NCBI GenBank assembly: GCA_018830295.1 | Contig: JAHJSM010000001.1 | Coordinates: 386,203-450,202 of the forward strand | DNA length: 64,000 bases | From: Patescibacteria group bacterium | GTDB lineage: Bacteria; Patescibacteriota; Minisyncoccia; Portnoybacterales; UBA2143 | Direction of reading: 5' to 3' | Shown here: piece after piece, positions 1-64,000 of the stretch | Position numbering within the stretch: the first letter of the stretch is position 1 | Layout of the letters: each line of letters starts with the position of its first letter | Made by a program: the position numbers and the translations under genes | Notes under the pieces: model-generated | The model's input: the letters and a program-made list of their open reading frames with translations, nothing else | Database searches by the model: none | What the model was told of the DNA's origin: nothing

Positions 1-357
1 GAAATGGCCTTTAAAATCGCCGGCTCAATCGCTTTGCAGGCGGCGGCGAAAGAAGCCAATTTGATTTTATTGGAACCGATTATGAAATTAGAAGTGGTCA
101 CGCCAGAACAATTTATGGGCGATGTTATTGGTGACTTAAGTTCCAAGCGAGGCAAGATTGAAACAATGGAAGATCGAGGCGAAGGCGCGAGCAAAGTTAA
201 GGTGATTAGCGCTAAAATTCCTTTGGCAAATATGTTTGGCTATGCGACGCAAGTTAGGTCGTTGACACAAGGACGCGCTACCTTTAATATGGAGTTTGAG
301 AATTACATGGAAGCGCCTAAAAGCGTCGTTGAAGCGATCGTTGGAGATAATAAATAA
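1..357 (+). CDS. fusA: elongation factor G, C-terminal fragment; 5' end lies outside the window
   Basis: Translation matches the conserved EF-G C-terminal domain (…GRATFNMEF…YMEAP…). The ORF is open to the window edge. Confidence 0.85.
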
Positions 358-364
358 AAAAACT

Positions 365-610
365 ATGTGGGAAAAAATTAAGAAAATATTACAACAAGAA
401 GGAGGAAAGTGTATTATTATGAAAGAAGGGGAGCCGACTTATCTTGTGACAATACTTGATAATGGGGTGGAAGAGGCGAACCAAACACTTACTGAATGGG
501 AAAATGAAAAAGAGGTCTTTCAGGAAGAAGATGTTTTGGCAAATAATGTCGTTGAGGAAAACAGCAATCCAGTCAATCAGGAAGTCAAAATAGAGGATTT
601 GCCGTTCTAA
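365..610 (+). CDS. small acidic hypothetical protein between fusA and tuf
   Basis: ORF with an internal ATG at 365 just past the fusA stop. No recognisable domain. Unusual position in the str operon. Confidence 0.35.
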   Translation: MWEKIKKILQQEGGKCIIMKEGEPTYLVTILDNGVEEANQTLTEWENEKEVFQEEDVLANNVVEENSNPVNQEVKIEDLPF

Positions 611-747
611 CTATTGACTATTGTTTGTTTTTTGTGTAAGATTATTTTTATAAGTAGAATTAAAATAAATTTAATATAAGTGGATAGAGAATTTTGAATA
701 GCGCGTTATTGCTCGCTGTTCTTTGTTCGTTGTTCACCGCAATTATT

Positions 748-1947
748 ATGGCAGAAAAATTTGAGAGGACTAAGCCTCATCTTAATGTCGGTACGATTGG
801 TCATGTTGACCATGGCAAAACCACTTTGACGGCGGCTATTTTAAAATGCCTCAAAGGGGCCGGTTTTGTCGCGCAAGACAGAGATGTTTCAGACATTGAC
901 AACGCTCCCGAAGAAAGAGAGCGCGGTCTGACTATTTCTGTGACACATGTTGAGTATGAGACGGCGAATAGGCATTACGCTCATATTGATTGTCCGGGAC
1001 ACGCTGACTACATTAAAAATATGATTACCGGCGCCGCGCAAATGGACGGCGGTATTTTAGTCGTTTCGGCTCCTGATGGCGCGATGCCTCAAACGCGCGA
1101 GCATATTCTTTTGGCTCGCCAAGTTGGTTTACCCGCCTTAGTTGTCTTTTTAAATAAAATTGACCAAGCCGATGATCCAGAATTAGTTGATTTAGTTGAG
1201 CAGGAGATTAGAGAGCTTTTGAGTAAATATGAGTATGACGGAGACAAAATCTCTATTGTTCGCGGTTCGGCCTTACAAGCGTTGGAATGCGGATGCGGCA
1301 AGACAGATTGTGATAAATGTGGTCCGATTTTGGAATTAATGAGCAAAGTTGACTCCGATATTCCCGAGCCAGTTCGCGCGACAGAGGAGCCGTTTTTGTT
1401 GCCCGTTGAGGATGTTTTCTCAATTGAAGGTCGCGGAACGGTGGCGACAGGAAGAGCCGAAAGAGGTATTGTTAAAGTAGGCGATGAAGTTGAAATAATT
1501 GGTTTAACAGACACAAAGAAAACAACTGTTACAGGTATTGAAATGTTTAACAAATCACTTGACGAGGGTAGAGCGGGTGATAATATGGGTGTTTTATTAA
1601 GAGGCACAAAAAGAGAAGAAATCACCCGAGGTCAGGTCTTAGCCAAGCCCGGATCAATCACTCCTCATCAGGAATTTGAAGGGGAAATTTATGTTTTAAG
1701 CAAAGAGGAAGGCGGAAGACACACACCTTTCTTTAATGGATATAAGCCACAGTTCTATATTAGAACAACCGATGTGACGGGCGATGTTACTCTACCAAAA
1801 GGGACAGAAATGATTATGCCGGGAGATACAGCGAATTTGAATGTTAAATTGGTCTCCCCGGTCGCATTAGCGGAGAAGCAAAGGTTTGCCATTAGAGAAG
1901 GAGGACGAACAGTTGGAGCGGGCGTAGTGACGAAAATTATCAAATAG
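748..1947 (+). CDS. tuf: elongation factor Tu
   Basis: [11 protein letters not shown]-loop, DCPGH, NKID and the conserved domain 2/3 sequence. Start chosen at [11 protein letters not shown] inside the longer TTG-initiated ORF. Carries an unusual Cys4 insertion ([14 protein letters not shown]). Confidence 0.95.
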
Positions 1948-1949
1948 CA

Positions 1950-2282
1950 ATGGCGCAAAAAAAAGAAACGGAAGCAAAACAAAAAATTCGCATTAGAATT
2001 CAAGCGTATGACCACAAGCTTATTGACCAATCAGTCAAGCAGATTCTTGAAGTTGTCCAACGATACGATGCTGAAATATGCGGACCAGTTCCTTTGCCGA
2101 CCGAATTTCATAAATATACGGTTAATCGCTCGCCTTTTGTCAACAAAGACGCGCGGGAACAATATGAAATGAGAATTCATAAGCGGCTGATTGATATTGT
2201 TAATCCGGAGCACAAAGTGATTGACGCGCTAATGGAATTAAGTTTACCTGCTGGCGTTGATATTGAAATAAAAATGATTTAG
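1950..2282 (+). CDS. rpsJ: 30S ribosomal protein S10
   Basis: Full-length S10 homology, tightly coupled to the tuf stop. Confidence 0.95.
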
Positions 2283-2406
2283 TTTTTTAGTTGTAAGCGA
2301 AAACTAATTTATGACGCGTATTTTTCTTTTTATTTATTAAAATTATCTTATCTCAACGAATTTAGTCATCTCAAACCGGGACTATTCCCGGTTTTTGTTT
2401 GCCAAT

Positions 2407-3036
2407 ATGAAATTTATTTTAGGAAAAAAATTAGGAATGAGCCAATTCTTTGGCGAGGATGGAAAGGTTATACCTGTCACATTAGTTGAGGCGCTTTCTT
2501 GTTATGTCGTCCAGGCGAAAACAAAAGAAAAAGACGGTTATCAGTCCGTTCAAGTTGGGTTCGGAGAAATTAAAGAAAGAAAGGTTAAAAAACCGCAAAA
2601 GGGGCACATTAAAAAAGCGAACTTGGAAAATAATTTTAGCGGCTTTAAGGAGTTTAAAGAGATTGACCTGAAAGTCGGAGACGAAATCAATATTTCTGTT
2701 TTTAATGAAGGCGATAAAGTTAAGGTCTCTGGTATTTCAAAGGGAAAAGGATTTCAGGGTGTGGTTAAAAGGCATGGATTCGCGGGAATGCCCGCTTCTC
2801 ACGGAACGAAGCACTGCTTAAGAGCGCCGGGTTCAATAGGTTCTGGTTGGCCGCAAAGAGTTTTTAAGGGTATGAGGATGGCTGGAAAAATGGGAGACGA
2901 AAGGGTCTCTGTTAGAGGCTTGGAAATAGCCAAAATAGATACGGAGAATGGAATCATCGCTATTAAAGGAGCGGTCCCAGGCAAAAAAGGAACAATTTTG
3001 GAAATAGTCGGTCCGGGGGAGATAATAATTTCTTAA
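2407..3036 (+). CDS. rplC: 50S ribosomal protein L3
   Basis: MKFILGKKLGMSQFF… L3 N-terminus. Order S10-L3-L4-L23-L2. Confidence 0.9.
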   Translation: MKFILGKKLGMSQFFGEDGKVIPVTLVEALSCYVVQAKTKEKDGYQSVQVGFGEIKERKVKKPQKGHIKKANLENNFSGFKEFKEIDLKVGDEINISVFNEGDKVKVSGISKGKGFQGVVKRHGFAGMPASHGTKHCLRAPGSIGSGWPQRVFKGMRMAGKMGDERVSVRGLEIAKIDTENGIIAIKGAVPGKKGTILEIVGPGEIIIS

Positions 3037-3037
3037 A

Positions 3038-3688
3038 ATGCTAAAAGAAATAGTCTACAATCAAGAAGGCGAGGAAGTTGGGAAGGTTAATTTGCCGGCC
3101 GATGTTTTTGGTTTGGAAATTAATCAAGATTTGATTTGCCAAGCGGTTAACGCGCAAAGAGCGAACGCCAGAGAGTCAATAGCGCACACGAAAGACAGAA
3201 GCGAAGTGAGCGGAGGAGGAAAGAAGCCGTGGCGGCAAAAAGGAACTGGCCGAGCCAGGCATGGTTCAAACCGTTCGCCGATTTGGAAAGGCGGAGGTGT
3301 GACTTTTGGACCGACAAATGAAAGGGTCTTTACCCAAAAAATTAATAAAAAAATGAAGCAAAAGTCATTATTAATGGCTTTATCCTCTAAAGTAAAAGAT
3401 GAGGAGATAATTTTATTGGATAAATTGGATTTAACCGAAGCCAAGACGAAAAAAATGGCAGAAATTTTAAATAAATTAAAAAATGGGGCTAAAAAAGATA
3501 TAGACAAGGGGGTTTTGATTGTTTTGCCGGCGGTTGATCAAAAAATCATCACGGCGTCTCGCAATCTTCCAAAAATCAAAACAATTCAAGCGGATAGTTT
3601 AAATATTTACGATATTTTAAATTATCATTATTTGCTTATGCCTAAGGAATCAATCAAAGTAATCCAGAAATTTTATATCAAGCAATAA
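3038..3688 (+). CDS. rplD: 50S ribosomal protein L4
   Basis: L4 homology (…WRQKGTGRARHGS…). Confidence 0.9.
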   Translation: MLKEIVYNQEGEEVGKVNLPADVFGLEINQDLICQAVNAQRANARESIAHTKDRSEVSGGGKKPWRQKGTGRARHGSNRSPIWKGGGVTFGPTNERVFTQKINKKMKQKSLLMALSSKVKDEEIILLDKLDLTEAKTKKMAEILNKLKNGAKKDIDKGVLIVLPAVDQKIITASRNLPKIKTIQADSLNIYDILNYHYLLMPKESIKVIQKFYIKQ

Positions 3689-3694
3689 AAATTC

Positions 3695-4015
3695 ATGTCA
3701 TCATTAAATAAAATTAAAAAAGTCGTCTCCGCCTATAGAGTTATCAAAGAACCGCACATTACCGAAAAAGCAAGTTATTTGGGCGAGCAAAACAAGTATG
3801 CTTTTAAAATTTATCCAAAAGCGAATAAAAGCGAAGTTAAGAAAGCGGTTGAAGCCCTTTATGGAACGAAGGTGGAAAAGGTTAATATTATTCATTCCGC
3901 GCCAAAAAAGAGACGCGTTGGTAGAAGCGAGGGATGGCGGGGTGGACTTAAAAAGGGGTTTAAAAAAGCGATTGTAACTCTCAAAAAAGGAGAAAAGATA
4001 GAAATTGTAGGATAA
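3695..4015 (+). CDS. rplW: 50S ribosomal protein L23
   Basis: L23 homology and operon position. Confidence 0.9.
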   Translation: MSSLNKIKKVVSAYRVIKEPHITEKASYLGEQNKYAFKIYPKANKSEVKKAVEALYGTKVEKVNIIHSAPKKRRVGRSEGWRGGLKKGFKKAIVTLKKGEKIEIVG

Positions 4016-4028
4016 TTAATTTGTATAT

Positions 4029-4868
4029 ATGAAAAAGTATAAACCAACATCGCCGGGCAGGAGAGGAATGACCGTGGTGGATTATTCCGTTCTGACTAAA
4101 GCAAAACCGGAAAAAAAACTAACTAAAAAGTTGGTTCAAAAAGCAGGTCGAGGTAATCTCGGTCGTATTACGGTTCGGCACCAGGGCGGCGGTCATAAGA
4201 AAAAATATCGCTTGATTGATTTTAATCGCTCTGATAAGATAGATATTCCAGCAAAGGTGGCGGCGATTGAATATGATCCCAATAGAAGTTGTTTTATCGC
4301 TCTTTTGTATTACAAAGATGGCGAGAAAAGATATGTCTTGTCTCCAGAAGGACTCAAGGTTGGCGATGAGATTATCTGTCAGGAAAAGGCTCTTGTTGCT
4401 ATTGGCAATAGAATGGAATTAAAGAATATTATCCCGGGAAGCCAAGTGTATAATGTTGAATTGACACCGAAAAAAGGTGGACAGATAGTTCGTTCGGCTG
4501 GCTCGTCGGCTCAAGTTATGTCGCGCGACGGCGGTTTTATCCATCTTAAACTTCCTTCAGGGGAAGTGAGAATGATCAGGGAAAACTGCATGGCGAGTTT
4601 GGGGCAGTTGAGCAATTTCGAGCATAATATGGTTGTGATCGGCAAAGCAGGAAGAAGCCGCTGGATGGGTAAACGACCCACGGTGCGCGGTTCAGCGATG
4701 AATCCCTGCGATCATCCTCATGGCGGTGGAGAAAACAGACAGTCAATTGGATTAAGAAGAGGTCCGAAAACGCCTTGGGGTAAGTTGGCTTATGGAGTCA
4801 AGACGAGAAAAAAGAAACACAGCGATAAATTAATTATCAAGAAAAGAGTTAAAAAGAAAAGGAAATAA
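4029..4868 (+). CDS. rplB: 50S ribosomal protein L2
   Basis: Strong L2 homology (…GRNxxGRITVRHxGGGHK…, …[13 protein letters not shown]…). Confidence 0.95.
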
Positions 4869-4870
4869 CT

Positions 4871-5161
4871 ATGAGCAGATCACTTAAAAAAGGTCCATTC
4901 ATTGACCCAAAACTATTGAAAAAAATATCAAAGTTAAAGCTGGGCGATAAGACCATTATTAAAACATGGTCTCGCGCTTGTGTTATTGCTCCCGAAATGG
5001 TAGGTTTTACTTTTGGAGTTCATAATGGCAAAGATCACATTCCTGTTTTCATTACCGAAGATATGGTTGGGCATAAATTAGGAGAATTTTCTTTGACAAG
5101 GAAATTTGTTAAACATGGCGGCAAAATGCAAAAAGAACAAGAAACGGCCGCGCGTAAATAA
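4871..5161 (+). CDS. rpsS: 30S ribosomal protein S19
   Basis: [10 protein letters not shown]… canonical S19. Confidence 0.95.
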
Positions 5162-5166
5162 TAATT

Positions 5167-5703
5167 ATGATTACCGCCAAATTAAACAATTTAAGAACAT
5201 CTCCCAGAAAAGTTAGGTTGGTCGCTGATTTGATTAGAGGAATGATGGTTATGGAAGCAGAAAAGCAGTTGAGATTTTCAACCAAAAAAGCGTCTGTTCC
5301 AATTTTAAAACTTTTAAATTCAGCGATTGCTAACGCTAAGCAGAACGCTGGTTTAGCGAAAGAAAATCTTTACATCGCGAGTATCGTTGTTGAGGCGGGG
5401 CGAACTCTGAAACGATGGCGACCGCGCGCGATGGGCAGGGCGGGACGGATCATGAAAAGAACCAGCCATATTATTTTGTCTTTGGAACAAAAGGGAATCT
5501 TGAAAGCCGAGCCAGAAAAAACGGAAAAGAAATTTGAAATTTTACCGCAAGAAGAAACGAAAGTAAAAAAAGAACCATCTCTTAAAACAAAATCAGTCAA
5601 ATCAGAAAAACCTTATGCAACAACTTTAGGCTCAAAGAAAAGAATTTTTGGTCAACAAGCGGAGGGGGCGGGCAAAAAGATGTTTAGAAGGAAGAAGATA
5701 TAA
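5167..5703 (+). CDS. rplV: 50S ribosomal protein L22 with a Lys-rich C-terminal extension
   Basis: L22 core in the N-terminal ~115 aa. The extra ~60 aa are lysine-rich. Confidence 0.85.
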   Translation: MITAKLNNLRTSPRKVRLVADLIRGMMVMEAEKQLRFSTKKASVPILKLLNSAIANAKQNAGLAKENLYIASIVVEAGRTLKRWRPRAMGRAGRIMKRTSHIILSLEQKGILKAEPEKTEKKFEILPQEETKVKKEPSLKTKSVKSEKPYATTLGSKKRIFGQQAEGAGKKMFRRKKI

Positions 5704-5713
5704 ATTAATCACT

Positions 5714-6385
5714 ATGGGAAGAAAAGTTCATCCATTTTCATTTAGAATCGGCGTGGTCACTGATTGGAGGTCGCGTTGGTTTGATCAAAAGAATTATAGG
5801 GCGTTATTAGAGCAGGATATTAAACTGCGCGGTTTTGTCGCGAAAAAATTAGAAAAAGCCGGAGTTGATTCTATCGAAATAGAACGGTCGGCTAATTTTA
5901 TTAATATTATTGTTAAAACGGCTCGTCCCGGCTTGGTTATTGGACGCGGCGGAAGCGGCGTTGAGGATTTAAAACTTGAAATTAGAAAACTTCTTCAGAA
6001 AAAAACACCAGAATTATCTAAAACAGAAATTCGTTTAGAAATAGAGGAAGTTAAACAACCAACAAGCCGCGCGAGAATCGTCGCTCAAGAAATAGCCGGT
6101 CAAATAGAGAGAAGAATGCCTTTCCGCCGAACGATGAAACAGACCTTGAGCAAGATTATGGCGAATAAGGAAGCGCTGGGAGCTAAAATTATAGTGAAAG
6201 GGCGGCTTAACGGAGCGGAAATCGCGAGGAAAGAATGTATTAAAGAAGGAAGAATGCCTCTTCAAACATTACGCGCTAATATTGACTATGCTGAAGCGAC
6301 CGCCTACACTACCTACGGAACGATTGGAATAAAAGTGTGGATTTATAAGGGAGAGATTTTTGATAAAGTTGTAGATATTAATTGA
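5714..6385 (+). CDS. rpsC: 30S ribosomal protein S3
   Basis: MGRKVHPFSFRIG… S3 N-terminus and KH domain. Start chosen downstream of the overlapping rplV tail. Confidence 0.9.
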   Translation: MGRKVHPFSFRIGVVTDWRSRWFDQKNYRALLEQDIKLRGFVAKKLEKAGVDSIEIERSANFINIIVKTARPGLVIGRGGSGVEDLKLEIRKLLQKKTPELSKTEIRLEIEEVKQPTSRARIVAQEIAGQIERRMPFRRTMKQTLSKIMANKEALGAKIIVKGRLNGAEIARKECIKEGRMPLQTLRANIDYAEATAYTTYGTIGIKVWIYKGEIFDKVVDIN

Positions 6386-6388
6386 TTT

Positions 6389-6808
6389 ATGTTATCCCCA
6401 AAGAAAGTAAAACATAGGAAATGGCAAAAGGGCCGCAGAAGGAATAAAGGGAAAGAAACTCGCGGAGCGAAGTTGTCTTTCGGTTCTTATGGGCTTAAAG
6501 CAATGGCTGAATGTTGGTTGAGCGCCCGCCAAATTGAATCGGCAAGAAGAGCGATGACACGATATGTTCAAAGGGGTGGCAAGATTTGGATTAGAGTTTT
6601 TCCCGATAAGCCGGTAACTCAAAAAGGGATAGAAGTTCCTATGGGCGGCGGCAAAGGAAGCGTTGACCATTATGTTATGCCGATTAAACCGGGAAGAATT
6701 ATTTTTGAAATGGATGGAGTTCCGGAGGATTTGGCGAAAGAAGCGATGCGTCGCGCCAGCCATAAGCTTCCAATGAAAACGAAATTTATCACGAAATTAA
6801 TTGATTAA
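6389..6808 (+). CDS. rplP: 50S ribosomal protein L16
   Basis: L16 homology (…RxxKGxxxRGxK…). Confidence 0.9.
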
Positions 6809-7001
6809 CATGAAAATTAAAGAGTTGCGCCAAAAAACAGAAAAAGAATTGAAAGATTTATTAAGCGAAGACCGTCGCAAACTTGGTCAGTTTAAGTTTG
6901 ATTTGGCGTCAAAAAAGATTAAAAACGCCGGACAGATTGGAGAATTGCGCAGAGATATTGCTAAAATTTTAACTATTTTACAAGCAAAAAAAAATGATTA
7001 A
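6801..7001 (+). CDS. rpmC: 50S ribosomal protein L29
   Basis: Small coiled-coil L29-like protein in the conserved position. Confidence 0.8.
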
Positions 7002-7245
7002 AGAAAAAGAAAAAAAGGGCCGTTTTCTTAAGGGAATAGTGGCAAGTGATAAAATGGATAAAACCATCACGGTTTTGGTGACCAGATATAAAGAGCATCC
7101 GAAATACAAGAAAAGATATAAAGTTAGCAAAAAGTACAAAGCGCACGACGAAAAAAATGAATACAAAAAAGGAGACAAGGTCATTATCCAAGAAACGCGT
7201 CCGATTAGCAAAAACAAAAAGTGGACAGTAAAGAGTAAAGAGTAA
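6994..7245 (+). CDS. rpsQ: 30S ribosomal protein S17
   Basis: S17 OB-fold homology in the conserved position. Confidence 0.85.
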
Positions 7246-7408
7246 TTTCCAATTTTCAATTCTCAATTTCCAAACAATTCTCAATGATTAAATTTTCAAA
7301 TAAGAAAAACAAAAAAAGAATAGAAGAAAAGAAATTTGAGATTTTTGAAAATTAAGAAATTAAGAAATTGTTTGAAAATTGAAAATTAGAAATTGAAAAT
7401 TTTTATTT

Positions 7409-7774
7409 ATGATACAGCCAGGCACAAAATTAAAAGTAGCGGATAACTCTGGAGCTAAAACAATAGAGTGTTTTAAGATATTAGGCGGAAGCCACAGACG
7501 ATACGCTCAAATTGGCGATGTTTTTGTCGCGGCCGTTAAGACGGCTGATCCTAGGAAGGTGGTCAAAAAGAAAGATGTTGTTAGAGCCGTTCTTGTCCGA
7601 CAAAAAAAGGAATTTCGCCGCGCGGATGGTTCATATATTCGCTTTGACGAAAACGCGGCGGTTATTGTTGACGGGAAAAATCCAAAAGGAGGTCGTATTT
7701 TTGGACCAGTTACGCGTGAATTAAAAGAGAGGGGCTTTGACAAAATTGTTTCATTAGCTCCAGAAGTATTATGA
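7409..7774 (+). CDS. rplN: 50S ribosomal protein L14
   Basis: [17 protein letters not shown]… canonical L14. Confidence 0.95.
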
Positions 7775-8076
7775 AGATTAAAAAAGGCGATACGGTCTTA
7801 GTTATTACAGGGAAAGACAAGGGCAAGAAAAGCAAAGTTCTTGAGGCTTTTCCGCGTCAAAATAAGGCGATGGTAGAGGGGGTTAATATAGTCAAAAAGC
7901 ATCGGCGCGCGCAAAAGCAAGGGGAGAAAGGGCAAATTGTTGAAATTCCAAGACCGCTTGATAGCTCAAATCTTAAGTTTGTTTGTCCTAAATGCAACCA
8001 AGCAACGAGAATTGGATATAAAATTACAGGGCAAGAAAAGAATAGAACTTGCAAAAAATGCGGGCAAGAGGTATAA
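7771..8076 (+). CDS. rplX: 50S ribosomal protein L24 with a C-terminal CxxC…CxxC zinc ribbon
   Basis: KOW-type L24 N-terminus, plus a C-terminal CPKC…CKKC extension. Confidence 0.85.
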
Positions 8077-8089
8077 ACTAACTACTAAT

Positions 8090-8644
8090 ATGTCAGGACT
8101 AAAAGAAAAATATCAAAAAAAGGCATTACCCGCGTTGAAAGAGAAATTTGGGTATAAAAATGATTTGGCGGCGCCAAGAATCAAGAAGGTGGTTATTAAC
8201 ACAGGATTTAACCCCGACAAAAAAGACGATAAGGCGCAAGAAGAAATTGTCAATAATTTGGCGTCAATTGTTGGGCAAAAACCTTCTTTTCGCCAAGCGA
8301 AAAAAGCGGTAGCAACATTTAAAACGAGGAAAGGAATGATTGTTGGTATAGCCGTAACTTTAAGGGGCAGACGAATGTATGACTTTTTAGATCGTTTGGT
8401 TGATATTGTTTTGCCGCGAAGCAGAGATTTCCGGGGCCTGCTTCTAAAAAATATTGACCAAGGAGGAAATTTAAATATTGGCATTAAAGAGCAAATCATT
8501 TTTCCAGAAATTTCGGCTGAAAGCGCGAAAAGCATTTTTGGGCTAGAGATTGCCGTGGTAACTTCGTCTAAAAACCGAGAGGAAGGAATTGAATTATTTA
8601 AATTATTGGACTTTCCTATTATAGGATTGATAAGGCAAGAATAA
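8090..8644 (+). CDS. rplE: 50S ribosomal protein L5
   Basis: L5 homology. Start chosen at MSGLKEKYQ inside the longer ORF. Confidence 0.9.
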
Positions 8645-8654
8645 GAACTATACT

Positions 8655-8840
8655 ATGGCTAAAAAATCAGTTATTGCTAGAGCAAATAAAAAATTGAAAT
8701 TTTCATCCCGTTTAGTTCGGCGCTGTTTTCGTTGCGGGAGGAAAAGAGCGTTTTTCAGAAAATTCGGGATTTGCCGTATTTGTTTTAAGGAATTAGCCAG
8801 TAAAGGAGAACTTCCCGGAGTTAAGAAGAGTAGTTGGTAG
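8655..8840 (+). CDS. rpsZ: 30S ribosomal protein S14 type Z (zinc-binding)
   Basis: 61 aa with CxxC…CxxC, typical of short S14. Confidence 0.85.
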
Positions 8841-8864
8841 TATCGAAATTAGAAATTATAAATT

Positions 8865-9254
8865 ATGACAGATCCAATTTCAGATATGTTAACAAGAATA
8901 AGGAACGCGCAAGCCGTCTCTCACAAGACGGTCTCTATCCCGTTTTCAAAACTTAAATTTAGTCTTGCTCAAGTTTTCGAAAAGTCCGGGTTTGTCGGCG
9001 CGGTGTCTTCGCAAGGTAAAAAAATAAATAAAACAATTAAAATCGTATTGAAGTATGAAGAAAATCAATCAGTTATTAGAGAATTAAAAAGAATCAGCAA
9101 GCAAGGGCAAAGGATTTATATCAAGAAAGGCGATATTAAGCCAGTAAGACATGGCTATGGACTCGCTGTCATATCCACATCTAAAGGGTTAATGACTAGC
9201 GCGGAGGCGAGAAAGAAAGGGTTTGGAGGAGAAGTTATTTGCGAAATTTGGTAA
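8865..9254 (+). CDS. rpsH: 30S ribosomal protein S8
   Basis: MTDPISDMLTRIRNA… S8. Confidence 0.9.
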   Translation: MTDPISDMLTRIRNAQAVSHKTVSIPFSKLKFSLAQVFEKSGFVGAVSSQGKKINKTIKIVLKYEENQSVIRELKRISKQGQRIYIKKGDIKPVRHGYGLAVISTSKGLMTSAEARKKGFGGEVICEIW

Positions 9255-9279
9255 AGGATAGAAGTAATTTTATATTATT

Positions 9280-9822
9280 ATGTCGCGTATAGGAAAAAAA
9301 ATAATTATTATCCCTGAAAATGTAGAAGTTAAATTTGACAAAGGAGAAGTTGTCGTTAAAGGGAGTAAAGGAGAGTTATCTCAATTGATTCCTCTTGAGT
9401 TAGAGATATCTATTAAAGATAAGGAACTTTTGGTGACGCCGAAAAGGAAAGGGAAGGACGCGTCCGCTTTGTGGGGTCTCATTAGAAGCTTGATCGCCAA
9501 CATGATTCAAGGCGTAAGCGAAGGGTTTGAAAAGCAATTGGAAATTAACGGCGTTGGTTATCGGGTTGTTCTTGAAGGCAAGACGCTTGTTTTAAGTTTG
9601 GGCTTGTCTCATTCAGTCAAAATAGAGGCGCCTGAAAAGATTGAATTTAAGGTGGAAAAAAATATTATTACTGTTTCGGGTATAGACAAACAAGCGGTTG
9701 GTCAAATAGCGGCTAAAATCAGAGATCAGAAAAAGCCAGAGCCATATAAAGGTAAAGGGATTAGATATATAGATGAAGTTATTAGAAGGAAGTCAGGCAA
9801 AAAAGCGGCTGGTTCAGAATAA
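9280..9822 (+). CDS. rplF: 50S ribosomal protein L6
   Basis: MSRIGKKIIIIPENV… L6. Confidence 0.9.
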   Translation: MSRIGKKIIIIPENVEVKFDKGEVVVKGSKGELSQLIPLELEISIKDKELLVTPKRKGKDASALWGLIRSLIANMIQGVSEGFEKQLEINGVGYRVVLEGKTLVLSLGLSHSVKIEAPEKIEFKVEKNIITVSGIDKQAVGQIAAKIRDQKKPEPYKGKGIRYIDEVIRRKSGKKAAGSE

Positions 9823-9827
9823 ATATT

Positions 9828-10172
9828 ATGACAAAACAAGATCAAAGGAATAAGCGCCATAAGCGCGTTAGAGGGAAGGTGATCGGGATTGAAAAATGTC
9901 CGCGTCTTTCGGTTTTTCGCAGTAATAAATATATTAATCTTCAATTAATTAATGACGAAACGGGAAAAACGATGGCGAGTTTTAATGATTTAAAAATTAA
10001 TAAAAAAGGGAAAACGAAAATAGAGGCAGCTAAGGAAGCTGGAATCGCGCTTGCGAAAAAGGCGAACGAACAGAAAATTGAAAAAGTTGTTTTTGACAGA
10101 GGCGGATATAAATATCATGGTCGCGTTAAGGCGGCGGCTGAAGGAGCAAGAGAAGGAGGACTGAAATTCTAA
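9828..10172 (+). CDS. rplR: 50S ribosomal protein L18
   Basis: L18 homology in the conserved position. Confidence 0.85.
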   Translation: MTKQDQRNKRHKRVRGKVIGIEKCPRLSVFRSNKYINLQLINDETGKTMASFNDLKINKKGKTKIEAAKEAGIALAKKANEQKIEKVVFDRGGYKYHGRVKAAAEGAREGGLKF

Positions 10173-10189
10173 ATTTTAGATTATAAATT

Positions 10190-10675
10190 ATGTTCAATCA
10201 AAATAAAGAACAATCTAAATACGAACAAAAATTGCTTGATGTCGCGCGAGTAGTAAGAGTAGTTGCTGGCGGACGGCGATTTAGGTTTCGTGCTGTAGTA
10301 GCGATTGGAGACAGAAAGGGCAATGTTGGCGTTGGGGTGAGCAAGGGGCAAGATGTCGCGGTCGCGGTTGAGAAAGCGGTGGCTGGAGCGGAAAAGTGTT
10401 TAATTAATATCCCTTTAGTTGATGGAACGATTCCTCATAAAACAGAAGCGAAGTTTTGCAGCGCTAAGGTTTTGCTAAAGCCAGGCATAAAAGGAAAAGG
10501 AATTGTCGCGGGCGGCGCGGTGCGAGCGGTTTGCGAACTGGCCGGCATCGAGAATGTTTCAGGGAAGATTTTAGGCAAAACAAAAAACAAACTTAATAAC
10601 GCTAGAGCGACTATTAAGGCACTGAGTTTATTAAGGTCAAAGAAAGCGAGCGCGAGAGCAATTAGCGCGAAATAA
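10190..10675 (+). CDS. rpsE: 30S ribosomal protein S5
   Basis: S5 dsRBD homology. rplO follows directly, so there is no L30 gene. Confidence 0.9.
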
Positions 10676-10677
10676 AT

Positions 10678-11193
10678 ATGAGACTACATCAATTAAAATC
10701 TACTTCTTGGAAAAAGTCCCGCAAACGAGTTGGTCGGGGAGGCAAAAAAGGAACTTATTCAGGCCGCGGGATGAAAGGGCAAAAATCAAGAGCCGGTGGG
10801 AAGCCGCGTCCAGGTTTTGCTGGGGGCGATACGACGCTAGTGAAAAGATTGCCGAAAAAGAGAGGGCAAATTGGGAAAACAGAGCTTAAAAAAGGATCTA
10901 AACTGTCGCGGTTAAAATTAATGATTAAACCGGTCGTTTTCAATTTGGGCGATTTTGACAAGAAATTTTTCGCTAAAGACGGCTCTTCTTTTCATTGGGA
11001 AGAAAAGGAAGTTATTTCCCCAAAGAGCTTGCTTGAGAAAGGATTGATTCGCAGAATACAAGGGAGAATTCCCAAGATTAAAATTTTAGGTGTTGGCAAA
11101 TTAAGAAAAAAACTTGTTTTCAGCGGCGTTGTTTTTTCAAAAAGCGCGCGCGAGAAATTAGGAATTAAAGAAGCAGATGAAGTGGCTAAATAA
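10678..11193 (+). CDS. rplO: 50S ribosomal protein L15
   Basis: L15 homology (…GRGxxxGxGKTxGRGxKGQ…). Confidence 0.85.
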
Positions 11194-12460
11194 AATTACC
11201 CAAATTTTCAAGATTAAGGACTTGCGCCAAAAGATTTTGTTCGTCTTGTTTATTTTGGTTGTTTTTCGCATCGTTGCCAACATTCCCGTGCCAGGCATTG
11301 ACATAGAACGACTAAGTCAGTTTTTTTCAAATAATCAGTTGTTTGGTCTTTTGAATATTTTCACGGGCGGAGCGATGAGTAATTTGTCAATTAGCATGCT
11401 TGGGCTTGGTCCGTACATCACGGCGACGATTATTATGCAATTATTAACGATGATTTTCCCCTCGTTGGAAGCGATTTACAAAGAAGAAGGGGAAGCGGGC
11501 AGGCAGAAGTTTAATCAGTACGGCAGAATGCTCACGGTTCCTTTGGCTGTCCTTCAATCATACGGAATGCTCACGCTTTTAAGTCGACAGGGAATTCTTG
11601 ATTCTTTGTCGGCTTTGCAATGGATTACTTCTATTACTGTTATTACGGCGGGGGCGGTATTTCTAATGTGGCTGGGCGAGATGATTTCAGAAAAAGGGAT
11701 TGGAAATGGAGTTTCTTTGCTAATTTTTGCGGGAATTATTTCCAGCGTTCCAATGTCAATCAGAGAATTGGCGGTTACTTATGATGTTTCTAAAATTCCT
11801 TCCTATCTTGCTTTTTTCGCTGTTGCTTTAGTTATTACGGCCGCCGTTGTGGTCATTACCGAAGGGCGGCGCAATATTCCCGTTTCTTACGCAAAACGAA
11901 TTCGGGGCAACAAGGTCTATGGCGGCGTTTCCACCTATTTGCCATTAAATGTTAATCCAGCGGGCGTTATTCCAATTATTTTCGCCTTGTCAATTATGCT
12001 TTTTCCTGGAATGGTCGCCGGGTTCTTGAGCGCTTCCAGTATTGGCTGGCTTGCGCGTATTTCGCAAATAGTGAGCGGACTTTTTGAAGACCCGTGGTTT
12101 TACGGAATTACATATTTCGCTTTAGTTGTTTTGTTCACATACTTTTACACGGCGGTCACTTTTGACCCAAATAATGTCTCTAATAATCTGCAAAAAATGG
12201 GCGGTTTTATTCCAGGCATCAGACCGGGCAAACCGACTGCCGCTTTTCTTTATTTTATCCTCAACCGCGTTCTTCTTTTTGGCGCCATTTCTTTGGGTCT
12301 CATCGCCGTTTTGCCGTCAATCATTCAAGGCGCGACAGGCATTACCGCCTTCGGTTTCGCCATTGGCGGAACAGCCCTGCTGATTGTCGTTTCCGTCGTC
12401 TTAGACACAATCCGCCAAGTCAATTCTCAACTGACAATGAGGGATTACGAGGGATTTTAA
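11177..12460 (+). CDS. secY: preprotein translocase subunit SecY
   Basis: Ten-TM SecY homology in the conserved position after rplO. Confidence 0.95.
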
Positions 12461-12463
12461 AAA

Positions 12464-12492
12464 TTGACAAAAATTTGGGCTGGAATTAGAAT
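12464..12492 (+). promoter_or_regulatory. sigma70-like promoter (TTGACA-17-TAGAAT) upstream of hicB
   Basis: Near-consensus -35 and -10 with a 17-nt spacer, read directly in the secY-hicB intergenic DNA. Confidence 0.5.
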
Positions 12493-12510
12493 AAGAATAA
12501 TAAAGAAATT

Positions 12511-12774
12511 ATGCGCGATAGAAAATTTTCATATAATATTATTTTGCGCCCAGAACCAGAAGGCGGATTTACGGTGACCGTTCCTAGTTTGCCTGGGTGT
12601 GTTACTTATGGTAAGAATTTAAAAGAAGCAAAAAAAATGGCAGAAGACGCGATAAAAGGATATTTAGTCAGTTTAAAAAAACACAACGAACCAATTCCAA
12701 GCGATGAAAACGATTTTATTGGTTCTGTTGATTTGGAAATTTCAGATATAAAGCGAAATCTCGCTTGCGCTTAA
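12511..12774 (+). CDS. hicB: HicB-family antitoxin
   Basis: …FTVTVPSLPGCVTYGKNLKEAKKMAEDAIKGYL… HicB/UPF0150 fold, immediately upstream of a HicA-like ORF. Confidence 0.75.
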   Translation: MRDRKFSYNIILRPEPEGGFTVTVPSLPGCVTYGKNLKEAKKMAEDAIKGYLVSLKKHNEPIPSDENDFIGSVDLEISDIKRNLACA

Positions 12775-12776
12775 TT

Positions 12777-13004
12777 ATGTCTAAATTGCCTGTTTTGACT
12801 TCCAAGAAACTAATCAAAATTCTCAAAGAAAAAGGTTTTGAAATAGATCATTCCACGGGAAGTCATTTTATTTTTCGTCATTCGCTTAATAGCAAAATGG
12901 TCACTGTCCCATTTAAAAATAAAGATATTCCCAAGGGAACAATTATAAGCATTTTAAGGCAAGTCGGTATTTCTAAAAATGATTTAATTAAATTCAAGCG
13001 TTAA
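12777..13004 (+). CDS. hicA: HicA-family mRNA interferase toxin
   Basis: MSKLPVLTSKKLIKILKEKGFEIDHSTGSHFIFRH… YcfA/HicA motif. Its start lies 2 nt after the hicB stop. Confidence 0.75.
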   Translation: MSKLPVLTSKKLIKILKEKGFEIDHSTGSHFIFRHSLNSKMVTVPFKNKDIPKGTIISILRQVGISKNDLIKFKR

Positions 13005-13005
13005 A

Positions 13006-13665
13006 ATGTCAAACCGACCTAAAATTATTATTCTATTCGGCCGTTCGGGGTGCGGCAAGGGAACGCAGGCGACTCGTTTGCGGGAGGAGTTTGGTTTTGA
13101 TTATTTAAGCAGTGGAGATTTGTTGCGAGAGAGGGCGAAAGATAACGATTTTTCGGGGTTAAAATTAAGAAAGGTCTTAAAAGACGGCGAACTAGCGCCG
13201 TCCTTTTTAATGTTTCAAATTTGGAGCGCGAAAGTTGAGGAAATAAAAAACAAAAATGTTTTAGAAGGTCTCATTATTGACGGAAGCCCGCGCGCGCTGG
13301 CGGAAGCGAAACTAATGGACGATGTTTTTGAGTGGTATGAATGGAAAGACATCAAAGTTTTTTTAATAGATATTTCAGAAGAAGAAGCGTTTGGGCGTTT
13401 GACTAAAAGGCGCGTCTGCAAAGATTGCAGACGGATTATTCCCTGGGTGGACGACCTTAAGAATTTAAAAAAATGCGATAAATGCGGCGGAGAATTAGAA
13501 ACGCGTTCCGACGACAAACCCGAGGCGATTCAAGCCCGTCTTGATTATTACAAAAAAGATGTCCAGCCAGTAGTTGACTACTACGAAAAAAGAGGCGCTT
13601 TAATTAGAATCAACGGCGAACAAACCATAGAGAAGGTTTATGAGGATATAAGAAAACTACTATGA
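13006..13665 (+). CDS. adk: adenylate kinase (zinc-lid type)
   Basis: GRSGCGKGTQA P-loop and the CKDC…CDKC lid. Confidence 0.95.
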   Translation: MSNRPKIIILFGRSGCGKGTQATRLREEFGFDYLSSGDLLRERAKDNDFSGLKLRKVLKDGELAPSFLMFQIWSAKVEEIKNKNVLEGLIIDGSPRALAEAKLMDDVFEWYEWKDIKVFLIDISEEEAFGRLTKRRVCKDCRRIIPWVDDLKNLKKCDKCGGELETRSDDKPEAIQARLDYYKKDVQPVVDYYEKRGALIRINGEQTIEKVYEDIRKLL

Positions 13666-14405
13666 TCTCCATAAAAACACCTCAAGAAATTGAAATAATG
13701 ACTCAAGCAGGCAAGATTTTGGCTGGGATTATTAGGGAATTGAAAAACAAGGTTGAACCGGGGATAACGACCAAAGAATTGGACAATCTCGCGGAGAAAC
13801 TTATTTCAAACGCCGGCGCCAAGCCGGCTTTTAAGGGCTATCGGGGCTTTCCCGCCGCTTTGTGCGCTTCAATTAACGAACAAATTGTTCACGGCGTTCC
13901 TTCTGGCAGAAAATTGGTTGAGGGAGATATTCTAAGTTTGGACTTGGGTATTCTTTACAATGATTTTTATTCCGATATGGCGGCGACAGTTCCGGTTGGC
14001 GCGATTGACCCGGAAGTTGGCCGTTTAATTAAAGCGACTAAAAAATCGCTCAAAAGAGCGATTGGCAGGGTTAAACAGGGCAAAACAATTGGCGATATCG
14101 CCCAAGCGGTCCAAAGTCACGCTGAAGGACAGGGGTTTCAAGTCGTCCGTGAACTCTGCGGACACGGCATCGGTCGCCGCCTCCACGAAGACCCGGAAAT
14201 TCCCAATTTCGGACAAAGACACAAAGGACCCGAATTAAAAGTCGGCATGGTTCTGGCGATTGAGCCAATGCTCACCATAGGAAAGCCGAAAATAAAAAAG
14301 GGCCCCGATGGCTTTGTCTACCAAACAGCCGACAACAGCATCTCCGCCCACTTCGAACATACCATTGCCGTAACAGAAAGAGGGGCGAGGGTGCTTACAG
14401 AATAA
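13662..14405 (+). CDS. map: methionine aminopeptidase type I
   Basis: Metal-ligand motifs (…DLGILYNDFYSDMA…, …CGHGIGR…HE…). Confidence 0.95.
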   Translation: MISIKTPQEIEIMTQAGKILAGIIRELKNKVEPGITTKELDNLAEKLISNAGAKPAFKGYRGFPAALCASINEQIVHGVPSGRKLVEGDILSLDLGILYNDFYSDMAATVPVGAIDPEVGRLIKATKKSLKRAIGRVKQGKTIGDIAQAVQSHAEGQGFQVVRELCGHGIGRRLHEDPEIPNFGQRHKGPELKVGMVLAIEPMLTIGKPKIKKGPDGFVYQTADNSISAHFEHTIAVTERGARVLTE

Positions 14406-14411
14406 GGTTCC

Positions 14412-14485
14412 GGGGACAGTCCCCCAGAGGGGACTGTCCCCTTGGGATTAAAATGGGGGCTGCCCCCGCAACGGGGGCAGCCCCC
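14412..14485. repeat. composite palindromic mini-element (type A pair plus type B pair)
   Basis: GGGGACAGTCCCCCAGAGGGGACTGTCCCC … GGGGGCTGCCCCCGCAACGGGGGCAGCCCCC. Confidence 0.9.
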
Positions 14486-14513
14486 ATTCATCGTCCCCAA
14501 ACATCTAAAAAAT

Positions 14514-14542
14514 TTGACAAATAACGAAAGATAACATATAAT
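14514..14542 (+). promoter_or_regulatory. perfect-consensus sigma70 promoter (TTGACA-17-TATAAT) for the cassette gene
   Basis: Exact consensus hexamers with a 17-nt spacer. Followed by a ~70-nt leader and an AAAGGAGG Shine-Dalgarno. Confidence 0.6.
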
Positions 14543-14613
14543 TTTACACAAGTAGGGTCTGCTGATTTTCAGCGGAAAATTGTATCTTAAAAATTGGATA
14601 AAGGAGGTTTGTT

Positions 14614-15330
14614 ATGACGACGAGAAAATTTGTTGTTACAGACGAACAAGAGAAGATTTTTCACAAAAGGCGGCGAGAACTGGAAAATAGGTTTTTCAAG
14701 GGTGCCTTAAATCCAGAAGATGTAAATCAAGGCTTACAGATGCTTATTGAGGGGCGAAAAGTAATAGTTTTTAAGGAGAAACCAAACATTCCGGCTTTAA
14801 TTGTTGACTGGCGAAACTTCTACAGCGAACTTGGAATTGAAGCAGATTTTTCAAACCTGCAAATTCCAAACAAGCAAAAAGGTTTTGACCATCTGATTAT
14901 CGTGGCGAAAGAAATGACACCGCAATTGCTCTACGACAAATGCGAAGAACTATTCCCCTGTTGGAAATGGACAGACAAGAATTTGGATGAAATTGTAGAA
15001 TCCGAAAGAACAGCCAAAAATGGCGCCTACGCCATTTGGGTCAGAGACAGAGTTGAAGCGGATGAAGAATTAAAAAATCTATCTGCTGACGACCTAAAAA
15101 ACAAAAACATTCCAGGCATTACTTTGGAAGAGCGACTCATTCACGAGCTCAAGTATTTCAAAGAAACTGGCAAACACTTAGATAGAGATAATGTTACTCT
15201 TTGCGCGGGTTCGCGCTATTCTGATGGCCATGTGCCGGGTGTCGACTGGTACGGTGGCAGGCTCGAGGTCGGCTGGCGCTCTCCTGACCGTCGCGGTGGC
15301 TTTTTGCGCGCTCGTCGGGCAGTTTCTTAA
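14614..15330 (+). CDS. hypothetical protein (238 aa), a repeat-flanked cassette gene replacing the infA…rplQ block
   Basis: Strong Shine-Dalgarno and ATG. No domain I can recognise. The last ~100 nt are conspicuously GC-rich compared with the rest of the window. Confidence 0.5.
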   Translation: MTTRKFVVTDEQEKIFHKRRRELENRFFKGALNPEDVNQGLQMLIEGRKVIVFKEKPNIPALIVDWRNFYSELGIEADFSNLQIPNKQKGFDHLIIVAKEMTPQLLYDKCEELFPCWKWTDKNLDEIVESERTAKNGAYAIWVRDRVEADEELKNLSADDLKNKNIPGITLEERLIHELKYFKETGKHLDRDNVTLCAGSRYSDGHVPGVDWYGGRLEVGWRSPDRRGGFLRARRAVS

Positions 15331-15372
15331 CCTTGTACCTTTTATCTTTTAACCTTTTCAAAAACAAAAAAA

Positions 15373-15404
15373 GCCGCTCTTTATAAAGAAGAGTGGCTTT
15401 TTTT
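15373..15404 (+). terminator. rho-independent terminator
   Basis: GCCGCTCTT-TATAAAG-AAGAGTGGC hairpin followed by TTTTTTT. Confidence 0.7.
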
Positions 15405-15409
15405 ATTCC

Positions 15410-15465
15410 GGGGACTGTCCCCTTGGGATTAAAACGGGGGCTGCCCCCGCAACGGGGGCAGCCCC
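15410..15465. repeat. composite palindromic mini-element, right flank of the cassette
   Basis: GGGGACTGTCCCCTTGGGATTAAAACGGGGGCTGCCCCCGCAACGGGGGCAGCCCCC. Near-identical to the left-flank copy, including the TTGGGATTAAAA linker. Confidence 0.9.
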
Positions 15466-15481
15466 CAAACCCTGCCTTAAA

Positions 15482-17257
15482 CTACTTCTTCCCCTCAATC
15501 TCTTCCCTCATTTTCTCAATAAACTTCCCAACTTCCATCGCGCCGAGATTGCCTTTTTGTCTTTGGCGGGGGGCGATGGTTTTTGATTTTTCTTCTTTTT
15601 CGCCGACGATAAGGAGGTAGGGGATTTTTTGCGTTTCGCCTGCGCGAATTTTTTTGCCAAGCGTTTCGTCGCTCTCGTCAATTTCAACGCGGATATTTTC
15701 TTTCTTTAATTGTTTGGCGACCTCCTTGGCGTATTTGTTGAATTTCTCGCTGATGGGGATAATTCGCGCTTGGACGGGAGCGAGCCAAACAGGGAAGGCG
15801 CCCGCAAAATGTTCAATCAATAACGCTAAAAATCTCTCATAAGACCCAAGGATGGCGCGATGAACCATAACGGGGTTTACTTCTCTGCCTTTCTCGTCGA
15901 TATAAGTCAAATCAAAGCGTTTGGGCGTGGCAAAATCCAACTGAACGGTCGGAATTTGTATTTCTTTGCCCAATGAATCCTTGAACATAAAATCAAGTTT
16001 TGGCCCATATAAAGCGGCTTCACCTTCCATCCTTTTTGCGTCTAATTTCATTTCGTCGGCGACTTCAGCCAAGATTTTTTCACATTTATCCCAATCCTTT
16101 GAATCTCCTATATATTTTTCGGGGTGGTCATAGTCCCTTAACGACAAAGACACCCAATGGTTCTCCCAAAGACCCAAGGCGGTATAGAATTCTTTAATAA
16201 TATTGACCATATTTTTAATTTCATCTTTAACTTGGTCAATTTTACAAAAAGAATGTCCGTCTTCAACTGTAATCGCGTAAACTCTATTTAAGCCACCGAC
16301 TTCCCCCGTTTTTTCGGCTCGGTATTGTTTCTCTGATTCCATATATCTGATCGGTAAATCGCGATAAGACCTTGTCCTTGAAGCGTAAATCTGCGTTTGA
16401 TGAGGGCATTGAACCGGCTTCATGGCGAATTTATGTCCTTTTTCCGAAGTGACATGAAAAAGTTCTTCGCTGAATTTTTTGGCGTGTCCCGAAAGTTCAA
16501 ATAATTCTATTTTGGCCAAATGAGGAGTCATTACTTTTTCAAAACCGTAATTTCTACAAACCGATTCAATATGTTTTTTTAATTCGTCAATTATAATTAC
16601 CCCCTTAGGCGTGAATAAAGGCAATCCTGGACCAACCAAATCGGAAAAAACAAATAAATCTAATTCTTTGCCTAATTTTCGATGGTCTCTCTTTTTCGCT
16701 TCTTCCACCATCGCTTGATATTCGTCCAATTCTTTTTTGCTTTCAAAGGCGATGCCGTAAATCCGCGTCAGCATTTTATTTTTTTCGTCGCCTCTCCAAT
16801 AAGCGCCGGCGATTTTCGTTAATTTAAAAGTGTCTAATTTAATTTCTTTAGTTGAAGAAACATGAGGGCCAAGACAAAGGTCAGTGAAGTCGCCGGTCTT
16901 GTAGATAGTGACCTTTTCTAAATCTTGAATCAATTCCACCTTATACGGCTGTTTTAATTTTTTGAATAATTTAATTGCTTCTTCAGCGTTTAATTCTTCT
17001 TTTTCAAATTTTACGCCTCTTTGAATTAGTCCTCTCATCGCTTTTTCTATCTTAGGCAGGTCATCAGGGGACAGTCCCTGCTTTGCGGGGACTGTCCCCG
17101 TAAAATCTGTCCCCGTAAAATCTATATCATAATAAAATCCGTTTTCAATAATTGGACCAATGCCAAACTTCGCCTCCGGATAAAGTTTTTGAACAGCCGC
17201 GGCGAGAATATGAGCCAAAGAATGGCGAATGATTTCAATTTTTAGTAGTTTAAACAT
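15482..17257 (-). CDS. thrS: threonyl-tRNA synthetase carrying an in-frame palindromic-element insertion
   Basis: Class II motifs and the editing-domain HxxxH. The repeat at 17067-17099 is translated as …DFTGTDFTGTVPAKQG…. Confidence 0.9.
   Translation of the reverse strand: MFKLLKIEIIRHSLAHILAAAVQKLYPEAKFGIGPIIENGFYYDIDFTGTDFTGTVPAKQGLSPDDLPKIEKAMRGLIQRGVKFEKEELNAEEAIKLFKKLKQPYKVELIQDLEKVTIYKTGDFTDLCLGPHVSSTKEIKLDTFKLTKIAGAYWRGDEKNKMLTRIYGIAFESKKELDEYQAMVEEAKKRDHRKLGKELDLFVFSDLVGPGLPLFTPKGVIIIDELKKHIESVCRNYGFEKVMTPHLAKIELFELSGHAKKFSEELFHVTSEKGHKFAMKPVQCPHQTQIYASRTRSYRDLPIRYMESEKQYRAEKTGEVGGLNRVYAITVEDGHSFCKIDQVKDEIKNMVNIIKEFYTALGLWENHWVSLSLRDYDHPEKYIGDSKDWDKCEKILAEVADEMKLDAKRMEGEAALYGPKLDFMFKDSLGKEIQIPTVQLDFATPKRFDLTYIDEKGREVNPVMVHRAILGSYERFLALLIEHFAGAFPVWLAPVQARIIPISEKFNKYAKEVAKQLKKENIRVEIDESDETLGKKIRAGETQKIPYLLIVGEKEEKSKTIAPRQRQKGNLGAMEVGKFIEKMREEIEGKK
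17067..17099. repeat. type A palindromic element inside thrS
   Basis: GGGGACAGTCCCTGCTTTGCGGGGACTGTCCCC, followed by two copies of CCCGTAAAATC. Confidence 0.85.
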
Positions 17258-17260
17258 AAT

Positions 17261-20200
17261 TTACTCTATTACTTTAACACTATCGCAAAGTATCTTCAAG
17301 TCGTCGTTTCGGTCGCTTAGACGACCTCCAAGAAGGACAATCGTCTCTTCTTGCCAGATATCGGGGTTTTTCGCAAGGACGCTTGGGAAAACCAACGCTT
17401 CTATTCGTCCAGTCATATCCTCAATTTCAACAAAAAGCATCGGTTGTCCTGTTCGCGTATTAATTCTTTTAATACGGTTAATAATACCTCCGACTTTAAT
17501 TCTAGTGCCAGCGTGGTTTTTGGAAATACTCTGGCATTTTATAGTTTTTCCCGCCAATTGTTTTTGATACGCTTTAAGGGGGTGTTCGGAAATATACAAA
17601 CCGAGCAGTTCTTTTTCCCAACCAAGCAGTTCTTTTTTTTCCGCGGGAGGGGCGGACGGCAATTTGAAAGACGGCGCGACCATTGGTTGGTCGCTAAACA
17701 AACTGATTTGTCCGTTCGCTTTGTTTTTTTGCGATTCGCGCGCCAAATTTAACATCATTTCAACAGCGTTCAAAAGTTGATTTCTTTCTCCAAAGGCGTC
17801 AAACGCGCCGCATTTAACCAAACTTTCCAGCGATTTCTTATTAAGGTCTTTTGAATTAACTCTTTCCAAGAAATCGGTGATTGATTTGAAGGCGCCGTTT
17901 GTTTTTCTTTCTTCAACAATAGCATGAACGACATTATCACCCACATTTTTGACCGCTTTTAAACCAAACCTAATGATTCTATCTCCCGCCTTGGTGAAAT
18001 CGTGGTTACTTTCATTAATGTCAGGAGGTAAAACTTTGACGCCTATTTGGTTACATTCATCAACCAAAAAAGAAATTCTTTCAATATCGTTTTGGTCGGA
18101 GGTCATGACGGCCGCCATAAATTCGGTTGGGTAGTGGGCTTTAAGATAGGCGGTTTGGTAGCCGATTAGGGCGTAGCAAGTCGCATGGGCGGCGTTAAAT
18201 CCATAGCCAGCGAACGGTTCTACCATCTGCCAGACCTTTTCGGCGATTTGACGGCTGATATTATTCTTAATCATTCCGTCAATCATTTTCTTCGCTTGCT
18301 CGTCCAAAAGTTTCTTAATTTTCTTTCCAACCGCTTTGCGAAGCGTATCCGCCTCAGCCGGAGTAAAAAGCGACAAATCGCGCGCGATTCTCATCAACTG
18401 TTCTTGATATACGCAATTGTGTACAATAATGTTGTTGGCAATAAAATTATGTGTTCCTTCCACTTCTAAATCATAAACATTTTCTTTTCCTTTACGCCGA
18501 ATAGAAGCAATGTCTTCCCATCTCGCATGTTTGTTTTGGCATAGATTTATTAATTCTTTATCTTTAAGGAAATAAGCGATTTTATTCGCTACTTGCAAAT
18601 TTAAGCGATTTTTTATTTTTCCTTCTTTGCCAAAAAATCCCTTTCGACTTATCTTCAAAATATTTGAGAGAGATCGTTGCGAAATGGAATATTTTTTTTG
18701 ATATTCAATAATTTTTTTAAGAAACGGTTTTCTCGGAACAAATTCCTTGCAATCTTCTATTGGTCGCTTTAAATATTCAGCAAGTCGTTTTTTCTTATCA
18801 GTTATCATTAGATGGCCTATTTGATTATAGAATTCTCGCAAATTGTAAATAATTATCCGATAAGATTGTATCATCTCATCGCGCTGGTTTTTATATTTTT
18901 CCACTCTGTAGATATGACTGTTGATGCCTAATTTTAATAAAAGAGTTTGGAGATCGTAAATAATTCTTTTGGAAATCGCGGTTAGATAGGCGGATTTTAG
19001 CGATATCCCGCCATCGCAGTCCCAAAAAGTCGCTAAAAACGCCGCGATACATTGATTATCTAATTCAAAGACAAATTTTGGTATAAATTTGTCAACTGAC
19101 TTTTTGCCGCCTTTTTTATCTTTCAACCCCAACTCTCTCATCCATTCCAACAAACTATTAGGTTGATGGTATTTGGTGGTAATTTTCTTTGATGGATTGG
19201 CGCGCTTGACGCCTCTAATATGTTCGCTGAATGTGATTTTTAGATTATCAAAGGCGTTAGCGCGTTTTTTGAAATCGTTTAATATTTTTTCGTCTTTATT
19301 AACTAAATAGCACGAATTATGGTTTGACAGAGCGCCGTCGGCGATTAAATATGCCAAAACCTTGAGTTTGTCTTCGTTGAATTTCTTTATTCCGGAAAAA
19401 AGTTTTTTAGGGGTCATGATAAAGTCGCCCTTTTCCAGATTTTTTAATTTTTTCCATCCATCCGGAGTTAAAAATTCATGGTCGGCAGTAGCTTTGATTT
19501 GTTTTCCTGTTCGCAATCGAATTTCATAAACATTTTTTATCCCGTTAATAAATTTATTAATAATTTTCTTTTTGACGAAAGATTTTCCGTTCCATGATTG
19601 AACATAAAGTTGCTTAGAAGAACCAATCGCTTCGTCTATGCGCAATATTCCGCCAGGATTTGCTTCTTGGACAAAAGAGTCGCCAGTAACACAAACGCCG
19701 TAAGTGTTTTTTAGGATTGGTTCAAGGAGTGGGTGGATGTATCTGACTTCTTTTAGTCCATGCTTGCGGGCGATGAAGTCGGGGATAAATTCCATTGGAC
19801 CGGGGCGGTAAAGCGCGACCATAGCGACAATATCCTCAAATTGGGTTGGCTTTAATTCTCTTAAATATCTCTTCATTCCGTTTGATTCCAATTGGAAGAC
19901 GCCAGTCGTGTTTGCTTCCTGAAAGACCTTGAATGTTTCTTCGTCGTCCATGGGGATATTAGCCAAATCAATATCTTTTCCGATTAATTCTTTAATTTGT
20001 CGAAGCGCGTTTTGAATAATCGTCAAAGTTTTTAACCCGAGAAAATCCATTTTTAAGAGGCCTAATTGTTCAATCGCGTGCATTTCATATTGTGTCACGA
20101 TCGTTTGGTCATCTTTGCCGGAGCGTTGGCAGGGAACCATATCATCAAGCGGTTCTTTCGTAATCACAACCCCGGCAGCGTGGGTTGAGGCGTGGCGGAC

Positions 20201-21697
20201 AACCCCTTCAAGTTTCATCGCCATATCAATCAGCCGTTTAATTTGCGGGTCTGACTCGTACGCTTTGTGAAGTTCTTGCGATTCATAAACGGCCTCTTTG
20301 AGCGACAAGCCAAAGGGAACCATTTTCGCCGTTTGGTCGCAAACGATGTAAGGGTAATCAAGGGCGCGTCCGACATCGCGGATAGAGCCGCGCGCCGCCA
20401 TCGTCCCAAAAGTAATAATTTGGGCGACATGGTTTTGCCCATATTTTTTCGCGACATATTCAATGACTTCGTTGCGGCGGTCGTCGGCGAAATCCAAGTC
20501 AATATCAGGCATTGAAACGCGCTCGGGATTTAAAAACCGTTCAAAAAGCAAATTGTATTTAAGCGGGTCAATTTCTGTAATGCCAAGCAAAAAGGCGATA
20601 AGCGAGCCCGCGGCTGAACCCCTGCCTGGGCCGACTCCGATTCCTTGCTCCTTCGCCCAGTCCACGAAATCACAGACGATCAGGAAATATGAAGCAAAAC
20701 CCATTTTGTTGATGATTTTCAATTCGTAATCAAGCCGTTCTATAATCTCTTTGCTTGTTCCGTCCGGATAGCGGGTCTTCAATTCTTGGCGGCAAGTTTT
20801 TTCCAAAACGCCGTCGGGCGTTTCTCCTTTGGGAACTTCAAAAGAGGGGAGTTGAATTGTATCAAGGACAAATCCAAAATCGCACTGCTGGACAATTTTT
20901 TGGGTATTAGAAATCGCGTCAGGCGTGTCTTTGAAATCCGCGACCATTCGCTCAATCGGCCGCAAGGAAAAATCGTTTTCTTTCATAGAGAGACGGTTTC
21001 CATCGTCCATTTTCTTGTCCATTTGGATGCTCATCAAAACATCCTGCGCTTCGGCGTCTTCGGGTTTGATATAGTGAACATCGTTCGTCGCGACCAAGGG
21101 GATATTGTTTTTTCGCGCGATTTTAATTATTCCATCGTTGGCGATTCTTTGTTCAGGTAAATCAGGATGGTTTTGGATTTCTAAATAGAAATTGCCCGCG
21201 CCAAATATTTCCTGATATTCAAGCGCCAATTTTTCCGCCTCGTCCAAGTGGCCGTTGATAATTGTCCGAGGAATTTCTCCGACAATACAGGCGGAAAGGG
21301 CGATTAACCCTTTGCTATGTTTTTTAAGAAGTTCTTTGTCAACGCGCGGCTTGTAATAGAAGCCCTCTAAATACGCTTTGGTCGTCAGTTTAACTAAATT
21401 GCGATAGCCCTCTTCGTTTTTAACCAACAAAACCAAGTGATACGATTTATTATCAATATTCGGCCTTTTTTGGAACATTCCATTGGGCGCAATATACATT
21501 TCGTTTCCTAAAATTGGACGAATTCCTCTCTTTTTCGCTTCCCGATAAAATTCAACCAGCCCATACATAGAGCCATGGTCGGTTAAAGCGATAGAAGGCA
21601 TCTTCAACTCCTGACACATATCCAACAAAGGCCCGATTTTAGCGAGCCCGTCCAAAAGAGAATAGTGCGAGTGAACATGAAGATGAGTGAAGGACAT
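17261..21697 (-). CDS. dnaE: DNA polymerase III alpha subunit interrupted by an intein
   Basis: PHP domain (HLHVHSHYSLLDG) and pol III alpha core. A 426-aa intein sits between …KNTYGV and CVYQEQLMRIA…, the conserved TYG(I/V)-[C/L]YQEQ site. Confidence 0.9.
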   Translation of the reverse strand: MSFTHLHVHSHYSLLDGLAKIGPLLDMCQELKMPSIALTDHGSMYGLVEFYREAKKRGIRPILGNEMYIAPNGMFQKRPNIDNKSYHLVLLVKNEEGYRNLVKLTTKAYLEGFYYKPRVDKELLKKHSKGLIALSACIVGEIPRTIINGHLDEAEKLALEYQEIFGAGNFYLEIQNHPDLPEQRIANDGIIKIARKNNIPLVATNDVHYIKPEDAEAQDVLMSIQMDKKMDDGNRLSMKENDFSLRPIERMVADFKDTPDAISNTQKIVQQCDFGFVLDTIQLPSFEVPKGETPDGVLEKTCRQELKTRYPDGTSKEIIERLDYELKIINKMGFASYFLIVCDFVDWAKEQGIGVGPGRGSAAGSLIAFLLGITEIDPLKYNLLFERFLNPERVSMPDIDLDFADDRRNEVIEYVAKKYGQNHVAQIITFGTMAARGSIRDVGRALDYPYIVCDQTAKMVPFGLSLKEAVYESQELHKAYESDPQIKRLIDMAMKLEGVVRHASTHAAGVVITKEPLDDMVPCQRSGKDDQTIVTQYEMHAIEQLGLLKMDFLGLKTLTIIQNALRQIKELIGKDIDLANIPMDDEETFKVFQEANTTGVFQLESNGMKRYLRELKPTQFEDIVAMVALYRPGPMEFIPDFIARKHGLKEVRYIHPLLEPILKNTYGVCVTGDSFVQEANPGGILRIDEAIGSSKQLYVQSWNGKSFVKKKIINKFINGIKNVYEIRLRTGKQIKATADHEFLTPDGWKKLKNLEKGDFIMTPKKLFSGIKKFNEDKLKVLAYLIADGALSNHNSCYLVNKDEKILNDFKKRANAFDNLKITFSEHIRGVKRANPSKKITTKYHQPNSLLEWMRELGLKDKKGGKKSVDKFIPKFVFELDNQCIAAFLATFWDCDGGISLKSAYLTAISKRIIYDLQTLLLKLGINSHIYRVEKYKNQRDEMIQSYRIIIYNLREFYNQIGHLMITDKKKRLAEYLKRPIEDCKEFVPRKPFLKKIIEYQKKYSISQRSLSNILKISRKGFFGKEGKIKNRLNLQVANKIAYFLKDKELINLCQNKHARWEDIASIRRKGKENVYDLEVEGTHNFIANNIIVHNCVYQEQLMRIARDLSLFTPAEADTLRKAVGKKIKKLLDEQAKKMIDGMIKNNISRQIAEKVWQMVEPFAGYGFNAAHATCYALIGYQTAYLKAHYPTEFMAAVMTSDQNDIERISFLVDECNQIGVKVLPPDINESNHDFTKAGDRIIRFGLKAVKNVGDNVVHAIVEERKTNGAFKSITDFLERVNSKDLNKKSLESLVKCGAFDAFGERNQLLNAVEMMLNLARESQKNKANGQISLFSDQPMVAPSFKLPSAPPAEKKELLGWEKELLGLYISEHPLKAYQKQLAGKTIKCQSISKNHAGTRIKVGGIINRIKRINTRTGQPMLFVEIEDMTGRIEALVFPSVLAKNPDIWQEETIVLLGGRLSDRNDDLKILCDSVKVIE
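18416..19693 (-). mobile_element. DnaE intein with a LAGLIDADG homing-endonuclease domain
   Basis: Starts CVTGDS… and ends …IVHN, followed by C+1. Internal LAYLIADG and FWDCDGG dodecapeptide motifs. Confidence 0.75.
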
Positions 21698-21773
21698 AAA
21701 ATTAGTATACCACCTCCACCCCCTCCCGCAAAGATTGACATTTCTTGAAAAATGGTTGTTTGGGGACTGAATT

Positions 21774-21853
21774 AAAAAGGTCAGACCTTTCAAAACGACA
21801 TTCTCGCGACTGCTTATTATTTAGTGACAAACTAATGGAAAGGTCTGACCTTT
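21774..21853. promoter_or_regulatory. two copies of the 15-bp palindrome AAAGGTCWGACCTTT in the divergent dnaE/ligA control region
   Basis: AAAGGTCAGACCTTT at ~21776-21790 and AAAGGTCTGACCTTT at ~21839-21853. The first copy extends as AAAGGTCAGACCTTTCAAAACGACATTCTCGCGAC. Confidence 0.5.
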
Positions 21854-21912
21854 TTAATTTAACACACGAGGTCTAACACACTATTACTCCAAAATTGATT
21901 TCTTGAAAATAG

Positions 21913-24286
<2,374 letters not shown>

Positions 24287-24290
<4 letters not shown>

Positions 24291-25735
24291 ATCTCAATCA
24301 ACTTACAATTAAAGAAGCTCATCAAGGCCTTTTGAAGAAGGAATTTTCTTCGGTGGAACTGACCGAGGCGGTTTTGGGGCAGATTAAAAGGCGTAATCAA
24401 GAAATTAACGCCTATTTGGTCTTGACCGAAGAAATGGCGTTGACGCAAGCCAAAAAGGTGGACAAAATGATTGCTAATAACGAAGAAATTGGTCTTTTGG
24501 CGGGCATTCCTGCCGCGATTAAGGATAATATCATGATTGACGGCGTTCAGTGTACGGCCGCCTCAAAAATTTTGGAAAATTACATCGCGCCTTATGACGC
24601 GACAGTTATTAAAAAACTTAAAAAACAAGGCGCGGTTTTTGTTGGCAAAACAAATTTGGATGAATTCGCGATGGGGTCTTCAACCGAGAATTCGGCGTTT
24701 GGTCCGACTAAAAATCCGCGCGATTTGAGTCGTGTTCCAGGCGGAAGTTCGGGCGGGTCCGCGGCGGCTGTCGCCGATGACCAGTGTATTTACGCGTTGG
24801 GTTCTGACACAGGCGGTTCTATCCGCCAGCCAGCTTCTTTTTGCGGGGTGGCCGGATTAAAGCCGACTTATGGCTCGGTTTCTCGTTATGGGCTCATCGC
24901 TTTCGCTTCTTCTTTGGACCAAATCGGACCGCTCGCGAAAACGACCGAGGATTGTCAGATTATTTTTGAGGCGATTAATGGTAGAGACGAAATGGACGCG
25001 ACGAGTTTTAATTTCGGAAACCAAGTTTCCGCCGGAAACTCGGTTTCCAATCTTAAGATAGGAATTCCTAAGGAATATTTTGTGGCGGGGATTGACTCGG
25101 CAGTGGAGGAGGCGGTGAGGGGGGCAATTTCTCAATACGAGAAAATGGGATTTGAAATTGTGGAAATAAGTTTGCCTCACACCGAATACGCCTTGCCCGT
25201 TTACTATATTATTATGCCCGCCGAAGCGTCTTCTAATTTAGCCCGTTATGATGGAATTAAATACGGGCTTTCGGAAATTGACAAAGATTTATTGGGTGGA
25301 TACTTAAAAACGCGACAAAAGGGATTTGGCGATGAAGTCAAAAGAAGAATTATGCTCGGGACTTATGTTTTGTCGGCTGGCTATTACGACGCTTATTATC
25401 TTAAAGCGCAAAAAGTGAGAACTTTAATTAAGAACGACTTCTTGAAGGCGTTTGAAAAAGTAGATGTTTTAATCACGCCGACCGCGCCCACGCCCGCTTT
25501 CAAAATCGGGCAGAAAATAGCCGACCCTGTTTCAATGTATCTTTCGGATATTTACACAATTTCCGCGAACTTAGCTGGTTTACCCGCTATCTCTATTCCT
25601 ATTAAAAGCAACAGTCCTTTGCCGATAGGCATGCAAATTATAGGTAAACAATTTGGAGAAAATGATATTTTTAAAATAGCGCGCGCTTATGAGAATTTGG
25701 GGACAGTCCCCGCAACAGGGACTGTCCCCAAATAA
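24287..25735 (+). CDS. gatA: Asp/Glu-tRNA amidotransferase subunit A, C-terminus encoded by a palindromic element
   Basis: Amidase signature GGSSGGSAAAVA. The last residues …LGTVPATGTVPK come from the repeat at 25698-25729. Confidence 0.9.
25698..25729. repeat. type A palindromic element at the gatA 3' end
   Basis: GGGGACAGTCCCCGCAACAGGGACTGTCCCC. Confidence 0.85.
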
Positions 25736-25741
25736 AAATTT

Positions 25742-26275
25742 ATGCTTACAAAACTTCTTAAAATTCAGGAAAAAATCAATGACTACTTTCTTTCTTCCGA
25801 CTGGGAGGAAAATCTTTTGATTTTGAAAGTAATTTCTGTTCTTATTTCTGCTTTGCTCCTTTTTATTATTTTCTTCTTAACATTCCGATTAAGAAAAAGC
25901 GTTAAAAAATCATTGGAATTAGTAGCGGGAAGCGTTTCGTCCGCGGGCAAATCAACGAAAGTTGTCAGCAAAGAATGGGAATCGGTTTTGGAAAAAATAG
26001 AAAAGAAAGATGAGAGCAGTTATAAGCTGGCAGTGATTGAAGCGGATAAAATTTTGGACGACTTGCTCAAAAAAATCGGCTATGTCGGAGATGATATGGG
26101 GGAGCGGCTTAAAAAAATTACCGCCGCCCAACTATCCAACATTGACGAGGTCTGGCAAGCGCACCGCGTCCGCAACCGCGTCGTCCATGAACCCGATTTC
26201 CAACTAACCCGTCCCCAAGCCAAAAGAGCGATAGAAATCTATCAAAAGGCGTTAGAGGACTTGGAGATGATATAA
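25742..26275 (+). CDS. hypothetical membrane protein
   Basis: ORF with one hydrophobic helix. No recognised domain. Confidence 0.4.
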   Translation: MLTKLLKIQEKINDYFLSSDWEENLLILKVISVLISALLLFIIFFLTFRLRKSVKKSLELVAGSVSSAGKSTKVVSKEWESVLEKIEKKDESSYKLAVIEADKILDDLLKKIGYVGDDMGERLKKITAAQLSNIDEVWQAHRVRNRVVHEPDFQLTRPQAKRAIEIYQKALEDLEMI

Positions 26276-26278
26276 ATG

Positions 26279-26352
26279 CGGGAGCGACCGGGCTCGAACC
26301 GGCGACCTTCTGCGTGACAAGCAGATGCTCTAACCAACTGAGCTACGCCCCC
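26279..26352 (-). tRNA. tRNA-Asp (GUC)
   Basis: Cloverleaf read from the minus strand: GGGGGCG acceptor, D-arm GCUCAGUUGGUUAGAGC, anticodon loop UUGUCAC, T-arm GGUUCGAGCC. CCA is not encoded. Confidence 0.9.
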
Positions 26353-26382
26353 ATTGTTTTAGACCCTTCGCAGGTTCTAAAG

Positions 26383-26454
26383 TAGCAGGAGTGGGGATCG
26401 AACCCACCATAGGTCGCTTATGAGACGACCTCAGACACCAGTCTGCTTCCTGCC
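26383..26454 (-). tRNA. tRNA with a CAU anticodon (elongator Met or Ile2-like) and an atypical anticodon arm
   Basis: Acceptor GGCAGGA/UCCUGCU, T-arm GUGGGUUCGAUCCCCAC. Nine nt separate the 5-bp anticodon stem halves (UCUCAUAAG). That implies a sixth U·G pair with a CUCAUAA loop, or an expanded loop. Confidence 0.65.
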
Positions 26455-26482
26455 TCGGGTGGGTTTTAAATTAATAACCTTG

Positions 26483-26789
26483 TTGCGGGGGCAGGATTCG
26501 AACCTGCAACCTCAAGGTTCTTTGCGATTTCTATTTATAGAAGAAATCTGTATTAGCCATTTGTTTCCAAATGGAATGGACTATCCCATCATCTTTTTGC
26601 CTAAAAAAGATGTTCCCATTATAGTCTCTGAACCTTCCCTAATATGTATTAGGGCTTGGCTGCCGATTGCCGAGGGTTATATAACCCTGACGGTTTTCCA
26701 GCAATTTCGGGAATTTTCCACAAGATGTCGCCATCCTGCGCCACAATTTTATTTATGGGCCTCGCGAGCTGCCATTGCTCCACCCCGCG
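26483..26789 (-). tRNA. initiator tRNA-fMet (CAU) interrupted by a putative group I intron in the anticodon loop
   Basis: Exon 1 (26755-26789) is CGCGGGGUGGAGCAAUGGCAGCUCGCGAGGCCCAU. Exon 2 (26483-26519) is AACCUUGAGGUUGCAGGUUCGAAUCCUGCCCCCGCAA. The first 14 nt and the 3' strand CCCCGCA-A match E. coli tRNAfMet, including the C1·A72 mismatch. Confidence 0.75.
26520..26754 (-). other. putative 235-nt group I intron inside the tRNA-fMet gene
   Basis: 5' exon ends in U and can pair with an intron GUGG guide (a U·G P1). The intron ends in G. It contains a CAGAGACUAUAAUGGG stretch with the P7-region 'AGACUA' hallmark. No ORF. Confidence 0.6.
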
Positions 26790-26794
26790 TTGCT

Positions 26795-26823
26795 ATTATA
26801 GGGGATAATTTGTTTGATAGCAA
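26795..26823 (-). promoter_or_regulatory. promoter (TTGCTA-17-TATAAT) driving the tRNA-fMet/intron gene
   Basis: The -10 box lies 6-7 nt upstream of the mature tRNA 5' end on the minus strand. Confidence 0.55.
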
Positions 26824-26886
26824 GTTTTTTATGTCCACTTGCCCCAAAAGGTGAGAAGTGGTAAAATACACCCAATACAATAGGGT

Positions 26887-27276
26887 ATGAATTTATCTGT
26901 TTATTTATCAGGGTTGTTTATTGCCGTTTTATTGGCGAGCGCCTGTTTGGCGGCTATTTTAATTTATCTTAGTCCAACCCCTGTCAGCCCCTCTATTCTC
27001 GTCCTATTTTACTTAAGTTTATCCATCGCTTCCACGGGAATTTTCACTTTGACAGGCTTGTTTATTAGATGGATTTCCCACAGAAAAGGATTCTTTTTAT
27101 CGGAAAATCGCGTTTTTAGGCAATTGGAAATTTCTTTCAGGCAGGGCTTGCTTTTATCGGTTATTCTCGTCTCCGCTCTAATTCTGCAAAGCCAAAGAGC
27201 GTTGGCGTGGTGGCATTTAATTTTGTTAGTAGGTATAGTTGGGATAGCGGAATGGTGGTTAGGACATAGGACATAA
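26887..27276 (+). CDS. hypothetical small membrane protein
   Basis: Three or four predicted TM helices. No recognised domain. Confidence 0.4.
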   Translation: MNLSVYLSGLFIAVLLASACLAAILIYLSPTPVSPSILVLFYLSLSIASTGIFTLTGLFIRWISHRKGFFLSENRVFRQLEISFRQGLLLSVILVSALILQSQRALAWWHLILLVGIVGIAEWWLGHRT

Positions 27277-27284
27277 AATTTTTT

Positions 27285-28256
27285 ATGCTTAATCAACTTA
27301 AACAAAAAGCCCTTCAAGAGATAAGACAAGCAAAAGACATTAAGGCGCTTGAAGAGATATATCGTCAATATTTTGGCCGCAAGGGCGAATTGACGGAGAT
27401 TTTGCGTTCTTTGAAGGATTTGACGGAGGAAGAGAGAAAAGAAAAAGGGCGTCTCGCTAATCAAATTAAAAAGGAATTAGAGGAAGCGGTTAAAGAAAAA
27501 AGGGAAAAATTTTCCGTCAAAGGCGGGCAAGATAAAAAATGGATTGATGTAACTGCGCCTGGGGCTAAAGTTCCCGATGGTCATCTTCATCCGATTACTC
27601 TTGTTCAAAGACAGATAGAAGAAATTTTCCAATCAATGGGTTTTACGGTCGCCGAAGGTCCAGAAGTGGAGAGCGAGCATTATAATTTTGATGCTCTTAA
27701 TGTTCCCAAAGACCACCCCGCGCGAGACATTCAGGACACTTTTTGGCTGAAGGATTTTGATTTGCTTTTAAGGACGCACACCTCAAATATTCAAGCTAGA
27801 TACATGGAAAAGAACAATCCGCCTTTAAGAATTATCGCGCCCGGCCGTTGTTTTCGCCACGAGGCGACTGATGCTTCTCATGATGTTCAATTTAATCAAG
27901 TAGAGGGTTTAATGATCGGCCAAGATGTTTCGGTGGCGGATTTTAAGGGAGTAATGGAGGAATTTTTAAAAAGGTTTTTTAGCCAAGATATTGAAATGCG
28001 TTTGCGACCCGGATATTTTCCTTTTGTTGAGCCGGGCTTTGAAATTGACGCGAGAAGAAAAGGGCAAAAGTGGCTAGAACTAATGGGGGCGGGGATGGTT
28101 CATCCAAATGTTTTTAAAGCGGTTGGATATATCCCAAGCAAATGGCAGGGCTTTGCTTTTGGAATGTGTCCAGATCGTTTGGCAATGCTGAAATACAAAA
28201 TTGATGATATCAGATTATTCTACGCGAGCGATTTAAGATTTTTAAAACAATTCTAA
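27285..28256 (+). CDS. pheS: phenylalanyl-tRNA synthetase alpha subunit
   Basis: Class II core motifs (…FRHEATDASH…, …GAGMVHPNV…). Confidence 0.95.
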   Translation: MLNQLKQKALQEIRQAKDIKALEEIYRQYFGRKGELTEILRSLKDLTEEERKEKGRLANQIKKELEEAVKEKREKFSVKGGQDKKWIDVTAPGAKVPDGHLHPITLVQRQIEEIFQSMGFTVAEGPEVESEHYNFDALNVPKDHPARDIQDTFWLKDFDLLLRTHTSNIQARYMEKNNPPLRIIAPGRCFRHEATDASHDVQFNQVEGLMIGQDVSVADFKGVMEEFLKRFFSQDIEMRLRPGYFPFVEPGFEIDARRKGQKWLELMGAGMVHPNVFKAVGYIPSKWQGFAFGMCPDRLAMLKYKIDDIRLFYASDLRFLKQF

Positions 28257-30238
28257 TGAAGGTCTCATACAATTGGCTACAATCTTTTTTTGATAAAAAA
28301 CTTCCCAGTCCGGAAAAACTGGCGGATTTGCTGTCTTCGCATTCCTTTGAAACAGAGGTGATTGAACGGGTGGGTAGTGATTACGCTTTGGATGTGGATG
28401 TTTTGCCGAACCGGGCGCATGATTGCCTTGGGCATTTAGGTGTCGCGCGGGAAATTGGGGCGATCATAAATTCAAAACTCAAAATTCAAAACTCGCGCCG
28501 TCGCCAAAGCGGCTATGGCGCGTCGGCGACAAAATTAAAAATCAAAACGCAAAACAAAGATATTAAAGATTTTCTTAAAATTAAAGTCGGTGATAAAAAA
28601 CTTTGTCCGCGTTATACAGCTCGGATGGTGGTTGATGTTAAGGTTGGTCCTTCGCCAGAATGGATTCAAGAACGGCTCAAAGTTTGTGGTTTAAAGCCGA
28701 TTAACAACATCGTGGACACCGTTAATTATGTTATGTTGGAAACAGGACAGCCCATGCACGCTTTTGATTTTGACAAAATAGCGGGTGAGCCAAAAACTCT
28801 CATTATCCGCCGAGCCAAAAAGGGAGAGAAGATCATTTCTTTAGATAACGAAACATACGAATTAGACGAAAATATTTTAGTGATTGCGGACGAGAAGAGC
28901 CCTCTTTGTATTGCCGGCATGAAGGGCGGGAAGGACGCGGAAATTGATAAGGAGACAAAAAGAATTGTTTTGGAGGCAGCTAATTTTGATTCGCGAATTA
29001 TTCGGAAGGCGTTTAATCAATTAAAATTAAGAACGGACGCTTCGTGGCGTTTTGAAAACGGGCTTGACCCAAATTTAACCTCATCGGCGATGGATATGGC
29101 GGTTGCTTTAATTGATGGACAAATTCTTAAAGGAGTTGTTGATATTTATCCGAACAAAGTTAAGCCGAAGACGATAAAATTGGACGCGAAAAAAGTCAGG
29201 AGTTTGTTAGGAGTTAATATTTCAGATAAAGAAATAATTGCTATTTTGAAAAAGTTAAGTTTCGTTAAGATAGGGACAGTCCCTCTGAAAGAGGGACTGT
29301 CCCTATCAGTCACCGTTCCGACGGCCCGTTTGGACATTTCTATCCAAGAGGATTTAATTGAGGAGGTTGGACGTCTTTATGGATTTGAAAAAATTCCAAG
29401 CCGTTTGCCTTTGGCCGCTCTCATCCCTCCCAAGCGAAATGATGATTTGATTTACCAGAATAAAATTAAAGATATTTTAGTTAATCTTGGTTTTAGCGAG
29501 GCGCTTAATTATTCATTGATTGGCGACGCGGAAATTGAATTAGCCAATCCAATTAGCCAGGAGCAGAAATATTTGCGTCCTTCTTTAGCGCTTAATTTAT
29601 TAAAAAACATTGAAAGCAATAAAAGATATTTTAATGAAGTGAGGTTATTTGAAATTGGTCGGGTTTTTGAAAGGGATAACGACAAGGTAATTGAAAAGAA
29701 AAAATTGGGCGCCGCTTTGTTCCCATCTGACTTTTATCGCCTCAAAGGAATTATTGAGACATTATTGAATAAAATGCAAATTAGCGATGTTTGGTATGAG
29801 GATGAATTAGAAAGAGATGATTTAAAGAGAGCGAAAGTGATAGTGGGAAATGATTTATTAGGTTGGATTGGAGACAATATTTTCGAACTTGATTTTGAAA
29901 AAATAGTTGAATTGGCGACAGAAGAAAGAATTTATTCGCCTCCTTCAAAATATCCAGCCGTGGTCAGAGATGTCGCTTTGTTGGTTGAGCCGGGAACAAA
30001 GATAGTTGAAGTGATGAATTTAATTAATACAGCGGGCGGTTCGTTAATCAGCGATGTTGATTTGTTTGATATGTACGAAGGAGAGGAAATCCCAGATGGC
30101 AAAAAAAGTTTGGCTTTCCGCGTTATTTATCAAGCGGACGACCACACCTTAACCGACAAAGAAGTCAACGCCTTACAGGAGAAAGTTATGAAAGCGTTGG
30201 AAGATGAAGGAGGGTGGGAAGTGCGGAAACAGAAATAG
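28256..30238 (+). CDS. pheT: phenylalanyl-tRNA synthetase beta subunit, short form, with an in-frame palindromic-element insertion
   Basis: B3/4 and B5 domains, and the FDxY anticodon-binding C-terminus. The repeat at 29274-29304 is translated as …IGTVPLKEGLSLSVTVP…. Confidence 0.9.
   Translation: MKVSYNWLQSFFDKKLPSPEKLADLLSSHSFETEVIERVGSDYALDVDVLPNRAHDCLGHLGVAREIGAIINSKLKIQNSRRRQSGYGASATKLKIKTQNKDIKDFLKIKVGDKKLCPRYTARMVVDVKVGPSPEWIQERLKVCGLKPINNIVDTVNYVMLETGQPMHAFDFDKIAGEPKTLIIRRAKKGEKIISLDNETYELDENILVIADEKSPLCIAGMKGGKDAEIDKETKRIVLEAANFDSRIIRKAFNQLKLRTDASWRFENGLDPNLTSSAMDMAVALIDGQILKGVVDIYPNKVKPKTIKLDAKKVRSLLGVNISDKEIIAILKKLSFVKIGTVPLKEGLSLSVTVPTARLDISIQEDLIEEVGRLYGFEKIPSRLPLAALIPPKRNDDLIYQNKIKDILVNLGFSEALNYSLIGDAEIELANPISQEQKYLRPSLALNLLKNIESNKRYFNEVRLFEIGRVFERDNDKVIEKKKLGAALFPSDFYRLKGIIETLLNKMQISDVWYEDELERDDLKRAKVIVGNDLLGWIGDNIFELDFEKIVELATEERIYSPPSKYPAVVRDVALLVEPGTKIVEVMNLINTAGGSLISDVDLFDMYEGEEIPDGKKSLAFRVIYQADDHTLTDKEVNALQEKVMKALEDEGGWEVRKQK
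29274..29304. repeat. type A palindromic element inside pheT
   Basis: GGGACAGTCCCTCTGAAAGAGGGACTGTCCC. Confidence 0.85.
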
Positions 30239-30240
30239 TT

Positions 30241-33200
30241 ATGGTTAAAAAAAATAATAACAATTCAAATTACCAAGCAAAAGACATTTATGTCTTAGAA
30301 GGGCTTGATCCCGTGCGGCGGCGTCCAGGGATGTATATCGGTTCAACTGGTATTGAAGGTGTTCATCACCTTATTTGGGAAGTGGTTGACAACGCTTTAG
30401 ATGAAGCGATGGCTGGTTTTTGCGACGAAATAGAGGTTGTTCTTTTACCTGATAATAGGGTCAAAGTAACGGACAATGGGCGAGGGATTCCAGTTGACAA
30501 GCATCCGCAGACGAAAAAGTCGGCCTTGGAAACAGTCATGTGCACTCTTCACGCGGGCGGCAAATTCGGCGGGGAGTCATATAAAATCGCAGGCGGGTTG
30601 CACGGAGTCGGTGTTTCAGTTGTGAACGCGCTTTCCGTGATGACGCGGGCGGAAGTTTGCCGCGATGGTTTTTTATATGTTCAGGAATATGAACGGGGCA
30701 AGCCCAAAAAAGATGTTAAAAAAGAAGGCAAATGCGGCAGAAACGGAACGACGATCATTTTTGAACCAGACAAAGAAATTTTTCCAAAAATTGAATTTAA
30801 GTGGTCTAAGATATTAAAGCGATTGCGGCAGCAGGCGTATTTAACCAAGGGGATTAAAATAGTCGTCAAAGACGAAAGAAAAGAGCCGCGCAAAAGTTAT
30901 TCTTTCTATTTTGAGGGCGGAATTGTTTCTTATATTGGATATTTAAATCGCGGCGAAGAAACAAAACATAGTAATATTTTTTATGTTTCCGCGGAAAAGC
31001 AGGATGTGATGGTAGAGGCGGCTTTTCAATACACAGACGATATTCAAGGATATGAAGAAAGTTTTGCTAATAATATTTATACGGGCGAGGGCGGAATGCA
31101 TTTAACTGGCTTCAAAACGGCTTTAACAAGAACGCTTAACGATTACGCGCGGAAGAATGGTTTTTTAAAAGAGTCAGATGAAAATTTAAGCGGCGATGAT
31201 GTGAGAGAAGGGCTGACGGCGGTGATAAGCGTTAAATTAAGAGAGCCGCAATTTGAAGGGCAGACCAAGGCGAAGTTGGGCAATACCGAGGCGCGGACGG
31301 CGACTGACGCGATTGTTTCAGACGCGTTGGAAGAATTTTTAGAAAAGCATCCCCAAGATGCAAAGGAGATTATGGCGAAATGTCTCTTGGCGGCAAAAGC
31401 GCGCCGAGCGGCTAAAGCGGCGCGAGAAACGGTCATCCGAAAGGGCGTTTTGGAAGGCATGGCTTTGCCAGGGAAATTAGCCGACTGCTCCAATCGCAAC
31501 CCCGAAGATTCAGAAATCTACATAGTGGAAGGCGATTCCGCCGGAGGTTGTTTCGACGGAAAAACCAAAATTGCTTTAACTGATGGACGAAATTTAGATT
31601 TTATAGAATTAATTAAGGAGCAGAAAAGAGGAGAAAAGAATTATTGTTATACAATCAAAAAAGATGGCTTGATTGGTATTGAGCAAATTAGAAATGTCAG
31701 AAAAACAAAAAAGAACGCGGAGGTTATTAAAGTAATTCTTGATAACAACGAGGAAATTATTTGCACGCCCGACCACAAGTTTATGACAAGGGATGGTAAA
31801 TACAAACAAATAAAAGATTTAACTAATAAAGATTCTTTAATGCCGCTTTACAGAAAACTTTCTAAAAAAGAGAAGCGAATTACTATTGAAGGATATGAAA
31901 TGGTTTTAAGCCCAGAATTAAAAGACGGAAAGGAAAGATGGATTTTTACCCATCTTTTGGCTGATGAATATAATTTAAGAAATAAAATATATTCCAATAA
32001 AATCAATGTTCATAAGCATCATATTGATTTTAATAAATTAAATAATAATCCAGATAACATTAAGCAGATGGATAAAGATGAACACCTAAAACATCATTGT
32101 CGGATGTTGGAATTTACTATTCATCGAGAGGATGTAAAAGATAAAGTAAGAAAGATACATCAAACGACAGAATTTAGAGAAAAAATTAGAGCGACGATGA
32201 CTACTCCAGAAATGAAAAAAATGCTTAGTCGGAGAGCAAAAAAACAATGGCAAAATAAGGAATATAAGCAGTATATGGTTGAAAAGTTTTTGGAGTTTTA
32301 TAACAATTCACCTGATTACAGGGAAAAGAATAATAAATTATTGAATGATGTTCAAAAGAAGTATTGGGGCGATAAATCAAATCGACTCAAACAGGCGAGA
32401 CGCGTCAGAAAATATTTTAAATCAAATCCAGAGAAAAAAGAAGAACTTTCTTTGCTTGCCAAAAAGCAATGGTTAGACGCGGAGATGTTAACTTGGCGAA
32501 GTCAAAAAACAAAAGAGCAATGGACGGATGAATTTAGAAAAAAGCGGCAAAAGGCGTATAGCAAGACCTATTATAGACACACGATAGAATTTCTAAAAAA
32601 GGTCTATGAGAAATATGGTTCTTTTCGTGAATATGATTACGAAAGAACATTGATTAGAAATAATAATCTTTTGAAGTTCAATACTTTTTGCGCTCGGTTT
32701 TTTAACGGCGACAAAGAAGCGGTTTATGAGGCGGTGAAAAACTATAATCATAAAATCAAAAGGATAATTAAACTTAGAAAAAAAATTGATGTTTATGATT
32801 TGGAGGTTAAAGGGACCCATAATTTTGCTTTGGCTTCCGGCGTTTTTGTCCATAACAGCGCCAAACAGGGGAGGGATAGGTCTTTTCAGGCGATTTTGCC
32901 TTTGCGAGGGAAAATTCTTAATGTGGAAAAGGCGCGGTTGAGTCGAGCGCTTACTTCAACTGAAATTAAAACGCTTGTGATCGCGCTGGGGGCGGCGATT
33001 GCCGAGGAATTTGATATTGAAAAATTGCGATACCACCGCATTATTATTATGACGGACGCCGATGTGGACGGCTCGCATATCGCCACTTTGCTTTTGACTT
33101 TGTTCTTCCGATATTTCCCGCAAATTATAGACCGCGGTTATTTGTATGTCGCTCAACCGCCCCTTTATCGCCTGCAGAAAGGAAAAAGGGTTGAATATTG

Positions 33201-33468
33201 CTATACAATTGAAGACAGAGATGAAATTGTTTCTTCAATGGGCAATGAGGGCGTTAATATCCAACGATACAAGGGTTTGGGAGAAATGAATCCAAGCCAA
33301 TTATGGGAAACAACGATGGATCCCGCCAATCGGGTTATGAAACAAATTATGGTTGAAGACGCCAAAGAAGCGGACAAGATTTTTGATATTCTAATGGGAG
33401 ATGAAGTCGCGCCCAGAAAGAAATTTATCCAAACCCACGCGAAGAAAGCGAAAAATTTGGATATTTAA
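30241..33468 (+). CDS. gyrB: DNA gyrase subunit B interrupted by an intein
   Basis: GHKL ATPase, transducer and TOPRIM domains. A 436-aa intein splits EGDSAGG | SAKQGRDR. Confidence 0.9.
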   Translation: MVKKNNNNSNYQAKDIYVLEGLDPVRRRPGMYIGSTGIEGVHHLIWEVVDNALDEAMAGFCDEIEVVLLPDNRVKVTDNGRGIPVDKHPQTKKSALETVMCTLHAGGKFGGESYKIAGGLHGVGVSVVNALSVMTRAEVCRDGFLYVQEYERGKPKKDVKKEGKCGRNGTTIIFEPDKEIFPKIEFKWSKILKRLRQQAYLTKGIKIVVKDERKEPRKSYSFYFEGGIVSYIGYLNRGEETKHSNIFYVSAEKQDVMVEAAFQYTDDIQGYEESFANNIYTGEGGMHLTGFKTALTRTLNDYARKNGFLKESDENLSGDDVREGLTAVISVKLREPQFEGQTKAKLGNTEARTATDAIVSDALEEFLEKHPQDAKEIMAKCLLAAKARRAAKAARETVIRKGVLEGMALPGKLADCSNRNPEDSEIYIVEGDSAGGCFDGKTKIALTDGRNLDFIELIKEQKRGEKNYCYTIKKDGLIGIEQIRNVRKTKKNAEVIKVILDNNEEIICTPDHKFMTRDGKYKQIKDLTNKDSLMPLYRKLSKKEKRITIEGYEMVLSPELKDGKERWIFTHLLADEYNLRNKIYSNKINVHKHHIDFNKLNNNPDNIKQMDKDEHLKHHCRMLEFTIHREDVKDKVRKIHQTTEFREKIRATMTTPEMKKMLSRRAKKQWQNKEYKQYMVEKFLEFYNNSPDYREKNNKLLNDVQKKYWGDKSNRLKQARRVRKYFKSNPEKKEELSLLAKKQWLDAEMLTWRSQKTKEQWTDEFRKKRQKAYSKTYYRHTIEFLKKVYEKYGSFREYDYERTLIRNNNLLKFNTFCARFFNGDKEAVYEAVKNYNHKIKRIIKLRKKIDVYDLEVKGTHNFALASGVFVHNSAKQGRDRSFQAILPLRGKILNVEKARLSRALTSTEIKTLVIALGAAIAEEFDIEKLRYHRIIIMTDADVDGSHIATLLLTLFFRYFPQIIDRGYLYVAQPPLYRLQKGKRVEYCYTIEDRDEIVSSMGNEGVNIQRYKGLGEMNPSQLWETTMDPANRVMKQIMVEDAKEADKIFDILMGDEVAPRKKFIQTHAKKAKNLDI
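31549..32856 (+). mobile_element. GyrB intein with an HNH-type homing endonuclease
   Basis: Starts CFDGKTKIALTDG and ends …FVHN, followed by S+1. Internal HKHHIDFNKLNNNPDNIKQMDKDEHLKHH (HNH motif). Confidence 0.8.
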
Positions 33469-33477
33469 CAATAGAAT

Positions 33478-33492
33478 TAAAGGTCAGACCTT
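33478..33492. repeat. AAAGGTCAGACCTTT palindrome downstream of gyrB
   Basis: Same 15-bp palindrome as in the dnaE/ligA intergenic region. Confidence 0.7.
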
Positions 33493-33515
33493 TAATTTCT
33501 TTTTTGGTTGTTTCC

Positions 33516-33544
33516 TTGACATTTTTGAATGATTAAACTAAGAT
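33516..33544 (+). promoter_or_regulatory. promoter (TTGACA-17-TAAGAT) for secE-nusG-rplK
   Basis: Near-consensus hexamers. Followed by a GGACAGTAAGTCC hairpin and a U-run in the leader. Confidence 0.5.
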
Positions 33545-33579
33545 ACGGACAGTAAGTCCCTTGGGGCTTTTTTAATACA

Positions 33580-33780
33580 ATGCAAATTAGCAAGATACCA
33601 GCAAAAGTGGCGGAATTTCTCAGTGAAGTTCGCCTTGAATTAAAAAAAGTGACTTGGCCGACGCGTCAGGAAACGATTAAATACACAACGGCTGTGATTG
33701 TTTTTAGTTTGGTTTTATCCGCTTTTTTAGGCGGATTGGACTTTTTATTCAGTTGGTTATTAAATAAGTTTGTAATTTAA
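33580..33780 (+). CDS. secE: preprotein translocase subunit SecE
   Basis: 66 aa with a single TM, in the conserved position before nusG. Confidence 0.8.
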   Translation: MQISKIPAKVAEFLSEVRLELKKVTWPTRQETIKYTTAVIVFSLVLSAFLGGLDFLFSWLLNKFVI

Positions 33781-33781
33781 T

Positions 33782-34324
33782 ATGGCAAAACAAATACAAC
33801 AAGGGAGAAATTGGTATGTTCTCCACACTTACGCTGGCTACGAGGAGGCGGTTGAGAGAAATCTAAAACAGCGGATTGAGTCAATGGGAATGGAAGATAG
33901 AATTTTTAATGTTTTGGTTCCTACGGAAAAGAAAATTAAAATTAAAGGTGGTAAGCGGTTTGTTTTTGAAGAAAAAATTTATCCGGGATATGTTTTAGTG
34001 GAAATGATTGTTACGGACGCTTCTTGGTATGTTGTTCGCAACACGCCGCGGGTGACGGGTTTTATCGGCGCGGGGACGATTCCGACCCCTATCTCGGAGG
34101 ATGAAATTAAGTCGCTTCAGAAGAGAATGGGCGTGGAAGAACCGAAGTATAAGATTAATGTCGCGGTTGGCGACGCAGTTAAAATTACCGATGGGCCGTT
34201 CAAGGAATTTGACGGAAAAATTTCAGAGATTGACGAGAAAAGAGGAAAGGTCAAAGTTCTTGTTTCAATGTTTGGTCGCGAGACGCCCGTAGAATTGGAC
34301 TTTTTACAGATTAAAAAATTATAA
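33782..34324 (+). CDS. nusG: transcription termination/antitermination factor NusG
   Basis: NGN and KOW domains (…GYVLVEM…, …[15 protein letters not shown]…). Confidence 0.9.
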
Positions 34325-34326
34325 TT

Positions 34327-34749
34327 ATGGCAAAAGCAATAAAAACAATTATTAAACTTCAAATTCCGGCCGGGCAAGCTAATCCGGCGCCTCCGGTTGG
34401 ACCGGCTTTAGGTCAGCATGGTTTGAATATTCAAGATTTTTGTCTTAAATTCAACGAAGCGACCAAAGAAATGGCGGGCGATATTATTCCTGTTGAAATA
34501 ACTGTCTATGAAGACAGGACTTATGATTTCAAGTTAAAAACTCCGCCTGCGTCTGATTTGCTCAAAAAGGCGGCTGGAGTCCAAAAGGGTTCGGGAGATC
34601 CTCTTAAAACTAAAGTTGGAAAAGTGACTAAAGAGCAAATCCGCGAAATCGCCGAAAAGAAAATGGTTGACCTTAACGCGTATTCCATCGAACAAGCCGA
34701 AAAAATTATAGAAGGCACAGCGAGAAGTATGGGAATAGAGGTGAAGTAA
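34327..34749 (+). CDS. rplK: 50S ribosomal protein L11
   Basis: [32 protein letters not shown]… canonical L11. Confidence 0.95.
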
Positions 34750-34756
34750 TGTCTTT

Positions 34757-34787
34757 GGGGACAGTCCCCGCAACGGGGACTGTCCCC
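34757..34787. repeat. type A palindromic element
   Basis: GGGGACAGTCCCCGCAACGGGGACTGTCCCC, between rplK and the dCMP deaminase gene. Confidence 0.9.
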
Positions 34788-34833
34788 AAATCATTTGTTT
34801 TTTAACAATTTAGGAAATAAGGAGGGAAATATA

Positions 34834-35433
34834 ATGGATAAAAGACCGAGTTGGGATGAAATATTTATGTTTCAAGCGATAAGTTGCGCTGTTCGCCACA
34901 GTTGCCTTAAAAGACCTATTGGAGCCGTCTTAATTAAAGACAGGCGAATTATTGGAACGGGATATAATGGAGCGGCGCCTGGGATTACTAGTTGTAGGGA
35001 GTTGGGTTATTGTTATTATGACAAATTAGCTTTTGAAGAAGTAAAAACTAATGGCGGCGATATAAAAAAAACCAGAGAAATTTTTAAAATTTACTGCCAA
35101 GCGGTTCACGCAGAAGTTAATTCGCTTAGTCGTTGCGCGAGAAATGAAGCGCAGGGATCAACACTCTTTATTACTAGTTATCCTTGTCCGAAATGCGTTC
35201 GAGATGTAGTTGTTGTTCACGGGATAAAAGAATTGCGAGTTTGGAAGGATTATCTTCAAAATCCACATTTAACTATTGATGAAAGAAGAGCAAGCGAACA
35301 TAAACTTCTTGAGACAGGCGTTTCCGTTAAGTTCATTAAATTAACAGAGGAAAGAATTATGGAGATATCTGTCTATATGGCAAAGCAAGTAGGCGAGAGA
35401 ACTGATTATAAATTCAAAGAAAAGGAGGTGTAG
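34834..35433 (+). CDS. dCMP (deoxycytidylate) deaminase, zinc-dependent
   Basis: HAEVN…PCPKC cytidine/dCMP deaminase zinc motifs. Strong GGAGG Shine-Dalgarno before the ATG at 34834. Confidence 0.8.
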   Translation: MDKRPSWDEIFMFQAISCAVRHSCLKRPIGAVLIKDRRIIGTGYNGAAPGITSCRELGYCYYDKLAFEEVKTNGGDIKKTREIFKIYCQAVHAEVNSLSRCARNEAQGSTLFITSYPCPKCVRDVVVVHGIKELRVWKDYLQNPHLTIDERRASEHKLLETGVSVKFIKLTEERIMEISVYMAKQVGERTDYKFKEKEV

Positions 35434-35436
35434 GAT

Positions 35437-36213
35437 ATGAATAGAGTTGCTTTTTTAGAAGCGACATCGCTGAATGACGCATGGTTTCAGGCGCTTAATA
35501 AAATTATGACAGAAGGAAGGAAGTATCTCATAACCAAAGGAAGTTACGAAGGTATCTATCGTTCCGGTCTTCCTATAGTTATTGACATTAAACATCCAGG
35601 TGTTAGACCATTGGCGCCGATTATGCCTGAAGGGTCAAATATACCTCCTCCGACAACACAAGATGATATAGAAGAATATTTGACATACCTCATGACTCCG
35701 GTTAAACAGCCAAATGAGCATTATACTTACGGAGAGGATTTACATTGGCAAATTGAGTGGGTGATACGGCATTTCAAGGAATGCGGCTATGGAAATAATC
35801 ATTGCTATATGACTGTTGGACGACCAGAAACACTGTATTTTTACGATTTAGGCGTTAATTATAACGAAAGTGTTTCTGTAAAAGAACGCGTCACAGGCGG
35901 GATTATTGAAGATTATCGAAGAAGCAATGAGTGGAATGGAAAAAGCAATCCCAGTTCTCAGTGTTTACGGGGAATTGATACATGGATTGATGATAATAAA
36001 CTTCATTTTTGGGTTTATTTTCGTTCATGGGACCACTGGGGCGGCTTTCCAGTTAATTTAGGAGGCATCCAATTACTTAAGGAATATATGTCTTCCGAAA
36101 TTGGCGTGGGTGACGGATGTATGGTTGTTTCTTCAAAAGACCTTCATGTTTATGAACATACATGGGTGGTGGCTTTAATGAGAATTGGAGGACTCGTCGG
36201 AAAGGAGGGATAA
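35437..36213 (+). CDS. divergent thymidylate-synthase-family protein (ThyA-like)
   Basis: ThyA-like C-terminal region (…QCLRGIDTW…YFRSWDHWGGFPVNL…, compare PCHAFFQFY…YQRSCDVFLGLPFN). The His that follows the catalytic Cys is not conserved. Confidence 0.55.
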   Translation: MNRVAFLEATSLNDAWFQALNKIMTEGRKYLITKGSYEGIYRSGLPIVIDIKHPGVRPLAPIMPEGSNIPPPTTQDDIEEYLTYLMTPVKQPNEHYTYGEDLHWQIEWVIRHFKECGYGNNHCYMTVGRPETLYFYDLGVNYNESVSVKERVTGGIIEDYRRSNEWNGKSNPSSQCLRGIDTWIDDNKLHFWVYFRSWDHWGGFPVNLGGIQLLKEYMSSEIGVGDGCMVVSSKDLHVYEHTWVVALMRIGGLVGKEG

Positions 36214-36214
36214 A

Positions 36215-36484
36215 ATGGAACAATGTTTACATTGCGCAGGTTACCTCTTTTTTAAACCATTGCCGGATGAAACTTTTGCTTGTTGTCAGAAACATGATGA
36301 AAATATAAAAGACATTAATCTGAAAACAGGAGCTAGTCCGGCTATTGAAAAGCATGGATTAAAAGGGGTTCTTTGCAAAAAGTTCAAGCCAGGAAAAAGT
36401 ATTTGTTGTACTTCCGAGGTGACTCCTTTTTTACTTCATCCAGCTAGAGTGGAAGGCGAAAAGGAATTATCAGCGTTAATGTGA
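36215..36484 (+). CDS. small Cys-rich hypothetical protein
   Basis: 89 aa with CxxC…CC…C…CC. Shine-Dalgarno AAAGGAGGG. A hairpin plus T-tract lies downstream. Confidence 0.4.
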   Translation: MEQCLHCAGYLFFKPLPDETFACCQKHDENIKDINLKTGASPAIEKHGLKGVLCKKFKPGKSICCTSEVTPFLLHPARVEGEKELSALM

Positions 36485-36649
36485 TTAGTAAAAAAAACAA
36501 AGTCCTATCGGGATTAAATCCTAATGGGGCTTTATTTTTTGGTAATTTTACTGTAATATCAAGAGTAGTGAAATTTATTTTACGCCTGGAGCACATTAGA
36601 TTAGCATAAAATAAAGCATGCTATTTTAATCGCGACAGTCGCAGTTTTT

Positions 36650-37189
36650 ATGATTTTAGGTATAGACAAATTACATAAATTAGTCAAAGACAAAAAGTTG
36701 GTGGAGGGTCTTTGCCAGCGCGAGTTGGAAAATCCAGAGGGCGCCGGTTTTGATTTGCGATTAGATGAAGTTTATGAAATTAGCGGAAAATCATTTTTAG
36801 GGATTGAAGAGAGAAAGACGCCTGATACAAAACTTTTAGCTAAATTTAATGAAGATAAAAAAACAAGTTTTGTTTTCAAACCTGGTAATTATTATTTAGT
36901 AAAAACAATTGAGAAAGTTAATACTCCAGATGACATATTAATACTTTTTCGTCCGCGAACAACTATTTTTCGTTCGGGGATGATGTTATTAACAGGCAAT
37001 GCTTCCCCTGGTTATTGTGGTGAATTAAATTTTGGTTTTGTTAATCTCGGTCCAGTTGATGTGGAAATTGAACTTGGGGCAAGAGTGGTACACGCTATGT
37101 TTTACAAAGTTGATGGCAAGACGCACTTATACCGTGGGCAATGGCAAGGAGGCAGGGTGACTACTGATAAAAAAGAAAAACAAGTTTAA
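36650..37189 (+). CDS. dCTP deaminase / dUTPase-family protein
   Basis: Homology to the Dcd jelly-roll region (…FRPRTTIFRSGMMLLTGNASPGYCGEL…). Confidence 0.7.
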   Translation: MILGIDKLHKLVKDKKLVEGLCQRELENPEGAGFDLRLDEVYEISGKSFLGIEERKTPDTKLLAKFNEDKKTSFVFKPGNYYLVKTIEKVNTPDDILILFRPRTTIFRSGMMLLTGNASPGYCGELNFGFVNLGPVDVEIELGARVVHAMFYKVDGKTHLYRGQWQGGRVTTDKKEKQV

Positions 37190-37206
37190 GTATTGTCGTT
37201 TTATAA

Positions 37207-38436
37207 ATGTTTATCAAAACAGATCCTAAAATTAGCAAGTTGATTGAATTGGAGTTTGCCCGTCATCAGGATGGGCTTAATTTGATTGCGGCGGATAATT
37301 ATGCCAGTCCGGCGGTAAGGAGGGCAGTGGGGAGTATTTTGAGCGCGCGATACGCGGAGGGTTATCCGAAAAAAAGATATTATTCGGGGCAGAGGTTCAT
37401 TGACCAAATTGAGGAAGCGGCTATTTCGCGCGCCAAAAAATTGTTCGGCGCGAATTTTGCTAATGTTCAGCCGCACTCCGGTTCGCAAGCGAATCAAGCG
37501 GTCTATTTCGCTTTGCTTAAGCCAGGAGACATAATTTTGTCTATGCGGATTGACCAAGGTGGGCATTTGTCGCATGGTTCGGAAGTTAATTTTTCTGGCC
37601 AATTATATAAGTGTGTTTTTTATGGCGTTGATAAAAAAAGCGGAAGAGTCGTATTTGAAGAAGTTGCGAAAATAGCGAGGAAAGAAAAGCCGAAACTAAT
37701 CATCGCCGGCGCTTCCAGTTATCCGCGGCAAATTGATTTTTCTAAATTCGGTGCGATCGCCAAAGAAGTTGGCGCTTATTTAATGGCTGATATCGCTCAC
37801 ATTGCTGGTTTAGTCGCGGCTGGGCTTCATCCGAGCCCTTTTCCGCATTGCGATCTTGCGACGATGACGACGCATAAAACCTTGCGGGGCGCGCGCGGGG
37901 GGATAATTCTTTCAAATAAAAAAGAAATCGCTGAAAAAATAGACAAAGCGGTTTTTCCCGGCCTGCAAGGCGGGCCCTTGCAAAACGAAATTGCAGGGAA
38001 AGCGGTCGCGCTTAAAGAGGCGGGGCAAAAAACTTTTATTAGTTATCAAAAACAGGTCTTAAAAAACAGCCAAACTATGGCCGAGACACTTTTGAGTGAA
38101 GGACTGGACTTGGTTACCGGCGGCACGGATAATCATTTGGTTTTGGTTGATTTGACGCGGCTTGGCGTTTCAGGGAAGAAAGTGCAAGAAGCGCTTGAAG
38201 AAGTAAACATCTATGTCAATCGCAATGCAATCCCTTATGATATTCGTTCAAAATGGGAAACATCAGGGATTAGAATTGGAACTCCCGCGGTGACGACTAA
38301 GGGATTGAAAGAAAAAGAAATTAAACAAGTCGGCGTTTGGATTGCTCAAATTATTAAAGATATTAATAGCAATAAAATTAGAAGAGAAATTAAAAAAGAA
38401 GTGATTAAAATGGCGAGACGGTTTCCAATTATGTAA
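37207..38436 (+). CDS. glyA: serine hydroxymethyltransferase
   Basis: PLP-lysine region TTHKTLRGARGG and overall SHMT homology. Confidence 0.95.
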   Translation: MFIKTDPKISKLIELEFARHQDGLNLIAADNYASPAVRRAVGSILSARYAEGYPKKRYYSGQRFIDQIEEAAISRAKKLFGANFANVQPHSGSQANQAVYFALLKPGDIILSMRIDQGGHLSHGSEVNFSGQLYKCVFYGVDKKSGRVVFEEVAKIARKEKPKLIIAGASSYPRQIDFSKFGAIAKEVGAYLMADIAHIAGLVAAGLHPSPFPHCDLATMTTHKTLRGARGGIILSNKKEIAEKIDKAVFPGLQGGPLQNEIAGKAVALKEAGQKTFISYQKQVLKNSQTMAETLLSEGLDLVTGGTDNHLVLVDLTRLGVSGKKVQEALEEVNIYVNRNAIPYDIRSKWETSGIRIGTPAVTTKGLKEKEIKQVGVWIAQIIKDINSNKIRREIKKEVIKMARRFPIM

Positions 38437-38441
38437 AAGCA

Positions 38442-39206
38442 ATGAAGATTATTGACGGAAAAAAAATAGCCGATAGTATTTTGGCTCGGCTTAAAAAAGA
38501 GATTGAGCGAAGAAGAATTAACCCCTGCTTGGCGGTTATTTTAGTTGGAGATAATCCATCTTCTGTTTTATATATCAAAGCGAAAGAAAAAGCGGCGGAG
38601 AAAATTGGGGTTAGAATTAAGAAGTTTTTTTTGCCAGCGAATTCATCTGAAAACGAAATTTTAGAAGTAATTAAAAAATTAAATAATAATTTGGAGATTA
38701 ATGGTATTTTAGTTCAAATGCCTTTGCCAAAAGGAATTAGCCCTGATAGAATTATTAAAGAGATTAGTCCTGAAAAAGATGTTGATGGGCTTCTGCCTAA
38801 AAGCGGATTTGATTCGCCTTTTATTCTCTCCATCTGGGAAGCGCTTCAAGCGACTAAAGAAAATTTGGAAAATAAAAAGATAATCGCTTTGGTTAATTCA
38901 GAAATTTTTGGCGAACGAATGAGCATGTTTTTTAAACAAAGAGAGATAGAAATAATGATTGGGGGGCTGCCCCCAAAATTAGAGGCGGATATTTTAATTA
39001 CCGCGCTTGGCAAACCAGGAGTTATTAAGGGAAATATGGTTAAGCAGGGAGTTATCTTAATAGACGGAGGAATTAGTCGAGTGGACGGGAGGACGGCGGG
39101 TGATATTGACGAGGAAAGCGTCAAGCAAAAAGCAAAATGGCTTTCGCCAGTTCCTGGCGGTTTGGGCCCGCTCACAGTCGCTTTTTTATTAAAAAATTTA
39201 ATTTAA
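38442..39206 (+). CDS. folD: methylenetetrahydrofolate dehydrogenase/cyclohydrolase (short form)
   Basis: FolD homology (…YIKAKEK…, …PVPGGLGPLTVA…). Contains a single GGGGGGCTGCCCCC half-repeat. Confidence 0.85.
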   Translation: MKIIDGKKIADSILARLKKEIERRRINPCLAVILVGDNPSSVLYIKAKEKAAEKIGVRIKKFFLPANSSENEILEVIKKLNNNLEINGILVQMPLPKGISPDRIIKEISPEKDVDGLLPKSGFDSPFILSIWEALQATKENLENKKIIALVNSEIFGERMSMFFKQREIEIMIGGLPPKLEADILITALGKPGVIKGNMVKQGVILIDGGISRVDGRTAGDIDEESVKQKAKWLSPVPGGLGPLTVAFLLKNLI

Positions 39207-39210
39207 ACTC

Positions 39211-40668
39211 ATGAAATATCAGTCGGTGATCGGGTTAGAAATTCATAGCGCGTTAAAGACGGAGAGCAAAATGTTCTGCGGCTGTTTTAACGATTTGGAC
39301 GAAACAAAACCTAATACTAATGTTTGTCCTATTTGTATGGGACATCCCGGAACTTTGCCCGTTATCAACCAAAAGGCGGTTGATTGCGTCATTAAGACGG
39401 CGCTGGCTTTGAATTGTCGGGTTCCGAAATCAGCCAAGTTTGACCGCAAAAATTATTTTTATCCAGACATTCCCAAGGGGTATCAGATTTCCCAATATGA
39501 TATGCCATTGTCGTCTGGCGGTTTTTTGGAGATAGACGGGAAAAAAGTAAAGATTACGCGCATCCATTTAGAGGAAGATACTGGTCGTCTTGTTCATTCC
39601 GCCAACGATAACTCTTCTTTGGTTGATTTCAATCGGGCGGGCATACCTCTGATGGAATTAGTGACTGAACCAGATATTGTTTCAGGGGAAGAAGCGCGCC
39701 GTTTTTGCGAAGAACTGCAACTAATTTTGCGTTATCTTTTAGTTTCCGAAGCAAATATGGAAAAGGGGCAAATGCGATGCGAAGTTAATATTTCTTTGAA
39801 AAACGACGGCGAAGAAAACGGGACGAAAGTGGAAATTAAAAATTTAAATTCTTTTCGCGCTGTTGAAAGAGCGGTTGATTATGAAATTAAGAGGCAAGCC
39901 GGATTACTTGACGCGGGAGAAAAGATTATTCAGGAAACAAGAGGGTGGAACGAGAACAAGCAAAAAACTTTTTCGCAAAGGACAAAAGAAACGGCGAAGG
40001 ACTATCGCTATTTCCCCGAGCCGGATTTGCCGCCCTTAACCCAATTAGCGGAGATAAAAAAACGAGTTCAAGAAGAAATTCCAGAATTGCCCCAAGCGAA
40101 AAGAGAAAGATTTGAGAGGGAGTATAATTTGATCAAAGACGATGTTTATATTTTAACCGAGGATAAATTTTTCGCGGATTATTTTGAACAGGTTGTTTCT
40201 GAACTTAAAACATGGCTGAAAATTAAAGAGATTAGCGAAAAACAGCCGTTGGTAAAATTAACGGCGAATTATCTTTTAACCGAATTAAGAAAACTTTTGG
40301 CTGATAATGGAGTTAAAATAGGCGGATGTAAAATTAGCCCGGAGAATTTCGCCGAATTTGTCACTTTAATTCATCAAAAGGAAATTTCCAGTTCGGCCGC
40401 GCAGACCGTTTTGAAAGAGATGTTTAAAACAGGGGAGGATCCCTCTAATATTGTGGAAACGAAAGAGTTAAAACAAGTAAGCGACGAGGGAGATTTGTTA
40501 AAAATAGTTAAGCGAGTTATGTCGGAGAATTCTAAATCAGTTGAGGATTATCGCTCGGGTAAAGAAAATGCTCTCCAATTTTTGGTCGGCAAAGTCATGG
40601 CGGCAAGCAAAGGCCAAGCCAATCCGCAAGTGGCCAGGGAAATATTAAAGAAGGAAATTTCCAATTAG
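39211..40668 (+). CDS. gatB: Asp/Glu-tRNA amidotransferase subunit B
   Basis: MKYQSVIGLEIHSALKTESKMFCGC… GatB N-terminus and a C-terminal YqeY-like tail. Confidence 0.9.
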   Translation: MKYQSVIGLEIHSALKTESKMFCGCFNDLDETKPNTNVCPICMGHPGTLPVINQKAVDCVIKTALALNCRVPKSAKFDRKNYFYPDIPKGYQISQYDMPLSSGGFLEIDGKKVKITRIHLEEDTGRLVHSANDNSSLVDFNRAGIPLMELVTEPDIVSGEEARRFCEELQLILRYLLVSEANMEKGQMRCEVNISLKNDGEENGTKVEIKNLNSFRAVERAVDYEIKRQAGLLDAGEKIIQETRGWNENKQKTFSQRTKETAKDYRYFPEPDLPPLTQLAEIKKRVQEEIPELPQAKRERFEREYNLIKDDVYILTEDKFFADYFEQVVSELKTWLKIKEISEKQPLVKLTANYLLTELRKLLADNGVKIGGCKISPENFAEFVTLIHQKEISSSAAQTVLKEMFKTGEDPSNIVETKELKQVSDEGDLLKIVKRVMSENSKSVEDYRSGKENALQFLVGKVMAASKGQANPQVAREILKKEISN

Positions 40669-41538
40669 TTTTTTTGCCTGGGAGTAATTTTCAATCCATT
40701 GGATTCTTTTGTCTCTTTTGAACCAGGTCATTTGTCTTTTGGCGTATTGGCGAGTATGTGTTTTAACTAAATCTTTCGCTTCTTCAAGAGTGATTTTGTT
40801 TTGAAGATGAGCAATTATTTCTTGGTATCCGATGCTGTCCATTGAAATTATTTTTGAGCCGTATCTTTTGATTAATCCCTTCACTTCCTCTATTAAACCG
40901 GTCTGAATCATTTGATCTGCCCTCTGGGCTATTTTTTTTTCAAGTTTTTCTTTGTCTGGCTTAATTCCTATTTGCAAGACATCAAAAAGCGGTTTCCCTT
41001 TTTTTCTTTGTTGAGAAAAAGGTTTTCCTGTCGCGAGACAGACCTCTACAGCGCGAACAAGGCGTCTTTTGTTTTTGGAATCAATCGCGGCGGCGCAAAC
41101 CGGGTCTAATTTTTTAAGTTTTTCAAACAATTCCGCGTTCTCCATTTTTTCAAGTTTATTTCTCATTTTCGCGTCTGACTCTCCTTTTGGGATTTGGAGA
41201 TTATCAACAATAGATTGGATGTATAATCCTGTTCCGCCGACCAAAAATGGGACATTACCTCTTTTTTGTATATCTTTAATCGCTTTTATAGCCATTTTTT
41301 TGTATTGAGCCAGGGTGAATTTTTCGTCGGGATTAACAACATCAATTAAATGATGAGGAATTCCCTCGGGAACTATTTTGTCGGTCCCAATATCCATTTC
41401 GCGATAAACCTGCCTTGAATCGGCAGAAACAATTTCACCGGAAAATATCTTTGCCAATTTAATAGCCAAACTCGTCTTGCCCGAAGCAGTCGGACCAAGA
41501 ATAACGATTAATTTATTTTGAGAGTATTTACTTGACAT
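40645..41538 (-). CDS. miaA: tRNA dimethylallyltransferase
   Basis: P-loop GPTASGKT and MiaA core homology. Confidence 0.9.
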   Translation of the reverse strand: MSSKYSQNKLIVILGPTASGKTSLAIKLAKIFSGEIVSADSRQVYREMDIGTDKIVPEGIPHHLIDVVNPDEKFTLAQYKKMAIKAIKDIQKRGNVPFLVGGTGLYIQSIVDNLQIPKGESDAKMRNKLEKMENAELFEKLKKLDPVCAAAIDSKNKRRLVRAVEVCLATGKPFSQQRKKGKPLFDVLQIGIKPDKEKLEKKIAQRADQMIQTGLIEEVKGLIKRYGSKIISMDSIGYQEIIAHLQNKITLEEAKDLVKTHTRQYAKRQMTWFKRDKRIQWIENYSQAKKLIGNFLL

Positions 41539-41584
41539 AATTTCAATAATGTGTATACTTTAAATAGTTCATTTTCCTCCCCCT

Positions 41585-41745
41585 TGAACGGCGCCAAGGT
41601 TGGACCTTGGCGCCAAAACCTTATGGAGAGGTTGCCCTTCAAACAAGAACCCGTGGTTCCGCTACGGTGCGTACCCCCTTCTTGCGGGCAATCTCTCCCA
41701 CCCAAGCAACGAAAGCGTCTAAAAAATGGCGCTTTTTTTATTTGA
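41585..41745. other. GC-rich structured noncoding segment (possible small RNA)
   Basis: Perfect 10-bp hairpin GGCGCCAAGG-TTGGA-CCTTGGCGCC, then nested helices GGAGAGG…CTCTCC and TTGCCC…GGGCAA. The local GC content is far above the window average. Confidence 0.25.
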
Positions 41746-41749
41746 ATTT

Positions 41750-41808
41750 GGGGGCTGCCCCCGTTGCGGGGGCAGCCCCCAAATTTAGCCGCGGCGGGGG
41801 CAGCCCCC
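41750..41808. repeat. type B palindromic element plus an extra half
   Basis: GGGGGCTGCCCCCGTTGCGGGGGCAGCCCCC … GCGGCGGGGGCAGCCCCC. Confidence 0.9.
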
Positions 41809-41811
41809 TTT

Positions 41812-42807
41812 TTACTTATTTTGCCTCAAACTCAAAATAATATTCTTTCTTCTTTTCTTTTCCATAAAATGAACATCGTCTTTTAATTTCGCGGCGGCTG
41901 TGTTTGGGCGGGGGGAGTAGGCGGCGGCGTAAATTTGGTAAAAATTGTTTTTCCGAACGATTTTAACTGTGTTTTGGAATTGTTTTTCTGTTTCGCTAGG
42001 GAAGCCGACAATAATGTCGGTTGATAGTTTCGCTTGGGGAATCGCGCGGCGGATTTTTTTAATTAGTTTTTGGCAATCTTCAGCGGTGTATTTTCGGTTC
42101 ATTGCTTTGAGAATTTTATTGTCGCCCGATTGAATCGCCAAATGGATTTCTTTTGAAATTTTTTTGTTTTGAGCGATTATTCTAATCAACTTGTCCGACA
42201 TATCTTTGGGGTGAGAAGTTAAAAACTTAATTTGAAAATCGCCCGGAAGAGCGCAGATTAATTTTAAAAGTTTTTGGAAATTTATTTTTTTGGTTTTATC
42301 TTTGTATGAATTAACATTTTGTCCCAACAAAGTTATTTCTTTGTATCTACTGCTGATTAAGTTTTTAATTTCTTTAATAATTTCTCGCGCGGGGCGGGAA
42401 CTCTCTCTTCCGCGCGTGTAGGGGACGACGCAATAAGAGCAAAAATTGTTACATCCGCTCATAATTGGCAAAAACGCTTCGGATGATGATTTGCATTTTG
42501 GTTTTGTTTGGAAATCTGCGACGGGCCAAATTTCGTTCACTCGGTCTTTTAATTTTTTCTTGTCTTTTTCTAAAATACATCCGGTAAGAATAATTTTCGG
42601 CTTTGGTTTTCGTTCATTTAATATTTTAATTTTGCCGTAAACGCGGTTAATAGCGGATTGTCTGACGGAGCAGGCGTTGATCACAATTAAGTTAGCCAGT
42701 TTAATTTCTTTAACTGGTTTATGTCCCTTCTTTTCTAATTGAGCCGCCAGCCGTTCTGAATCGGACACATTCATTTGGCAACCGTAGGTTAAAATGTAAT
42801 AATTCAT
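41812..42807 (-). CDS. radical-SAM methylthiotransferase (MiaB/RimO family, short, no TRAM domain)
   Basis: N-terminal MTTase Cys triad (GCQMN…C…C) and radical-SAM CxxxCxxC (CNNFCSYC). Adjacent to miaA. Confidence 0.8.
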   Translation of the reverse strand: MNYYILTYGCQMNVSDSERLAAQLEKKGHKPVKEIKLANLIVINACSVRQSAINRVYGKIKILNERKPKPKIILTGCILEKDKKKLKDRVNEIWPVADFQTKPKCKSSSEAFLPIMSGCNNFCSYCVVPYTRGRESSRPAREIIKEIKNLISSRYKEITLLGQNVNSYKDKTKKINFQKLLKLICALPGDFQIKFLTSHPKDMSDKLIRIIAQNKKISKEIHLAIQSGDNKILKAMNRKYTAEDCQKLIKKIRRAIPQAKLSTDIIVGFPSETEKQFQNTVKIVRKNNFYQIYAAAYSPRPNTAAAKLKDDVHFMEKKRRKNIILSLRQNK

Positions 42808-42884
42808 AAAATTCTCTTTGTATCCTATCTAAAAATATAGTATAATACAAGCAGTTAAAATTTAATCATTAAAATTTAAAATTT

Positions 42885-43631
42885 ATGCAAAAAATATATT
42901 TGTCAATTGTTATTCCGGCCTATAACGAAGAAAAAAGCATCGGCAACACTTTGTTGGCGATTGACCATTATTTAAGCAAACAGGATTATGTTTATGAAAT
43001 TGTTGTGGTGAGCGACGGTTCTAAAGATAAAACGGCCCCAATTGTGGAAAAGTTTAGCGGGTTGATTAAGAATTTGCGGCTGATTGATAATAAGGAAAAT
43101 CACGGCAAGGGATGGGTTGTGAGGCAAGGGATGCTGGAGGCGAAGGGCGAGATTCGTCTTTTTACGGACGCGGACAACGCAACGACGATTGACCATTTTG
43201 AAAAAATGGCGCCTCTTTTCAAGGAGGGCTATCAGGTAGTAATTGGCTCGCGCGATAATAAGGACGCGAAAGGCGCCAAGCAAGCTGTTCCGCAGTCGTT
43301 TTTGAAAAGGCAATTGGGCAATTTGGGGAATGTTTTGATTCAGTTAGTGGCTGTTCCTGGCGTTTGGGACACTCAATGCGGATTTAAGGCGTTCACGGCG
43401 GAAGCGGCGGATAATGTTTTTAAGCGTTGTTTGATTGACAAATGGGGGTTTGATATTGAGGCGCTGGCTCTAACTCGCAAATTTGGTTATCGCATGGGGA
43501 TTATTCCGGTTTATTGGATTAATAATCCTAATAGCCGCGTTAGTTTAAAGGGATACTTGAACACATTCAGAGAATTGTTTAAAATTAGGTGGAATTTAAT
43601 TAGGGGAAGATATGATCAAAAAGAAAATTAA
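42885..43631 (+). CDS. family 2 glycosyltransferase (polyprenol-phosphate sugar transferase-like)
   Basis: LSIVIPAYNEE… GT2 N-terminus and a DxD-type motif (DAD). Confidence 0.8.
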   Translation: MQKIYLSIVIPAYNEEKSIGNTLLAIDHYLSKQDYVYEIVVVSDGSKDKTAPIVEKFSGLIKNLRLIDNKENHGKGWVVRQGMLEAKGEIRLFTDADNATTIDHFEKMAPLFKEGYQVVIGSRDNKDAKGAKQAVPQSFLKRQLGNLGNVLIQLVAVPGVWDTQCGFKAFTAEAADNVFKRCLIDKWGFDIEALALTRKFGYRMGIIPVYWINNPNSRVSLKGYLNTFRELFKIRWNLIRGRYDQKEN

Positions 43632-44619
43632 AAGCAAATTTCCTTCGGAACTGCGGATGGATTTGGTCTCCAATGACTGGGTCGTGATCGCGACCGGTCG
43701 GAGTCGTCGTCCAAGCAGTTTTGCTAAACAGGAAAGAAACAAAAAAGTTGTCTCGAAAAAGGACTGTCCTTTTTGCCAACCAGAAAACATTAAAGATGTT
43801 ATCGCTAAGCGCGAACATAATGGCGATTCATGGTTTGTGATTTCAATTCCCAATAAGTTTCCCGCTTTTTCAGAAGGTGACGATCTGGGTCAGCGGAAAG
43901 AAGGGCCTAATCGGATTATCAATGGTTTTGGGTATCATGAAGTGATTATTACTGCTCCTCACGAGAGACCGCTCGCGCTTTTTTCGTTGGAAGAAACAAT
44001 GATGGTCGTTGACCTTTATCAAGCGCGATATTTGGATTTAATGAACAAAAAATTTATTAAATATATTTCTATTTTCCACAACCACGGGCGTGAGGCGGGC
44101 GCTTCGGTTTCTCATCCTCACTCTCAACTCTTGGCCATTCCTGTGATAGATCCAGATTTAAGAGGGAGTTTGGACGGCGCGGAGGCATTTTACACGAGTC
44201 AAGGAAAATGCGTTTATTGTACGATGCTTGATTGGGATATTAGAGATGGCCGTCGCGTTGTTTATGAAAACGAGAAATTTGTTGTTCTTTGTCCTTTCGC
44301 TTCGCAGGTCGCTTTTGAGACAAGAATTTATCCAAAAGAGCACCAATCGTATTTTGAAAGAATTACCGAGAGTGAGAAGAAACTTTTTGCCGACGCTTTG
44401 CGAACGGCTTTGAGCAAAATTCACAAAGGCCTCAATGACCCCGCCTATAATTTTTATATCCACACTGCCCCCTCTGACAAAGCGAATTATGACCATTACC
44501 ATTGGCATTTGAATATCTTTCCAAAAACATCAACCTGGGCGGGGTTTGAATTGGGCGCTGGTATAGAAATTAGCACGATTGAACCAGAAAAAGCGGCAGA
44601 GTTTTTGAGGAAACAGTAA
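43612..44619 (+). CDS. galactose-1-phosphate uridylyltransferase-like (HIT superfamily)
   Basis: Zinc site CPFC and the HPHSQ nucleotidyl-histidine motif. Confidence 0.7.
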   Translation: MIKKKIKSKFPSELRMDLVSNDWVVIATGRSRRPSSFAKQERNKKVVSKKDCPFCQPENIKDVIAKREHNGDSWFVISIPNKFPAFSEGDDLGQRKEGPNRIINGFGYHEVIITAPHERPLALFSLEETMMVVDLYQARYLDLMNKKFIKYISIFHNHGREAGASVSHPHSQLLAIPVIDPDLRGSLDGAEAFYTSQGKCVYCTMLDWDIRDGRRVVYENEKFVVLCPFASQVAFETRIYPKEHQSYFERITESEKKLFADALRTALSKIHKGLNDPAYNFYIHTAPSDKANYDHYHWHLNIFPKTSTWAGFELGAGIEISTIEPEKAAEFLRKQ

Positions 44620-44628
44620 TTTTAAGAT

Positions 44629-45246
44629 ATGATTTTAGAATCTCTTGCTAATTTTGTTGTTAACGCCGTCGCGTCCTTGGGCTATTGGGGCATTGCTTTT
44701 TTTATGGCTGTTGAGAGTTCTTTTATTCCTTTTCCATCAGAAATCATTGTTCCGCCGGCCGCTTATTTAGCGCAACAAGGCGAGATGAATATTTTTTTAG
44801 TGATTTTGGCTGGAGTTATTGGCAGTTTATTGGGCGCGCTCATCAACTATTTTTTAGCGCTAACCTTAGGAAGAAAAGTTATTTACGGGTTGGCGAGAAG
44901 CAGGTTTGCCAAATTCTTTTTAATTAACGGAGAGAAATTAGAAAAGGCGGAAAAATATTTTCTAAAATACGGCAACAGTTCAACTCTTATTTGTCGGTTC
45001 GTTCCCGGAGTAAGGCAATTGGTTTCTATTCCGGCCGGTTTTTCAAAAATGAATTTTAAGAGTTTTGTTTTTTACACCTCGCTCGGCTCCGCAATTTGGG
45101 TTATGATTTTAGCCGCCCTGGGCTGGTTTTTCGGAGCGAATCAAGAATTGCTTACGAGATATTACAAAGAAATTTCCTTATTCTTTATCTTAGTATTTTT
45201 CGTTTTTATCGTATTTATTATCTTTCGCAAAAACAACAATAAATGA
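44629..45246 (+). CDS. DedA/SNARE-associated family membrane protein
   Basis: Multi-TM protein with a DedA-like core (…RFVPGVRQLVSIPAG…). Confidence 0.7.
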   Translation: MILESLANFVVNAVASLGYWGIAFFMAVESSFIPFPSEIIVPPAAYLAQQGEMNIFLVILAGVIGSLLGALINYFLALTLGRKVIYGLARSRFAKFFLINGEKLEKAEKYFLKYGNSSTLICRFVPGVRQLVSIPAGFSKMNFKSFVFYTSLGSAIWVMILAALGWFFGANQELLTRYYKEISLFFILVFFVFIVFIIFRKNNNK

Positions 45247-46022
45247 GCAAGGAACCATTAATCATCGCGAATTGGAAATGCAACCCGGCTTCAAAAAAAG
45301 AAGCAGAGCATCTTTTTGGCGTTTTAAAAAAAGAATTGAGAAGAATAAAAAAGACAGAGGTGGTTATCTGCCCGCCATTTATTTTTTCTTCATTGTTTCC
45401 TGCTCGCTGTTCGTTGAAATTGGGGGGTCAGAATTGCTTCTGGGAAAACAGAGGAGCTTTTACGGGAGAGGTTTCTCCTTTGATGCTTAAAAATTTAGGA
45501 TGCGAGTTTGTGATTATCGGCCATTCAGAAAGAAAGAAATATTTTCAGGAAAGCGATCTAATTATCAATAAAAAACTAAAAGCGGTTTTGAAAAATCGCC
45601 TTCAGCCCATTTTGTGCGTTGGCGAAGAGGCGAGAGACGCTTTTACCGCAGAAGGCAAACCGCTCAACGAAATGAGTTTGGTCGTGGGCGAACAAGTTGA
45701 AAAGGGCCTAAGCGGAATTTCTTCTTCCCGTTTGGGTGAAATCGTTATTGCCTACGAGCCGGTTTGGGCGATTGGGACGGGAATGCCTTGTTTGCCAAAT
45801 GACGCAATGAAAGCAGCTTTGCTTATTAGAAAAACGCTCACAAATCTCTATAGCAGAAACATCGCCGAAAAAGTCAGGATAATTTACGGAGGGAGCGTCA
45901 ACAGTCAAAACGCGTCCGACTATACCAAAGGAGCTGCGATGAACGGTCTGCTTATTGGCGGCGCCTCTCTTAACGCCAGCGAGTTTGTAAAGATTGTCAA
46001 AGATGTGGAGGAAATTTTATGA
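45243..46022 (+). CDS. tpiA: triosephosphate isomerase
   Basis: IIANWKCN, GHSERK and AYEPVWAIGTG motifs. Confidence 0.9.
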   Translation: MSKEPLIIANWKCNPASKKEAEHLFGVLKKELRRIKKTEVVICPPFIFSSLFPARCSLKLGGQNCFWENRGAFTGEVSPLMLKNLGCEFVIIGHSERKKYFQESDLIINKKLKAVLKNRLQPILCVGEEARDAFTAEGKPLNEMSLVVGEQVEKGLSGISSSRLGEIVIAYEPVWAIGTGMPCLPNDAMKAALLIRKTLTNLYSRNIAEKVRIIYGGSVNSQNASDYTKGAAMNGLLIGGASLNASEFVKIVKDVEEIL

Positions 46023-47176
46023 AAACAGTTCGCGATTTTAATTTTAAGAACAAAAAAGTTCTTTTGAGGGCTGATTTTAACGAGCCGTTAAAAGACGGAG
46101 AGTTGACCAGTGATTTTAGAATTAAAGCTGTTTTGCCAACGATTAAATATTTGGTTAAAGAAGGCGCGAAAGTAATTTTATTAACCCATTTGGGGCGTCC
46201 CAAGGGCAATATGGTAAAACAATTAAGAGTTGACCCGGTTGGAAAAAGAATTTCGCGATTATTAAACAAGCCCGTTAAAAAACTTAATGATTGCATTGGC
46301 GAGAAGGTTGAAAAAGAGATTAAAGAAATGGCGGCGGGGGATTTAATTCTTTTAGAGAATGTTCAATTTCATGATGGGGAAATAGAAAACAGCCCCGATT
46401 TTGTCGGCTCTTTAGCTAATTTGGCGGATATTTTTGTCATGGACGCCTTTGGGCAATCTCATCGCGATTACGCGTCCATTAGCGGTTTGTCAAAAAAAAT
46501 GCCCAGTTGCGCGGGCTTGCTTTTGGAAAAAGAAGTAAAAGTTCTTTCAGATGTTTTAAATAACGCGGACCATCCATTAGTGGTGATTATCGGCGGTGTA
46601 AAAATTTCAACTAAAATTAAGGTGATTGAGAAATTTTTAGAAAAAGCGGACGATATTCTTCTTGGTGGAGCTTTAGCGAATACAGTCATTAGCGCCAAAG
46701 GATTTGCTATTGGCCGTTCAATCTCGGAAGAAAGCATGGTAAAAGAGGTTAAAAAACTGCAACTGACTAATACAAAACTTCATATTCCTGTAGATGTTGT
46801 TGTTTCGACCGATCCGTTGGGTGGCGCCGATAAGCGGATTGCTCCTGTTGGAAATATTGGAGAGAATGAAATGATTTTAGATATCGGAATAGATACAAGT
46901 TATATTTTTAATAAGATTATCTCTCAAGCCAAAACAATTATTTGGAACGGTCCAATGGGGCTTTTCGAGGTGAATAAATTTGCGGCGGGCAGTCAGGAAA
47001 CAGCCCGCGCTATTATTCGGAGCAAGGGCTTCGCGCTTGCTGGTGGCGGCGACACGATAACTCTCTTGGAACAATTAGGTTTAATGAGTAAGATGGACCA
47101 TATTTCCACCGGCGGAGGAGCGATGCTTGAATTTTTAACAGGAGCAAAGTTGCCAGGGATTGAAGCGCTAAAATAA
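46019..47176 (+). CDS. pgk: phosphoglycerate kinase
   Basis: …RADFNEP…, …THLGRPKG… and a C-terminal GGGA(M/S)LEF motif. Confidence 0.95.
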   Translation: MKTVRDFNFKNKKVLLRADFNEPLKDGELTSDFRIKAVLPTIKYLVKEGAKVILLTHLGRPKGNMVKQLRVDPVGKRISRLLNKPVKKLNDCIGEKVEKEIKEMAAGDLILLENVQFHDGEIENSPDFVGSLANLADIFVMDAFGQSHRDYASISGLSKKMPSCAGLLLEKEVKVLSDVLNNADHPLVVIIGGVKISTKIKVIEKFLEKADDILLGGALANTVISAKGFAIGRSISEESMVKEVKKLQLTNTKLHIPVDVVVSTDPLGGADKRIAPVGNIGENEMILDIGIDTSYIFNKIISQAKTIIWNGPMGLFEVNKFAAGSQETARAIIRSKGFALAGGGDTITLLEQLGLMSKMDHISTGGGAMLEFLTGAKLPGIEALK

Positions 47177-47188
47177 TTTTTAAATCTT

Positions 47189-48943
47189 ATGGAATGGAAA
47201 CTTAAACCAACGCCGCCGAGCGGTTTTTTTAAAAAATTTCCTGAATATTCTTCTCTAACCGCGCGGCTTCTTTATGCGCGCGGGTTGAAAACGCAAAGAG
47301 AAATAGATGAATTTTTTAATTCTGATTATGAAGAGGACATTCATAATCCTTTTTTGCTAAAAGGGATGAAAAAAGCAGTTAAGCGCGTTTTACAGGCGGT
47401 TGAAAAAGAAGAGAAGATCTTAATTTACGGCGATTTTGACGCTGATGGCGTTTGTTCAACGGCCATTTTGTGTCTAACGCTCAAACATTTAGGAGTTAAA
47501 AAACTGAAAATTTATATTCCTGATAGAGAAAAAGAAAATCACGGCTTGAATAAAAAAGCGATTAAAGAATTCTCGAAAGAGGGAGTGAATTTAATTATTA
47601 CGGTTGATTGCGGCAGCACCGATTTAAAGGAAGTCAGTTTGGCGAATTCTTTGGGAATGGATGTCATTATTACCGACCATCACGAATTAAGAGATGAATT
47701 GCCAAAGACGGTCGCGATTATTAATTCTCTGCAAAAAGGAGATAAATATCCATTTAAGAAATTGTGCGGCGCGGGCATCGCGTATAAACTGGCTTGCGCG
47801 CTTTTATCCTCAAATGAGACTTTTAAAAAATGGCTTCTTGATTTAACGGCGATCGCGACTGTTTCTGATGTAATGCCGATTGTCGGAGAAAATAGAACTT
47901 TGGTTAAATATGGTTTGGGCGTTTTGGCGCAAACAAAATGGCTCGGTCTTCAAGAATTAATGAAGGTCTCGCAGATAGACCCGCTCATCACAAAGCCCTC
48001 TTTAAACGGAGAAGCGCCTCTGACAAATCTTGATACAAGAACAATTGGTTTTGTTATAGGCCCGCGACTAAACGCCGCCAGCAGGATGGACCACGCCAAT
48101 AGCGCCCTTCGCCTTTTAATTACGAAAAATAAAAGGGAAGCGATGGAATTGGCGGCGCAAATTAATCAAAATAATTCCGCGAGGCAAAATTTAACCACAA
48201 AAATTGTTCAAGAAGTAGAAAAGTGTATTTTGGAAAAAGAAAAAAAGGGTAAAAGCTCTAAATTAATTTTTGAAGGCAGCGCAGAATGGCCGGTCGGGTT
48301 GGTTGGTTTAATTGCTGGAAAAATCGCTTCAAAATATTGCCGTCCGGCGTTTATTTATCATCAGGCGGGCGAATTAATTCACGCTTCAGGCCGAAGCGCT
48401 TCGCAAGTTGACTTAGTAGGCGTTATCAAGCAAGGAAGTGATTTTCTTGACGATTATGGTGGACATAAAGACGCGGCTGGATTTAGAATGAAAAAGAAAA
48501 ATCTTAAAAAAGCGAAAGATTTTTTTAAAAAAATAGTTGAGAAAGAATTGAAAGGCAAAGAGTTGATTGCTTCGCTTGAAATTGACGCGGAATTATCTCT
48601 TCGCGAAATGAATTGGCAGACCTATGACGAAATTCAAAAATTTACTCCTTTTGGCAGAGGTAATTTAGAACCAAGATTTAGCGCGAAAGGAATGGAAATT
48701 AGCGAAATTAGAACAGTTGGCAACGGTGACAAGCACTTGAAACTGTCTTTAATGATGTTTGACAGCGAGCAGAAAAAAGCTAAAAATTTCAAAGCGATCG
48801 CTTTCGGATTAGGCGAGCGAGGCGAGCATCTTAAAAAAGGCGACTCGGTTGATATCGTTTTTGAATTTATTATCAACGAATGGAACGGATGCCGGGAGTT
48901 GGAATTAAAAGTGGTGGATATTAAAAATACAAAAAACTTATGA
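47189..48943 (+). CDS. RecJ-like single-stranded-DNA exonuclease (DHH/DHHA1)
   Basis: DHH motifs DFDADGV, ITVDCGS and ITDHHE. Confidence 0.8.
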   Translation: MEWKLKPTPPSGFFKKFPEYSSLTARLLYARGLKTQREIDEFFNSDYEEDIHNPFLLKGMKKAVKRVLQAVEKEEKILIYGDFDADGVCSTAILCLTLKHLGVKKLKIYIPDREKENHGLNKKAIKEFSKEGVNLIITVDCGSTDLKEVSLANSLGMDVIITDHHELRDELPKTVAIINSLQKGDKYPFKKLCGAGIAYKLACALLSSNETFKKWLLDLTAIATVSDVMPIVGENRTLVKYGLGVLAQTKWLGLQELMKVSQIDPLITKPSLNGEAPLTNLDTRTIGFVIGPRLNAASRMDHANSALRLLITKNKREAMELAAQINQNNSARQNLTTKIVQEVEKCILEKEKKGKSSKLIFEGSAEWPVGLVGLIAGKIASKYCRPAFIYHQAGELIHASGRSASQVDLVGVIKQGSDFLDDYGGHKDAAGFRMKKKNLKKAKDFFKKIVEKELKGKELIASLEIDAELSLREMNWQTYDEIQKFTPFGRGNLEPRFSAKGMEISEIRTVGNGDKHLKLSLMMFDSEQKKAKNFKAIAFGLGERGEHLKKGDSVDIVFEFIINEWNGCRELELKVVDIKNTKNL

Positions 48944-49374
48944 AAATTAAAATTTATACCGATGGCGGGTCGCGGGGAAATCCGGGACCGTCGGCGATTG
49001 GCGTTGTTATTATCCAAGAAGGAGAAGCGTCAAAAAAATATGGAGAATATATCGGGGAGGGGACGAACAATCAAGCCGAATACAAAGCGGTTATTTTCGC
49101 TTTGAAAAAAGTTAAACAATTATTTGGCAAGCAAAAAGCGAAAGGAGCGGAAATAACCGTTCTTTCGGACAGTGAATTATTAGTTAAACATATAAATCAC
49201 CAATACAAAATCAAAGAGGGCGAACTTCAGTCGCTTTTCTTAGAGGTTTGGAACCTAATGCTCGATTTCAACCAAGTCAATTTCCAACACACTCTCCGCG
49301 GAGGGAACAAAGAAGCCGACGAAATGGTCAACCGCGCCTTAGATGAGAAATCAAACAAACAAACGCTTCTGTAA
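48940..49374 (+). CDS. rnhA: ribonuclease HI
   Basis: IYTDGGSRGNPGPSA…, E/D catalytic residues, …TNNQAEY…. Confidence 0.85.
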   Translation: MKIKIYTDGGSRGNPGPSAIGVVIIQEGEASKKYGEYIGEGTNNQAEYKAVIFALKKVKQLFGKQKAKGAEITVLSDSELLVKHINHQYKIKEGELQSLFLEVWNLMLDFNQVNFQHTLRGGNKEADEMVNRALDEKSNKQTLL

Positions 49375-49381
49375 CTAAGAT

Positions 49382-49412
49382 GGGGGCTGCCCCCGCGGCG
49401 GGGGCAGCCCCC
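49382..49412. repeat. type B palindromic element
   Basis: GGGGGCTGCCCCCGCGGCGGGGGCAGCCCCC, upstream of rnpB. Confidence 0.9.
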
Positions 49413-49426
49413 AGTCGCAATTGGGG

Positions 49427-49454
49427 TTGACAGAGGGTGGGGGTGTGGTATTAT
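49427..49454 (+). promoter_or_regulatory. promoter (TTGACA-16/17-TATTAT) for RNase P RNA
   Basis: The -10 box lies ~7 nt upstream of the P1 5' strand. Confidence 0.55.
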
Positions 49455-49460
49455 GGGGAG

Positions 49461-49852
49461 GACCCGAGCAAATTAGATAGTCGCCTCGCAATTTTGTGGG
49501 GAGGAAAGTCCGGGCGTCGCAAATGGCAGCGGGTAATACCCGCCGGTCGCGAGATTAGGGAAAGCGCCACAGAGACAATATTTCTTTGGTTTTGGGGCAA
49601 TCTCCAAAACTGGGGTAAAGGTGAAAAGTGAGGGATTAAGACCCCTCTCTCCGCAGGGAGACCTGTCGGAGTGGCAAGCCCTGCCTGACGCAAGAGCAAA
49701 CCATTCCGCAATATTGCGGGATGATGAAAAGTAGCTCGCTTGAGGTTAGCGGCAACGCTAACCCTAGATAGATGACTATCCAAGACCCTCCGTCGCCCTT
49801 TGGGCTATGGCGGGTGAGACAGAACCCGGCTTATTATTTGCTCGGGTTTTTG
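49461..49852 (+). ncRNA. rnpB: RNase P RNA (bacterial type A-like)
   Basis: P1 pairing CCCGAGCAAAU / AUUUGCUCGGG. P4 strands GGAAAGUCCGGGC and ACAGAACCCGGCUUA. GGUAAAGGUGAAA motif. U-tract at the 3' end. Confidence 0.85.
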
Positions 49853-49874
49853 TTTGTCTTGATTTTTAGAAGAT

Positions 49875-49960
49875 GGGGGCTGCCCCCGTTGCGGGGGCAG
49901 CCCCCATTCTGTGGGGTGAGAAAGACGGGAGCAGTCCCCGCTGCGAGGGCTGCCCCCCTA
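49875..49960. repeat. type B palindromic element plus a degenerate hybrid copy
   Basis: GGGGGCTGCCCCCGTTGCGGGGGCAGCCCCC … GGGAGCAGTCCCCGCTGCGAGGGCTGCCCCCC. Confidence 0.85.
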
Positions 49961-50024
49961 AAATAGCAGACCTTTTCTCTTTTGATTCCTTGATTTTAGG
50001 GGTTTTATTGAGTAAGATGGGGGT

Positions 50025-51413
50025 ATGAAGAAGTCAGAATTGGTTTTTACATTTATTTTGGTTCCGCTGGATTTTTTGGCGCTTTTGGGGGCGGGGGCGG
50101 CGGCTTATTTTCTGCGGACGAGCGAATGGGTTGCCCAATATCGTCCAGTAGTTTTCTACTTAAACCTTCCTTTTGGACGGTATTTTTGGCTTGTTTTTGG
50201 AGCGGCTCTTTTTCTTTTAATTATTTTCGCTTTAGTCGGATTATATAAAATCCAAATCAGGCGGTCTTTGCTGGACGATTTTCTTAAGATATTAATCGGC
50301 GTTTCGGCGGGAATGATTGCTTTGGTTTTTTATATCTTTCTTAGTCGCGAATGGTTTGATTCTCGATTTATTATGCTCACTGGCTGGGGAATGTCAGTCG
50401 CCTTTGTTTTTTTTGGACGGCTTTTTGTCCATTTCTGGCGGAGTTATTTAATTAGGAAATACAATTTTGGCGCTCATAGGGTTATGATTATTGGTCGGGA
50501 CGGTATTAGTAAAAGGATTAGCGGGTGCATTAAGCAAAATCCAAATTTAGGATACTATTTAGCCGCCAATTTGATTGAGCCGGACATGACGGAAATCAGG
50601 AGCAAGGTTAACAATCCGGGCGTTGAGGAAATTATTTTAGCCGATACGGATTGGCCGAGAGAAAAGGTTTTGGAATTAGTTGATTTTTGCGAAGAAAACC
50701 ATTTGTCCTTCAAATTCGCGCCTAATCTTTTCCAAACACTCACGAGCAATACCTCAGTAGAAACGATCGGAGGCATTCCAATTGTTGAATTGAAAAGAAC
50801 CGCTTTGGACGGATGGGGGAGAATTATTAAAAAATTCGTTGACTTGAGCGGAGCGATTTTTGGAATAGTTTTTTTAAGTCCCTTTTTCGCCTTAACTGCG
50901 CTTGCGATTAAATGGGATTCGCCTGGGCCAGTTTTGGTTAAATTAAAAAGAGTGAGCCATGGCAAAGAATTTAATCTTTATAAATTTCGTTCAATGGTGA
51001 ATGGCGCGGAGGATTTGAAAAAATTTCTTTGGGCGTACAATGAGAGGGATGACGGGCCTTTATTTAAAATAAAGAAAGACCCACGCGTGACTTCGGTTGG
51101 ACGATTCTTGAGGAAATATCGGATTGATGAGTTTCCCCAATTAATTAATGTTTTGAAAGGAGAAATGAGTTTGGTCGGACCGCGACCGCATCAGCCAGAC
51201 GAAATCGCCCAGTATCAAAAACATCATAAAAAGGTTCTCGCGATTAAAGCGGGCATGTCGGGATTCGCCCAAATTAGCGGCAGTTCGGATTTATCTTTTG
51301 AGGAGGAGGTCAAATTAGACACATACTATATTGAAAAATGGTCGCTTTTAATGGATATTAAAATTTTATTAAAGACAATTGTTGTTTTGGTAAGGGACAG
51401 GTCGGCATGTTAA
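50025..51413 (+). CDS. polyprenyl-phosphate sugar-1-phosphate transferase (WbaP/CpsE-like 'bacterial sugar transferase')
   Basis: N-terminal TM helices and the C-terminal sugar-transferase catalytic domain (…PGPVLVKLKRVSHGKEFNLYKFRSM…DEFPQLINVLKGEMSLVGPRP…). Confidence 0.85.
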   Translation: MKKSELVFTFILVPLDFLALLGAGAAAYFLRTSEWVAQYRPVVFYLNLPFGRYFWLVFGAALFLLIIFALVGLYKIQIRRSLLDDFLKILIGVSAGMIALVFYIFLSREWFDSRFIMLTGWGMSVAFVFFGRLFVHFWRSYLIRKYNFGAHRVMIIGRDGISKRISGCIKQNPNLGYYLAANLIEPDMTEIRSKVNNPGVEEIILADTDWPREKVLELVDFCEENHLSFKFAPNLFQTLTSNTSVETIGGIPIVELKRTALDGWGRIIKKFVDLSGAIFGIVFLSPFFALTALAIKWDSPGPVLVKLKRVSHGKEFNLYKFRSMVNGAEDLKKFLWAYNERDDGPLFKIKKDPRVTSVGRFLRKYRIDEFPQLINVLKGEMSLVGPRPHQPDEIAQYQKHHKKVLAIKAGMSGFAQISGSSDLSFEEEVKLDTYYIEKWSLLMDIKILLKTIVVLVRDRSAC

Positions 51414-51422
51414 TTAATTATT

Positions 51423-52508
51423 ATGCGCGTTGCTTTGGTTCATGATTATCTTAATCAGTACGGCGGGGCAGAGAGGGTTTTGGAAGCGTTTTGCCAGATC
51501 TTTCCAAAAGCGCCGATTTACACTCTTTTTTATGACAAAAAAGGGACTGGTTTTGCTTTCGCGAATCGCCGCGTTGAGACATCTTTTTTACAAAAAACGC
51601 CCTTTGTTAAATCCCATCATCGCTCTTTTTTAATGCTCATGCCAATCGCGATTGAGCAGTTTGATTTTTCCCAATACGACTTGGTTCTTTCCGATTCTTC
51701 CAGTTACGCTAAGGGTGTAATTACTCCTCCAGGAACAAAGCATATCTGTTATTGCCACACGCCCATCCGTTACGCATGGGATGATTCGCATAAATATATT
51801 AACGAGTTTGGCTACTCCAGAGCCGCGCAAAAAATTATTCCATTTTTTATGAATTATATTCGTTTTTGGGACGAGCAGGCCGCCGCGCGAGTAGACGGAT
51901 TTATCGCTAACTCTTCTTTTGTGGCGAAAAGAATTAAAAAATATTATCAGCGCGAATCGGAAATTATTCACCCTCCGATTAGAACCGACTTGTTTTATTT
52001 AGCCGAAAAACCAGAAAAATATTTTTTAATGGTTGGCCGCCTTTTGACTTACAAACGGTTTGATTTGGCGATTGAGGCGTTTAACCAACTTGGTTGGCCT
52101 TTAAAAATTGTGGGGGACGGGCCTGACCGCTCGCGGTTGGAAAAAATGGCGCGGGGGAATATAGAGTTTGTTGGTTTGGTCCCGGACAGTAAGTTAAGAG
52201 ATTATTACGCGCATTGTCGGGCTTTTGTCTTTCCTCAGGAAGAGGATTTTGGGATTGTTCCTGTTGAAGCGATGGCGTCAGGCCGTCCGGTGATCGCTTA
52301 TCAGGGCGGAGGAGCGCTGGAAATTGTCCAGCCTGGAGTGACAGGGATGTTTTTCAAAGAGCAGACAACAGAATGTTTAATTGACGCTTTAAAACAATTT
52401 GAGTCCGACGATTTTAATCCAAAAATTATTAAAGAGCAGGCGGAGAAATTTAGCCAGGAGCGGTTTAAGGAAAAAATAAAAGAGTATCTAAATGAATATC
52501 GGAATTGA
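51423..52508 (+). CDS. family 4 glycosyltransferase
   Basis: GT4/GT-B C-terminal EX7E-type region (…FVFPQEEDFGIVPVEAMASGRPVIA…). Confidence 0.8.
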   Translation: MRVALVHDYLNQYGGAERVLEAFCQIFPKAPIYTLFYDKKGTGFAFANRRVETSFLQKTPFVKSHHRSFLMLMPIAIEQFDFSQYDLVLSDSSSYAKGVITPPGTKHICYCHTPIRYAWDDSHKYINEFGYSRAAQKIIPFFMNYIRFWDEQAAARVDGFIANSSFVAKRIKKYYQRESEIIHPPIRTDLFYLAEKPEKYFLMVGRLLTYKRFDLAIEAFNQLGWPLKIVGDGPDRSRLEKMARGNIEFVGLVPDSKLRDYYAHCRAFVFPQEEDFGIVPVEAMASGRPVIAYQGGGALEIVQPGVTGMFFKEQTTECLIDALKQFESDDFNPKIIKEQAEKFSQERFKEKIKEYLNEYRN

Positions 52509-52531
52509 CATCAGAGTTTTGGCGCGCGGGG
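52469..52531 (+). repeat. 63-bp direct repeat, copy 1, flanking the inserted gene
   Basis: GGAAAAAATAAAAGAGTATCTAAATGAATATCGGAATTGACATCAGAGTTTTGGCGCGCGGGG. Identical to 53727-53789. Confidence 0.9.
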
Positions 52532-52578
52532 TTAAGATAATATTATTCTAATAACGGTTAGTTAATAGTCAAAAATTT

Positions 52579-53727
52579 ATGAAAATCAAAACCTCCCTCA
52601 TTATAACAATCATCATTATAACAATCATCATTCTATTTTCCATATTAATTACGGGAGCTGTTTTAGTTTACAAACAGATGACTGATTTTAACCAAGATAA
52701 CAAGATAGACATAGGCGACTTCGGCATCTTAATGAGCGAGTGGGGAAAGGGACCATTAACTACCTGCAAAAAATGGAATCCGGGCCATTATATTCTTCCT
52801 ACATCAGAAGAAGATCTTGATGAGATTGAGTTAATTCTGTCTAACCCCTTAAATCATATTGCCGGACTTCAAGCTTACTTTACGTGGAGGCAACTTGAAA
52901 CTGAAAAAGGTGTTTATGATTTTTCTAAAATTGAAGAGATGCTTGAACTTGTAAAAAAATATAATAAACACTTATTTGTGCAAGTATCAGATAGAACATT
53001 TAAAGCAGGTGAGAAGCCAGTTCCTGATTATCTATATGAAGATCCAATCTATAATGGAGGCATTGAGTTATTTACATCAGGAAAGGGTTCTGTCTCGAGA
53101 ATATGGGACCCAAATGTAAATGAAAGATTCAACTTGCTTATATTAGAATTAGGAAAAAGATTTGACGATAAAGAAAATTTTGAAGGAATAGTTTTTGAGG
53201 AAAGTGCTCTTGATATAGATACTACAACAGCAGAGGGTTATTCTGTTGAAAAATTGGTTGACGGAATAATGCATAGAAATAACGCAGCTGCTCTGGCTTT
53301 TCCCAATTCTGTGGTTATACAGTACATGAATTATGGTCCGTCTGAATTTATTAATCTTTTTGAATATCTTTATTTAACAGGAGTTGGTACGGGCGGTCCC
53401 GACCTTGTGCCTGATAAAGGAAGATTTCCTGAAAAACAAAGAATACCCGCTTACGATTATTACCCCCTATACGCAGGTAAAATGCCTTTGGGCGTAGCCG
53501 TTCAAACACCTAATTTAATGAAAGATGAAAGAAATAAGAAAGGAATTTTTACTCTGGATGGATTTTGGGATATGGGTTTAAACACATTGAAACTAAATTA
53601 TATTTTTTGGTCTTTTGTTGAACAGCCCTGGCATAAATTCAGCTTCACGAATGATATTTTACCATACATTAATGAAAGAGAAGGAGAAATCAATGACGGT
53701 TGCCCTGAGAATATGCAAGTAAAGTAG
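52579..53727 (+). CDS. foreign-looking secreted/membrane-anchored (β/α)8 glycoside-hydrolase-like protein with a dockerin-like Ca-binding motif
   Basis: N-terminal TM helix, DFNQDNKIDIGDFGILMSEW motif, GH-like core. CpG-poor codon usage (AGA/ATA/ACA), unlike the neighbouring genes. Flanked by 63-bp direct repeats. Confidence 0.55.
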   Translation: MKIKTSLIITIIIITIIILFSILITGAVLVYKQMTDFNQDNKIDIGDFGILMSEWGKGPLTTCKKWNPGHYILPTSEEDLDEIELILSNPLNHIAGLQAYFTWRQLETEKGVYDFSKIEEMLELVKKYNKHLFVQVSDRTFKAGEKPVPDYLYEDPIYNGGIELFTSGKGSVSRIWDPNVNERFNLLILELGKRFDDKENFEGIVFEESALDIDTTTAEGYSVEKLVDGIMHRNNAAALAFPNSVVIQYMNYGPSEFINLFEYLYLTGVGTGGPDLVPDKGRFPEKQRIPAYDYYPLYAGKMPLGVAVQTPNLMKDERNKKGIFTLDGFWDMGLNTLKLNYIFWSFVEQPWHKFSFTNDILPYINEREGEINDGCPENMQVK

Positions 53728-53789
53728 GAAAAAATAAAAGAGTATCTAAATGAATATCGGAATTGACATCAGAGTTTTGGCGCGCGGGG
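53727..53789 (+). repeat. 63-bp direct repeat, copy 2
   Basis: Identical to 52469-52531. Carries the true start ([13 protein letters not shown]) of the downstream GT4 gene. Confidence 0.9.
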
Positions 53790-56053
53790 CGAGGACGGGG
53801 GTGGAGGAATACGCGATTAATCTCCTGTCAGAACTTTTGCCTTTGAACAAGGGCGTTAATTACAAACTTTTTTACAACGCTTTTCGCAAGGCGGAGCTGA
53901 ATTATCCGTGGCTTAGTTTGGATAATGTCCATCTTAAAGACAGCAGAATCCCTAATCGTTTTTTCTTTGCTGTCGCGCGATATTTGAACGCGCCAAAAAT
54001 TGACAAACTGCTTGGCGGAATTGATGTCTATTTTAACCCGCATTTTTTTGTCGCGCCCGTTTCTCGCGATTGTCGTAAGGTGATTACTTTTCATGATTTG
54101 TCCTTTGAGCATTATCCAGAATTTTTTTCTAAAAGAAAAAGATTGTGGCAAAAGGTTTTAATGAATACAAAAAAAGAAGCGGAGAAAGCGGACAAGATTA
54201 TCGCTGTTTCTAATTCAACTAAGGCGGACCTGGTTAATCTTTACGGCGTTGATGAAAGAAAAATAGAGGTGATTTATTCGGGGGTTTCGGAAAGATTTAA
54301 AGAGATAGACAAGGACAGTCCCTCGCCGCGAGGGACTGTCCCTTGTTGGATAGAAGCGATTAAAAAGAAATATAATTTGCCCGATAAATTTATTTTATAT
54401 TTCGGGACGATTGAGCCGAGAAAAAATATTGTCGGTATTATTAAAGCGTTTGAATTATTAAAAAAAGATAAGTCATTGAAGTTAGTTATCGCCGGGACAA
54501 AGGGGTGGCTTTATAAAGACATTTTCAAAGCGGCTCAAAATTCAAAATATAGCCAAGATATATTTTTTACGGGCTTTGTTGAAGATGCGGACAAACCATT
54601 TCTTTATAACTTAGCCGAGCTTTTCGTCTATCCAAGTTTTTTTGAGGGATTTGGATTTCCTCCTTTAGAGGCGATGGCTTGCGGCTTGCCGGTAATTGTC
54701 TCTTGTAACTCTTCTCTGCCTGAAGTTGTTGGAAAAGCGGCTCTCATGGTTGACCCTGCCAACATTGACGAACTTGCTTGGGCGATGGAAATCGCGTTGA
54801 ATGACCAAGAATTAAGAAAACGAATTATCGCGGCGGGCCTTGAGCAAGCGAAGAAATTCTCATGGCGAGAATGCGCGGAGAAGACGATGGCTGTTTTGGG
54901 GAAAACGGGGGCTGCCCCCGTTGCGGGGGCAGCCCCCATCCGAAGTAAGATGGCAATTGACGCGCGTTTTTACGGACCTAAGCAAAAGGGGTTGGGGCGT
55001 TATGTTCAGAAGTTGGTTGAAAACTTAGAAAGGGAGGATGTTATTAATAAATACTTCGTTTTTTTGAGAAGAGAAAATTGGGATGAATATTATCCTAAAA
55101 ATCCAAATTTTAAAAAGGTTTTGGCGGATTGCCGATGGTATGGTTTTAAAGAACAGTTTTTAATGCCTTGGAAAATTTGGCGCGAGAAAGCCGACTTGAC
55201 ACACTATCCTCATTTTAATGTTCCAATTTTTGCCCCAAAACCATTTGTTGTCACTATCCACGATTTAATTCTTAAAAGATTTCCCACACGCCGCGCTTCT
55301 ACGCTTGGTTTTTTTTCTTACTGGTTTAAAAATTTTGCCTATCATTTTGTTATTTCCCTCGCTTTGCGTCGCGCGAAAAAAATTATCGCCATTTCTAATT
55401 ATACGAAAAAAGATATTTTAAAATATTTCAAAGTTAGTCCGGAGAAAATAGAGGTGGTTTATGAGGGGGGAGTGATACAGACGGGAGCAGCCCCCGAAAG
55501 CGGGGGACTGCCCCCTAATATCCAGTCCCCATCTAATATCCCCAACCCTTATTTGCTTTATGTTGGGAATGCTTACCCGCATAAGAATTTAGAAAGGTTG
55601 ATTTTGGCTTTTGCCAAAATTAAACATTCGGATTTAAGATTAGTTCTGGTGGGGGAGATGGACTATTTTTATCAACGGCTTCAAAAAGAATTTTCTCATG
55701 TTCAAGGATTGGTTTTTACCGACTTTGTTTCGGATAGCGATTTGGAAGTTTTGTATCGCGGGGCGTCTCTTTATGTTTTCCCTTCTCTCTGTGAGGGATT
55801 TGGACTTCCACCTTTGGAGGCGATGAGTTACGGTTTGCCCGTGGTTTCCTCAAACGCGACTTGTCTGCCTGAAATTTTAGGAGACGCGGCGGTATATTTT
55901 AATTCAGAGAACATAGATGAAATGGCGGAAAAAATTAAAGAGGTTTTAGATAACGAGGCGTTAAGAAAAGATTTAATTTTAAAAGGATATAAAAGAGTTA
56001 AAAAATACGATTGGATAAAAATGGCGAGAGAAACGGTGAAGATATATAATTAA
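53750..56053 (+). CDS. two GT4 glycosyltransferase modules fused in one frame through a palindromic element
   Basis: Module 1 (~53750-54900) and module 2 (from MAIDARFYG at ~54949) each carry the GT4 motif (…[24 protein letters not shown]… and …[24 protein letters not shown]…). They are joined by [16 protein letters not shown] encoded by the repeat at 54907-54937. Two further elements lie in-frame at 54312-54340 and 55484-55516. Confidence 0.7.
54907..54937. repeat. type B palindromic element bridging two GT4 modules in-frame
   Basis: GGGGGCTGCCCCCGTTGCGGGGGCAGCCCCC is translated as [10 protein letters not shown]. No stop codon on either side. Confidence 0.85.
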
Positions 56054-56056
56054 AGA

Positions 56057-56091
56057 GGGGACAGTCCCCATTCTGAATGGGGACTGTCCCC
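56057..56091. repeat. type A palindromic element
   Basis: GGGGACAGTCCCCATTCTGAATGGGGACTGTCCCC. Confidence 0.9.
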
Positions 56092-56144
56092 GGATTTGTT
56101 AAATTTTTTCTTGTGGAGATTTTGTGGTATAATACAAGTATATT

Positions 56145-58607
56145 ATGGAGGGGAAGACAAAACAATTTGGGCGGGTTTTTACCGCTTTGTATGATATTAA
56201 GCCCGTTACGGCGGCGGGCGTTTTAGATGTTGAAAGGATAGAGAAGATAACCGACATTTTGGATTTAAGTGGGGAGAAGAAAAAAGAATTTATTCCTTAC
56301 GATTTGCCAAAAGAAGAATCTTTTAATTTTATTTTAACAAATACAGACGATTTGGATGTTTTGCCAACTCGCGAGGAAATTTTGGCGGAGTTGAATAAAA
56401 TTGAAAATTTTGAAGAATTTTTAAGGGCGGCCGAAGAGGGGGAGAGAAAAAATAAAGCGCAAGAGGAAAAAGCGCAAGCGGATATTTTGGATAAAAACAA
56501 TCAAAGGTCAGACCTTTCAAAACGACATTCTCGTGACCTCAATTCTCTTCCACGGATATCGGGGTTAGAGGAATTTTATTTTCCCGAGGTGGCGCGAGGA
56601 ACAGTTTTAGTCGCGGAGAGCGAGGATAAAAAAGAGGTCCGGGCGGATGGGAATAAATCTTTGTTTAAATTTTTAATGGCAGGGATTTTAATTGCTTTAA
56701 TTGTTCCGGCGGCCACTTGGGTTGGGTATGGGTTTAAAATCAAAGAGGATGTTTTAAGTAGCGGGCTTTCGGCTTATCAAAATCTTTTGTCCGCCAAACA
56801 GTCGTTAGAAGAGTCTGATTGGCAGGATGCCGAGCATAATTTTGGATTGGCGCGTTCAGATTTTTTTGAAGCGCATCAAGATATTAATCAATTAGGTCGG
56901 TTGACTTTAGGCGTCTTGGAACAAATGCCGGGCGGTTCTTTAATTTCTTCGGGCAGTCATTTAGTTAAAGTTGGCGAGAGTTTAGCGCGAGCGGGCGAAG
57001 GACTTGCCGCGGCGGTTAATCTTTTTTCTTTAAATAATTTATTTAATCTTGTTGAATCGCCGCAAGGCGGGACTCTAACGGATTCAATCGCTTTAAGTAA
57101 GGATAATTTAAGAGCGGCTTTGACCGAGATTGAGACGGCCAATCAGGAGATTGAACAGATTAAAATCAAATCGTTGCCGGAAGATATCCAAAGCGGCATT
57201 CTTTTTTTGAAAGAAAATTTGCCTTTGGTTAAAGAAACGCTTTCTCAAGCGCTTGATTATTCAGTGGCATTTTTGAGCATTTTAGGGCATGATAATCCTC
57301 GCCAGTATCTTTTAATTTTTCAAAACAACGGTGAAGCGAGGGCGACAGGCGGATTTATCGGGACTTATGGCTTAATCACATTAGACAGAGGCGCGTTGAC
57401 GAACCTTTTCATAGACGGTATTTATAACGCGGACGGACAGTTGCGAGAAAAAATTATTCCTCCGCAGCCGATTCAAAAAATTAGCACCGCTTGGTCAATG
57501 CATGACGCGAACTGGTTCGCTGACTTTCCGACTTCCGCCCAAAAAGTGGCTTGGTTCTACGAAAAAACAGGCGGGCCGACGGTTGATGGTGTGATTAGTT
57601 TGACACCGACTGTAGTTGAACGCCTCTTGGCGTTAACTGGCCCTATTTCTATGCCGGAATACGGCGTTGAATTGGACGCGAGCAGTTTTGTTGAATTAAT
57701 TCAATACAAAGTGGAGACCGACTATGATAAAGAGTTAAATCAGCCAAAAAAGATTTTGGCGGATTTTGCTCCGAAATTTATTAAACAAATAGGCGAGTTA
57801 TCCGCGGAAAAAAAGAAAGAGGCGGTGGAAATTATTTTTGATTGCTTAGAAGAAAAACATATCTTAGTGTTTTTTAGTAATCCTTCTTTGGAAAAATTAG
57901 CGGACGAAGAGGGGTGGTCGGGAAAGATTCTTTCAACGGATAAGGATTATTTAAGCGTCGTTTCGTCAAACATTAATGGCTACAAAACAGATTGGGTGAT
58001 TAAAGAAACAATTGCTCATCAGGCGGAAATTCAAGGAGACGGTTCGGTTATTGACACACTCACTATTACTCGCCAGCATCAGGGAGGCGATTTGGCATAC
58101 GATTGGTGGAACAGAGTTAACGCGAATTATTTGAGGGTTTATTTGCCTTTAGGGAGTCAGTTGATTTCCGCTGAGGGGCAAAGTTTAGAAATTTATCAGC
58201 CGCCGATTGATTATGAAGAAAATAATTTTAAAAAAGACCCGCTGGTTGAGAAGATTGAGAGTAGTATGATTATTGACTCTAAAACTGGAACGCGCATTTT
58301 TGAAGAAAGCGGCAAAACAGTTTTTGCCAACTGGGCTTATGTTAGTCCGGGCGAAACGGTTGTTTTGACCTATAAATACAAATTGCCTTTCAAGATTGGC
58401 TTGACCGGGGCGACTGATAGTTATAGTTTGTTAACGCAAAAGCAGTTAGGCAGTTTAGGAAGCGCCTTTAGTCATCAATTAAAGTTTCCGTCTAACTGGC
58501 AGGTCTCATGGAGATATCCAGAAACATCTAGACTAAACGCGGGAGGAATTAATTTTAACGGCGACCTAAAAACAGATAAATTCATCGGCGCGTCATTTGA
58601 ATTTTGA
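56145..58607 (+). CDS. large hypothetical membrane-anchored protein (820 aa) upstream of murJ
   Basis: ~175-aa cytoplasmic N-terminus, one TM (LFKFLMAGILIALIVPAATWVGYGF), then a large extracytoplasmic domain. Carries an in-frame copy of the AAAGGTCAGACCTTTCAAAACGACATTCTCGTGAC repeat (56503-56538). Confidence 0.5.
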   Translation: MEGKTKQFGRVFTALYDIKPVTAAGVLDVERIEKITDILDLSGEKKKEFIPYDLPKEESFNFILTNTDDLDVLPTREEILAELNKIENFEEFLRAAEEGERKNKAQEEKAQADILDKNNQRSDLSKRHSRDLNSLPRISGLEEFYFPEVARGTVLVAESEDKKEVRADGNKSLFKFLMAGILIALIVPAATWVGYGFKIKEDVLSSGLSAYQNLLSAKQSLEESDWQDAEHNFGLARSDFFEAHQDINQLGRLTLGVLEQMPGGSLISSGSHLVKVGESLARAGEGLAAAVNLFSLNNLFNLVESPQGGTLTDSIALSKDNLRAALTEIETANQEIEQIKIKSLPEDIQSGILFLKENLPLVKETLSQALDYSVAFLSILGHDNPRQYLLIFQNNGEARATGGFIGTYGLITLDRGALTNLFIDGIYNADGQLREKIIPPQPIQKISTAWSMHDANWFADFPTSAQKVAWFYEKTGGPTVDGVISLTPTVVERLLALTGPISMPEYGVELDASSFVELIQYKVETDYDKELNQPKKILADFAPKFIKQIGELSAEKKKEAVEIIFDCLEEKHILVFFSNPSLEKLADEEGWSGKILSTDKDYLSVVSSNINGYKTDWVIKETIAHQAEIQGDGSVIDTLTITRQHQGGDLAYDWWNRVNANYLRVYLPLGSQLISAEGQSLEIYQPPIDYEENNFKKDPLVEKIESSMIIDSKTGTRIFEESGKTVFANWAYVSPGETVVLTYKYKLPFKIGLTGATDSYSLLTQKQLGSLGSAFSHQLKFPSNWQVSWRYPETSRLNAGGINFNGDLKTDKFIGASFEF

Positions 58608-60250
58608 TGATAAAACGATTTTTTAATAATCAATCAAAGACGATTTTTTCGGCCGCTGTTGTTTTAGGAGCGGCTTCTTTTGTAAGTCGTTTTTTGGGTT
58701 TGATTCGTGATAAAATTTTGGCAGGAATGTTTGGCGCGGGCGGAGAGTTGGATGCGTATTACGCCGCTTTTCGCATTCCGGATTTAATTTATTCTTTGCT
58801 TGTTTTAGGCGCCGTTTCGGCTGGCTTTATTCCTGTCTTTGTTAATTATCTCAACCAAGATAAAAAAACGCAAGATACGAATCATTGGCATTTAGCCAAT
58901 AGCGTTCTTAATTTAATGGCCTTGTCTTTAATGGCGGCGTGTTTTCTTTTGGCGATTTTCGCTCCTTGGATAATGAAATTAGTCGCGCCTGGTTTTTCCG
59001 CGGAGCAGTTGTCGCTTGCTTCCCAATTAACCAGAATTATGTTTTTAAGCCCTTTCTTTATGGGTTTGTCCGCGATTTTTGGAGGCATTTTGCAAAGTTT
59101 TCGTCGATTTCTCGCTTACGCGATGGCGCCGATCGCGTATAATTTAGGCATTATTTTTGGCGCTTTGGTTTTGACAAATTATTTTGGTCTTTTAGGTTTG
59201 GCTTATGGCGTGGCGCTTGGCTCTTTTTTTCATTTGGCGATTCAAATTCCGACTGCTTTTCTCTGCGGATTTAGGTGGCGTCCAGTTTTTGACTTCAGGT
59301 TTGACGGCGTCAGAAGGATTTTCAAATTAATGCCCGCGCGGGTCTTGAGTTTAGGGCTTTCCCAGATTACGATTTGGATTATGACTGCTTTTGCTTCTCT
59401 TCTGACGGTTGGGAGCATCGCGATTTATAGTTTGACTTTGAATATTTGGAGTTTTCCTTTGGGTGTCTTTGGCGTTTCTTTCGTTGTGGCGGCTTTTCCC
59501 AAACTTTCCGAAACGGCGCAGAAAAATGATTTGGAAGGATTTATTAAAACATTCTATTCCGCCGTCCGCCAAATACTTTTCTTTATTCTTCCATCGTCTG
59601 CTTTGTTTATTGTTTTGCGAACGCATCTCGTTAGTATCATTCTCCAAGGCGGTCGATTCGGTCCACAAGAAACGGCTTTAGCCGCGGAAACACTAGCGTA
59701 TTTTTCAATCGCTTTATTCGCCGAAGCGTTGGTTCTTCTTTTCTTGCGATGCTATTTCGCTTGGGAAGATTCCAAAACGCCATTTTTAATCGGCTTCGCG
59801 GCAATGGCGGCGCGGCTCTCGGCGGCTTGGGTTTTGTCCTATTCGCTGGGCGTGGCAGGTTTGGCGCTTGGCTATGCCATAGGAAGTATTTTTTATTTGA
59901 TTTTACTGGCGGTCTTTTTTAGGGCGAAACTTAGGAAAAAGTTTGGCGCGGGCGTTAATTTGAATGGAAAAGATGTTCTTATTTCAGGAATAAAAATGGT
60001 CTCAGCTTCTTTTCTCGCTGCTTTGGCGAGTTGGCTTTTTTTGCGGTCTTTCGGAGAAATTATTTGCCATAAGGGCGTTTTTGAAATATGCTGTCAGGGC
60101 GGAATGGCGGGCATAATCGGCGTTTTGTCGTATTTCTTTTTCGCTTGGGTCTTCCGATTAAGCGAACTGGATTTATTTGTCAAAGCATTATCGCGCCGCC
60201 TGCCTTGGAAGAAAATATCATGGTTCGGAATTGGAAGCGGGAGGGAGTAA
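58604..60250 (+). CDS. murJ: lipid II flippase MurJ (MviN family)
   Basis: MurJ N-terminal signature (…LGLIRDKILAGMFGAGGELDAYYAAFRIPDLIYSLLVLGAVSAGFIPVF…) and ~14 TM helices. Confidence 0.85.
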   Translation: MMIKRFFNNQSKTIFSAAVVLGAASFVSRFLGLIRDKILAGMFGAGGELDAYYAAFRIPDLIYSLLVLGAVSAGFIPVFVNYLNQDKKTQDTNHWHLANSVLNLMALSLMAACFLLAIFAPWIMKLVAPGFSAEQLSLASQLTRIMFLSPFFMGLSAIFGGILQSFRRFLAYAMAPIAYNLGIIFGALVLTNYFGLLGLAYGVALGSFFHLAIQIPTAFLCGFRWRPVFDFRFDGVRRIFKLMPARVLSLGLSQITIWIMTAFASLLTVGSIAIYSLTLNIWSFPLGVFGVSFVVAAFPKLSETAQKNDLEGFIKTFYSAVRQILFFILPSSALFIVLRTHLVSIILQGGRFGPQETALAAETLAYFSIALFAEALVLLFLRCYFAWEDSKTPFLIGFAAMAARLSAAWVLSYSLGVAGLALGYAIGSIFYLILLAVFFRAKLRKKFGAGVNLNGKDVLISGIKMVSASFLAALASWLFLRSFGEIICHKGVFEICCQGGMAGIIGVLSYFFFAWVFRLSELDLFVKALSRRLPWKKISWFGIGSGRE

Positions 60251-60253
60251 AAT

Positions 60254-62080
60254 ATGATACCTCAATCACATATTCGGAATTTTTCTATTATCGCGCATAT
60301 TGACCACGGGAAGTCCACTTTGGCTGACCGTTTTTTGGAATTGACGGGGACGGTTGAGAAAAGAAAGATGCGGGAACAGGTTTTGGATATGATGGATTTG
60401 GAAAGAGAAAGGGGGATTACGATTAAACTTCAGCCGGCGCGGATGGAATACACATATAAGGGCGAGCGGTATCTTTTGAATTTGATTGATACGCCCGGGC
60501 ATGTTGATTTCGCTTACGAGGTTTCGCGGAGTTTGGCGGCGGTGGAGGGGACAATTCTATTAGTTGACGCGAGCCAAGGAGCGCAAGCGCAAACACTCGC
60601 CAATCTTAATTTGGCGCGCGGGCAGAATTTGATTATTATCCCCGTGGTTAATAAAATTGATTTAGGACACGCTAAAGTTGATGAAGCGATTAAAGAGATT
60701 AGCCAATTAACTGAAGTTGGCGAAGAAGATGTTATTAAAATTTCCGCTAAAAGCGGATTGAATGTGGAGCGGGTCTTGGAAGAGGTTATTAAAAAAATTC
60801 CCGCGCCAACGGGCGAATTTGAAAAACCTTTAAGGGCTTTGATTTTTGATTCCTCTTACGACACATACAAAGGCGTGATCGCATACATTAGAATCGTGGA
60901 TGGGGAAATTAAAAGGGGTGACAAAGTAGAGATGTTCGCTTCGGGAGTTCAAACGGAAGTTATTGAGGTTGGGGTTTTTAGGCCAATGCTCGTTAAGATA
61001 GAAACATTAAGAGCGGGCGAAACGGGATATGTTGCCACGGGCCTGAAAGAAATCGGGCAGTGCCGGGTGGGCGACACGATTATTTCGCCAAAAAGGGGAC
61101 AGTCCCCATTCAAAATGGGGACTGTCCCCGTTATTCTTCCTTTGCCCGGATACAAAGAGCCGAGTCCGCTCATTTTCGCCAGCTTTTATCCTGTGGACGC
61201 GAACGATTACGATCTTCTCAAAGACGGACTCGCTAAATTAAATTTAAGCGACGCTTCTCTGGTTTATGAATTAGAATCGTGCGAAGGATTGGGACGCGGC
61301 TTTCGTTGCGGATTTTTAGGGATGCTTCATTTAGAAATTGTTTCAGAGCGGCTTAAAAGGGAATACGATTTAGACTTGGTGACGACCTCGCCTTCGGTCA
61401 GTTACCGTATTTTGGATGATTCACAAAGAGGGTATCAAGTAATTTCTTCCGCTTCTGATTTTCCTGACGCGAGCAGGTTCGCGGAGACCCAAGAGCCGTG
61501 GATCAATTTGGAAATTATTACGCCCGTAAATTATTTGGGTCAAACAATGAAAATTTTGGAAAATTTAAGAGGTATTTATGGCGAGACCCAGTATTTAAGC
61601 AGTGAAAGAGTTTTAATTAAATATGAAGCTCCTTTGGGCGAAATTATTATTGATTTTTATGACAAACTTAAAAATGTAACGGCCGGTTACGCGTCCATGA
61701 GTTATGAATTATCGGATTATCGTCCAGCCGACTTAACGCGACTTGATATTTTAATCGCCGGAGAAAAAGCAGAGGCGTTTTCTCGGATTGTCCCGCGCGC
61801 GAAGGCGGACCAAGAAGGAAGGGCTTTGGTTAAGAAACTCAAAGAAGTTATTCCTTCTCAATTATTTACAATCGCTTTACAGGCGGCGATTGGCGGAAAG
61901 GTTATCGCTCGCGAAACGATTAGCGCTTTGCGAAAAGATGTGACGGGCTACCTTTATGGCGGCGACTATTCCCGTAAAAGAAAACTTTTGGAAAAACAAA
62001 AAAAGGGTAAAAAAAAGATGATGCAATCAGGGAGAGTCAATATTCCTTCAGATGTGTTTTTGAAGGTGTTGAAGAAGTAA
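60254..62080 (+). CDS. lepA: elongation factor 4 (LepA) with an in-frame palindromic-element insertion
   Basis: IRNFSIIAHIDHGKSTL and DTPGHVDF motifs, and the LepA C-terminal domain. The repeat at 61094-61128 is translated as …RGQSPFKMGTVPVILP…. Confidence 0.95.
   Translation: MIPQSHIRNFSIIAHIDHGKSTLADRFLELTGTVEKRKMREQVLDMMDLERERGITIKLQPARMEYTYKGERYLLNLIDTPGHVDFAYEVSRSLAAVEGTILLVDASQGAQAQTLANLNLARGQNLIIIPVVNKIDLGHAKVDEAIKEISQLTEVGEEDVIKISAKSGLNVERVLEEVIKKIPAPTGEFEKPLRALIFDSSYDTYKGVIAYIRIVDGEIKRGDKVEMFASGVQTEVIEVGVFRPMLVKIETLRAGETGYVATGLKEIGQCRVGDTIISPKRGQSPFKMGTVPVILPLPGYKEPSPLIFASFYPVDANDYDLLKDGLAKLNLSDASLVYELESCEGLGRGFRCGFLGMLHLEIVSERLKREYDLDLVTTSPSVSYRILDDSQRGYQVISSASDFPDASRFAETQEPWINLEIITPVNYLGQTMKILENLRGIYGETQYLSSERVLIKYEAPLGEIIIDFYDKLKNVTAGYASMSYELSDYRPADLTRLDILIAGEKAEAFSRIVPRAKADQEGRALVKKLKEVIPSQLFTIALQAAIGGKVIARETISALRKDVTGYLYGGDYSRKRKLLEKQKKGKKKMMQSGRVNIPSDVFLKVLKK
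61094..61128. repeat. type A palindromic element inside lepA
   Basis: GGGGACAGTCCCCATTCAAAATGGGGACTGTCCCC. Confidence 0.85.
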
Positions 62081-62227
62081 AAAATTACAGGTATGATTAA
62101 AACATCGGCGCGAGGAGGAAAGAGGACATGCTCAAAATAACGAGCGCGGCAAGAACAATCCAAGACCAGCGAAAAAGTTTGTTTTTAGTTGATAGTTTCA
62201 TATTTTTATAATAAACCAAAACGACAA

Positions 62228-62644
62228 ATGATTCAACAATCTCGCGACGAGAATATTATTAAAAAGGTTTTGGGTTCAAAGATTTTCCTCTTCTTAGCTG
62301 TTTTGGCTTTGATTTATTTAGTGATTAATTTAGGCAGAGAAAGTTATCGCAAGCATCAATTAACGAAAGAAGTTGATAATTTAAAATTAGAGATTGAACG
62401 GTTAGAGGGAAGCAATCAGCAATTGGCGAATTTGATGGACTATTTTAAAGAAGAGTCGTTTATAGAAAAAGAAGCTCGTCTTAAACTTAATCTGAAAAAA
62501 CCAGGCGAAAAGGTTGTTATTTTATCCGACTATTTTAACACAAGTTCTAATCTTGACGCTTTATCTAATGGCAGCCATAATACGGAGACGACAGAAGAAG
62601 AGTCGTCTAATTATTGGAAATGGTGGGAGTATTTTTTCCAGTAG
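62228..62644 (+). CDS. FtsB/DivIC-like septum formation initiator
   Basis: Short cytoplasmic N-terminus, one TM, then a coiled coil (…LTKEVDNLKLEIERLEGSNQQLANLMDYFKEESFIEKEARLKLNL…). Confidence 0.55.
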   Translation: MIQQSRDENIIKKVLGSKIFLFLAVLALIYLVINLGRESYRKHQLTKEVDNLKLEIERLEGSNQQLANLMDYFKEESFIEKEARLKLNLKKPGEKVVILSDYFNTSSNLDALSNGSHNTETTEEESSNYWKWWEYFFQ

Positions 62645-62651
62645 AATAATT

Positions 62652-62722
62652 GCGGATGTAGCTCAATGGCAGAGCGTCTGCTTCCCAAGCAGATGACGAG
62701 GGTTCGATTCCCTTCACCCGCT
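62652..62722 (+). tRNA. tRNA-Gly (CCC)
   Basis: Acceptor GCGGAUG/CACCCGC with one A·C mismatch, D-arm GCUCAAUGGCAGAGC, anticodon loop UUCCCAA, T-arm GAGGGUUCGAUUCCCUU. Confidence 0.85.
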
Positions 62723-62728
62723 CACGAA

Positions 62729-62800
62729 GCCGAGGTAGCTCAAGGGTAGAGCAACGCACTCGTAACGCGTAGGTTGTGGGTTCGATTCCCACCCTCGGCT
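62729..62800 (+). tRNA. tRNA-Thr (CGU)
   Basis: Acceptor GCCGAGG/CCUCGGC, D-arm GCUCAAGGGUAGAGC, anticodon loop CUCGUAA, T-arm GUGGGUUCGAUUCCCAC. Confidence 0.85.
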
Positions 62801-62817
62801 CACGAATTAGCAATTTA

Positions 62818-62846
62818 GGGACAGTCCCCAAGAGGGGACTGTCCCC
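62818..62846. repeat. type A palindromic element
   Basis: GGGACAGTCCCCAAGAGGGGACTGTCCCC. Confidence 0.9.
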
Positions 62847-62874
62847 AGAGTCGGAAATGTGTTAGAATACGCTA

Positions 62875-63624
62875 ATGAGTGAATTAGAGGAAAAATCAAC
62901 GGGATATGACGGGCGAAGGGCAGTTTTGTCTATTTACGCGGGCGCGGGAGGAGCCGACGCGCAGGATTGGACAGAAATGCTTTTTCAAATGTATTTGAAG
63001 TTCGCCAAAAAGAAAAACTGGCCCGTTCGCATTCTTCAAATTAAAGAAGGAAAGGAAGCGGGATTTAAAAACGCGACATTCGTGGTTGAAGTCGCAAGCA
63101 CTTATGGATATCTTAAGGGAGAAATGGGCGTTCATCGGCTAGTTCGTCTTTCTCCTTTTAACGCCAATCATCTTCGCCACACTTCTTTCGCTTTGGTTGA
63201 GGTTTTGCCCGAAATGGACGAACTTAAAGAAATTACTATCAGACCAGAGGATTTAAGAGTAGAGACATATAAAGCGGGAGGTCCGGGCGGGCAATATGTC
63301 AATAAAACAGAGTCGGCCGTTCGGATCACGCATCTTCCGACAGGGATTGTTGTTGGCTGCCAGAACGAAAGATTGCAAGGCGATAACAAGAAGCAGGCGA
63401 TGAAATGGCTTTATGGCAAACTTCATATTCATTTATTAAAGAATAAACAAAAAGAATTAAATTTGTTAAGAGGCCAGCCAACGGATATTGAATGGGGCAA
63501 TCAAATTCGTTCTTATGTTTTACATCCTTACCAAATGGTCAAAGACCATAGAACGGGAGTAAAGGTTGGAGACGCCGAAAGGGTCTTGGACGGGAAGTTG
63601 GATAAGTTCATAAAAGTAAAATGA
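62875..63624 (+). CDS. prfB: peptide chain release factor 2-like, short form (249 aa, domain 1 absent)
   Basis: SPF tripeptide (RLSPFNANHLRHTSFA) and GGQ (GGPGGQYVNKTESAVRITH). No upstream in-frame segment and no frameshift site. Confidence 0.8.
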   Translation: MSELEEKSTGYDGRRAVLSIYAGAGGADAQDWTEMLFQMYLKFAKKKNWPVRILQIKEGKEAGFKNATFVVEVASTYGYLKGEMGVHRLVRLSPFNANHLRHTSFALVEVLPEMDELKEITIRPEDLRVETYKAGGPGGQYVNKTESAVRITHLPTGIVVGCQNERLQGDNKKQAMKWLYGKLHIHLLKNKQKELNLLRGQPTDIEWGNQIRSYVLHPYQMVKDHRTGVKVGDAERVLDGKLDKFIKVK

Positions 63625-64000
63625 TAAAATTTGAAAATGTTTCAAAAATATATCCACCGGATTGCAGGGCGATAGATAATGTTAGTTTGGAAATAAAAGA
63701 TAAAGAGTTTGTTTCTATCGCGGGGCGTTCGGGGGCGGGAAAGTCCACTTTAATTAAACTTTTAATTCGCGAAGAAGTTCCGACTCGCGGGAAAATCCTT
63801 TGGCGCGGTTTTGATTTAAGCGAAATCGCCGAGAAAGAAATGCCTCTTTGGCGGCGGAAGATTGGAATGGTTTTTCAGGACTTTAAACTTTTGCCGGAAA
63901 AGACGGCTTACGAAAATATCGCTTTCGCGATGGAAGTGGGGGGGAGAGACGACGAAGATATTGAACGGGACATTCCTAAACTTCTAAAATTGGTCAATTT
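63621..64000 (+). CDS. ftsE: cell-division ABC ATPase FtsE, N-terminal part; 3' end lies outside the window
   Basis: Walker A GRSGAGKST. Its ATG overlaps the prfB TGA (ATGA). The ORF is open to the window end. Confidence 0.85.
   Translation, partial: MIKFENVSKIYPPDCRAIDNVSLEIKDKEFVSIAGRSGAGKSTLIKLLIREEVPTRGKILWRGFDLSEIAEKEMPLWRRKIGMVFQDFKLLPEKTAYENIAFAMEVGGRDDEDIERDIPKLLKLVN

Follow-up and report, generated by a model that had tools for sequence, protein, structure and literature searches.

The methanogen-type clade of the ThyA family is regarded in the literature as the archaeal thymidylate synthase (TS) (PMC9931769; PMC9012536), and no purified enzyme of this clade appears in that literature to have been shown to complete the reaction, a point that counts against the interpretation we favor below. 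Among TS-fold enzymes, Asn at the position of E. coli N177 goes with dUMP as the substrate and Asp with dCMP, and Asn at the position of D169 marks the flavin 5-hydroxy-dCMP synthases (PMC13326640).

The window analyzed here is a 64,000-nucleotide stretch of a Patescibacteria (CPR) genome, in which an island of six genes lies between rplK and gatB. The six genes are where the first-pass annotation had placed them, and all ORFs are on the forward strand (Table 1). We conclude that the island is probably the organism's own dTMP-synthesis module with an archaeal-type TS, and that the cluster most likely serves CPR housekeeping dTMP synthesis rather than being a phage-style DNA-modification system.

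Table 1. Features of the island and its two edges, with positions in the window.
Feature	Position	Strand	Basis
rplK (ribosomal protein L11)	34327..34749	+	Pfam L11 N- and C-terminal domains
Perfect 17-bp hairpin, then T-run	34754..34790	+	Terminator scan, sequence
dCMP deaminase (dCMP to dUMP)	34834..35433	+	PF00383, phrog_174, zinc motifs
Archaeal-type (methanogen-type-related) TS homologue (TS-like), 258 aa	35437..36213	+	TIGR03283, PF00303, residues, AF2, slot
Four-Cys protein (Cys4), 89 aa	36215..36484	+	ATG at 36215; invariant C4, C7, C24, C54
Hairpin and U-run 3' of the Cys4 gene	36499..36540	+	RNA fold, sequence
DCD-superfamily protein, archaeal-dUTPase branch (DCD-like), 179 aa	36650..37189	+	PF22769 71 bits
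glyA, serine hydroxymethyltransferase	37207..38436	+	PF00464 492 bits; NF000586 587 bits (above cutoff)
folD, bifunctional methylene-THF dehydrogenase/cyclohydrolase	38442..39206	+	PF00763 and PF02882
gatB	39211..40668	+	Synteny; GatB_N/GatB_Yqey domains in orthologous loci

The setting of the island is a housekeeping one that is conserved across lineages. rplK, directly 5' of the island, and gatB form the upstream and downstream edges of a frame, secE-nusG-rplK-[thymidylate module]-gatB, which also occurs in loci L001-L013 and L086-L091 and in many of L092-L171. The composition of the island is that of the remaining window, as for native DNA. rplA, rplJ, rplL and rpoB had been reported not to follow rplK here, and indeed none of them was matched among the ORFs scanned with Pfam. 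The scan took in the ORFs of 110 aa or more between ~15.5 kb and the window end and only two of the ORFs upstream of that, where the ribosomal-protein operon region occupies the first ~15 kb; no ORF of rpoB length occurs anywhere in the window. We found no modification, kinase or glycosyltransferase genes near the island, and no FolA homologue in the window or in any locus with the TS-like gene, 67 non-CPR loci included.

The palindromic element described earlier after rplK is a perfect hairpin followed by a T-run, and is likely the intrinsic terminator of secE-nusG-rplK. It is also one copy of a dispersed palindrome family, for which the window yields 50 strand-hits where 0.42 would be expected. 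Folding of positions 36482-36652 gave -43.5 kcal/mol (z = -4.1), and the hairpin 3' of the Cys4 gene, which had no match to an Rfam family, is probably a terminator dividing two transcription units. The two terminator-like hairpins would thereby split the island into a first unit of dCMP deaminase, TS-like and Cys4 genes, and a second of the DCD-like gene, glyA and folD, followed by gatB.

Among curated models, only TIGR03283 (thy_syn_methano), which we take to be the MJ0757/MTH774 type, matches the TS-like protein and its relatives over the full length, at 74 bits for this protein against a cutoff of 174.55; the score against PF00303 was 24.5 bits (cutoff 24.3). The family comprises 1812 homologues, mostly from Patescibacteria and many of them called thymidylate synthase by their sources. 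Some members, in Desulfobacterota and Chloroflexota, are short forms set in housekeeping contexts; the protein examined here represents the long form of CPR, in which ~45 aa are inserted at about residues 136-172. The sequence does contain the motifs noted previously, QCLRG (175-179), FRSWD (195-199) and GFPVNL (203-208), and C176, R196, S197, D199, N207, H237 and Y239 correspond to E. coli C146, R166, S167, D169, N177, H207 and Y209. The Asn at the N177 position indicates dUMP as the substrate and excludes dCMP, and the Asp at the D169 position indicates that the protein is not a flavin 5-hydroxy-dCMP synthase.

The water-excluding L143 of E. coli aligns with Ser173 (short forms have Asp there, like T4 gp42 and SPO1 gp29), the R126/R127 pair is absent from its colinear position, and the protein stops 19 residues past Tyr239, whereas E. 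coli ThyA continues for 55, among them the tail closing over folate. The AF2 model has a TS fold (pLDDT 91.6), and its closest structural neighbor is a flavin-dependent TS-fold enzyme. With hhalign, the SPO1 dUMP hydroxymethylase (95.6%, score 64.8) and E. coli ThyA (95.4%, score 61.4) came out alike and T4 gp42 reached 25% probability; identity to SPO1 gp29 over the C-terminal core is 32%. PHROG matches were weak and confined to the C-terminal ~65 residues, and a tblastn search of 50,697 phage genomes gave no relatives. The profile and structure comparison proposed in the first-pass annotation did not separate ThyA from the hydroxymethylases.

Across 65 related loci, the synthase slot of the module holds TS-like, ThyX, canonical ThyA (usually with FolA) or a fused variant, and 64 of the 65 carry a single synthase type; in the remaining locus, L010, TS-like and a canonical ThyX stand side by side. 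Within the frame rplK-...-DCD-like-...-gatB, the slot holds TS-like in 21 loci, ThyX in 27 (Pfam Thy1 at 65-105 bits) and canonical ThyA in 16 (40-46% identity to E. coli). folA adjoins canonical ThyA in 12 of these 16 and TS-like in none. In close relatives, whose DCD-like proteins are 83-88% identical, dCMP deaminase-ThyX-Cys4-DCD-like replaces dCMP deaminase-TS-like-Cys4-DCD-like. In 17 related loci the deaminase and TS-like genes form a pair, and P0026 carries a natural fusion of the two. Slot exchange, the single synthase type and the deaminase fusion support the archaeal-type TS proposed earlier as one of two readings, as do the full-length methanogen-type match, the Asn and the Asp, and they do not support hypermodification.

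The cysteine-rich 89-aa ORF noted previously encodes a real, conserved four-Cys protein that is restricted to the lineage. Its translation is coupled to that of the synthase, one fusion of the two occurs, and in other loci it also follows single-domain ThyX. It is missing from 8 TS-like loci without an adjacent DCD-like gene, from 2 with one, and at every short-form locus. Cys4 is likely a metal-binding partner of thymidylate synthase.

In the CPR thymidylate module the DCD-like protein is the one constant component (70-93% identity across CPR), and in other lineages its gene adjoins bona fide Dcd, ThyX and Tmk. It scored 71 bits against PRK02253 (below 130) and 69 bits against TIGR02274 (below 92.8). 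In alignments to PDB structures it has Gly129 at the catalytic Glu position of Dcd and, in motif III, Ser119 where all solved relatives carry Asp; across 90 CPR loci position 119 is S68/A13/P6/Q2/H1, with the Asp in 0/90. Lacking both residues, it is ruled out as a dCTP deaminase, so that of its previous assignment the DCD superfamily stands and the activity does not. The argument that two routes to dUMP would be redundant fails for the same reason. The protein presumably has a putative activity in dUTP/dUMP handling.

The dCMP deaminase ORF opens at a TTG (34795) upstream of the first ATG (34834), and its product carries HAE and PCxxC zinc motifs (PF00383, 56.7 bits; phrog_174 dCMP deaminase, 112 bits). 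FolD NCBIfam models gave ~200 bits for the folD product, under their equivalog cutoffs. In the mechanism we propose, the deaminase would convert salvaged dCMP to dUMP. The TS-like enzyme, as a long-form CPR member of the methanogen-type ThyA clade, would attack C6 of dUMP with Cys176 while Asn207 holds the uracil, and would take the one-carbon unit from 5,10-methylene-THF. The product would be dTMP rather than another C5 adduct, with DHF or THF as the folate product. Cys4 would be produced in stoichiometric amounts with the synthase, to which it probably binds. GlyA would regenerate methylene-THF from serine, FolD would join methylene-THF to the formyl pool, and the DCD-like protein may bind nucleotides of the dUTP type, presumably to supply or protect the pool of dUMP.

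Some observations count against a dTMP module with an archaeal-type TS, namely Ser173 at the L143 position, the missing folate tail and R126/R127 pair, the hhalign tie with the SPO1 dUMP hydroxymethylase, the lack of folA and the double synthase in L010. The missing tail, which positions folate for hydride transfer, is consistent with dTMP made by a non-canonical route, in which an external reductant rather than H4folate would reduce the methylene, with a flavin as the electron donor, as for ThyX and the TS-fold AfhB, or with the electrons passed on by the four-Cys partner. THF, not DHF, would then be released, so no DHFR would be needed, and the distribution of folA around the TS-like genes is that seen for ThyX. 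The flavin-dependent structural neighbor and the association of Cys4 with both synthases point the same way. However, the folate-pterin ligand Asp169 is retained, unlike in the D169N flavin enzymes, no flavin-binding motif was identified in the TS-like protein, and Cys4 cannot be obligatory because many TS-like loci, including all short forms, are without it. folA may also lie elsewhere in the genome, as it is present in 54.8% of CPR genomes (PMC11974145). We consider this route unlikely.

The other reading put forward earlier, a dCMP or dUMP hydroxymethylase serving DNA hypermodification, fails for dCMP, which the Asn excludes. Narrowed to dUMP, it would give the lineage DNA with 5-hydroxymethyluracil or a derivative. 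The polar residue at the L143 position, the likeness to SPO1 gp29, the open C-terminus and the lack of folA nearby (hydroxymethylases release THF) would fit, as would the ThyX in L010. Against this, ThyX or ThyA fills the slot elsewhere, nearly always as the single type, the nearest curated relatives are methanogen TS, the short forms and the island itself sit in housekeeping contexts, and phage relatives were not found. Modification genes, such as those for an hm-dUMP kinase, a glycosyltransferase or dTTP exclusion, are also absent from the module, and we know of no cellular bacterium in which hmU fully replaces T. We therefore judge a dUMP hydroxymethylase very improbable. That the enzyme acts on another pyrimidine outside DNA precursor supply, such as UMP/CMP or an RNA base, is hardly credible, given its fusion and pairing with a deoxynucleotide enzyme, the retained Tyr239 and His237, which in ThyA read the deoxyribose 3'-OH, and module partners that include Dcd, Tmk and a dUTPase-like protein.

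Compared with known systems, the archaeal-type TS we favor is closest to the methanogen-type enzymes. Its relatives align to positions 2-199 of the 201 in TIGR03283, and the two have in common a compact TS fold, in which the C-terminal extension of bacterial enzymes is missing, and the catalytic Cys/Arg/Ser/Asp/Asn/His/Tyr set. It differs in its sub-cutoff score, its bacterial host, the insert ahead of the catalytic Cys, the Cys4 mini-protein alongside, and neighbors that are folate genes (glyA/folD) rather than an H4MPT context. Canonical ThyA (E. coli; PF00303, TIGR03284) is more distant, at 14-18% identity, with PCHAF in place of QCLRG and a C-terminal region of 45-55 residues that the TS-like protein lacks; in CPR it is usually beside folA, and TS-like never is. 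ThyX occupies the identical module slot in sister CPR lineages, in some with dCMP deaminase 5' and the same Cys4 and DCD-like genes 3', but has an unrelated fold and a different mechanism, and is analogous in function without being homologous.

The DCD-like protein aligns over its full length with archaeal DCD-type dUTPases (PRK02253; PDB 9w59, 2yzj, 9ln0). It shares with them motifs I, II and IV, the C-terminal Y-x-G-x-[YW]-Q-G and the absence of the deaminase Glu, and differs in the substituted motif-III Asp and in scores under both the dUTPase and Dcd cutoffs. Finally, the TS-like protein has Asn at N177 where T4 gp42 (dCMP hydroxymethylase), AfhB-type enzymes and MilA have Asp, and Asp at D169 where the AfhB-type flavin enzymes (HY126 AfhB / RB69 gp48) have Asn. 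Unlike the phage C5-modifying TS homologues, SPO1 gp29 included, it stands in a cellular, housekeeping and syntenic context.

Six co-oriented ORFs lie directly downstream of rplK, and all of them were located within 34757-39206 as the first-pass annotation had described. The island is flanked by secE, nusG and rplK upstream and by gatB, miaA and miaB downstream, and its GC content and skew are those of the remaining window. We refer to the ThyA-like protein as TS-like, to the four-cysteine protein encoded directly 3' of it as Cys4, and to the DCD-superfamily protein as DCD-like. The palindromic element noticed after rplK forms a hairpin of 17 perfectly matched base pairs followed by a T-run (34754-34790), and a second hairpin with a U-run is found 3' of the Cys4 gene (~36499-36540). 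These two hairpins appear to divide the island into two transcription units, one of deaminase, TS-like and Cys4, and one of DCD-like, glyA, folD and gatB. The ATG of Cys4 is preceded by AGGAGG, and Rfam gave no match to a riboswitch or leader between 33400 and 41900.

Features of the island and of the surrounding window (window coordinates)
Feature	Position	Strand	Basis or description
dCMP deaminase	34795/34834-35433	+	PF00383, 56.7 bits
TS-like, 258 aa	35437-36213	+	TIGR03283 best NCBIfam model; PF00303 marginal
Cys4, Cys-rich, 89 aa	36215-36484	+	ORF; ATG 2 nt past the TS-like stop
DCD-like, DCD superfamily, 179 aa	36650-37189	+	full-length alignment to archaeal DCD-type dUTPases
glyA	37207-38436	+	Pfam/NCBIfam models
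folD	38442-39206	+	Pfam/NCBIfam models
gyrB	30214-33468	+	~430-aa insert, residues ~446-872, intein-like by position
dnaE	17261-21793	-	intein with LAGLIDADG domain
Group I intron	26557-26764	-	Rfam RF00028, 87.7 bits
tRNA-Met	26382-26454		beside the group I intron
tRNA-Asp	26278-26352		beside the group I intron
Palindrome copies	14412-14485, 15410-15466, 17067-17099, 25699-25729, 29272-29304, 34754-34790, 41750-41808, 49382-49412, 49875-49939, 54907-54937, 56057-56091, 61095-61129, 62817-62846		dispersed GC-rich family

The hairpin after rplK belongs to a dispersed GC-rich palindrome family of the form GGGGACAGTCCCC..GGGGACTGTCCCC with a GGGGGCAGCCCCC variant. Over the whole window this family gave 50 strand-hits with at most 2 mismatches, against 0.42 expected. 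Most copies are situated at gene ends like terminators, and some are within ORFs (thrS, pheT, lepA). Other elements were also observed outside the island. The gyrB insert is missing in the related loci L003 and L004 and present in L011 and L097, and the group I intron possibly marks an intron-bearing tRNA gene.

rplK is normally followed by rplA. The observation that rplA, rplJ, rplL and rpoB do not follow rplK here held true, and none was found among the Pfam-scanned ORFs, a scan that covered the window from ~15.5 kb onward. In all related loci as well, rplK is without rplA, rplJ, rplL or rpoB behind it. OD1-L1, a large Parcubacteria group, is defined by the absence of L1, and the absence of these four genes is consistent with L1-less Parcubacteria of this kind (PMC5220378). 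A missing L1 may explain why a thymidylate module, and not rplA, follows rplK, with membership of the window genome in OD1-L1 being putative.

Homologues of TS-like numbered 1812. The close ones belong to Patescibacteria, and the source annotation of several reads thymidylate synthase. The NCBI entry KJ756_02015 ("Patescibacteria group bacterium", on a 480-kb contig) is the identical protein with a shorter called start. PF00303 scored 24.5 bits against a cutoff of 24.3, with the match confined to the C-terminal 58 residues (184-241), and the canonical ThyA model TIGR03284 scored 20.3 bits, below its cutoff of 108.35. The best NCBIfam model was that of the methanogen-type thymidylate synthase (TS), the equivalog TIGR03283, at 74.4 bits and below its cutoff of 174.55. 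Relatives of TS-like scored 42-96 bits against TIGR03283, all below the cutoff, yet they aligned over positions 2-199 of the 201 in the model; such matches were obtained for ~215-aa relatives from Desulfobacterota and Chloroflexota and for other CPR forms. These whole-length, sub-cutoff matches across bacterial relatives set the family beside the methanogen enzyme as its bacterial sister group. Searches of the PDB by single sequence and by profile returned canonical ThyA chains only and no archaeal-type structure. Our literature searches found nothing on MJ0757 and no report of a complete reaction with a purified TS of the methanogen-type clade, and reviews describe archaeal TS biochemistry as scarcely characterised (PMC9931769, PMC9012536).

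We numbered TS-like against the E. coli ThyA sequence. C176, R196, S197, D199, N207, H237 and Y239 correspond to the catalytic C146 and the dUMP ligands R166, S167, D169, N177, H207 and Y209, and C176, R196, S197 and N207 are invariant among 58 family members. On the folate side, Ser173 aligns with the hydrophobic L143, and Asp is found there in the short, ~215-aa homologues. The C-terminus extends 19 residues past Y239, compared with 55 in E. coli ThyA, and the folate-closing region is absent. Manual alignment revealed no candidate Arg pair (R126'/R127') in the colinear NHCYMT segment. In the hhalign alignment "SNEWN" pairs with E. coli "SAWN", which would place R126/R127; we rejected this placement, since the short forms lack that segment and still run colinear with E. 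coli.

Within the TS fold, Asn at the N177 position denotes dUMP and not dCMP, the L143 position is bulky in TS and acidic in hydroxymethylases, and D169N is the signature of the flavin 5-hydroxy-dCMP synthases AfhB and RB69 gp48 (PMC13326640). Enzymes of the AfhB/RB69 gp48 type carry D169N and N177D, whereas TS-like has Asp199 and Asn207 and so lacks this signature; they were nevertheless its best structural matches. Judged by sequence, the Asp at the D169 position argues against a flavin 5-hydroxy-dCMP synthase. One long TS-like subgroup from Desulfobacterota (P0102-P0108, loci L014-L024; Desulfacinum, Desulfobacterales) reads FRSWN, which is the reported D169N signature, and has lost the H207 and Y209 equivalents, although Asn177 and the Cys are kept; the activity of this subgroup is probably a different one.

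The first-pass annotation had also offered a dUMP or dCMP hydroxymethylase serving DNA hypermodification. T4 gp42, a dCMP hydroxymethylase, has Asp at the N177 position, whereas Asn207 is invariant in the TS-like family, and hhalign gave only 25% probability for this pair. TS-like matched E. coli ThyA with 95.4% probability (score 61) and the dUMP hydroxymethylase SPO1 gp29 with 95.6% (score 65; 32% identity over the catalytic core), and its AF2 model had a pLDDT of 91.6. The comparison placed the protein in the TS fold and its residues exclude dCMP hydroxymethylase as a predicted activity, but ThyA and gp29 scored equally; thus homology and structure fix the fold, not the chemistry. We regard production of hmU by TS-like as very unlikely. 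The polar Ser173 (Asp in the short forms) at a position that is acidic in hydroxymethylases and the parity of gp29 with ThyA speak for it; gp29 has Asp at the L143 position, and both proteins keep the Asn at N177. Against it, tblastn detected no TS-like relatives in phage genomes, PHROG matches were weak, no modification genes were found near TS-like, and the gene occupies a housekeeping slot. With these results, we conclude that the hypermodification reading is not supported.

Gene context separates the readings further. We surveyed 13 CPR genome loci around TS-like, 80 metagenome loci around DCD-like and several loci retrieved by exact protein look-up, and counted slot occupants after removing near-identical loci. 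The frame secE-nusG-rplK-module-gatB recurs throughout. The synthase slot is occupied by TS-like in 21 loci, by double-length or single-domain ThyX in 27 (Pfam Thy1, 65-105 bits), and by canonical ThyA in 16 (40-46% identity to E. coli). In L092, L096 and L098 the order is dCMP deaminase, ThyX, Cys4, DCD-like and gatB, with DCD-like 83-88% identical to that of the window; this matches the window's arrangement but for ThyX at the TS-like position. A bona fide Dcd (FDPGW...E) is usual in ThyX modules, and Tmk is frequent there; TS-like modules contain dCMP deaminase, and P0026 is a natural deaminase::TS-like fusion. Two synthase types share a locus only in L010, where TS-like is beside ThyX. ThyA and ThyX, which are non-homologous, are known to replace each other (PMC9931769). 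The exchange of synthases in one slot is the strongest argument that the TS-like gene supplies thymidylate, and it is the main evidence for the other reading of the first-pass annotation: an archaeal-type thymidylate synthase is the best explanation of TS-like, and we consider this prediction probably correct.

Two of these loci have unusual architectures. In L010:971-3760 (CPR), dCMP deaminase and TS-like are followed consecutively by a ThyX of canonical type (204 aa, RHR...S...S.RY motif) and by Tmk. On a 624-kb contig, L157:4932-6545 encodes a fourth occupant of the slot, a 537-aa protein with an uncharacterised N-terminal domain and a divergent TS-like domain (RRPC...IRSND...AHIY), located between a true Dcd and a DCD-like gene.

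Searching 1.8 billion representatives with a profile of Cys4 returned only 27 small relatives, plus spurious repeat proteins. L172:914-1870 (P0024), on a single 3.8-kb contig, is a natural fusion that joins TS-like to residues 1-59 of Cys4.

The DCD-like gene had been taken for a dCTP deaminase, redundant with dCMP deaminase as a route to dUMP. We found Gly129 in place of the catalytic Glu (E. coli E138), and the TIGR02274 score was 69 bits, below 92.8. Across 90 loci this position is Gly in 82 and Ala in 8, so DCD-like is not a dCTP deaminase and the redundancy argument fails. The motif-III position 119, where dUTPases have their catalytic Asp, is Ser in the window protein and Ser, Ala, Pro, Gln or His, never Asp, across the 90 loci. 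The score against PRK02253 was 71.1 bits, below 130, and the protein falls outside the trimeric/DCD-type dUTPases as defined by PRK02253 and PF00692; it is not a conventional dUTPase either. The remaining nucleotide-binding motifs are conserved, identity across CPR is 70-93%, comparable to that of the flanking rplK and nusG, and bona fide Dcd proteins adjoin DCD-like in other lineages. With every type of synthase, DCD-like stays in the module as its constant member, and this links it to putative dUMP/dUTP handling. The top-ranked literature matches for dUTPase/Dcd and CPR made no mention of a dUTPase or dCTP deaminase.

The dCMP deaminase exceeded the PF00383 threshold of 25 bits and has "VHAEVN" and "YPCPKC", the HAE and PCxxC zinc motifs; against the ComEB equivalog it scored 75, below 219. 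It is ~30% identical to the deaminases of close relatives, compared with 70-88% for flanking genes, and is longer (199-212 aa versus 153-180 aa). Its best-scoring family, at 112 bits, is the phage dCMP deaminase phrog_174, and the gene may be a replacement.

We searched for folA by tblastn with E. coli FolA. DHFR adjoins canonical ThyA in 12 of the 16 loci, and no FolA was detected anywhere in the window, in TS-like loci including 67 non-CPR loci, or in any ThyX locus; folA was also absent among the window ORFs scanned against Pfam (~15.5 kb onward). The folA pattern of TS-like loci resembles that of ThyX. The folA of TS-like genomes may lie elsewhere, because 54.8% of CPR genomes have this gene (PMC11974145). 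Together, the ThyX-like folA pattern, the absent tail and the structural proximity to a flavin enzyme leave room for a non-DHF mechanism. The methanogen-type/CPR branch, here with a fused or coupled Cys4, may not be a classical DHF-releasing TS: it would make dTMP with an external reductant and release THF, or make 5-hydroxymethyl-dUMP for a cellular genome. As a separate matter, DCD-like, which lacks the motif-III Asp, would then be a new kind of nucleotide-handling protein and not a dUTPase. We consider this proposal rather unlikely.

Short Desulfobacterota forms (L083-L085, L022-L080) have an rlmN-like gene ~38 bp downstream in 36 loci, followed by hisG/hisI; in one lineage the gene directly upstream encodes an NMO-type FMN oxidoreductase. 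We considered a conserved partner of the short forms, either a flavin reductase or a DHFR. An NMO-type gene lies beside P0116, but only rlmN and hisG/hisI are conserved neighbours across 67 loci, and the idea was dropped.

Taken together, we conclude that the island is a housekeeping module typical of its lineage, in which a variant synthase is joined by two uncharacterised partners. It illustrates how CPR bacteria with reduced genomes obtain dTMP from a compact module beside rplK, and the repeated swapping of the synthase among four non-identical solutions is a clear natural gene displacement at a fixed locus. If THF-releasing synthesis with an external reductant were true, it would be a third, DHFR-independent mechanistic class, and a DHFR-independent or hmU-producing enzyme would change genome-based prediction of thymidylate metabolism and antifolate sensitivity. 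As the predicted archaeal-type synthase, TS-like differs from the methanogen-type enzyme in size and host: the latter is a compact protein of ~200 aa in methanoarchaea, whereas TS-like has 258 aa, belongs to a Patescibacteria host and, like the other CPR forms, carries an insert of ~45 aa before the catalytic Cys.

Follow-up and report, generated by a model that had tools for sequence, protein, structure and literature searches.

A single hydrolase-like gene lies between two glycosyltransferase genes of a conserved surface-glycan cluster in this Portnoybacteria-like CPR (Patescibacteria) bacterium with a tiny genome, and it was very probably acquired horizontally and inserted there. The gene is flanked by two exact 64-nt copies of the junction at which the glycosyltransferase genes overlapped in the ancestral state. 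Taken as a whole, our explanation of the insertion, its origin, its mechanism and its function is likely to be right. Coordinates are those of the window, which is the entire 64,000-nt stretch of DNA that was analysed.

Layout of the insertion and its ancestral junction

50025-51413, + strand: priming sugar-phosphate transferase (Bac_transf), first gene of the cluster
51423-52508, + strand: upstream GT4 glycosyltransferase, 361 aa, intact
52468-52531, + strand: direct repeat copy 1, 64 nt (repeat search; colinear with the uninterrupted junctions of relatives)
52492-52551, + strand: relic pseudo-start ORF, 19 codons, a remnant of the duplication (read directly from the sequence)
52532-53725, + strand: inserted segment, very probably foreign, 1,194 bp, made up of a 47-nt leader and a single ORF (repeat and ORF searches)
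52579-53727, + strand: insert gene, 382 aa (ORF, profile, homology and structure-model evidence)
53726-53789, + strand: direct repeat copy 2, 64 nt (repeat search; junctions of relatives)
53750-56053, + strand: downstream GT4-GT4 ORF, 767 aa, intact
56145-58607, + strand: DUF4012 protein of the surface-glycan cluster
58604-60250, + strand: MurJ-type flippase of the surface-glycan cluster

The two repeat copies, spaced 1,258 nt apart, were found by a repeat search and are the sole long exact nonpalindromic direct repeat within the window. By our own estimate (~2e9 position pairs × 4^-64), the chance expectation for a 64-mer is ~1e-29. The sequence-only reading had described an exact 63-bp duplication; the direct repeat is real, and it extends one base further to the left. 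That reading was right that the repeat spans the stop of the upstream GT4 gene and the start of the downstream one. Copy 1 contains the final 13 codons and the TGA of the upstream gene (stop, 52506-52508), forming its functional 3' end, and it also carries the ATG (52492) and initial 13 codons of the downstream gene as a relic start. This relic is the truncated pseudo-start noted earlier, and 27 nt separate the end of its ORF from the ATG of the insert gene. Copy 2 contains a relic 3' end of the upstream gene (53726-53766), and it supplies the downstream gene with its functional ATG (53750) and the native 24-nt leader before it. Both GT4 genes are whole, the upstream one being completed by copy 1 and the downstream one regaining its start and leader from copy 2; the insert gene is intact as well. 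The stop codon of the insert gene, TAG, is itself shared across the boundary, with the T supplied by the insert and the AG by copy 2. The hydrolase-like gene is the only ORF of the 1,194-bp insert, which contains no mobility gene and no terminator, and an inverted-repeat search found no terminal inverted repeats at its ends. A -35/-10-like site spans the junction at 52519-52546; counts of such sites are no higher than in shuffles, so it carries no evidential weight.

The cluster order Bac_transf, GT4, GT4, GT4, DUF4012 is kept in 80 related CPR loci, none of which has a homologue of the insert gene (0 of 80). The 767-aa GT4-GT4 ORF corresponds to two separate genes in relatives, which are joined here via an in-frame palindromic element. 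The GT4 proteins of related lineages are 57 to 84% identical. A search of related genomes for an uninterrupted GT4-GT4 junction, proposed in the sequence-only reading, yielded at least 20 relatives in which the junction is colinear with the upstream sequence, one repeat copy and the downstream sequence; in several of them the junctions share a 17-nt stop/start overlap. In the ancestral state, the stop of the first GT4 gene overlapped the start of the second by 17 nt. The empty-site junctions in relatives therefore show that an insertion took place and duplicated the stop/start overlap, and together with the identity of the copies they support the earlier suggestion of a recent insertion with target duplication. 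The lack of any difference between the two copies means that the event is young or that the copies are undergoing homogenisation; its recency is read from this identity. No empty-site allele was found for the same strain, the matches listed for the flanking GT4 proteins including only contig L001, which bears the insert. There are no exact matches to the repeat core in JGI metagenome contigs, so that collection apparently does not include this genome.

In more distant relatives the junction of the upstream and downstream GT4 genes is variable, and other genes are located there. Most of the "gaps" at the junction in relatives are a conserved gene of ~200 aa with hydrophobic segments at its N and C termini. 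Insertions at the same junction in loci L019, L037 and L049, considered as parallel cases, were rejected, as flanking direct repeats are absent from them.

It is very improbable that the arrangement is an artefact of assembly or binning, whereby a piece of archaeal DNA was joined to a CPR contig or two strain variants were merged, with the assembler creating the duplication. The source is a metagenome-assembled genome, 64-nt repeats collapse in short-read graphs at small k, and the Logan contig ends exactly k-1 = 30 nt inside the repeat on both sides. Against this, a raw-read Logan unitig (k = 31; L002, equal to window positions 52502-53755) includes the 31-mers of both insert/repeat junctions, and the full arrangement is present at 100% identity in L001, a 5,256-bp contig under another assembly accession (GCA_018820055.1). 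The look-up index lists additional contigs that bear the insert gene. Host sequence is also in register on both sides of the insert, unlike what is expected of a chimeric join. Finally, a duplicative insertion of like kind, 53 nt, occurs orthologously at the neighbouring gene junction in two related genomes, where it is exact in L040 and diverged in L042. The divergence of this orthologous duplication between two independent genomes indicates that such structures are biological. The 53-nt duplicative insertion is older than the 64-nt one, and an Rfam scan of the 130-nt element in L040 and L042 matched no family. A 64-nt exact repeat in L022, considered as a further case, proved to be two copies of a ~140-nt MITE-like element with inverted ends.

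Composition and source of the insert

The insert ORF (52579-53727) has a GC content of 0.349, a GC3 of 0.29 and a CpG observed/expected ratio of 0.64. This ratio is the minimum among 53 tabulated ORFs, the majority of host ORFs lying at ~1.0 to 1.7 and the second-lowest value, 0.71, belonging to a 144-aa ORF. The tetranucleotide distance of the insert to the host is 0.388 (host windows, 0.272 ± 0.035), while its distance to a Nanoarchaeota contig is 0.253. The earlier description of the insert as CpG poor and compositionally foreign is thus borne out, also by the k-mer comparison with the host that had been proposed for it.

The best homologue (86% amino acid identity, 86.5% nucleotide identity) is found in contigs of DPANN Nanoarchaeota, which carry archaeal markers: ribosomal protein S6e, an archaeal IF-2-type GTPase and diphthamide synthase. 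The DNA-level match is confined to one block.

52758-53713, + strand: ungapped alignment, 86.5% nucleotide identity, to the Nanoarchaeota homologue (L003, 10174-11129)

The 5' 226 nt of the insert, which comprise the leader and the transmembrane and dockerin-like part, have no DNA-level match in L003, and a search for their origin gave no match in any of the compared loci. The 3' flank of the archaeal homologue also differs from that of the insert. We infer that the 5' part (leader, transmembrane anchor and dockerin-like loop) differs in origin from the barrel. Between the insert gene and the Nanoarchaeota homologue, dS is 0.57 and dN/dS is 0.126; with this dS, the direct donor must be unsampled. 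The next-best homologue contigs are likewise low in GC and CpG poor. The donor genome was presumably low in GC and CpG depleted, with DPANN Nanoarchaeota as its closest sampled relatives. Whether the donor itself was DPANN-like we regard as evenly balanced: some other close homologues lie on low-GC contigs that are not clearly archaeal, and the nearest homologue is 13.5% divergent in DNA and does not have the 5' 226 nt, both of which weigh against a DPANN origin. A viral carrier was rejected. No close homologue was found on viral contigs, the relatives there being only 24 to 30% identical, and the BFVD matches are generic glycoside hydrolase barrels.

Gene exchange between CPR bacteria and DPANN archaea has been reported (PMC12455944). 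The present case likewise involves a gene for a membrane-associated protein, 86% identical in amino acids between Patescibacteria and Nanoarchaeota genomes. It differs in its base-level resolution of where the gene integrated, of the ancestral empty site and of the junctions, and in the direction of transfer: Patescibacteria were predicted as donors in that work, whereas composition here points to transfer into the bacterium.

Horizontal origin was judged from best matches, composition and empty sites. The same evidence bears on the converse reading, that the gene is ancestral and native to the cluster and that relatives have lost it through recombination of one repeat copy with the other. Precise deletions are indeed promoted by direct repeats, and the GT4 junction is, as noted, variable in more distant relatives. 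However, this reading is extremely unlikely: none of the 80 related loci retains a homologue, the composition is foreign to the host and nearer to that of the archaeal contig, the closest homologues lie outside the CPR, and the 64-nt repeats could not have stayed identical over the time in which the GT4 proteins of these lineages diverged to the 57 to 84% identity given above.

The inserted protein and its proposed function

The insert protein has an N-terminal transmembrane helix (residues 2 to 36), a Ca-loop/dockerin-like motif (approximately residues 36 to 55) and, in the structure model, a confident (β/α)8 barrel of glycoside hydrolase type at residues 65 to 375, which is the fold of clan GH-A. 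The membrane anchor and the barrel seen in the sequence-only reading hold up; the dockerin-like motif is only half a dockerin and is below threshold. Its match to PF00404 is a single repeat (profile positions 2 to 22 of 57; 14.6 bits versus a cut-off of 22.9; E, 0.039), the stretch is disordered in the structure model (pLDDT <50 at residues 41 to 57), and the two tandem Ca-binding loop-helix repeats that define dockerin type I at the PF00404 threshold are not present.

E208, after β4, is conserved in 54 of 57 sequences, and the residue before it is variable (E, P, N or D) rather than a fixed Asn. At the nucleophile position of β7 the insert protein has Q309, so that the canonical clan GH-A nucleophile Glu at the C-terminal end of this strand is absent; Gln occupies the position in 45 of the 57 relatives and Glu in 9. 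The Glyco_hydro_42 match (17 bits versus a cut-off of 21) spans 33 residues only, PDB profile matches reach an E value of 6e-5 across ~60 residues, and an NCBIfam search gave no match. The protein also lacks membership in the GH14 β-amylase family and the catalytic Glu pair of that family. Compared with GH42 and GH35 β-galactosidases and GH14 β-amylases, to which its identity is 9 to 13% with scores under Pfam thresholds, it has Gln rather than the nucleophile Glu at β7, an invariant Asp after β6, a single domain and a transmembrane anchor. The insert protein belongs to an unclassified family, for which at least 163 metagenomic relatives were found.

It is possible, although somewhat doubtful, that the product is glycan active. 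A 37% identical homologue has GT4, GT2 and pyruvyl-transferase genes as its neighbours, and in a second homologue a GHL15 domain is part of the same protein. Since the insert has no terminator, the gene may be cotranscribed with the glycan operon, and its product would then be an extracytoplasmic, membrane-tethered glycan hydrolase or transglycosylase-like enzyme. By analogy with the hydrolases of exopolysaccharide operons, such an enzyme might trim or remodel a surface or host glycan. As in the cases of PslG, BcsZ and the hydrolase domain of PelA, a secreted or membrane-tethered TIM-barrel protein of glycosidase type is found among glycosyltransferases and a flippase. In contrast to them, the insert protein has no sequence-level membership in those families and is a recent addition rather than a conserved member of the cluster.

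Possible routes of integration and their meaning

The insert does not have the features of an insertion sequence or transposon (transposase, terminal inverted repeats, short target duplication), nor those of an integrase island or prophage remnant, with no integrase in the insert and no tRNA, tmRNA or other att target (the nearest tRNAs are at 62652-62800). A general inverted-repeat search, as distinct from an attC model, found no inverted repeat in the repeat or at the 3' end of the insert, as an integron cassette would have, and no integrase is among the ORFs examined at 43.6 to 64 kb. As in transposon and CRISPR integration, the insert is flanked by a direct duplication of its target, of the kind produced by staggered cuts and fill-in; here, however, the duplication is 64 bp and there is no transposase, Cas1, inverted ends or repeat array. 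CRISPR repeats are ~28 to 37 bp. The insertion resembles islet- or moron-like insertions in being a single foreign gene of atypical composition between genes that are adjacent in relatives, oriented with the operon and leaving its neighbours undisrupted. It differs from them in having no phage or island context, integrase or tRNA target and in being flanked by an unusually long, 64-nt exact duplication of a coding junction.

It is quite improbable that a recombinase or transposase supplied in trans mobilised the gene as a cassette and that the repeat is an attachment or target site duplicated on integration. Site-specific integration does typically leave direct repeats around a lone foreign gene, and the second long-duplication insertion in relatives differs in length (53 versus 64 nt) by about one helical turn. 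Nevertheless, the insert has no recombinase or terminal inverted repeats, there is no palindromic attC-like site in the repeat or the insert ends, and the repeat is not a tRNA but an unremarkable coding junction that relatives share through descent. Known transposon target duplications are 2 to 14 bp, the 64-nt and 53-nt duplicated targets have no sequence in common, and viral contigs hold no close homologue.

The route we find most likely is integration without any element-encoded recombinase, and as a specific mechanism we propose, tentatively, a repair- or template-switch-mediated duplicative illegitimate recombination. Foreign DNA would have been taken up and then joined by double illegitimate recombination or by a microhomology-mediated template switch, in which the fork would copy the repeat, then the foreign DNA, and reanneal 64 nt back; alternatively, a staggered break may have been filled in. 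Either a template switch or fill-in would produce an insert with a duplicated stretch on its two sides. Selection may then have retained the insertion, as the duplication spared the two overlapping GT4 genes. Double illegitimate recombination, a recombinase-independent integration of fully heterologous DNA as proposed here, is documented in natural transformation (Hülter & Wackernagel 2008, cited in PMC8116780). The events documented there, as cited, are laboratory events in a proteobacterium, whereas the present case is a CPR bacterium.

A Campbell-type event, in which a circle with one repeat copy and the gene underwent a single homologous crossover at the chromosomal repeat, would also give the exact topology of repeat, insert and repeat with identical copies. 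The circle could have come from excision in a sibling genome or from end joining of host and foreign fragments. Such an event would account for spread in the population, and perhaps also for how the duplication arose; 64 bp exceeds the usual minimal length for RecA recombination, and the k = 31 unitig fits a 1,258-bp circle of repeat and insert beside a chromosomal repeat equally well. We nonetheless consider it improbable. It presupposes a host repeat already joined to the foreign gene, so that the first joining is still illegitimate; the 1.26-kb circle encodes nothing for its replication or mobility; and at least two contigs (the window and L001) show the gene between both host flanks.

Two independent duplicative events (64 nt here and 53 nt in L040/L042) among ~80 orthologous clusters hint at a recurrent route, and we offer it as a speculation that is unlikely to hold, that CPR bacteria own a recombinase-independent duplicative insertion route with target duplications of 50 to 65 bp at gene boundaries. 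By this route, foreign or regulatory DNA would enter at boundaries while tightly packed, overlapping genes would be spared. If it is real, it would amount to a reversible uptake of interdomain (DPANN to CPR) genes by streamlined genomes.

The event described here is an ordinary kind of gene transfer in an unusually tidy instance, and it is no new kind of system. It provides a base-resolved, probably interdomain gene acquisition by a CPR bacterium, in which the occupied and the reconstructed empty site can be compared and both the junction structure and a donor-like composition can be seen. A genome of overlapping genes has accepted a new gene undamaged, and homologous recombination between the 64-bp repeats should be able to remove the insertion precisely. 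Should insertions with long duplications turn out to be frequent in CPR bacteria, a distinctive integration mechanism would be indicated. The insert also points to an uncharacterised family of glycoside hydrolase-like barrels, common to ultrasmall archaea and bacteria, that may act on cell-surface or host glycans.

The duplicated junction and its uninterrupted counterpart

An exact 64-nt direct repeat (R) flanks a 1194-bp segment (the insert), and a scan of the whole window found no other long exact nonpalindromic direct repeat. The exact direct duplication described in the sequence-only reading stands, except that R starts at 52468, one base farther left, and is 64 nt long.

51423-52508, plus strand: upstream GT4 glycosyltransferase gene, TGA stop inside R copy 1
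52468-52531: R copy 1, with the last 13 codons and TGA stop (52506-52508) of the upstream GT4, plus ATG 52492 and 13 codons of the downstream GT4 start
52532-53725: insert, 1194 bp between the R copies, single ORF
52579-53727, plus strand: insert ORF, 382 amino acids; TAG stop made of T from the insert and AG from R copy 2
53726-53789: R copy 2, with the functional start (ATG 53750) of the downstream GT4
53750-56053, plus strand: downstream GT4 gene, ATG inside R copy 2

As proposed earlier, copy 1 leaves a truncated pseudo-start of the downstream GT4, whose frame enters the insert and ends after 19 codons (52492-52551).

A 5256-bp contig from assembly GCA_018820055.1 is 100% identical to window positions 50837 to 56092, both R copies included. 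A k=31 Logan unitig from the raw reads of SRR6514730 corresponds to positions 52502 to 53755, which is the insert with k-1 = 30 nt of R on each end, and both insert/R junctions are therefore present in reads. Four contigs with the insert protein were counted in the look-up index, and a look-up of the exact flanking GT4 proteins gave a single place, which has the insert as well. It is unlikely that these data represent an empty chromosomal site and a separate R-containing circle instead of an integrated insert.

The upstream GT4 protein matched 80 CPR loci (one genome per species; 57 to 84% amino acid identity) from Portnoybacteria, Moranbacteria, Yanofskybacteria, and unnamed Patescibacteria. 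Based on tblastn with each cluster protein, the gene order Bac_transf, GT4, GT4, GT4, DUF4012 is conserved across these loci, and 0 of the 80 have a homologue of the insert protein. The uninterrupted GT4-GT4 junction that the sequence-only reading anticipated is found in at least 20 of the closest loci, where the genes abut and the nucleotide sequence is colinear with upstream sequence, one R copy, and downstream sequence; in several, stop and start overlap exactly as predicted by deleting the insert and one R copy from the window. The ancestral state is therefore an uninterrupted, overlapping junction. Judged by these sequence comparisons, the window carries an insertion accompanied by a 64-nt duplication (62 to 64 nt allowing for chance edge matches), as had been claimed.

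Among more distant relatives, what lies at the GT4-GT4 junction varies. Many Moranbacteria and Portnoybacteria loci have an unannotated, conserved gene of ~200 amino acids with hydrophobic N- and C-terminal segments there (about 7100 to 7900). Locus L019 has an unrelated, unannotated 333-amino-acid ORF (7137-8138), L049 has a 182-amino-acid ORF (7151-7699) in a low-GC gap (0.25 versus 0.35 for the locus), and L037 (7111-8372) is another such relative. No flanking repeats are present at these variable junctions.

Origin and nature of the insert protein

The CpG observed/expected ratio of the insert ORF (0.64) is the lowest of 53 tabulated ORFs (next lowest, 0.71; most host ORFs, about 1.0 to 1.7), and its GC (0.349) and GC3 (0.29) are both among the lowest. 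Its tetranucleotide L1 distance to the window is 0.388 versus 0.272±0.035 for equal-length host windows, a distance reached by 1 of 629 of them, and its distance to a Nanoarchaeota contig is just 0.253. These values agree with the CpG-poor, foreign composition noticed earlier. Positions 31501 to 32900 (within a 1084-amino-acid ORF, 30214-33468) and 35901 to 37300 (around ORFs at 35437-37189) also have tetranucleotides nearer the Nanoarchaeota contig than the window average; they could be further foreign segments or merely AT-rich.

Among 5.8 billion proteins, the closest homologue of the insert protein is P0002 (86% identical). Its contigs (GC, 0.30 to 0.31; CpG observed/expected, 0.27 to 0.41) also encode ribosomal protein S6e, an archaeal IF-2-type GTPase, and diphthamide synthase, which indicates that they are genuinely archaeal. 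The next homologues (64 to 73%) are likewise on low-GC, CpG-poor contigs; one adjoins NFACT-R and CRS1/YhbY genes, and the contig affiliation of the others is not clear-cut. Over the barrel-coding part (52758-53713), the alignment to the archaeal gene is gap free at 86.5% nucleotide identity, with a dN/dS of 0.126, indicating purifying selection, and a dS of 0.57, which means that the direct donor was not the sampled archaeon. The 5' 226 nt of the insert (leader, transmembrane helix, and motif D-F-N-Q-D-N-K-I-D-I-G-D-F) had no match in any fetched locus, and archaeal homologues have a Cys-rich segment in its place. We conclude that a CPR surface-glycan cluster recently acquired this single gene, probably from an archaeal source; the earlier reading of a recent insertion into a glycosyltransferase cluster was essentially right. 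Exchange of membrane-associated genes between CPR and DPANN has been reported (PMC12455944).

An AlphaFold2 model (pLDDT 92; 57-sequence alignment) predicts a hydrophobic N-terminal helix (residues 2 to 36), a disordered linker, and a complete (β/α)8 barrel, consistent with the membrane-anchored, hydrolase-like protein first described. Sequence-profile matches are limited to the β2-α2 motif of GH42/GH35 (PDB profile E, 6e-5), and profile search did not place the protein in a known GH family (Pfam, 17 bits, under the cutoff of 21; NCBIfam, no match). The dockerin-like motif holds as a resemblance, one subthreshold repeat (E, 0.039), and not as a full domain. Among the 57 family sequences, E208 (after β4) is conserved in 54 and D275 (after β6) in all 57, Q309 (after β7) is Gln in 45 and Glu in 9, and N251 and H70-Y71 are among five conserved positions highlighted. 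Judged from the alignment, these residues form no canonical clan GH-A catalytic pair. The protein is an unclassified GH-type barrel, outside GH42, GH35, and GH14.

One family member lies inside a GT4/GT2/pyruvyl-transferase cluster (L110), and another is the C-terminal domain of a 758-amino-acid protein with a GHL15 domain (L098, 1178-3454), which supports a glycan-directed role. A close homologue is the C-terminal domain of a 1234-amino-acid protein (L097, 820-4524). A 52-amino-acid ORF lies beside homologues in two different archaeal-type contexts (L003, 11356-11514; L089, 1878-2036).

Route of integration and other repeats

The insert has no second ORF or terminal inverted repeats, no tRNA adjoins the insertion site, the insert protein has no close viral homologues, and R is simply a coding junction that the ancestor already had. 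These observations give no support to insertion of a transposase, integrase, or integron type. Integration of heterologous DNA via illegitimate recombination would be the most economical reading. This might have occurred by double illegitimate recombination of the kind documented in natural transformation (Hülter and Wackernagel 2008, as cited in PMC8116780), by a microhomology-mediated template switch that copied 64 nt a second time, or by a widely staggered break and fill-in. Because the two GT4 genes overlap, an insertion here would keep both functional only if it also duplicated the overlap, and selection for a duplication-bearing event may explain why this one is observed. Since the two 64-bp R copies are identical and 1.26 kb apart, homologous recombination between them should be able to remove the insert precisely, making the acquisition reversible.

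When both ends of every cluster gene in the 80 loci were checked for a nearby second copy against shuffled probes, there were just two further significant cases. In L040 (5999-6234, Bac_transf-GT4 junction), the first 17 codons of the upstream GT4 gene occur a second time, as an exact 53-nt copy located 183 nt upstream of the real start; a 130-nt element ending in TGGTAAGATATAAT lies between the two. L042 (4098-4330) has the same structure, with the upstream copy diverged and a stop in codon 2. Two genomes that were assembled independently share this structure as an orthologous feature, and long-duplication insertions are therefore real and heritable in this lineage; that they reflect a dedicated mechanism seems improbable. 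The TGGTAAGATATAAT of this 120- to 130-nt element is promoter-like, and a terminator-like hairpin spans the left junction in L040.

The window also contains dispersed GC-rich perfect palindromes, GGGGGCTGCCCCC-GYNRC-GGGGGCAGCCCCC and GGGGACAGTCCCC...GGGGACTGTCCCC, which are mostly intergenic.

54904-54939, 54307-54343: copies in the GT4 region
14452-14488, 15433-15469, 41747-41781, 49379-49413, 49872-49908, 56057-56091: other copies
61095-61129, 25696-25733, 34754-34791, 29268-29304, 62818-62846: further copies

One is located, in frame, between two GT4 genes that relatives keep separate, and it fuses them through a linker into the 767-amino-acid ORF; another adds an in-frame loop of 10 residues to the first GT4 module. 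A 35-nt sequence, AAAGGTCAGACCTTTCAAAACGACATTCTCGYGAC, occurs twice at 97% identity, at the start of a minus-strand 1510-amino-acid ORF (21776-21810; ORF, 17261-21793) and inside the DUF4012 gene (56503-56537). Locus L022 has two ~140-nt MITE-like intergenic copies (2670-2810 and 4345-4485) with terminal inverted repeats GAACCAAAAGAATTA...TAATTCTTTTGGTTC and an exact 64-nt core in common, on either side of an RNase H/RNase P RNA region.

The glycan cluster and the proposed role

49465-49848: RNase P RNA, bacterial class A (220 bits), directly upstream of the glycan cluster, between two GC-rich palindromes
Around the insert, all plus strand: Bac_transf priming transferase, three GT4 modules, DUF4012 protein, MurJ-type flippase

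These genes constitute a flippase-dependent surface-glycan pathway. A promoter/terminator scan found no terminator-like site within the insert, and since the cluster genes are all on the plus strand, cotranscription of the insert is expected. If hydrolases encoded in exopolysaccharide operons are taken as the analogy, the insert protein would most plausibly be a membrane-tethered extracytoplasmic barrel that trims or remodels the product of the cluster or a host glycan.

Single-gene acquisition is a known class of event, and the interest of this case, which is moderate, comes from its tidy junction, its interdomain flavor, and its uncharacterized hydrolase-like family. The long flanking duplication keeps both neighboring GT4 genes intact.
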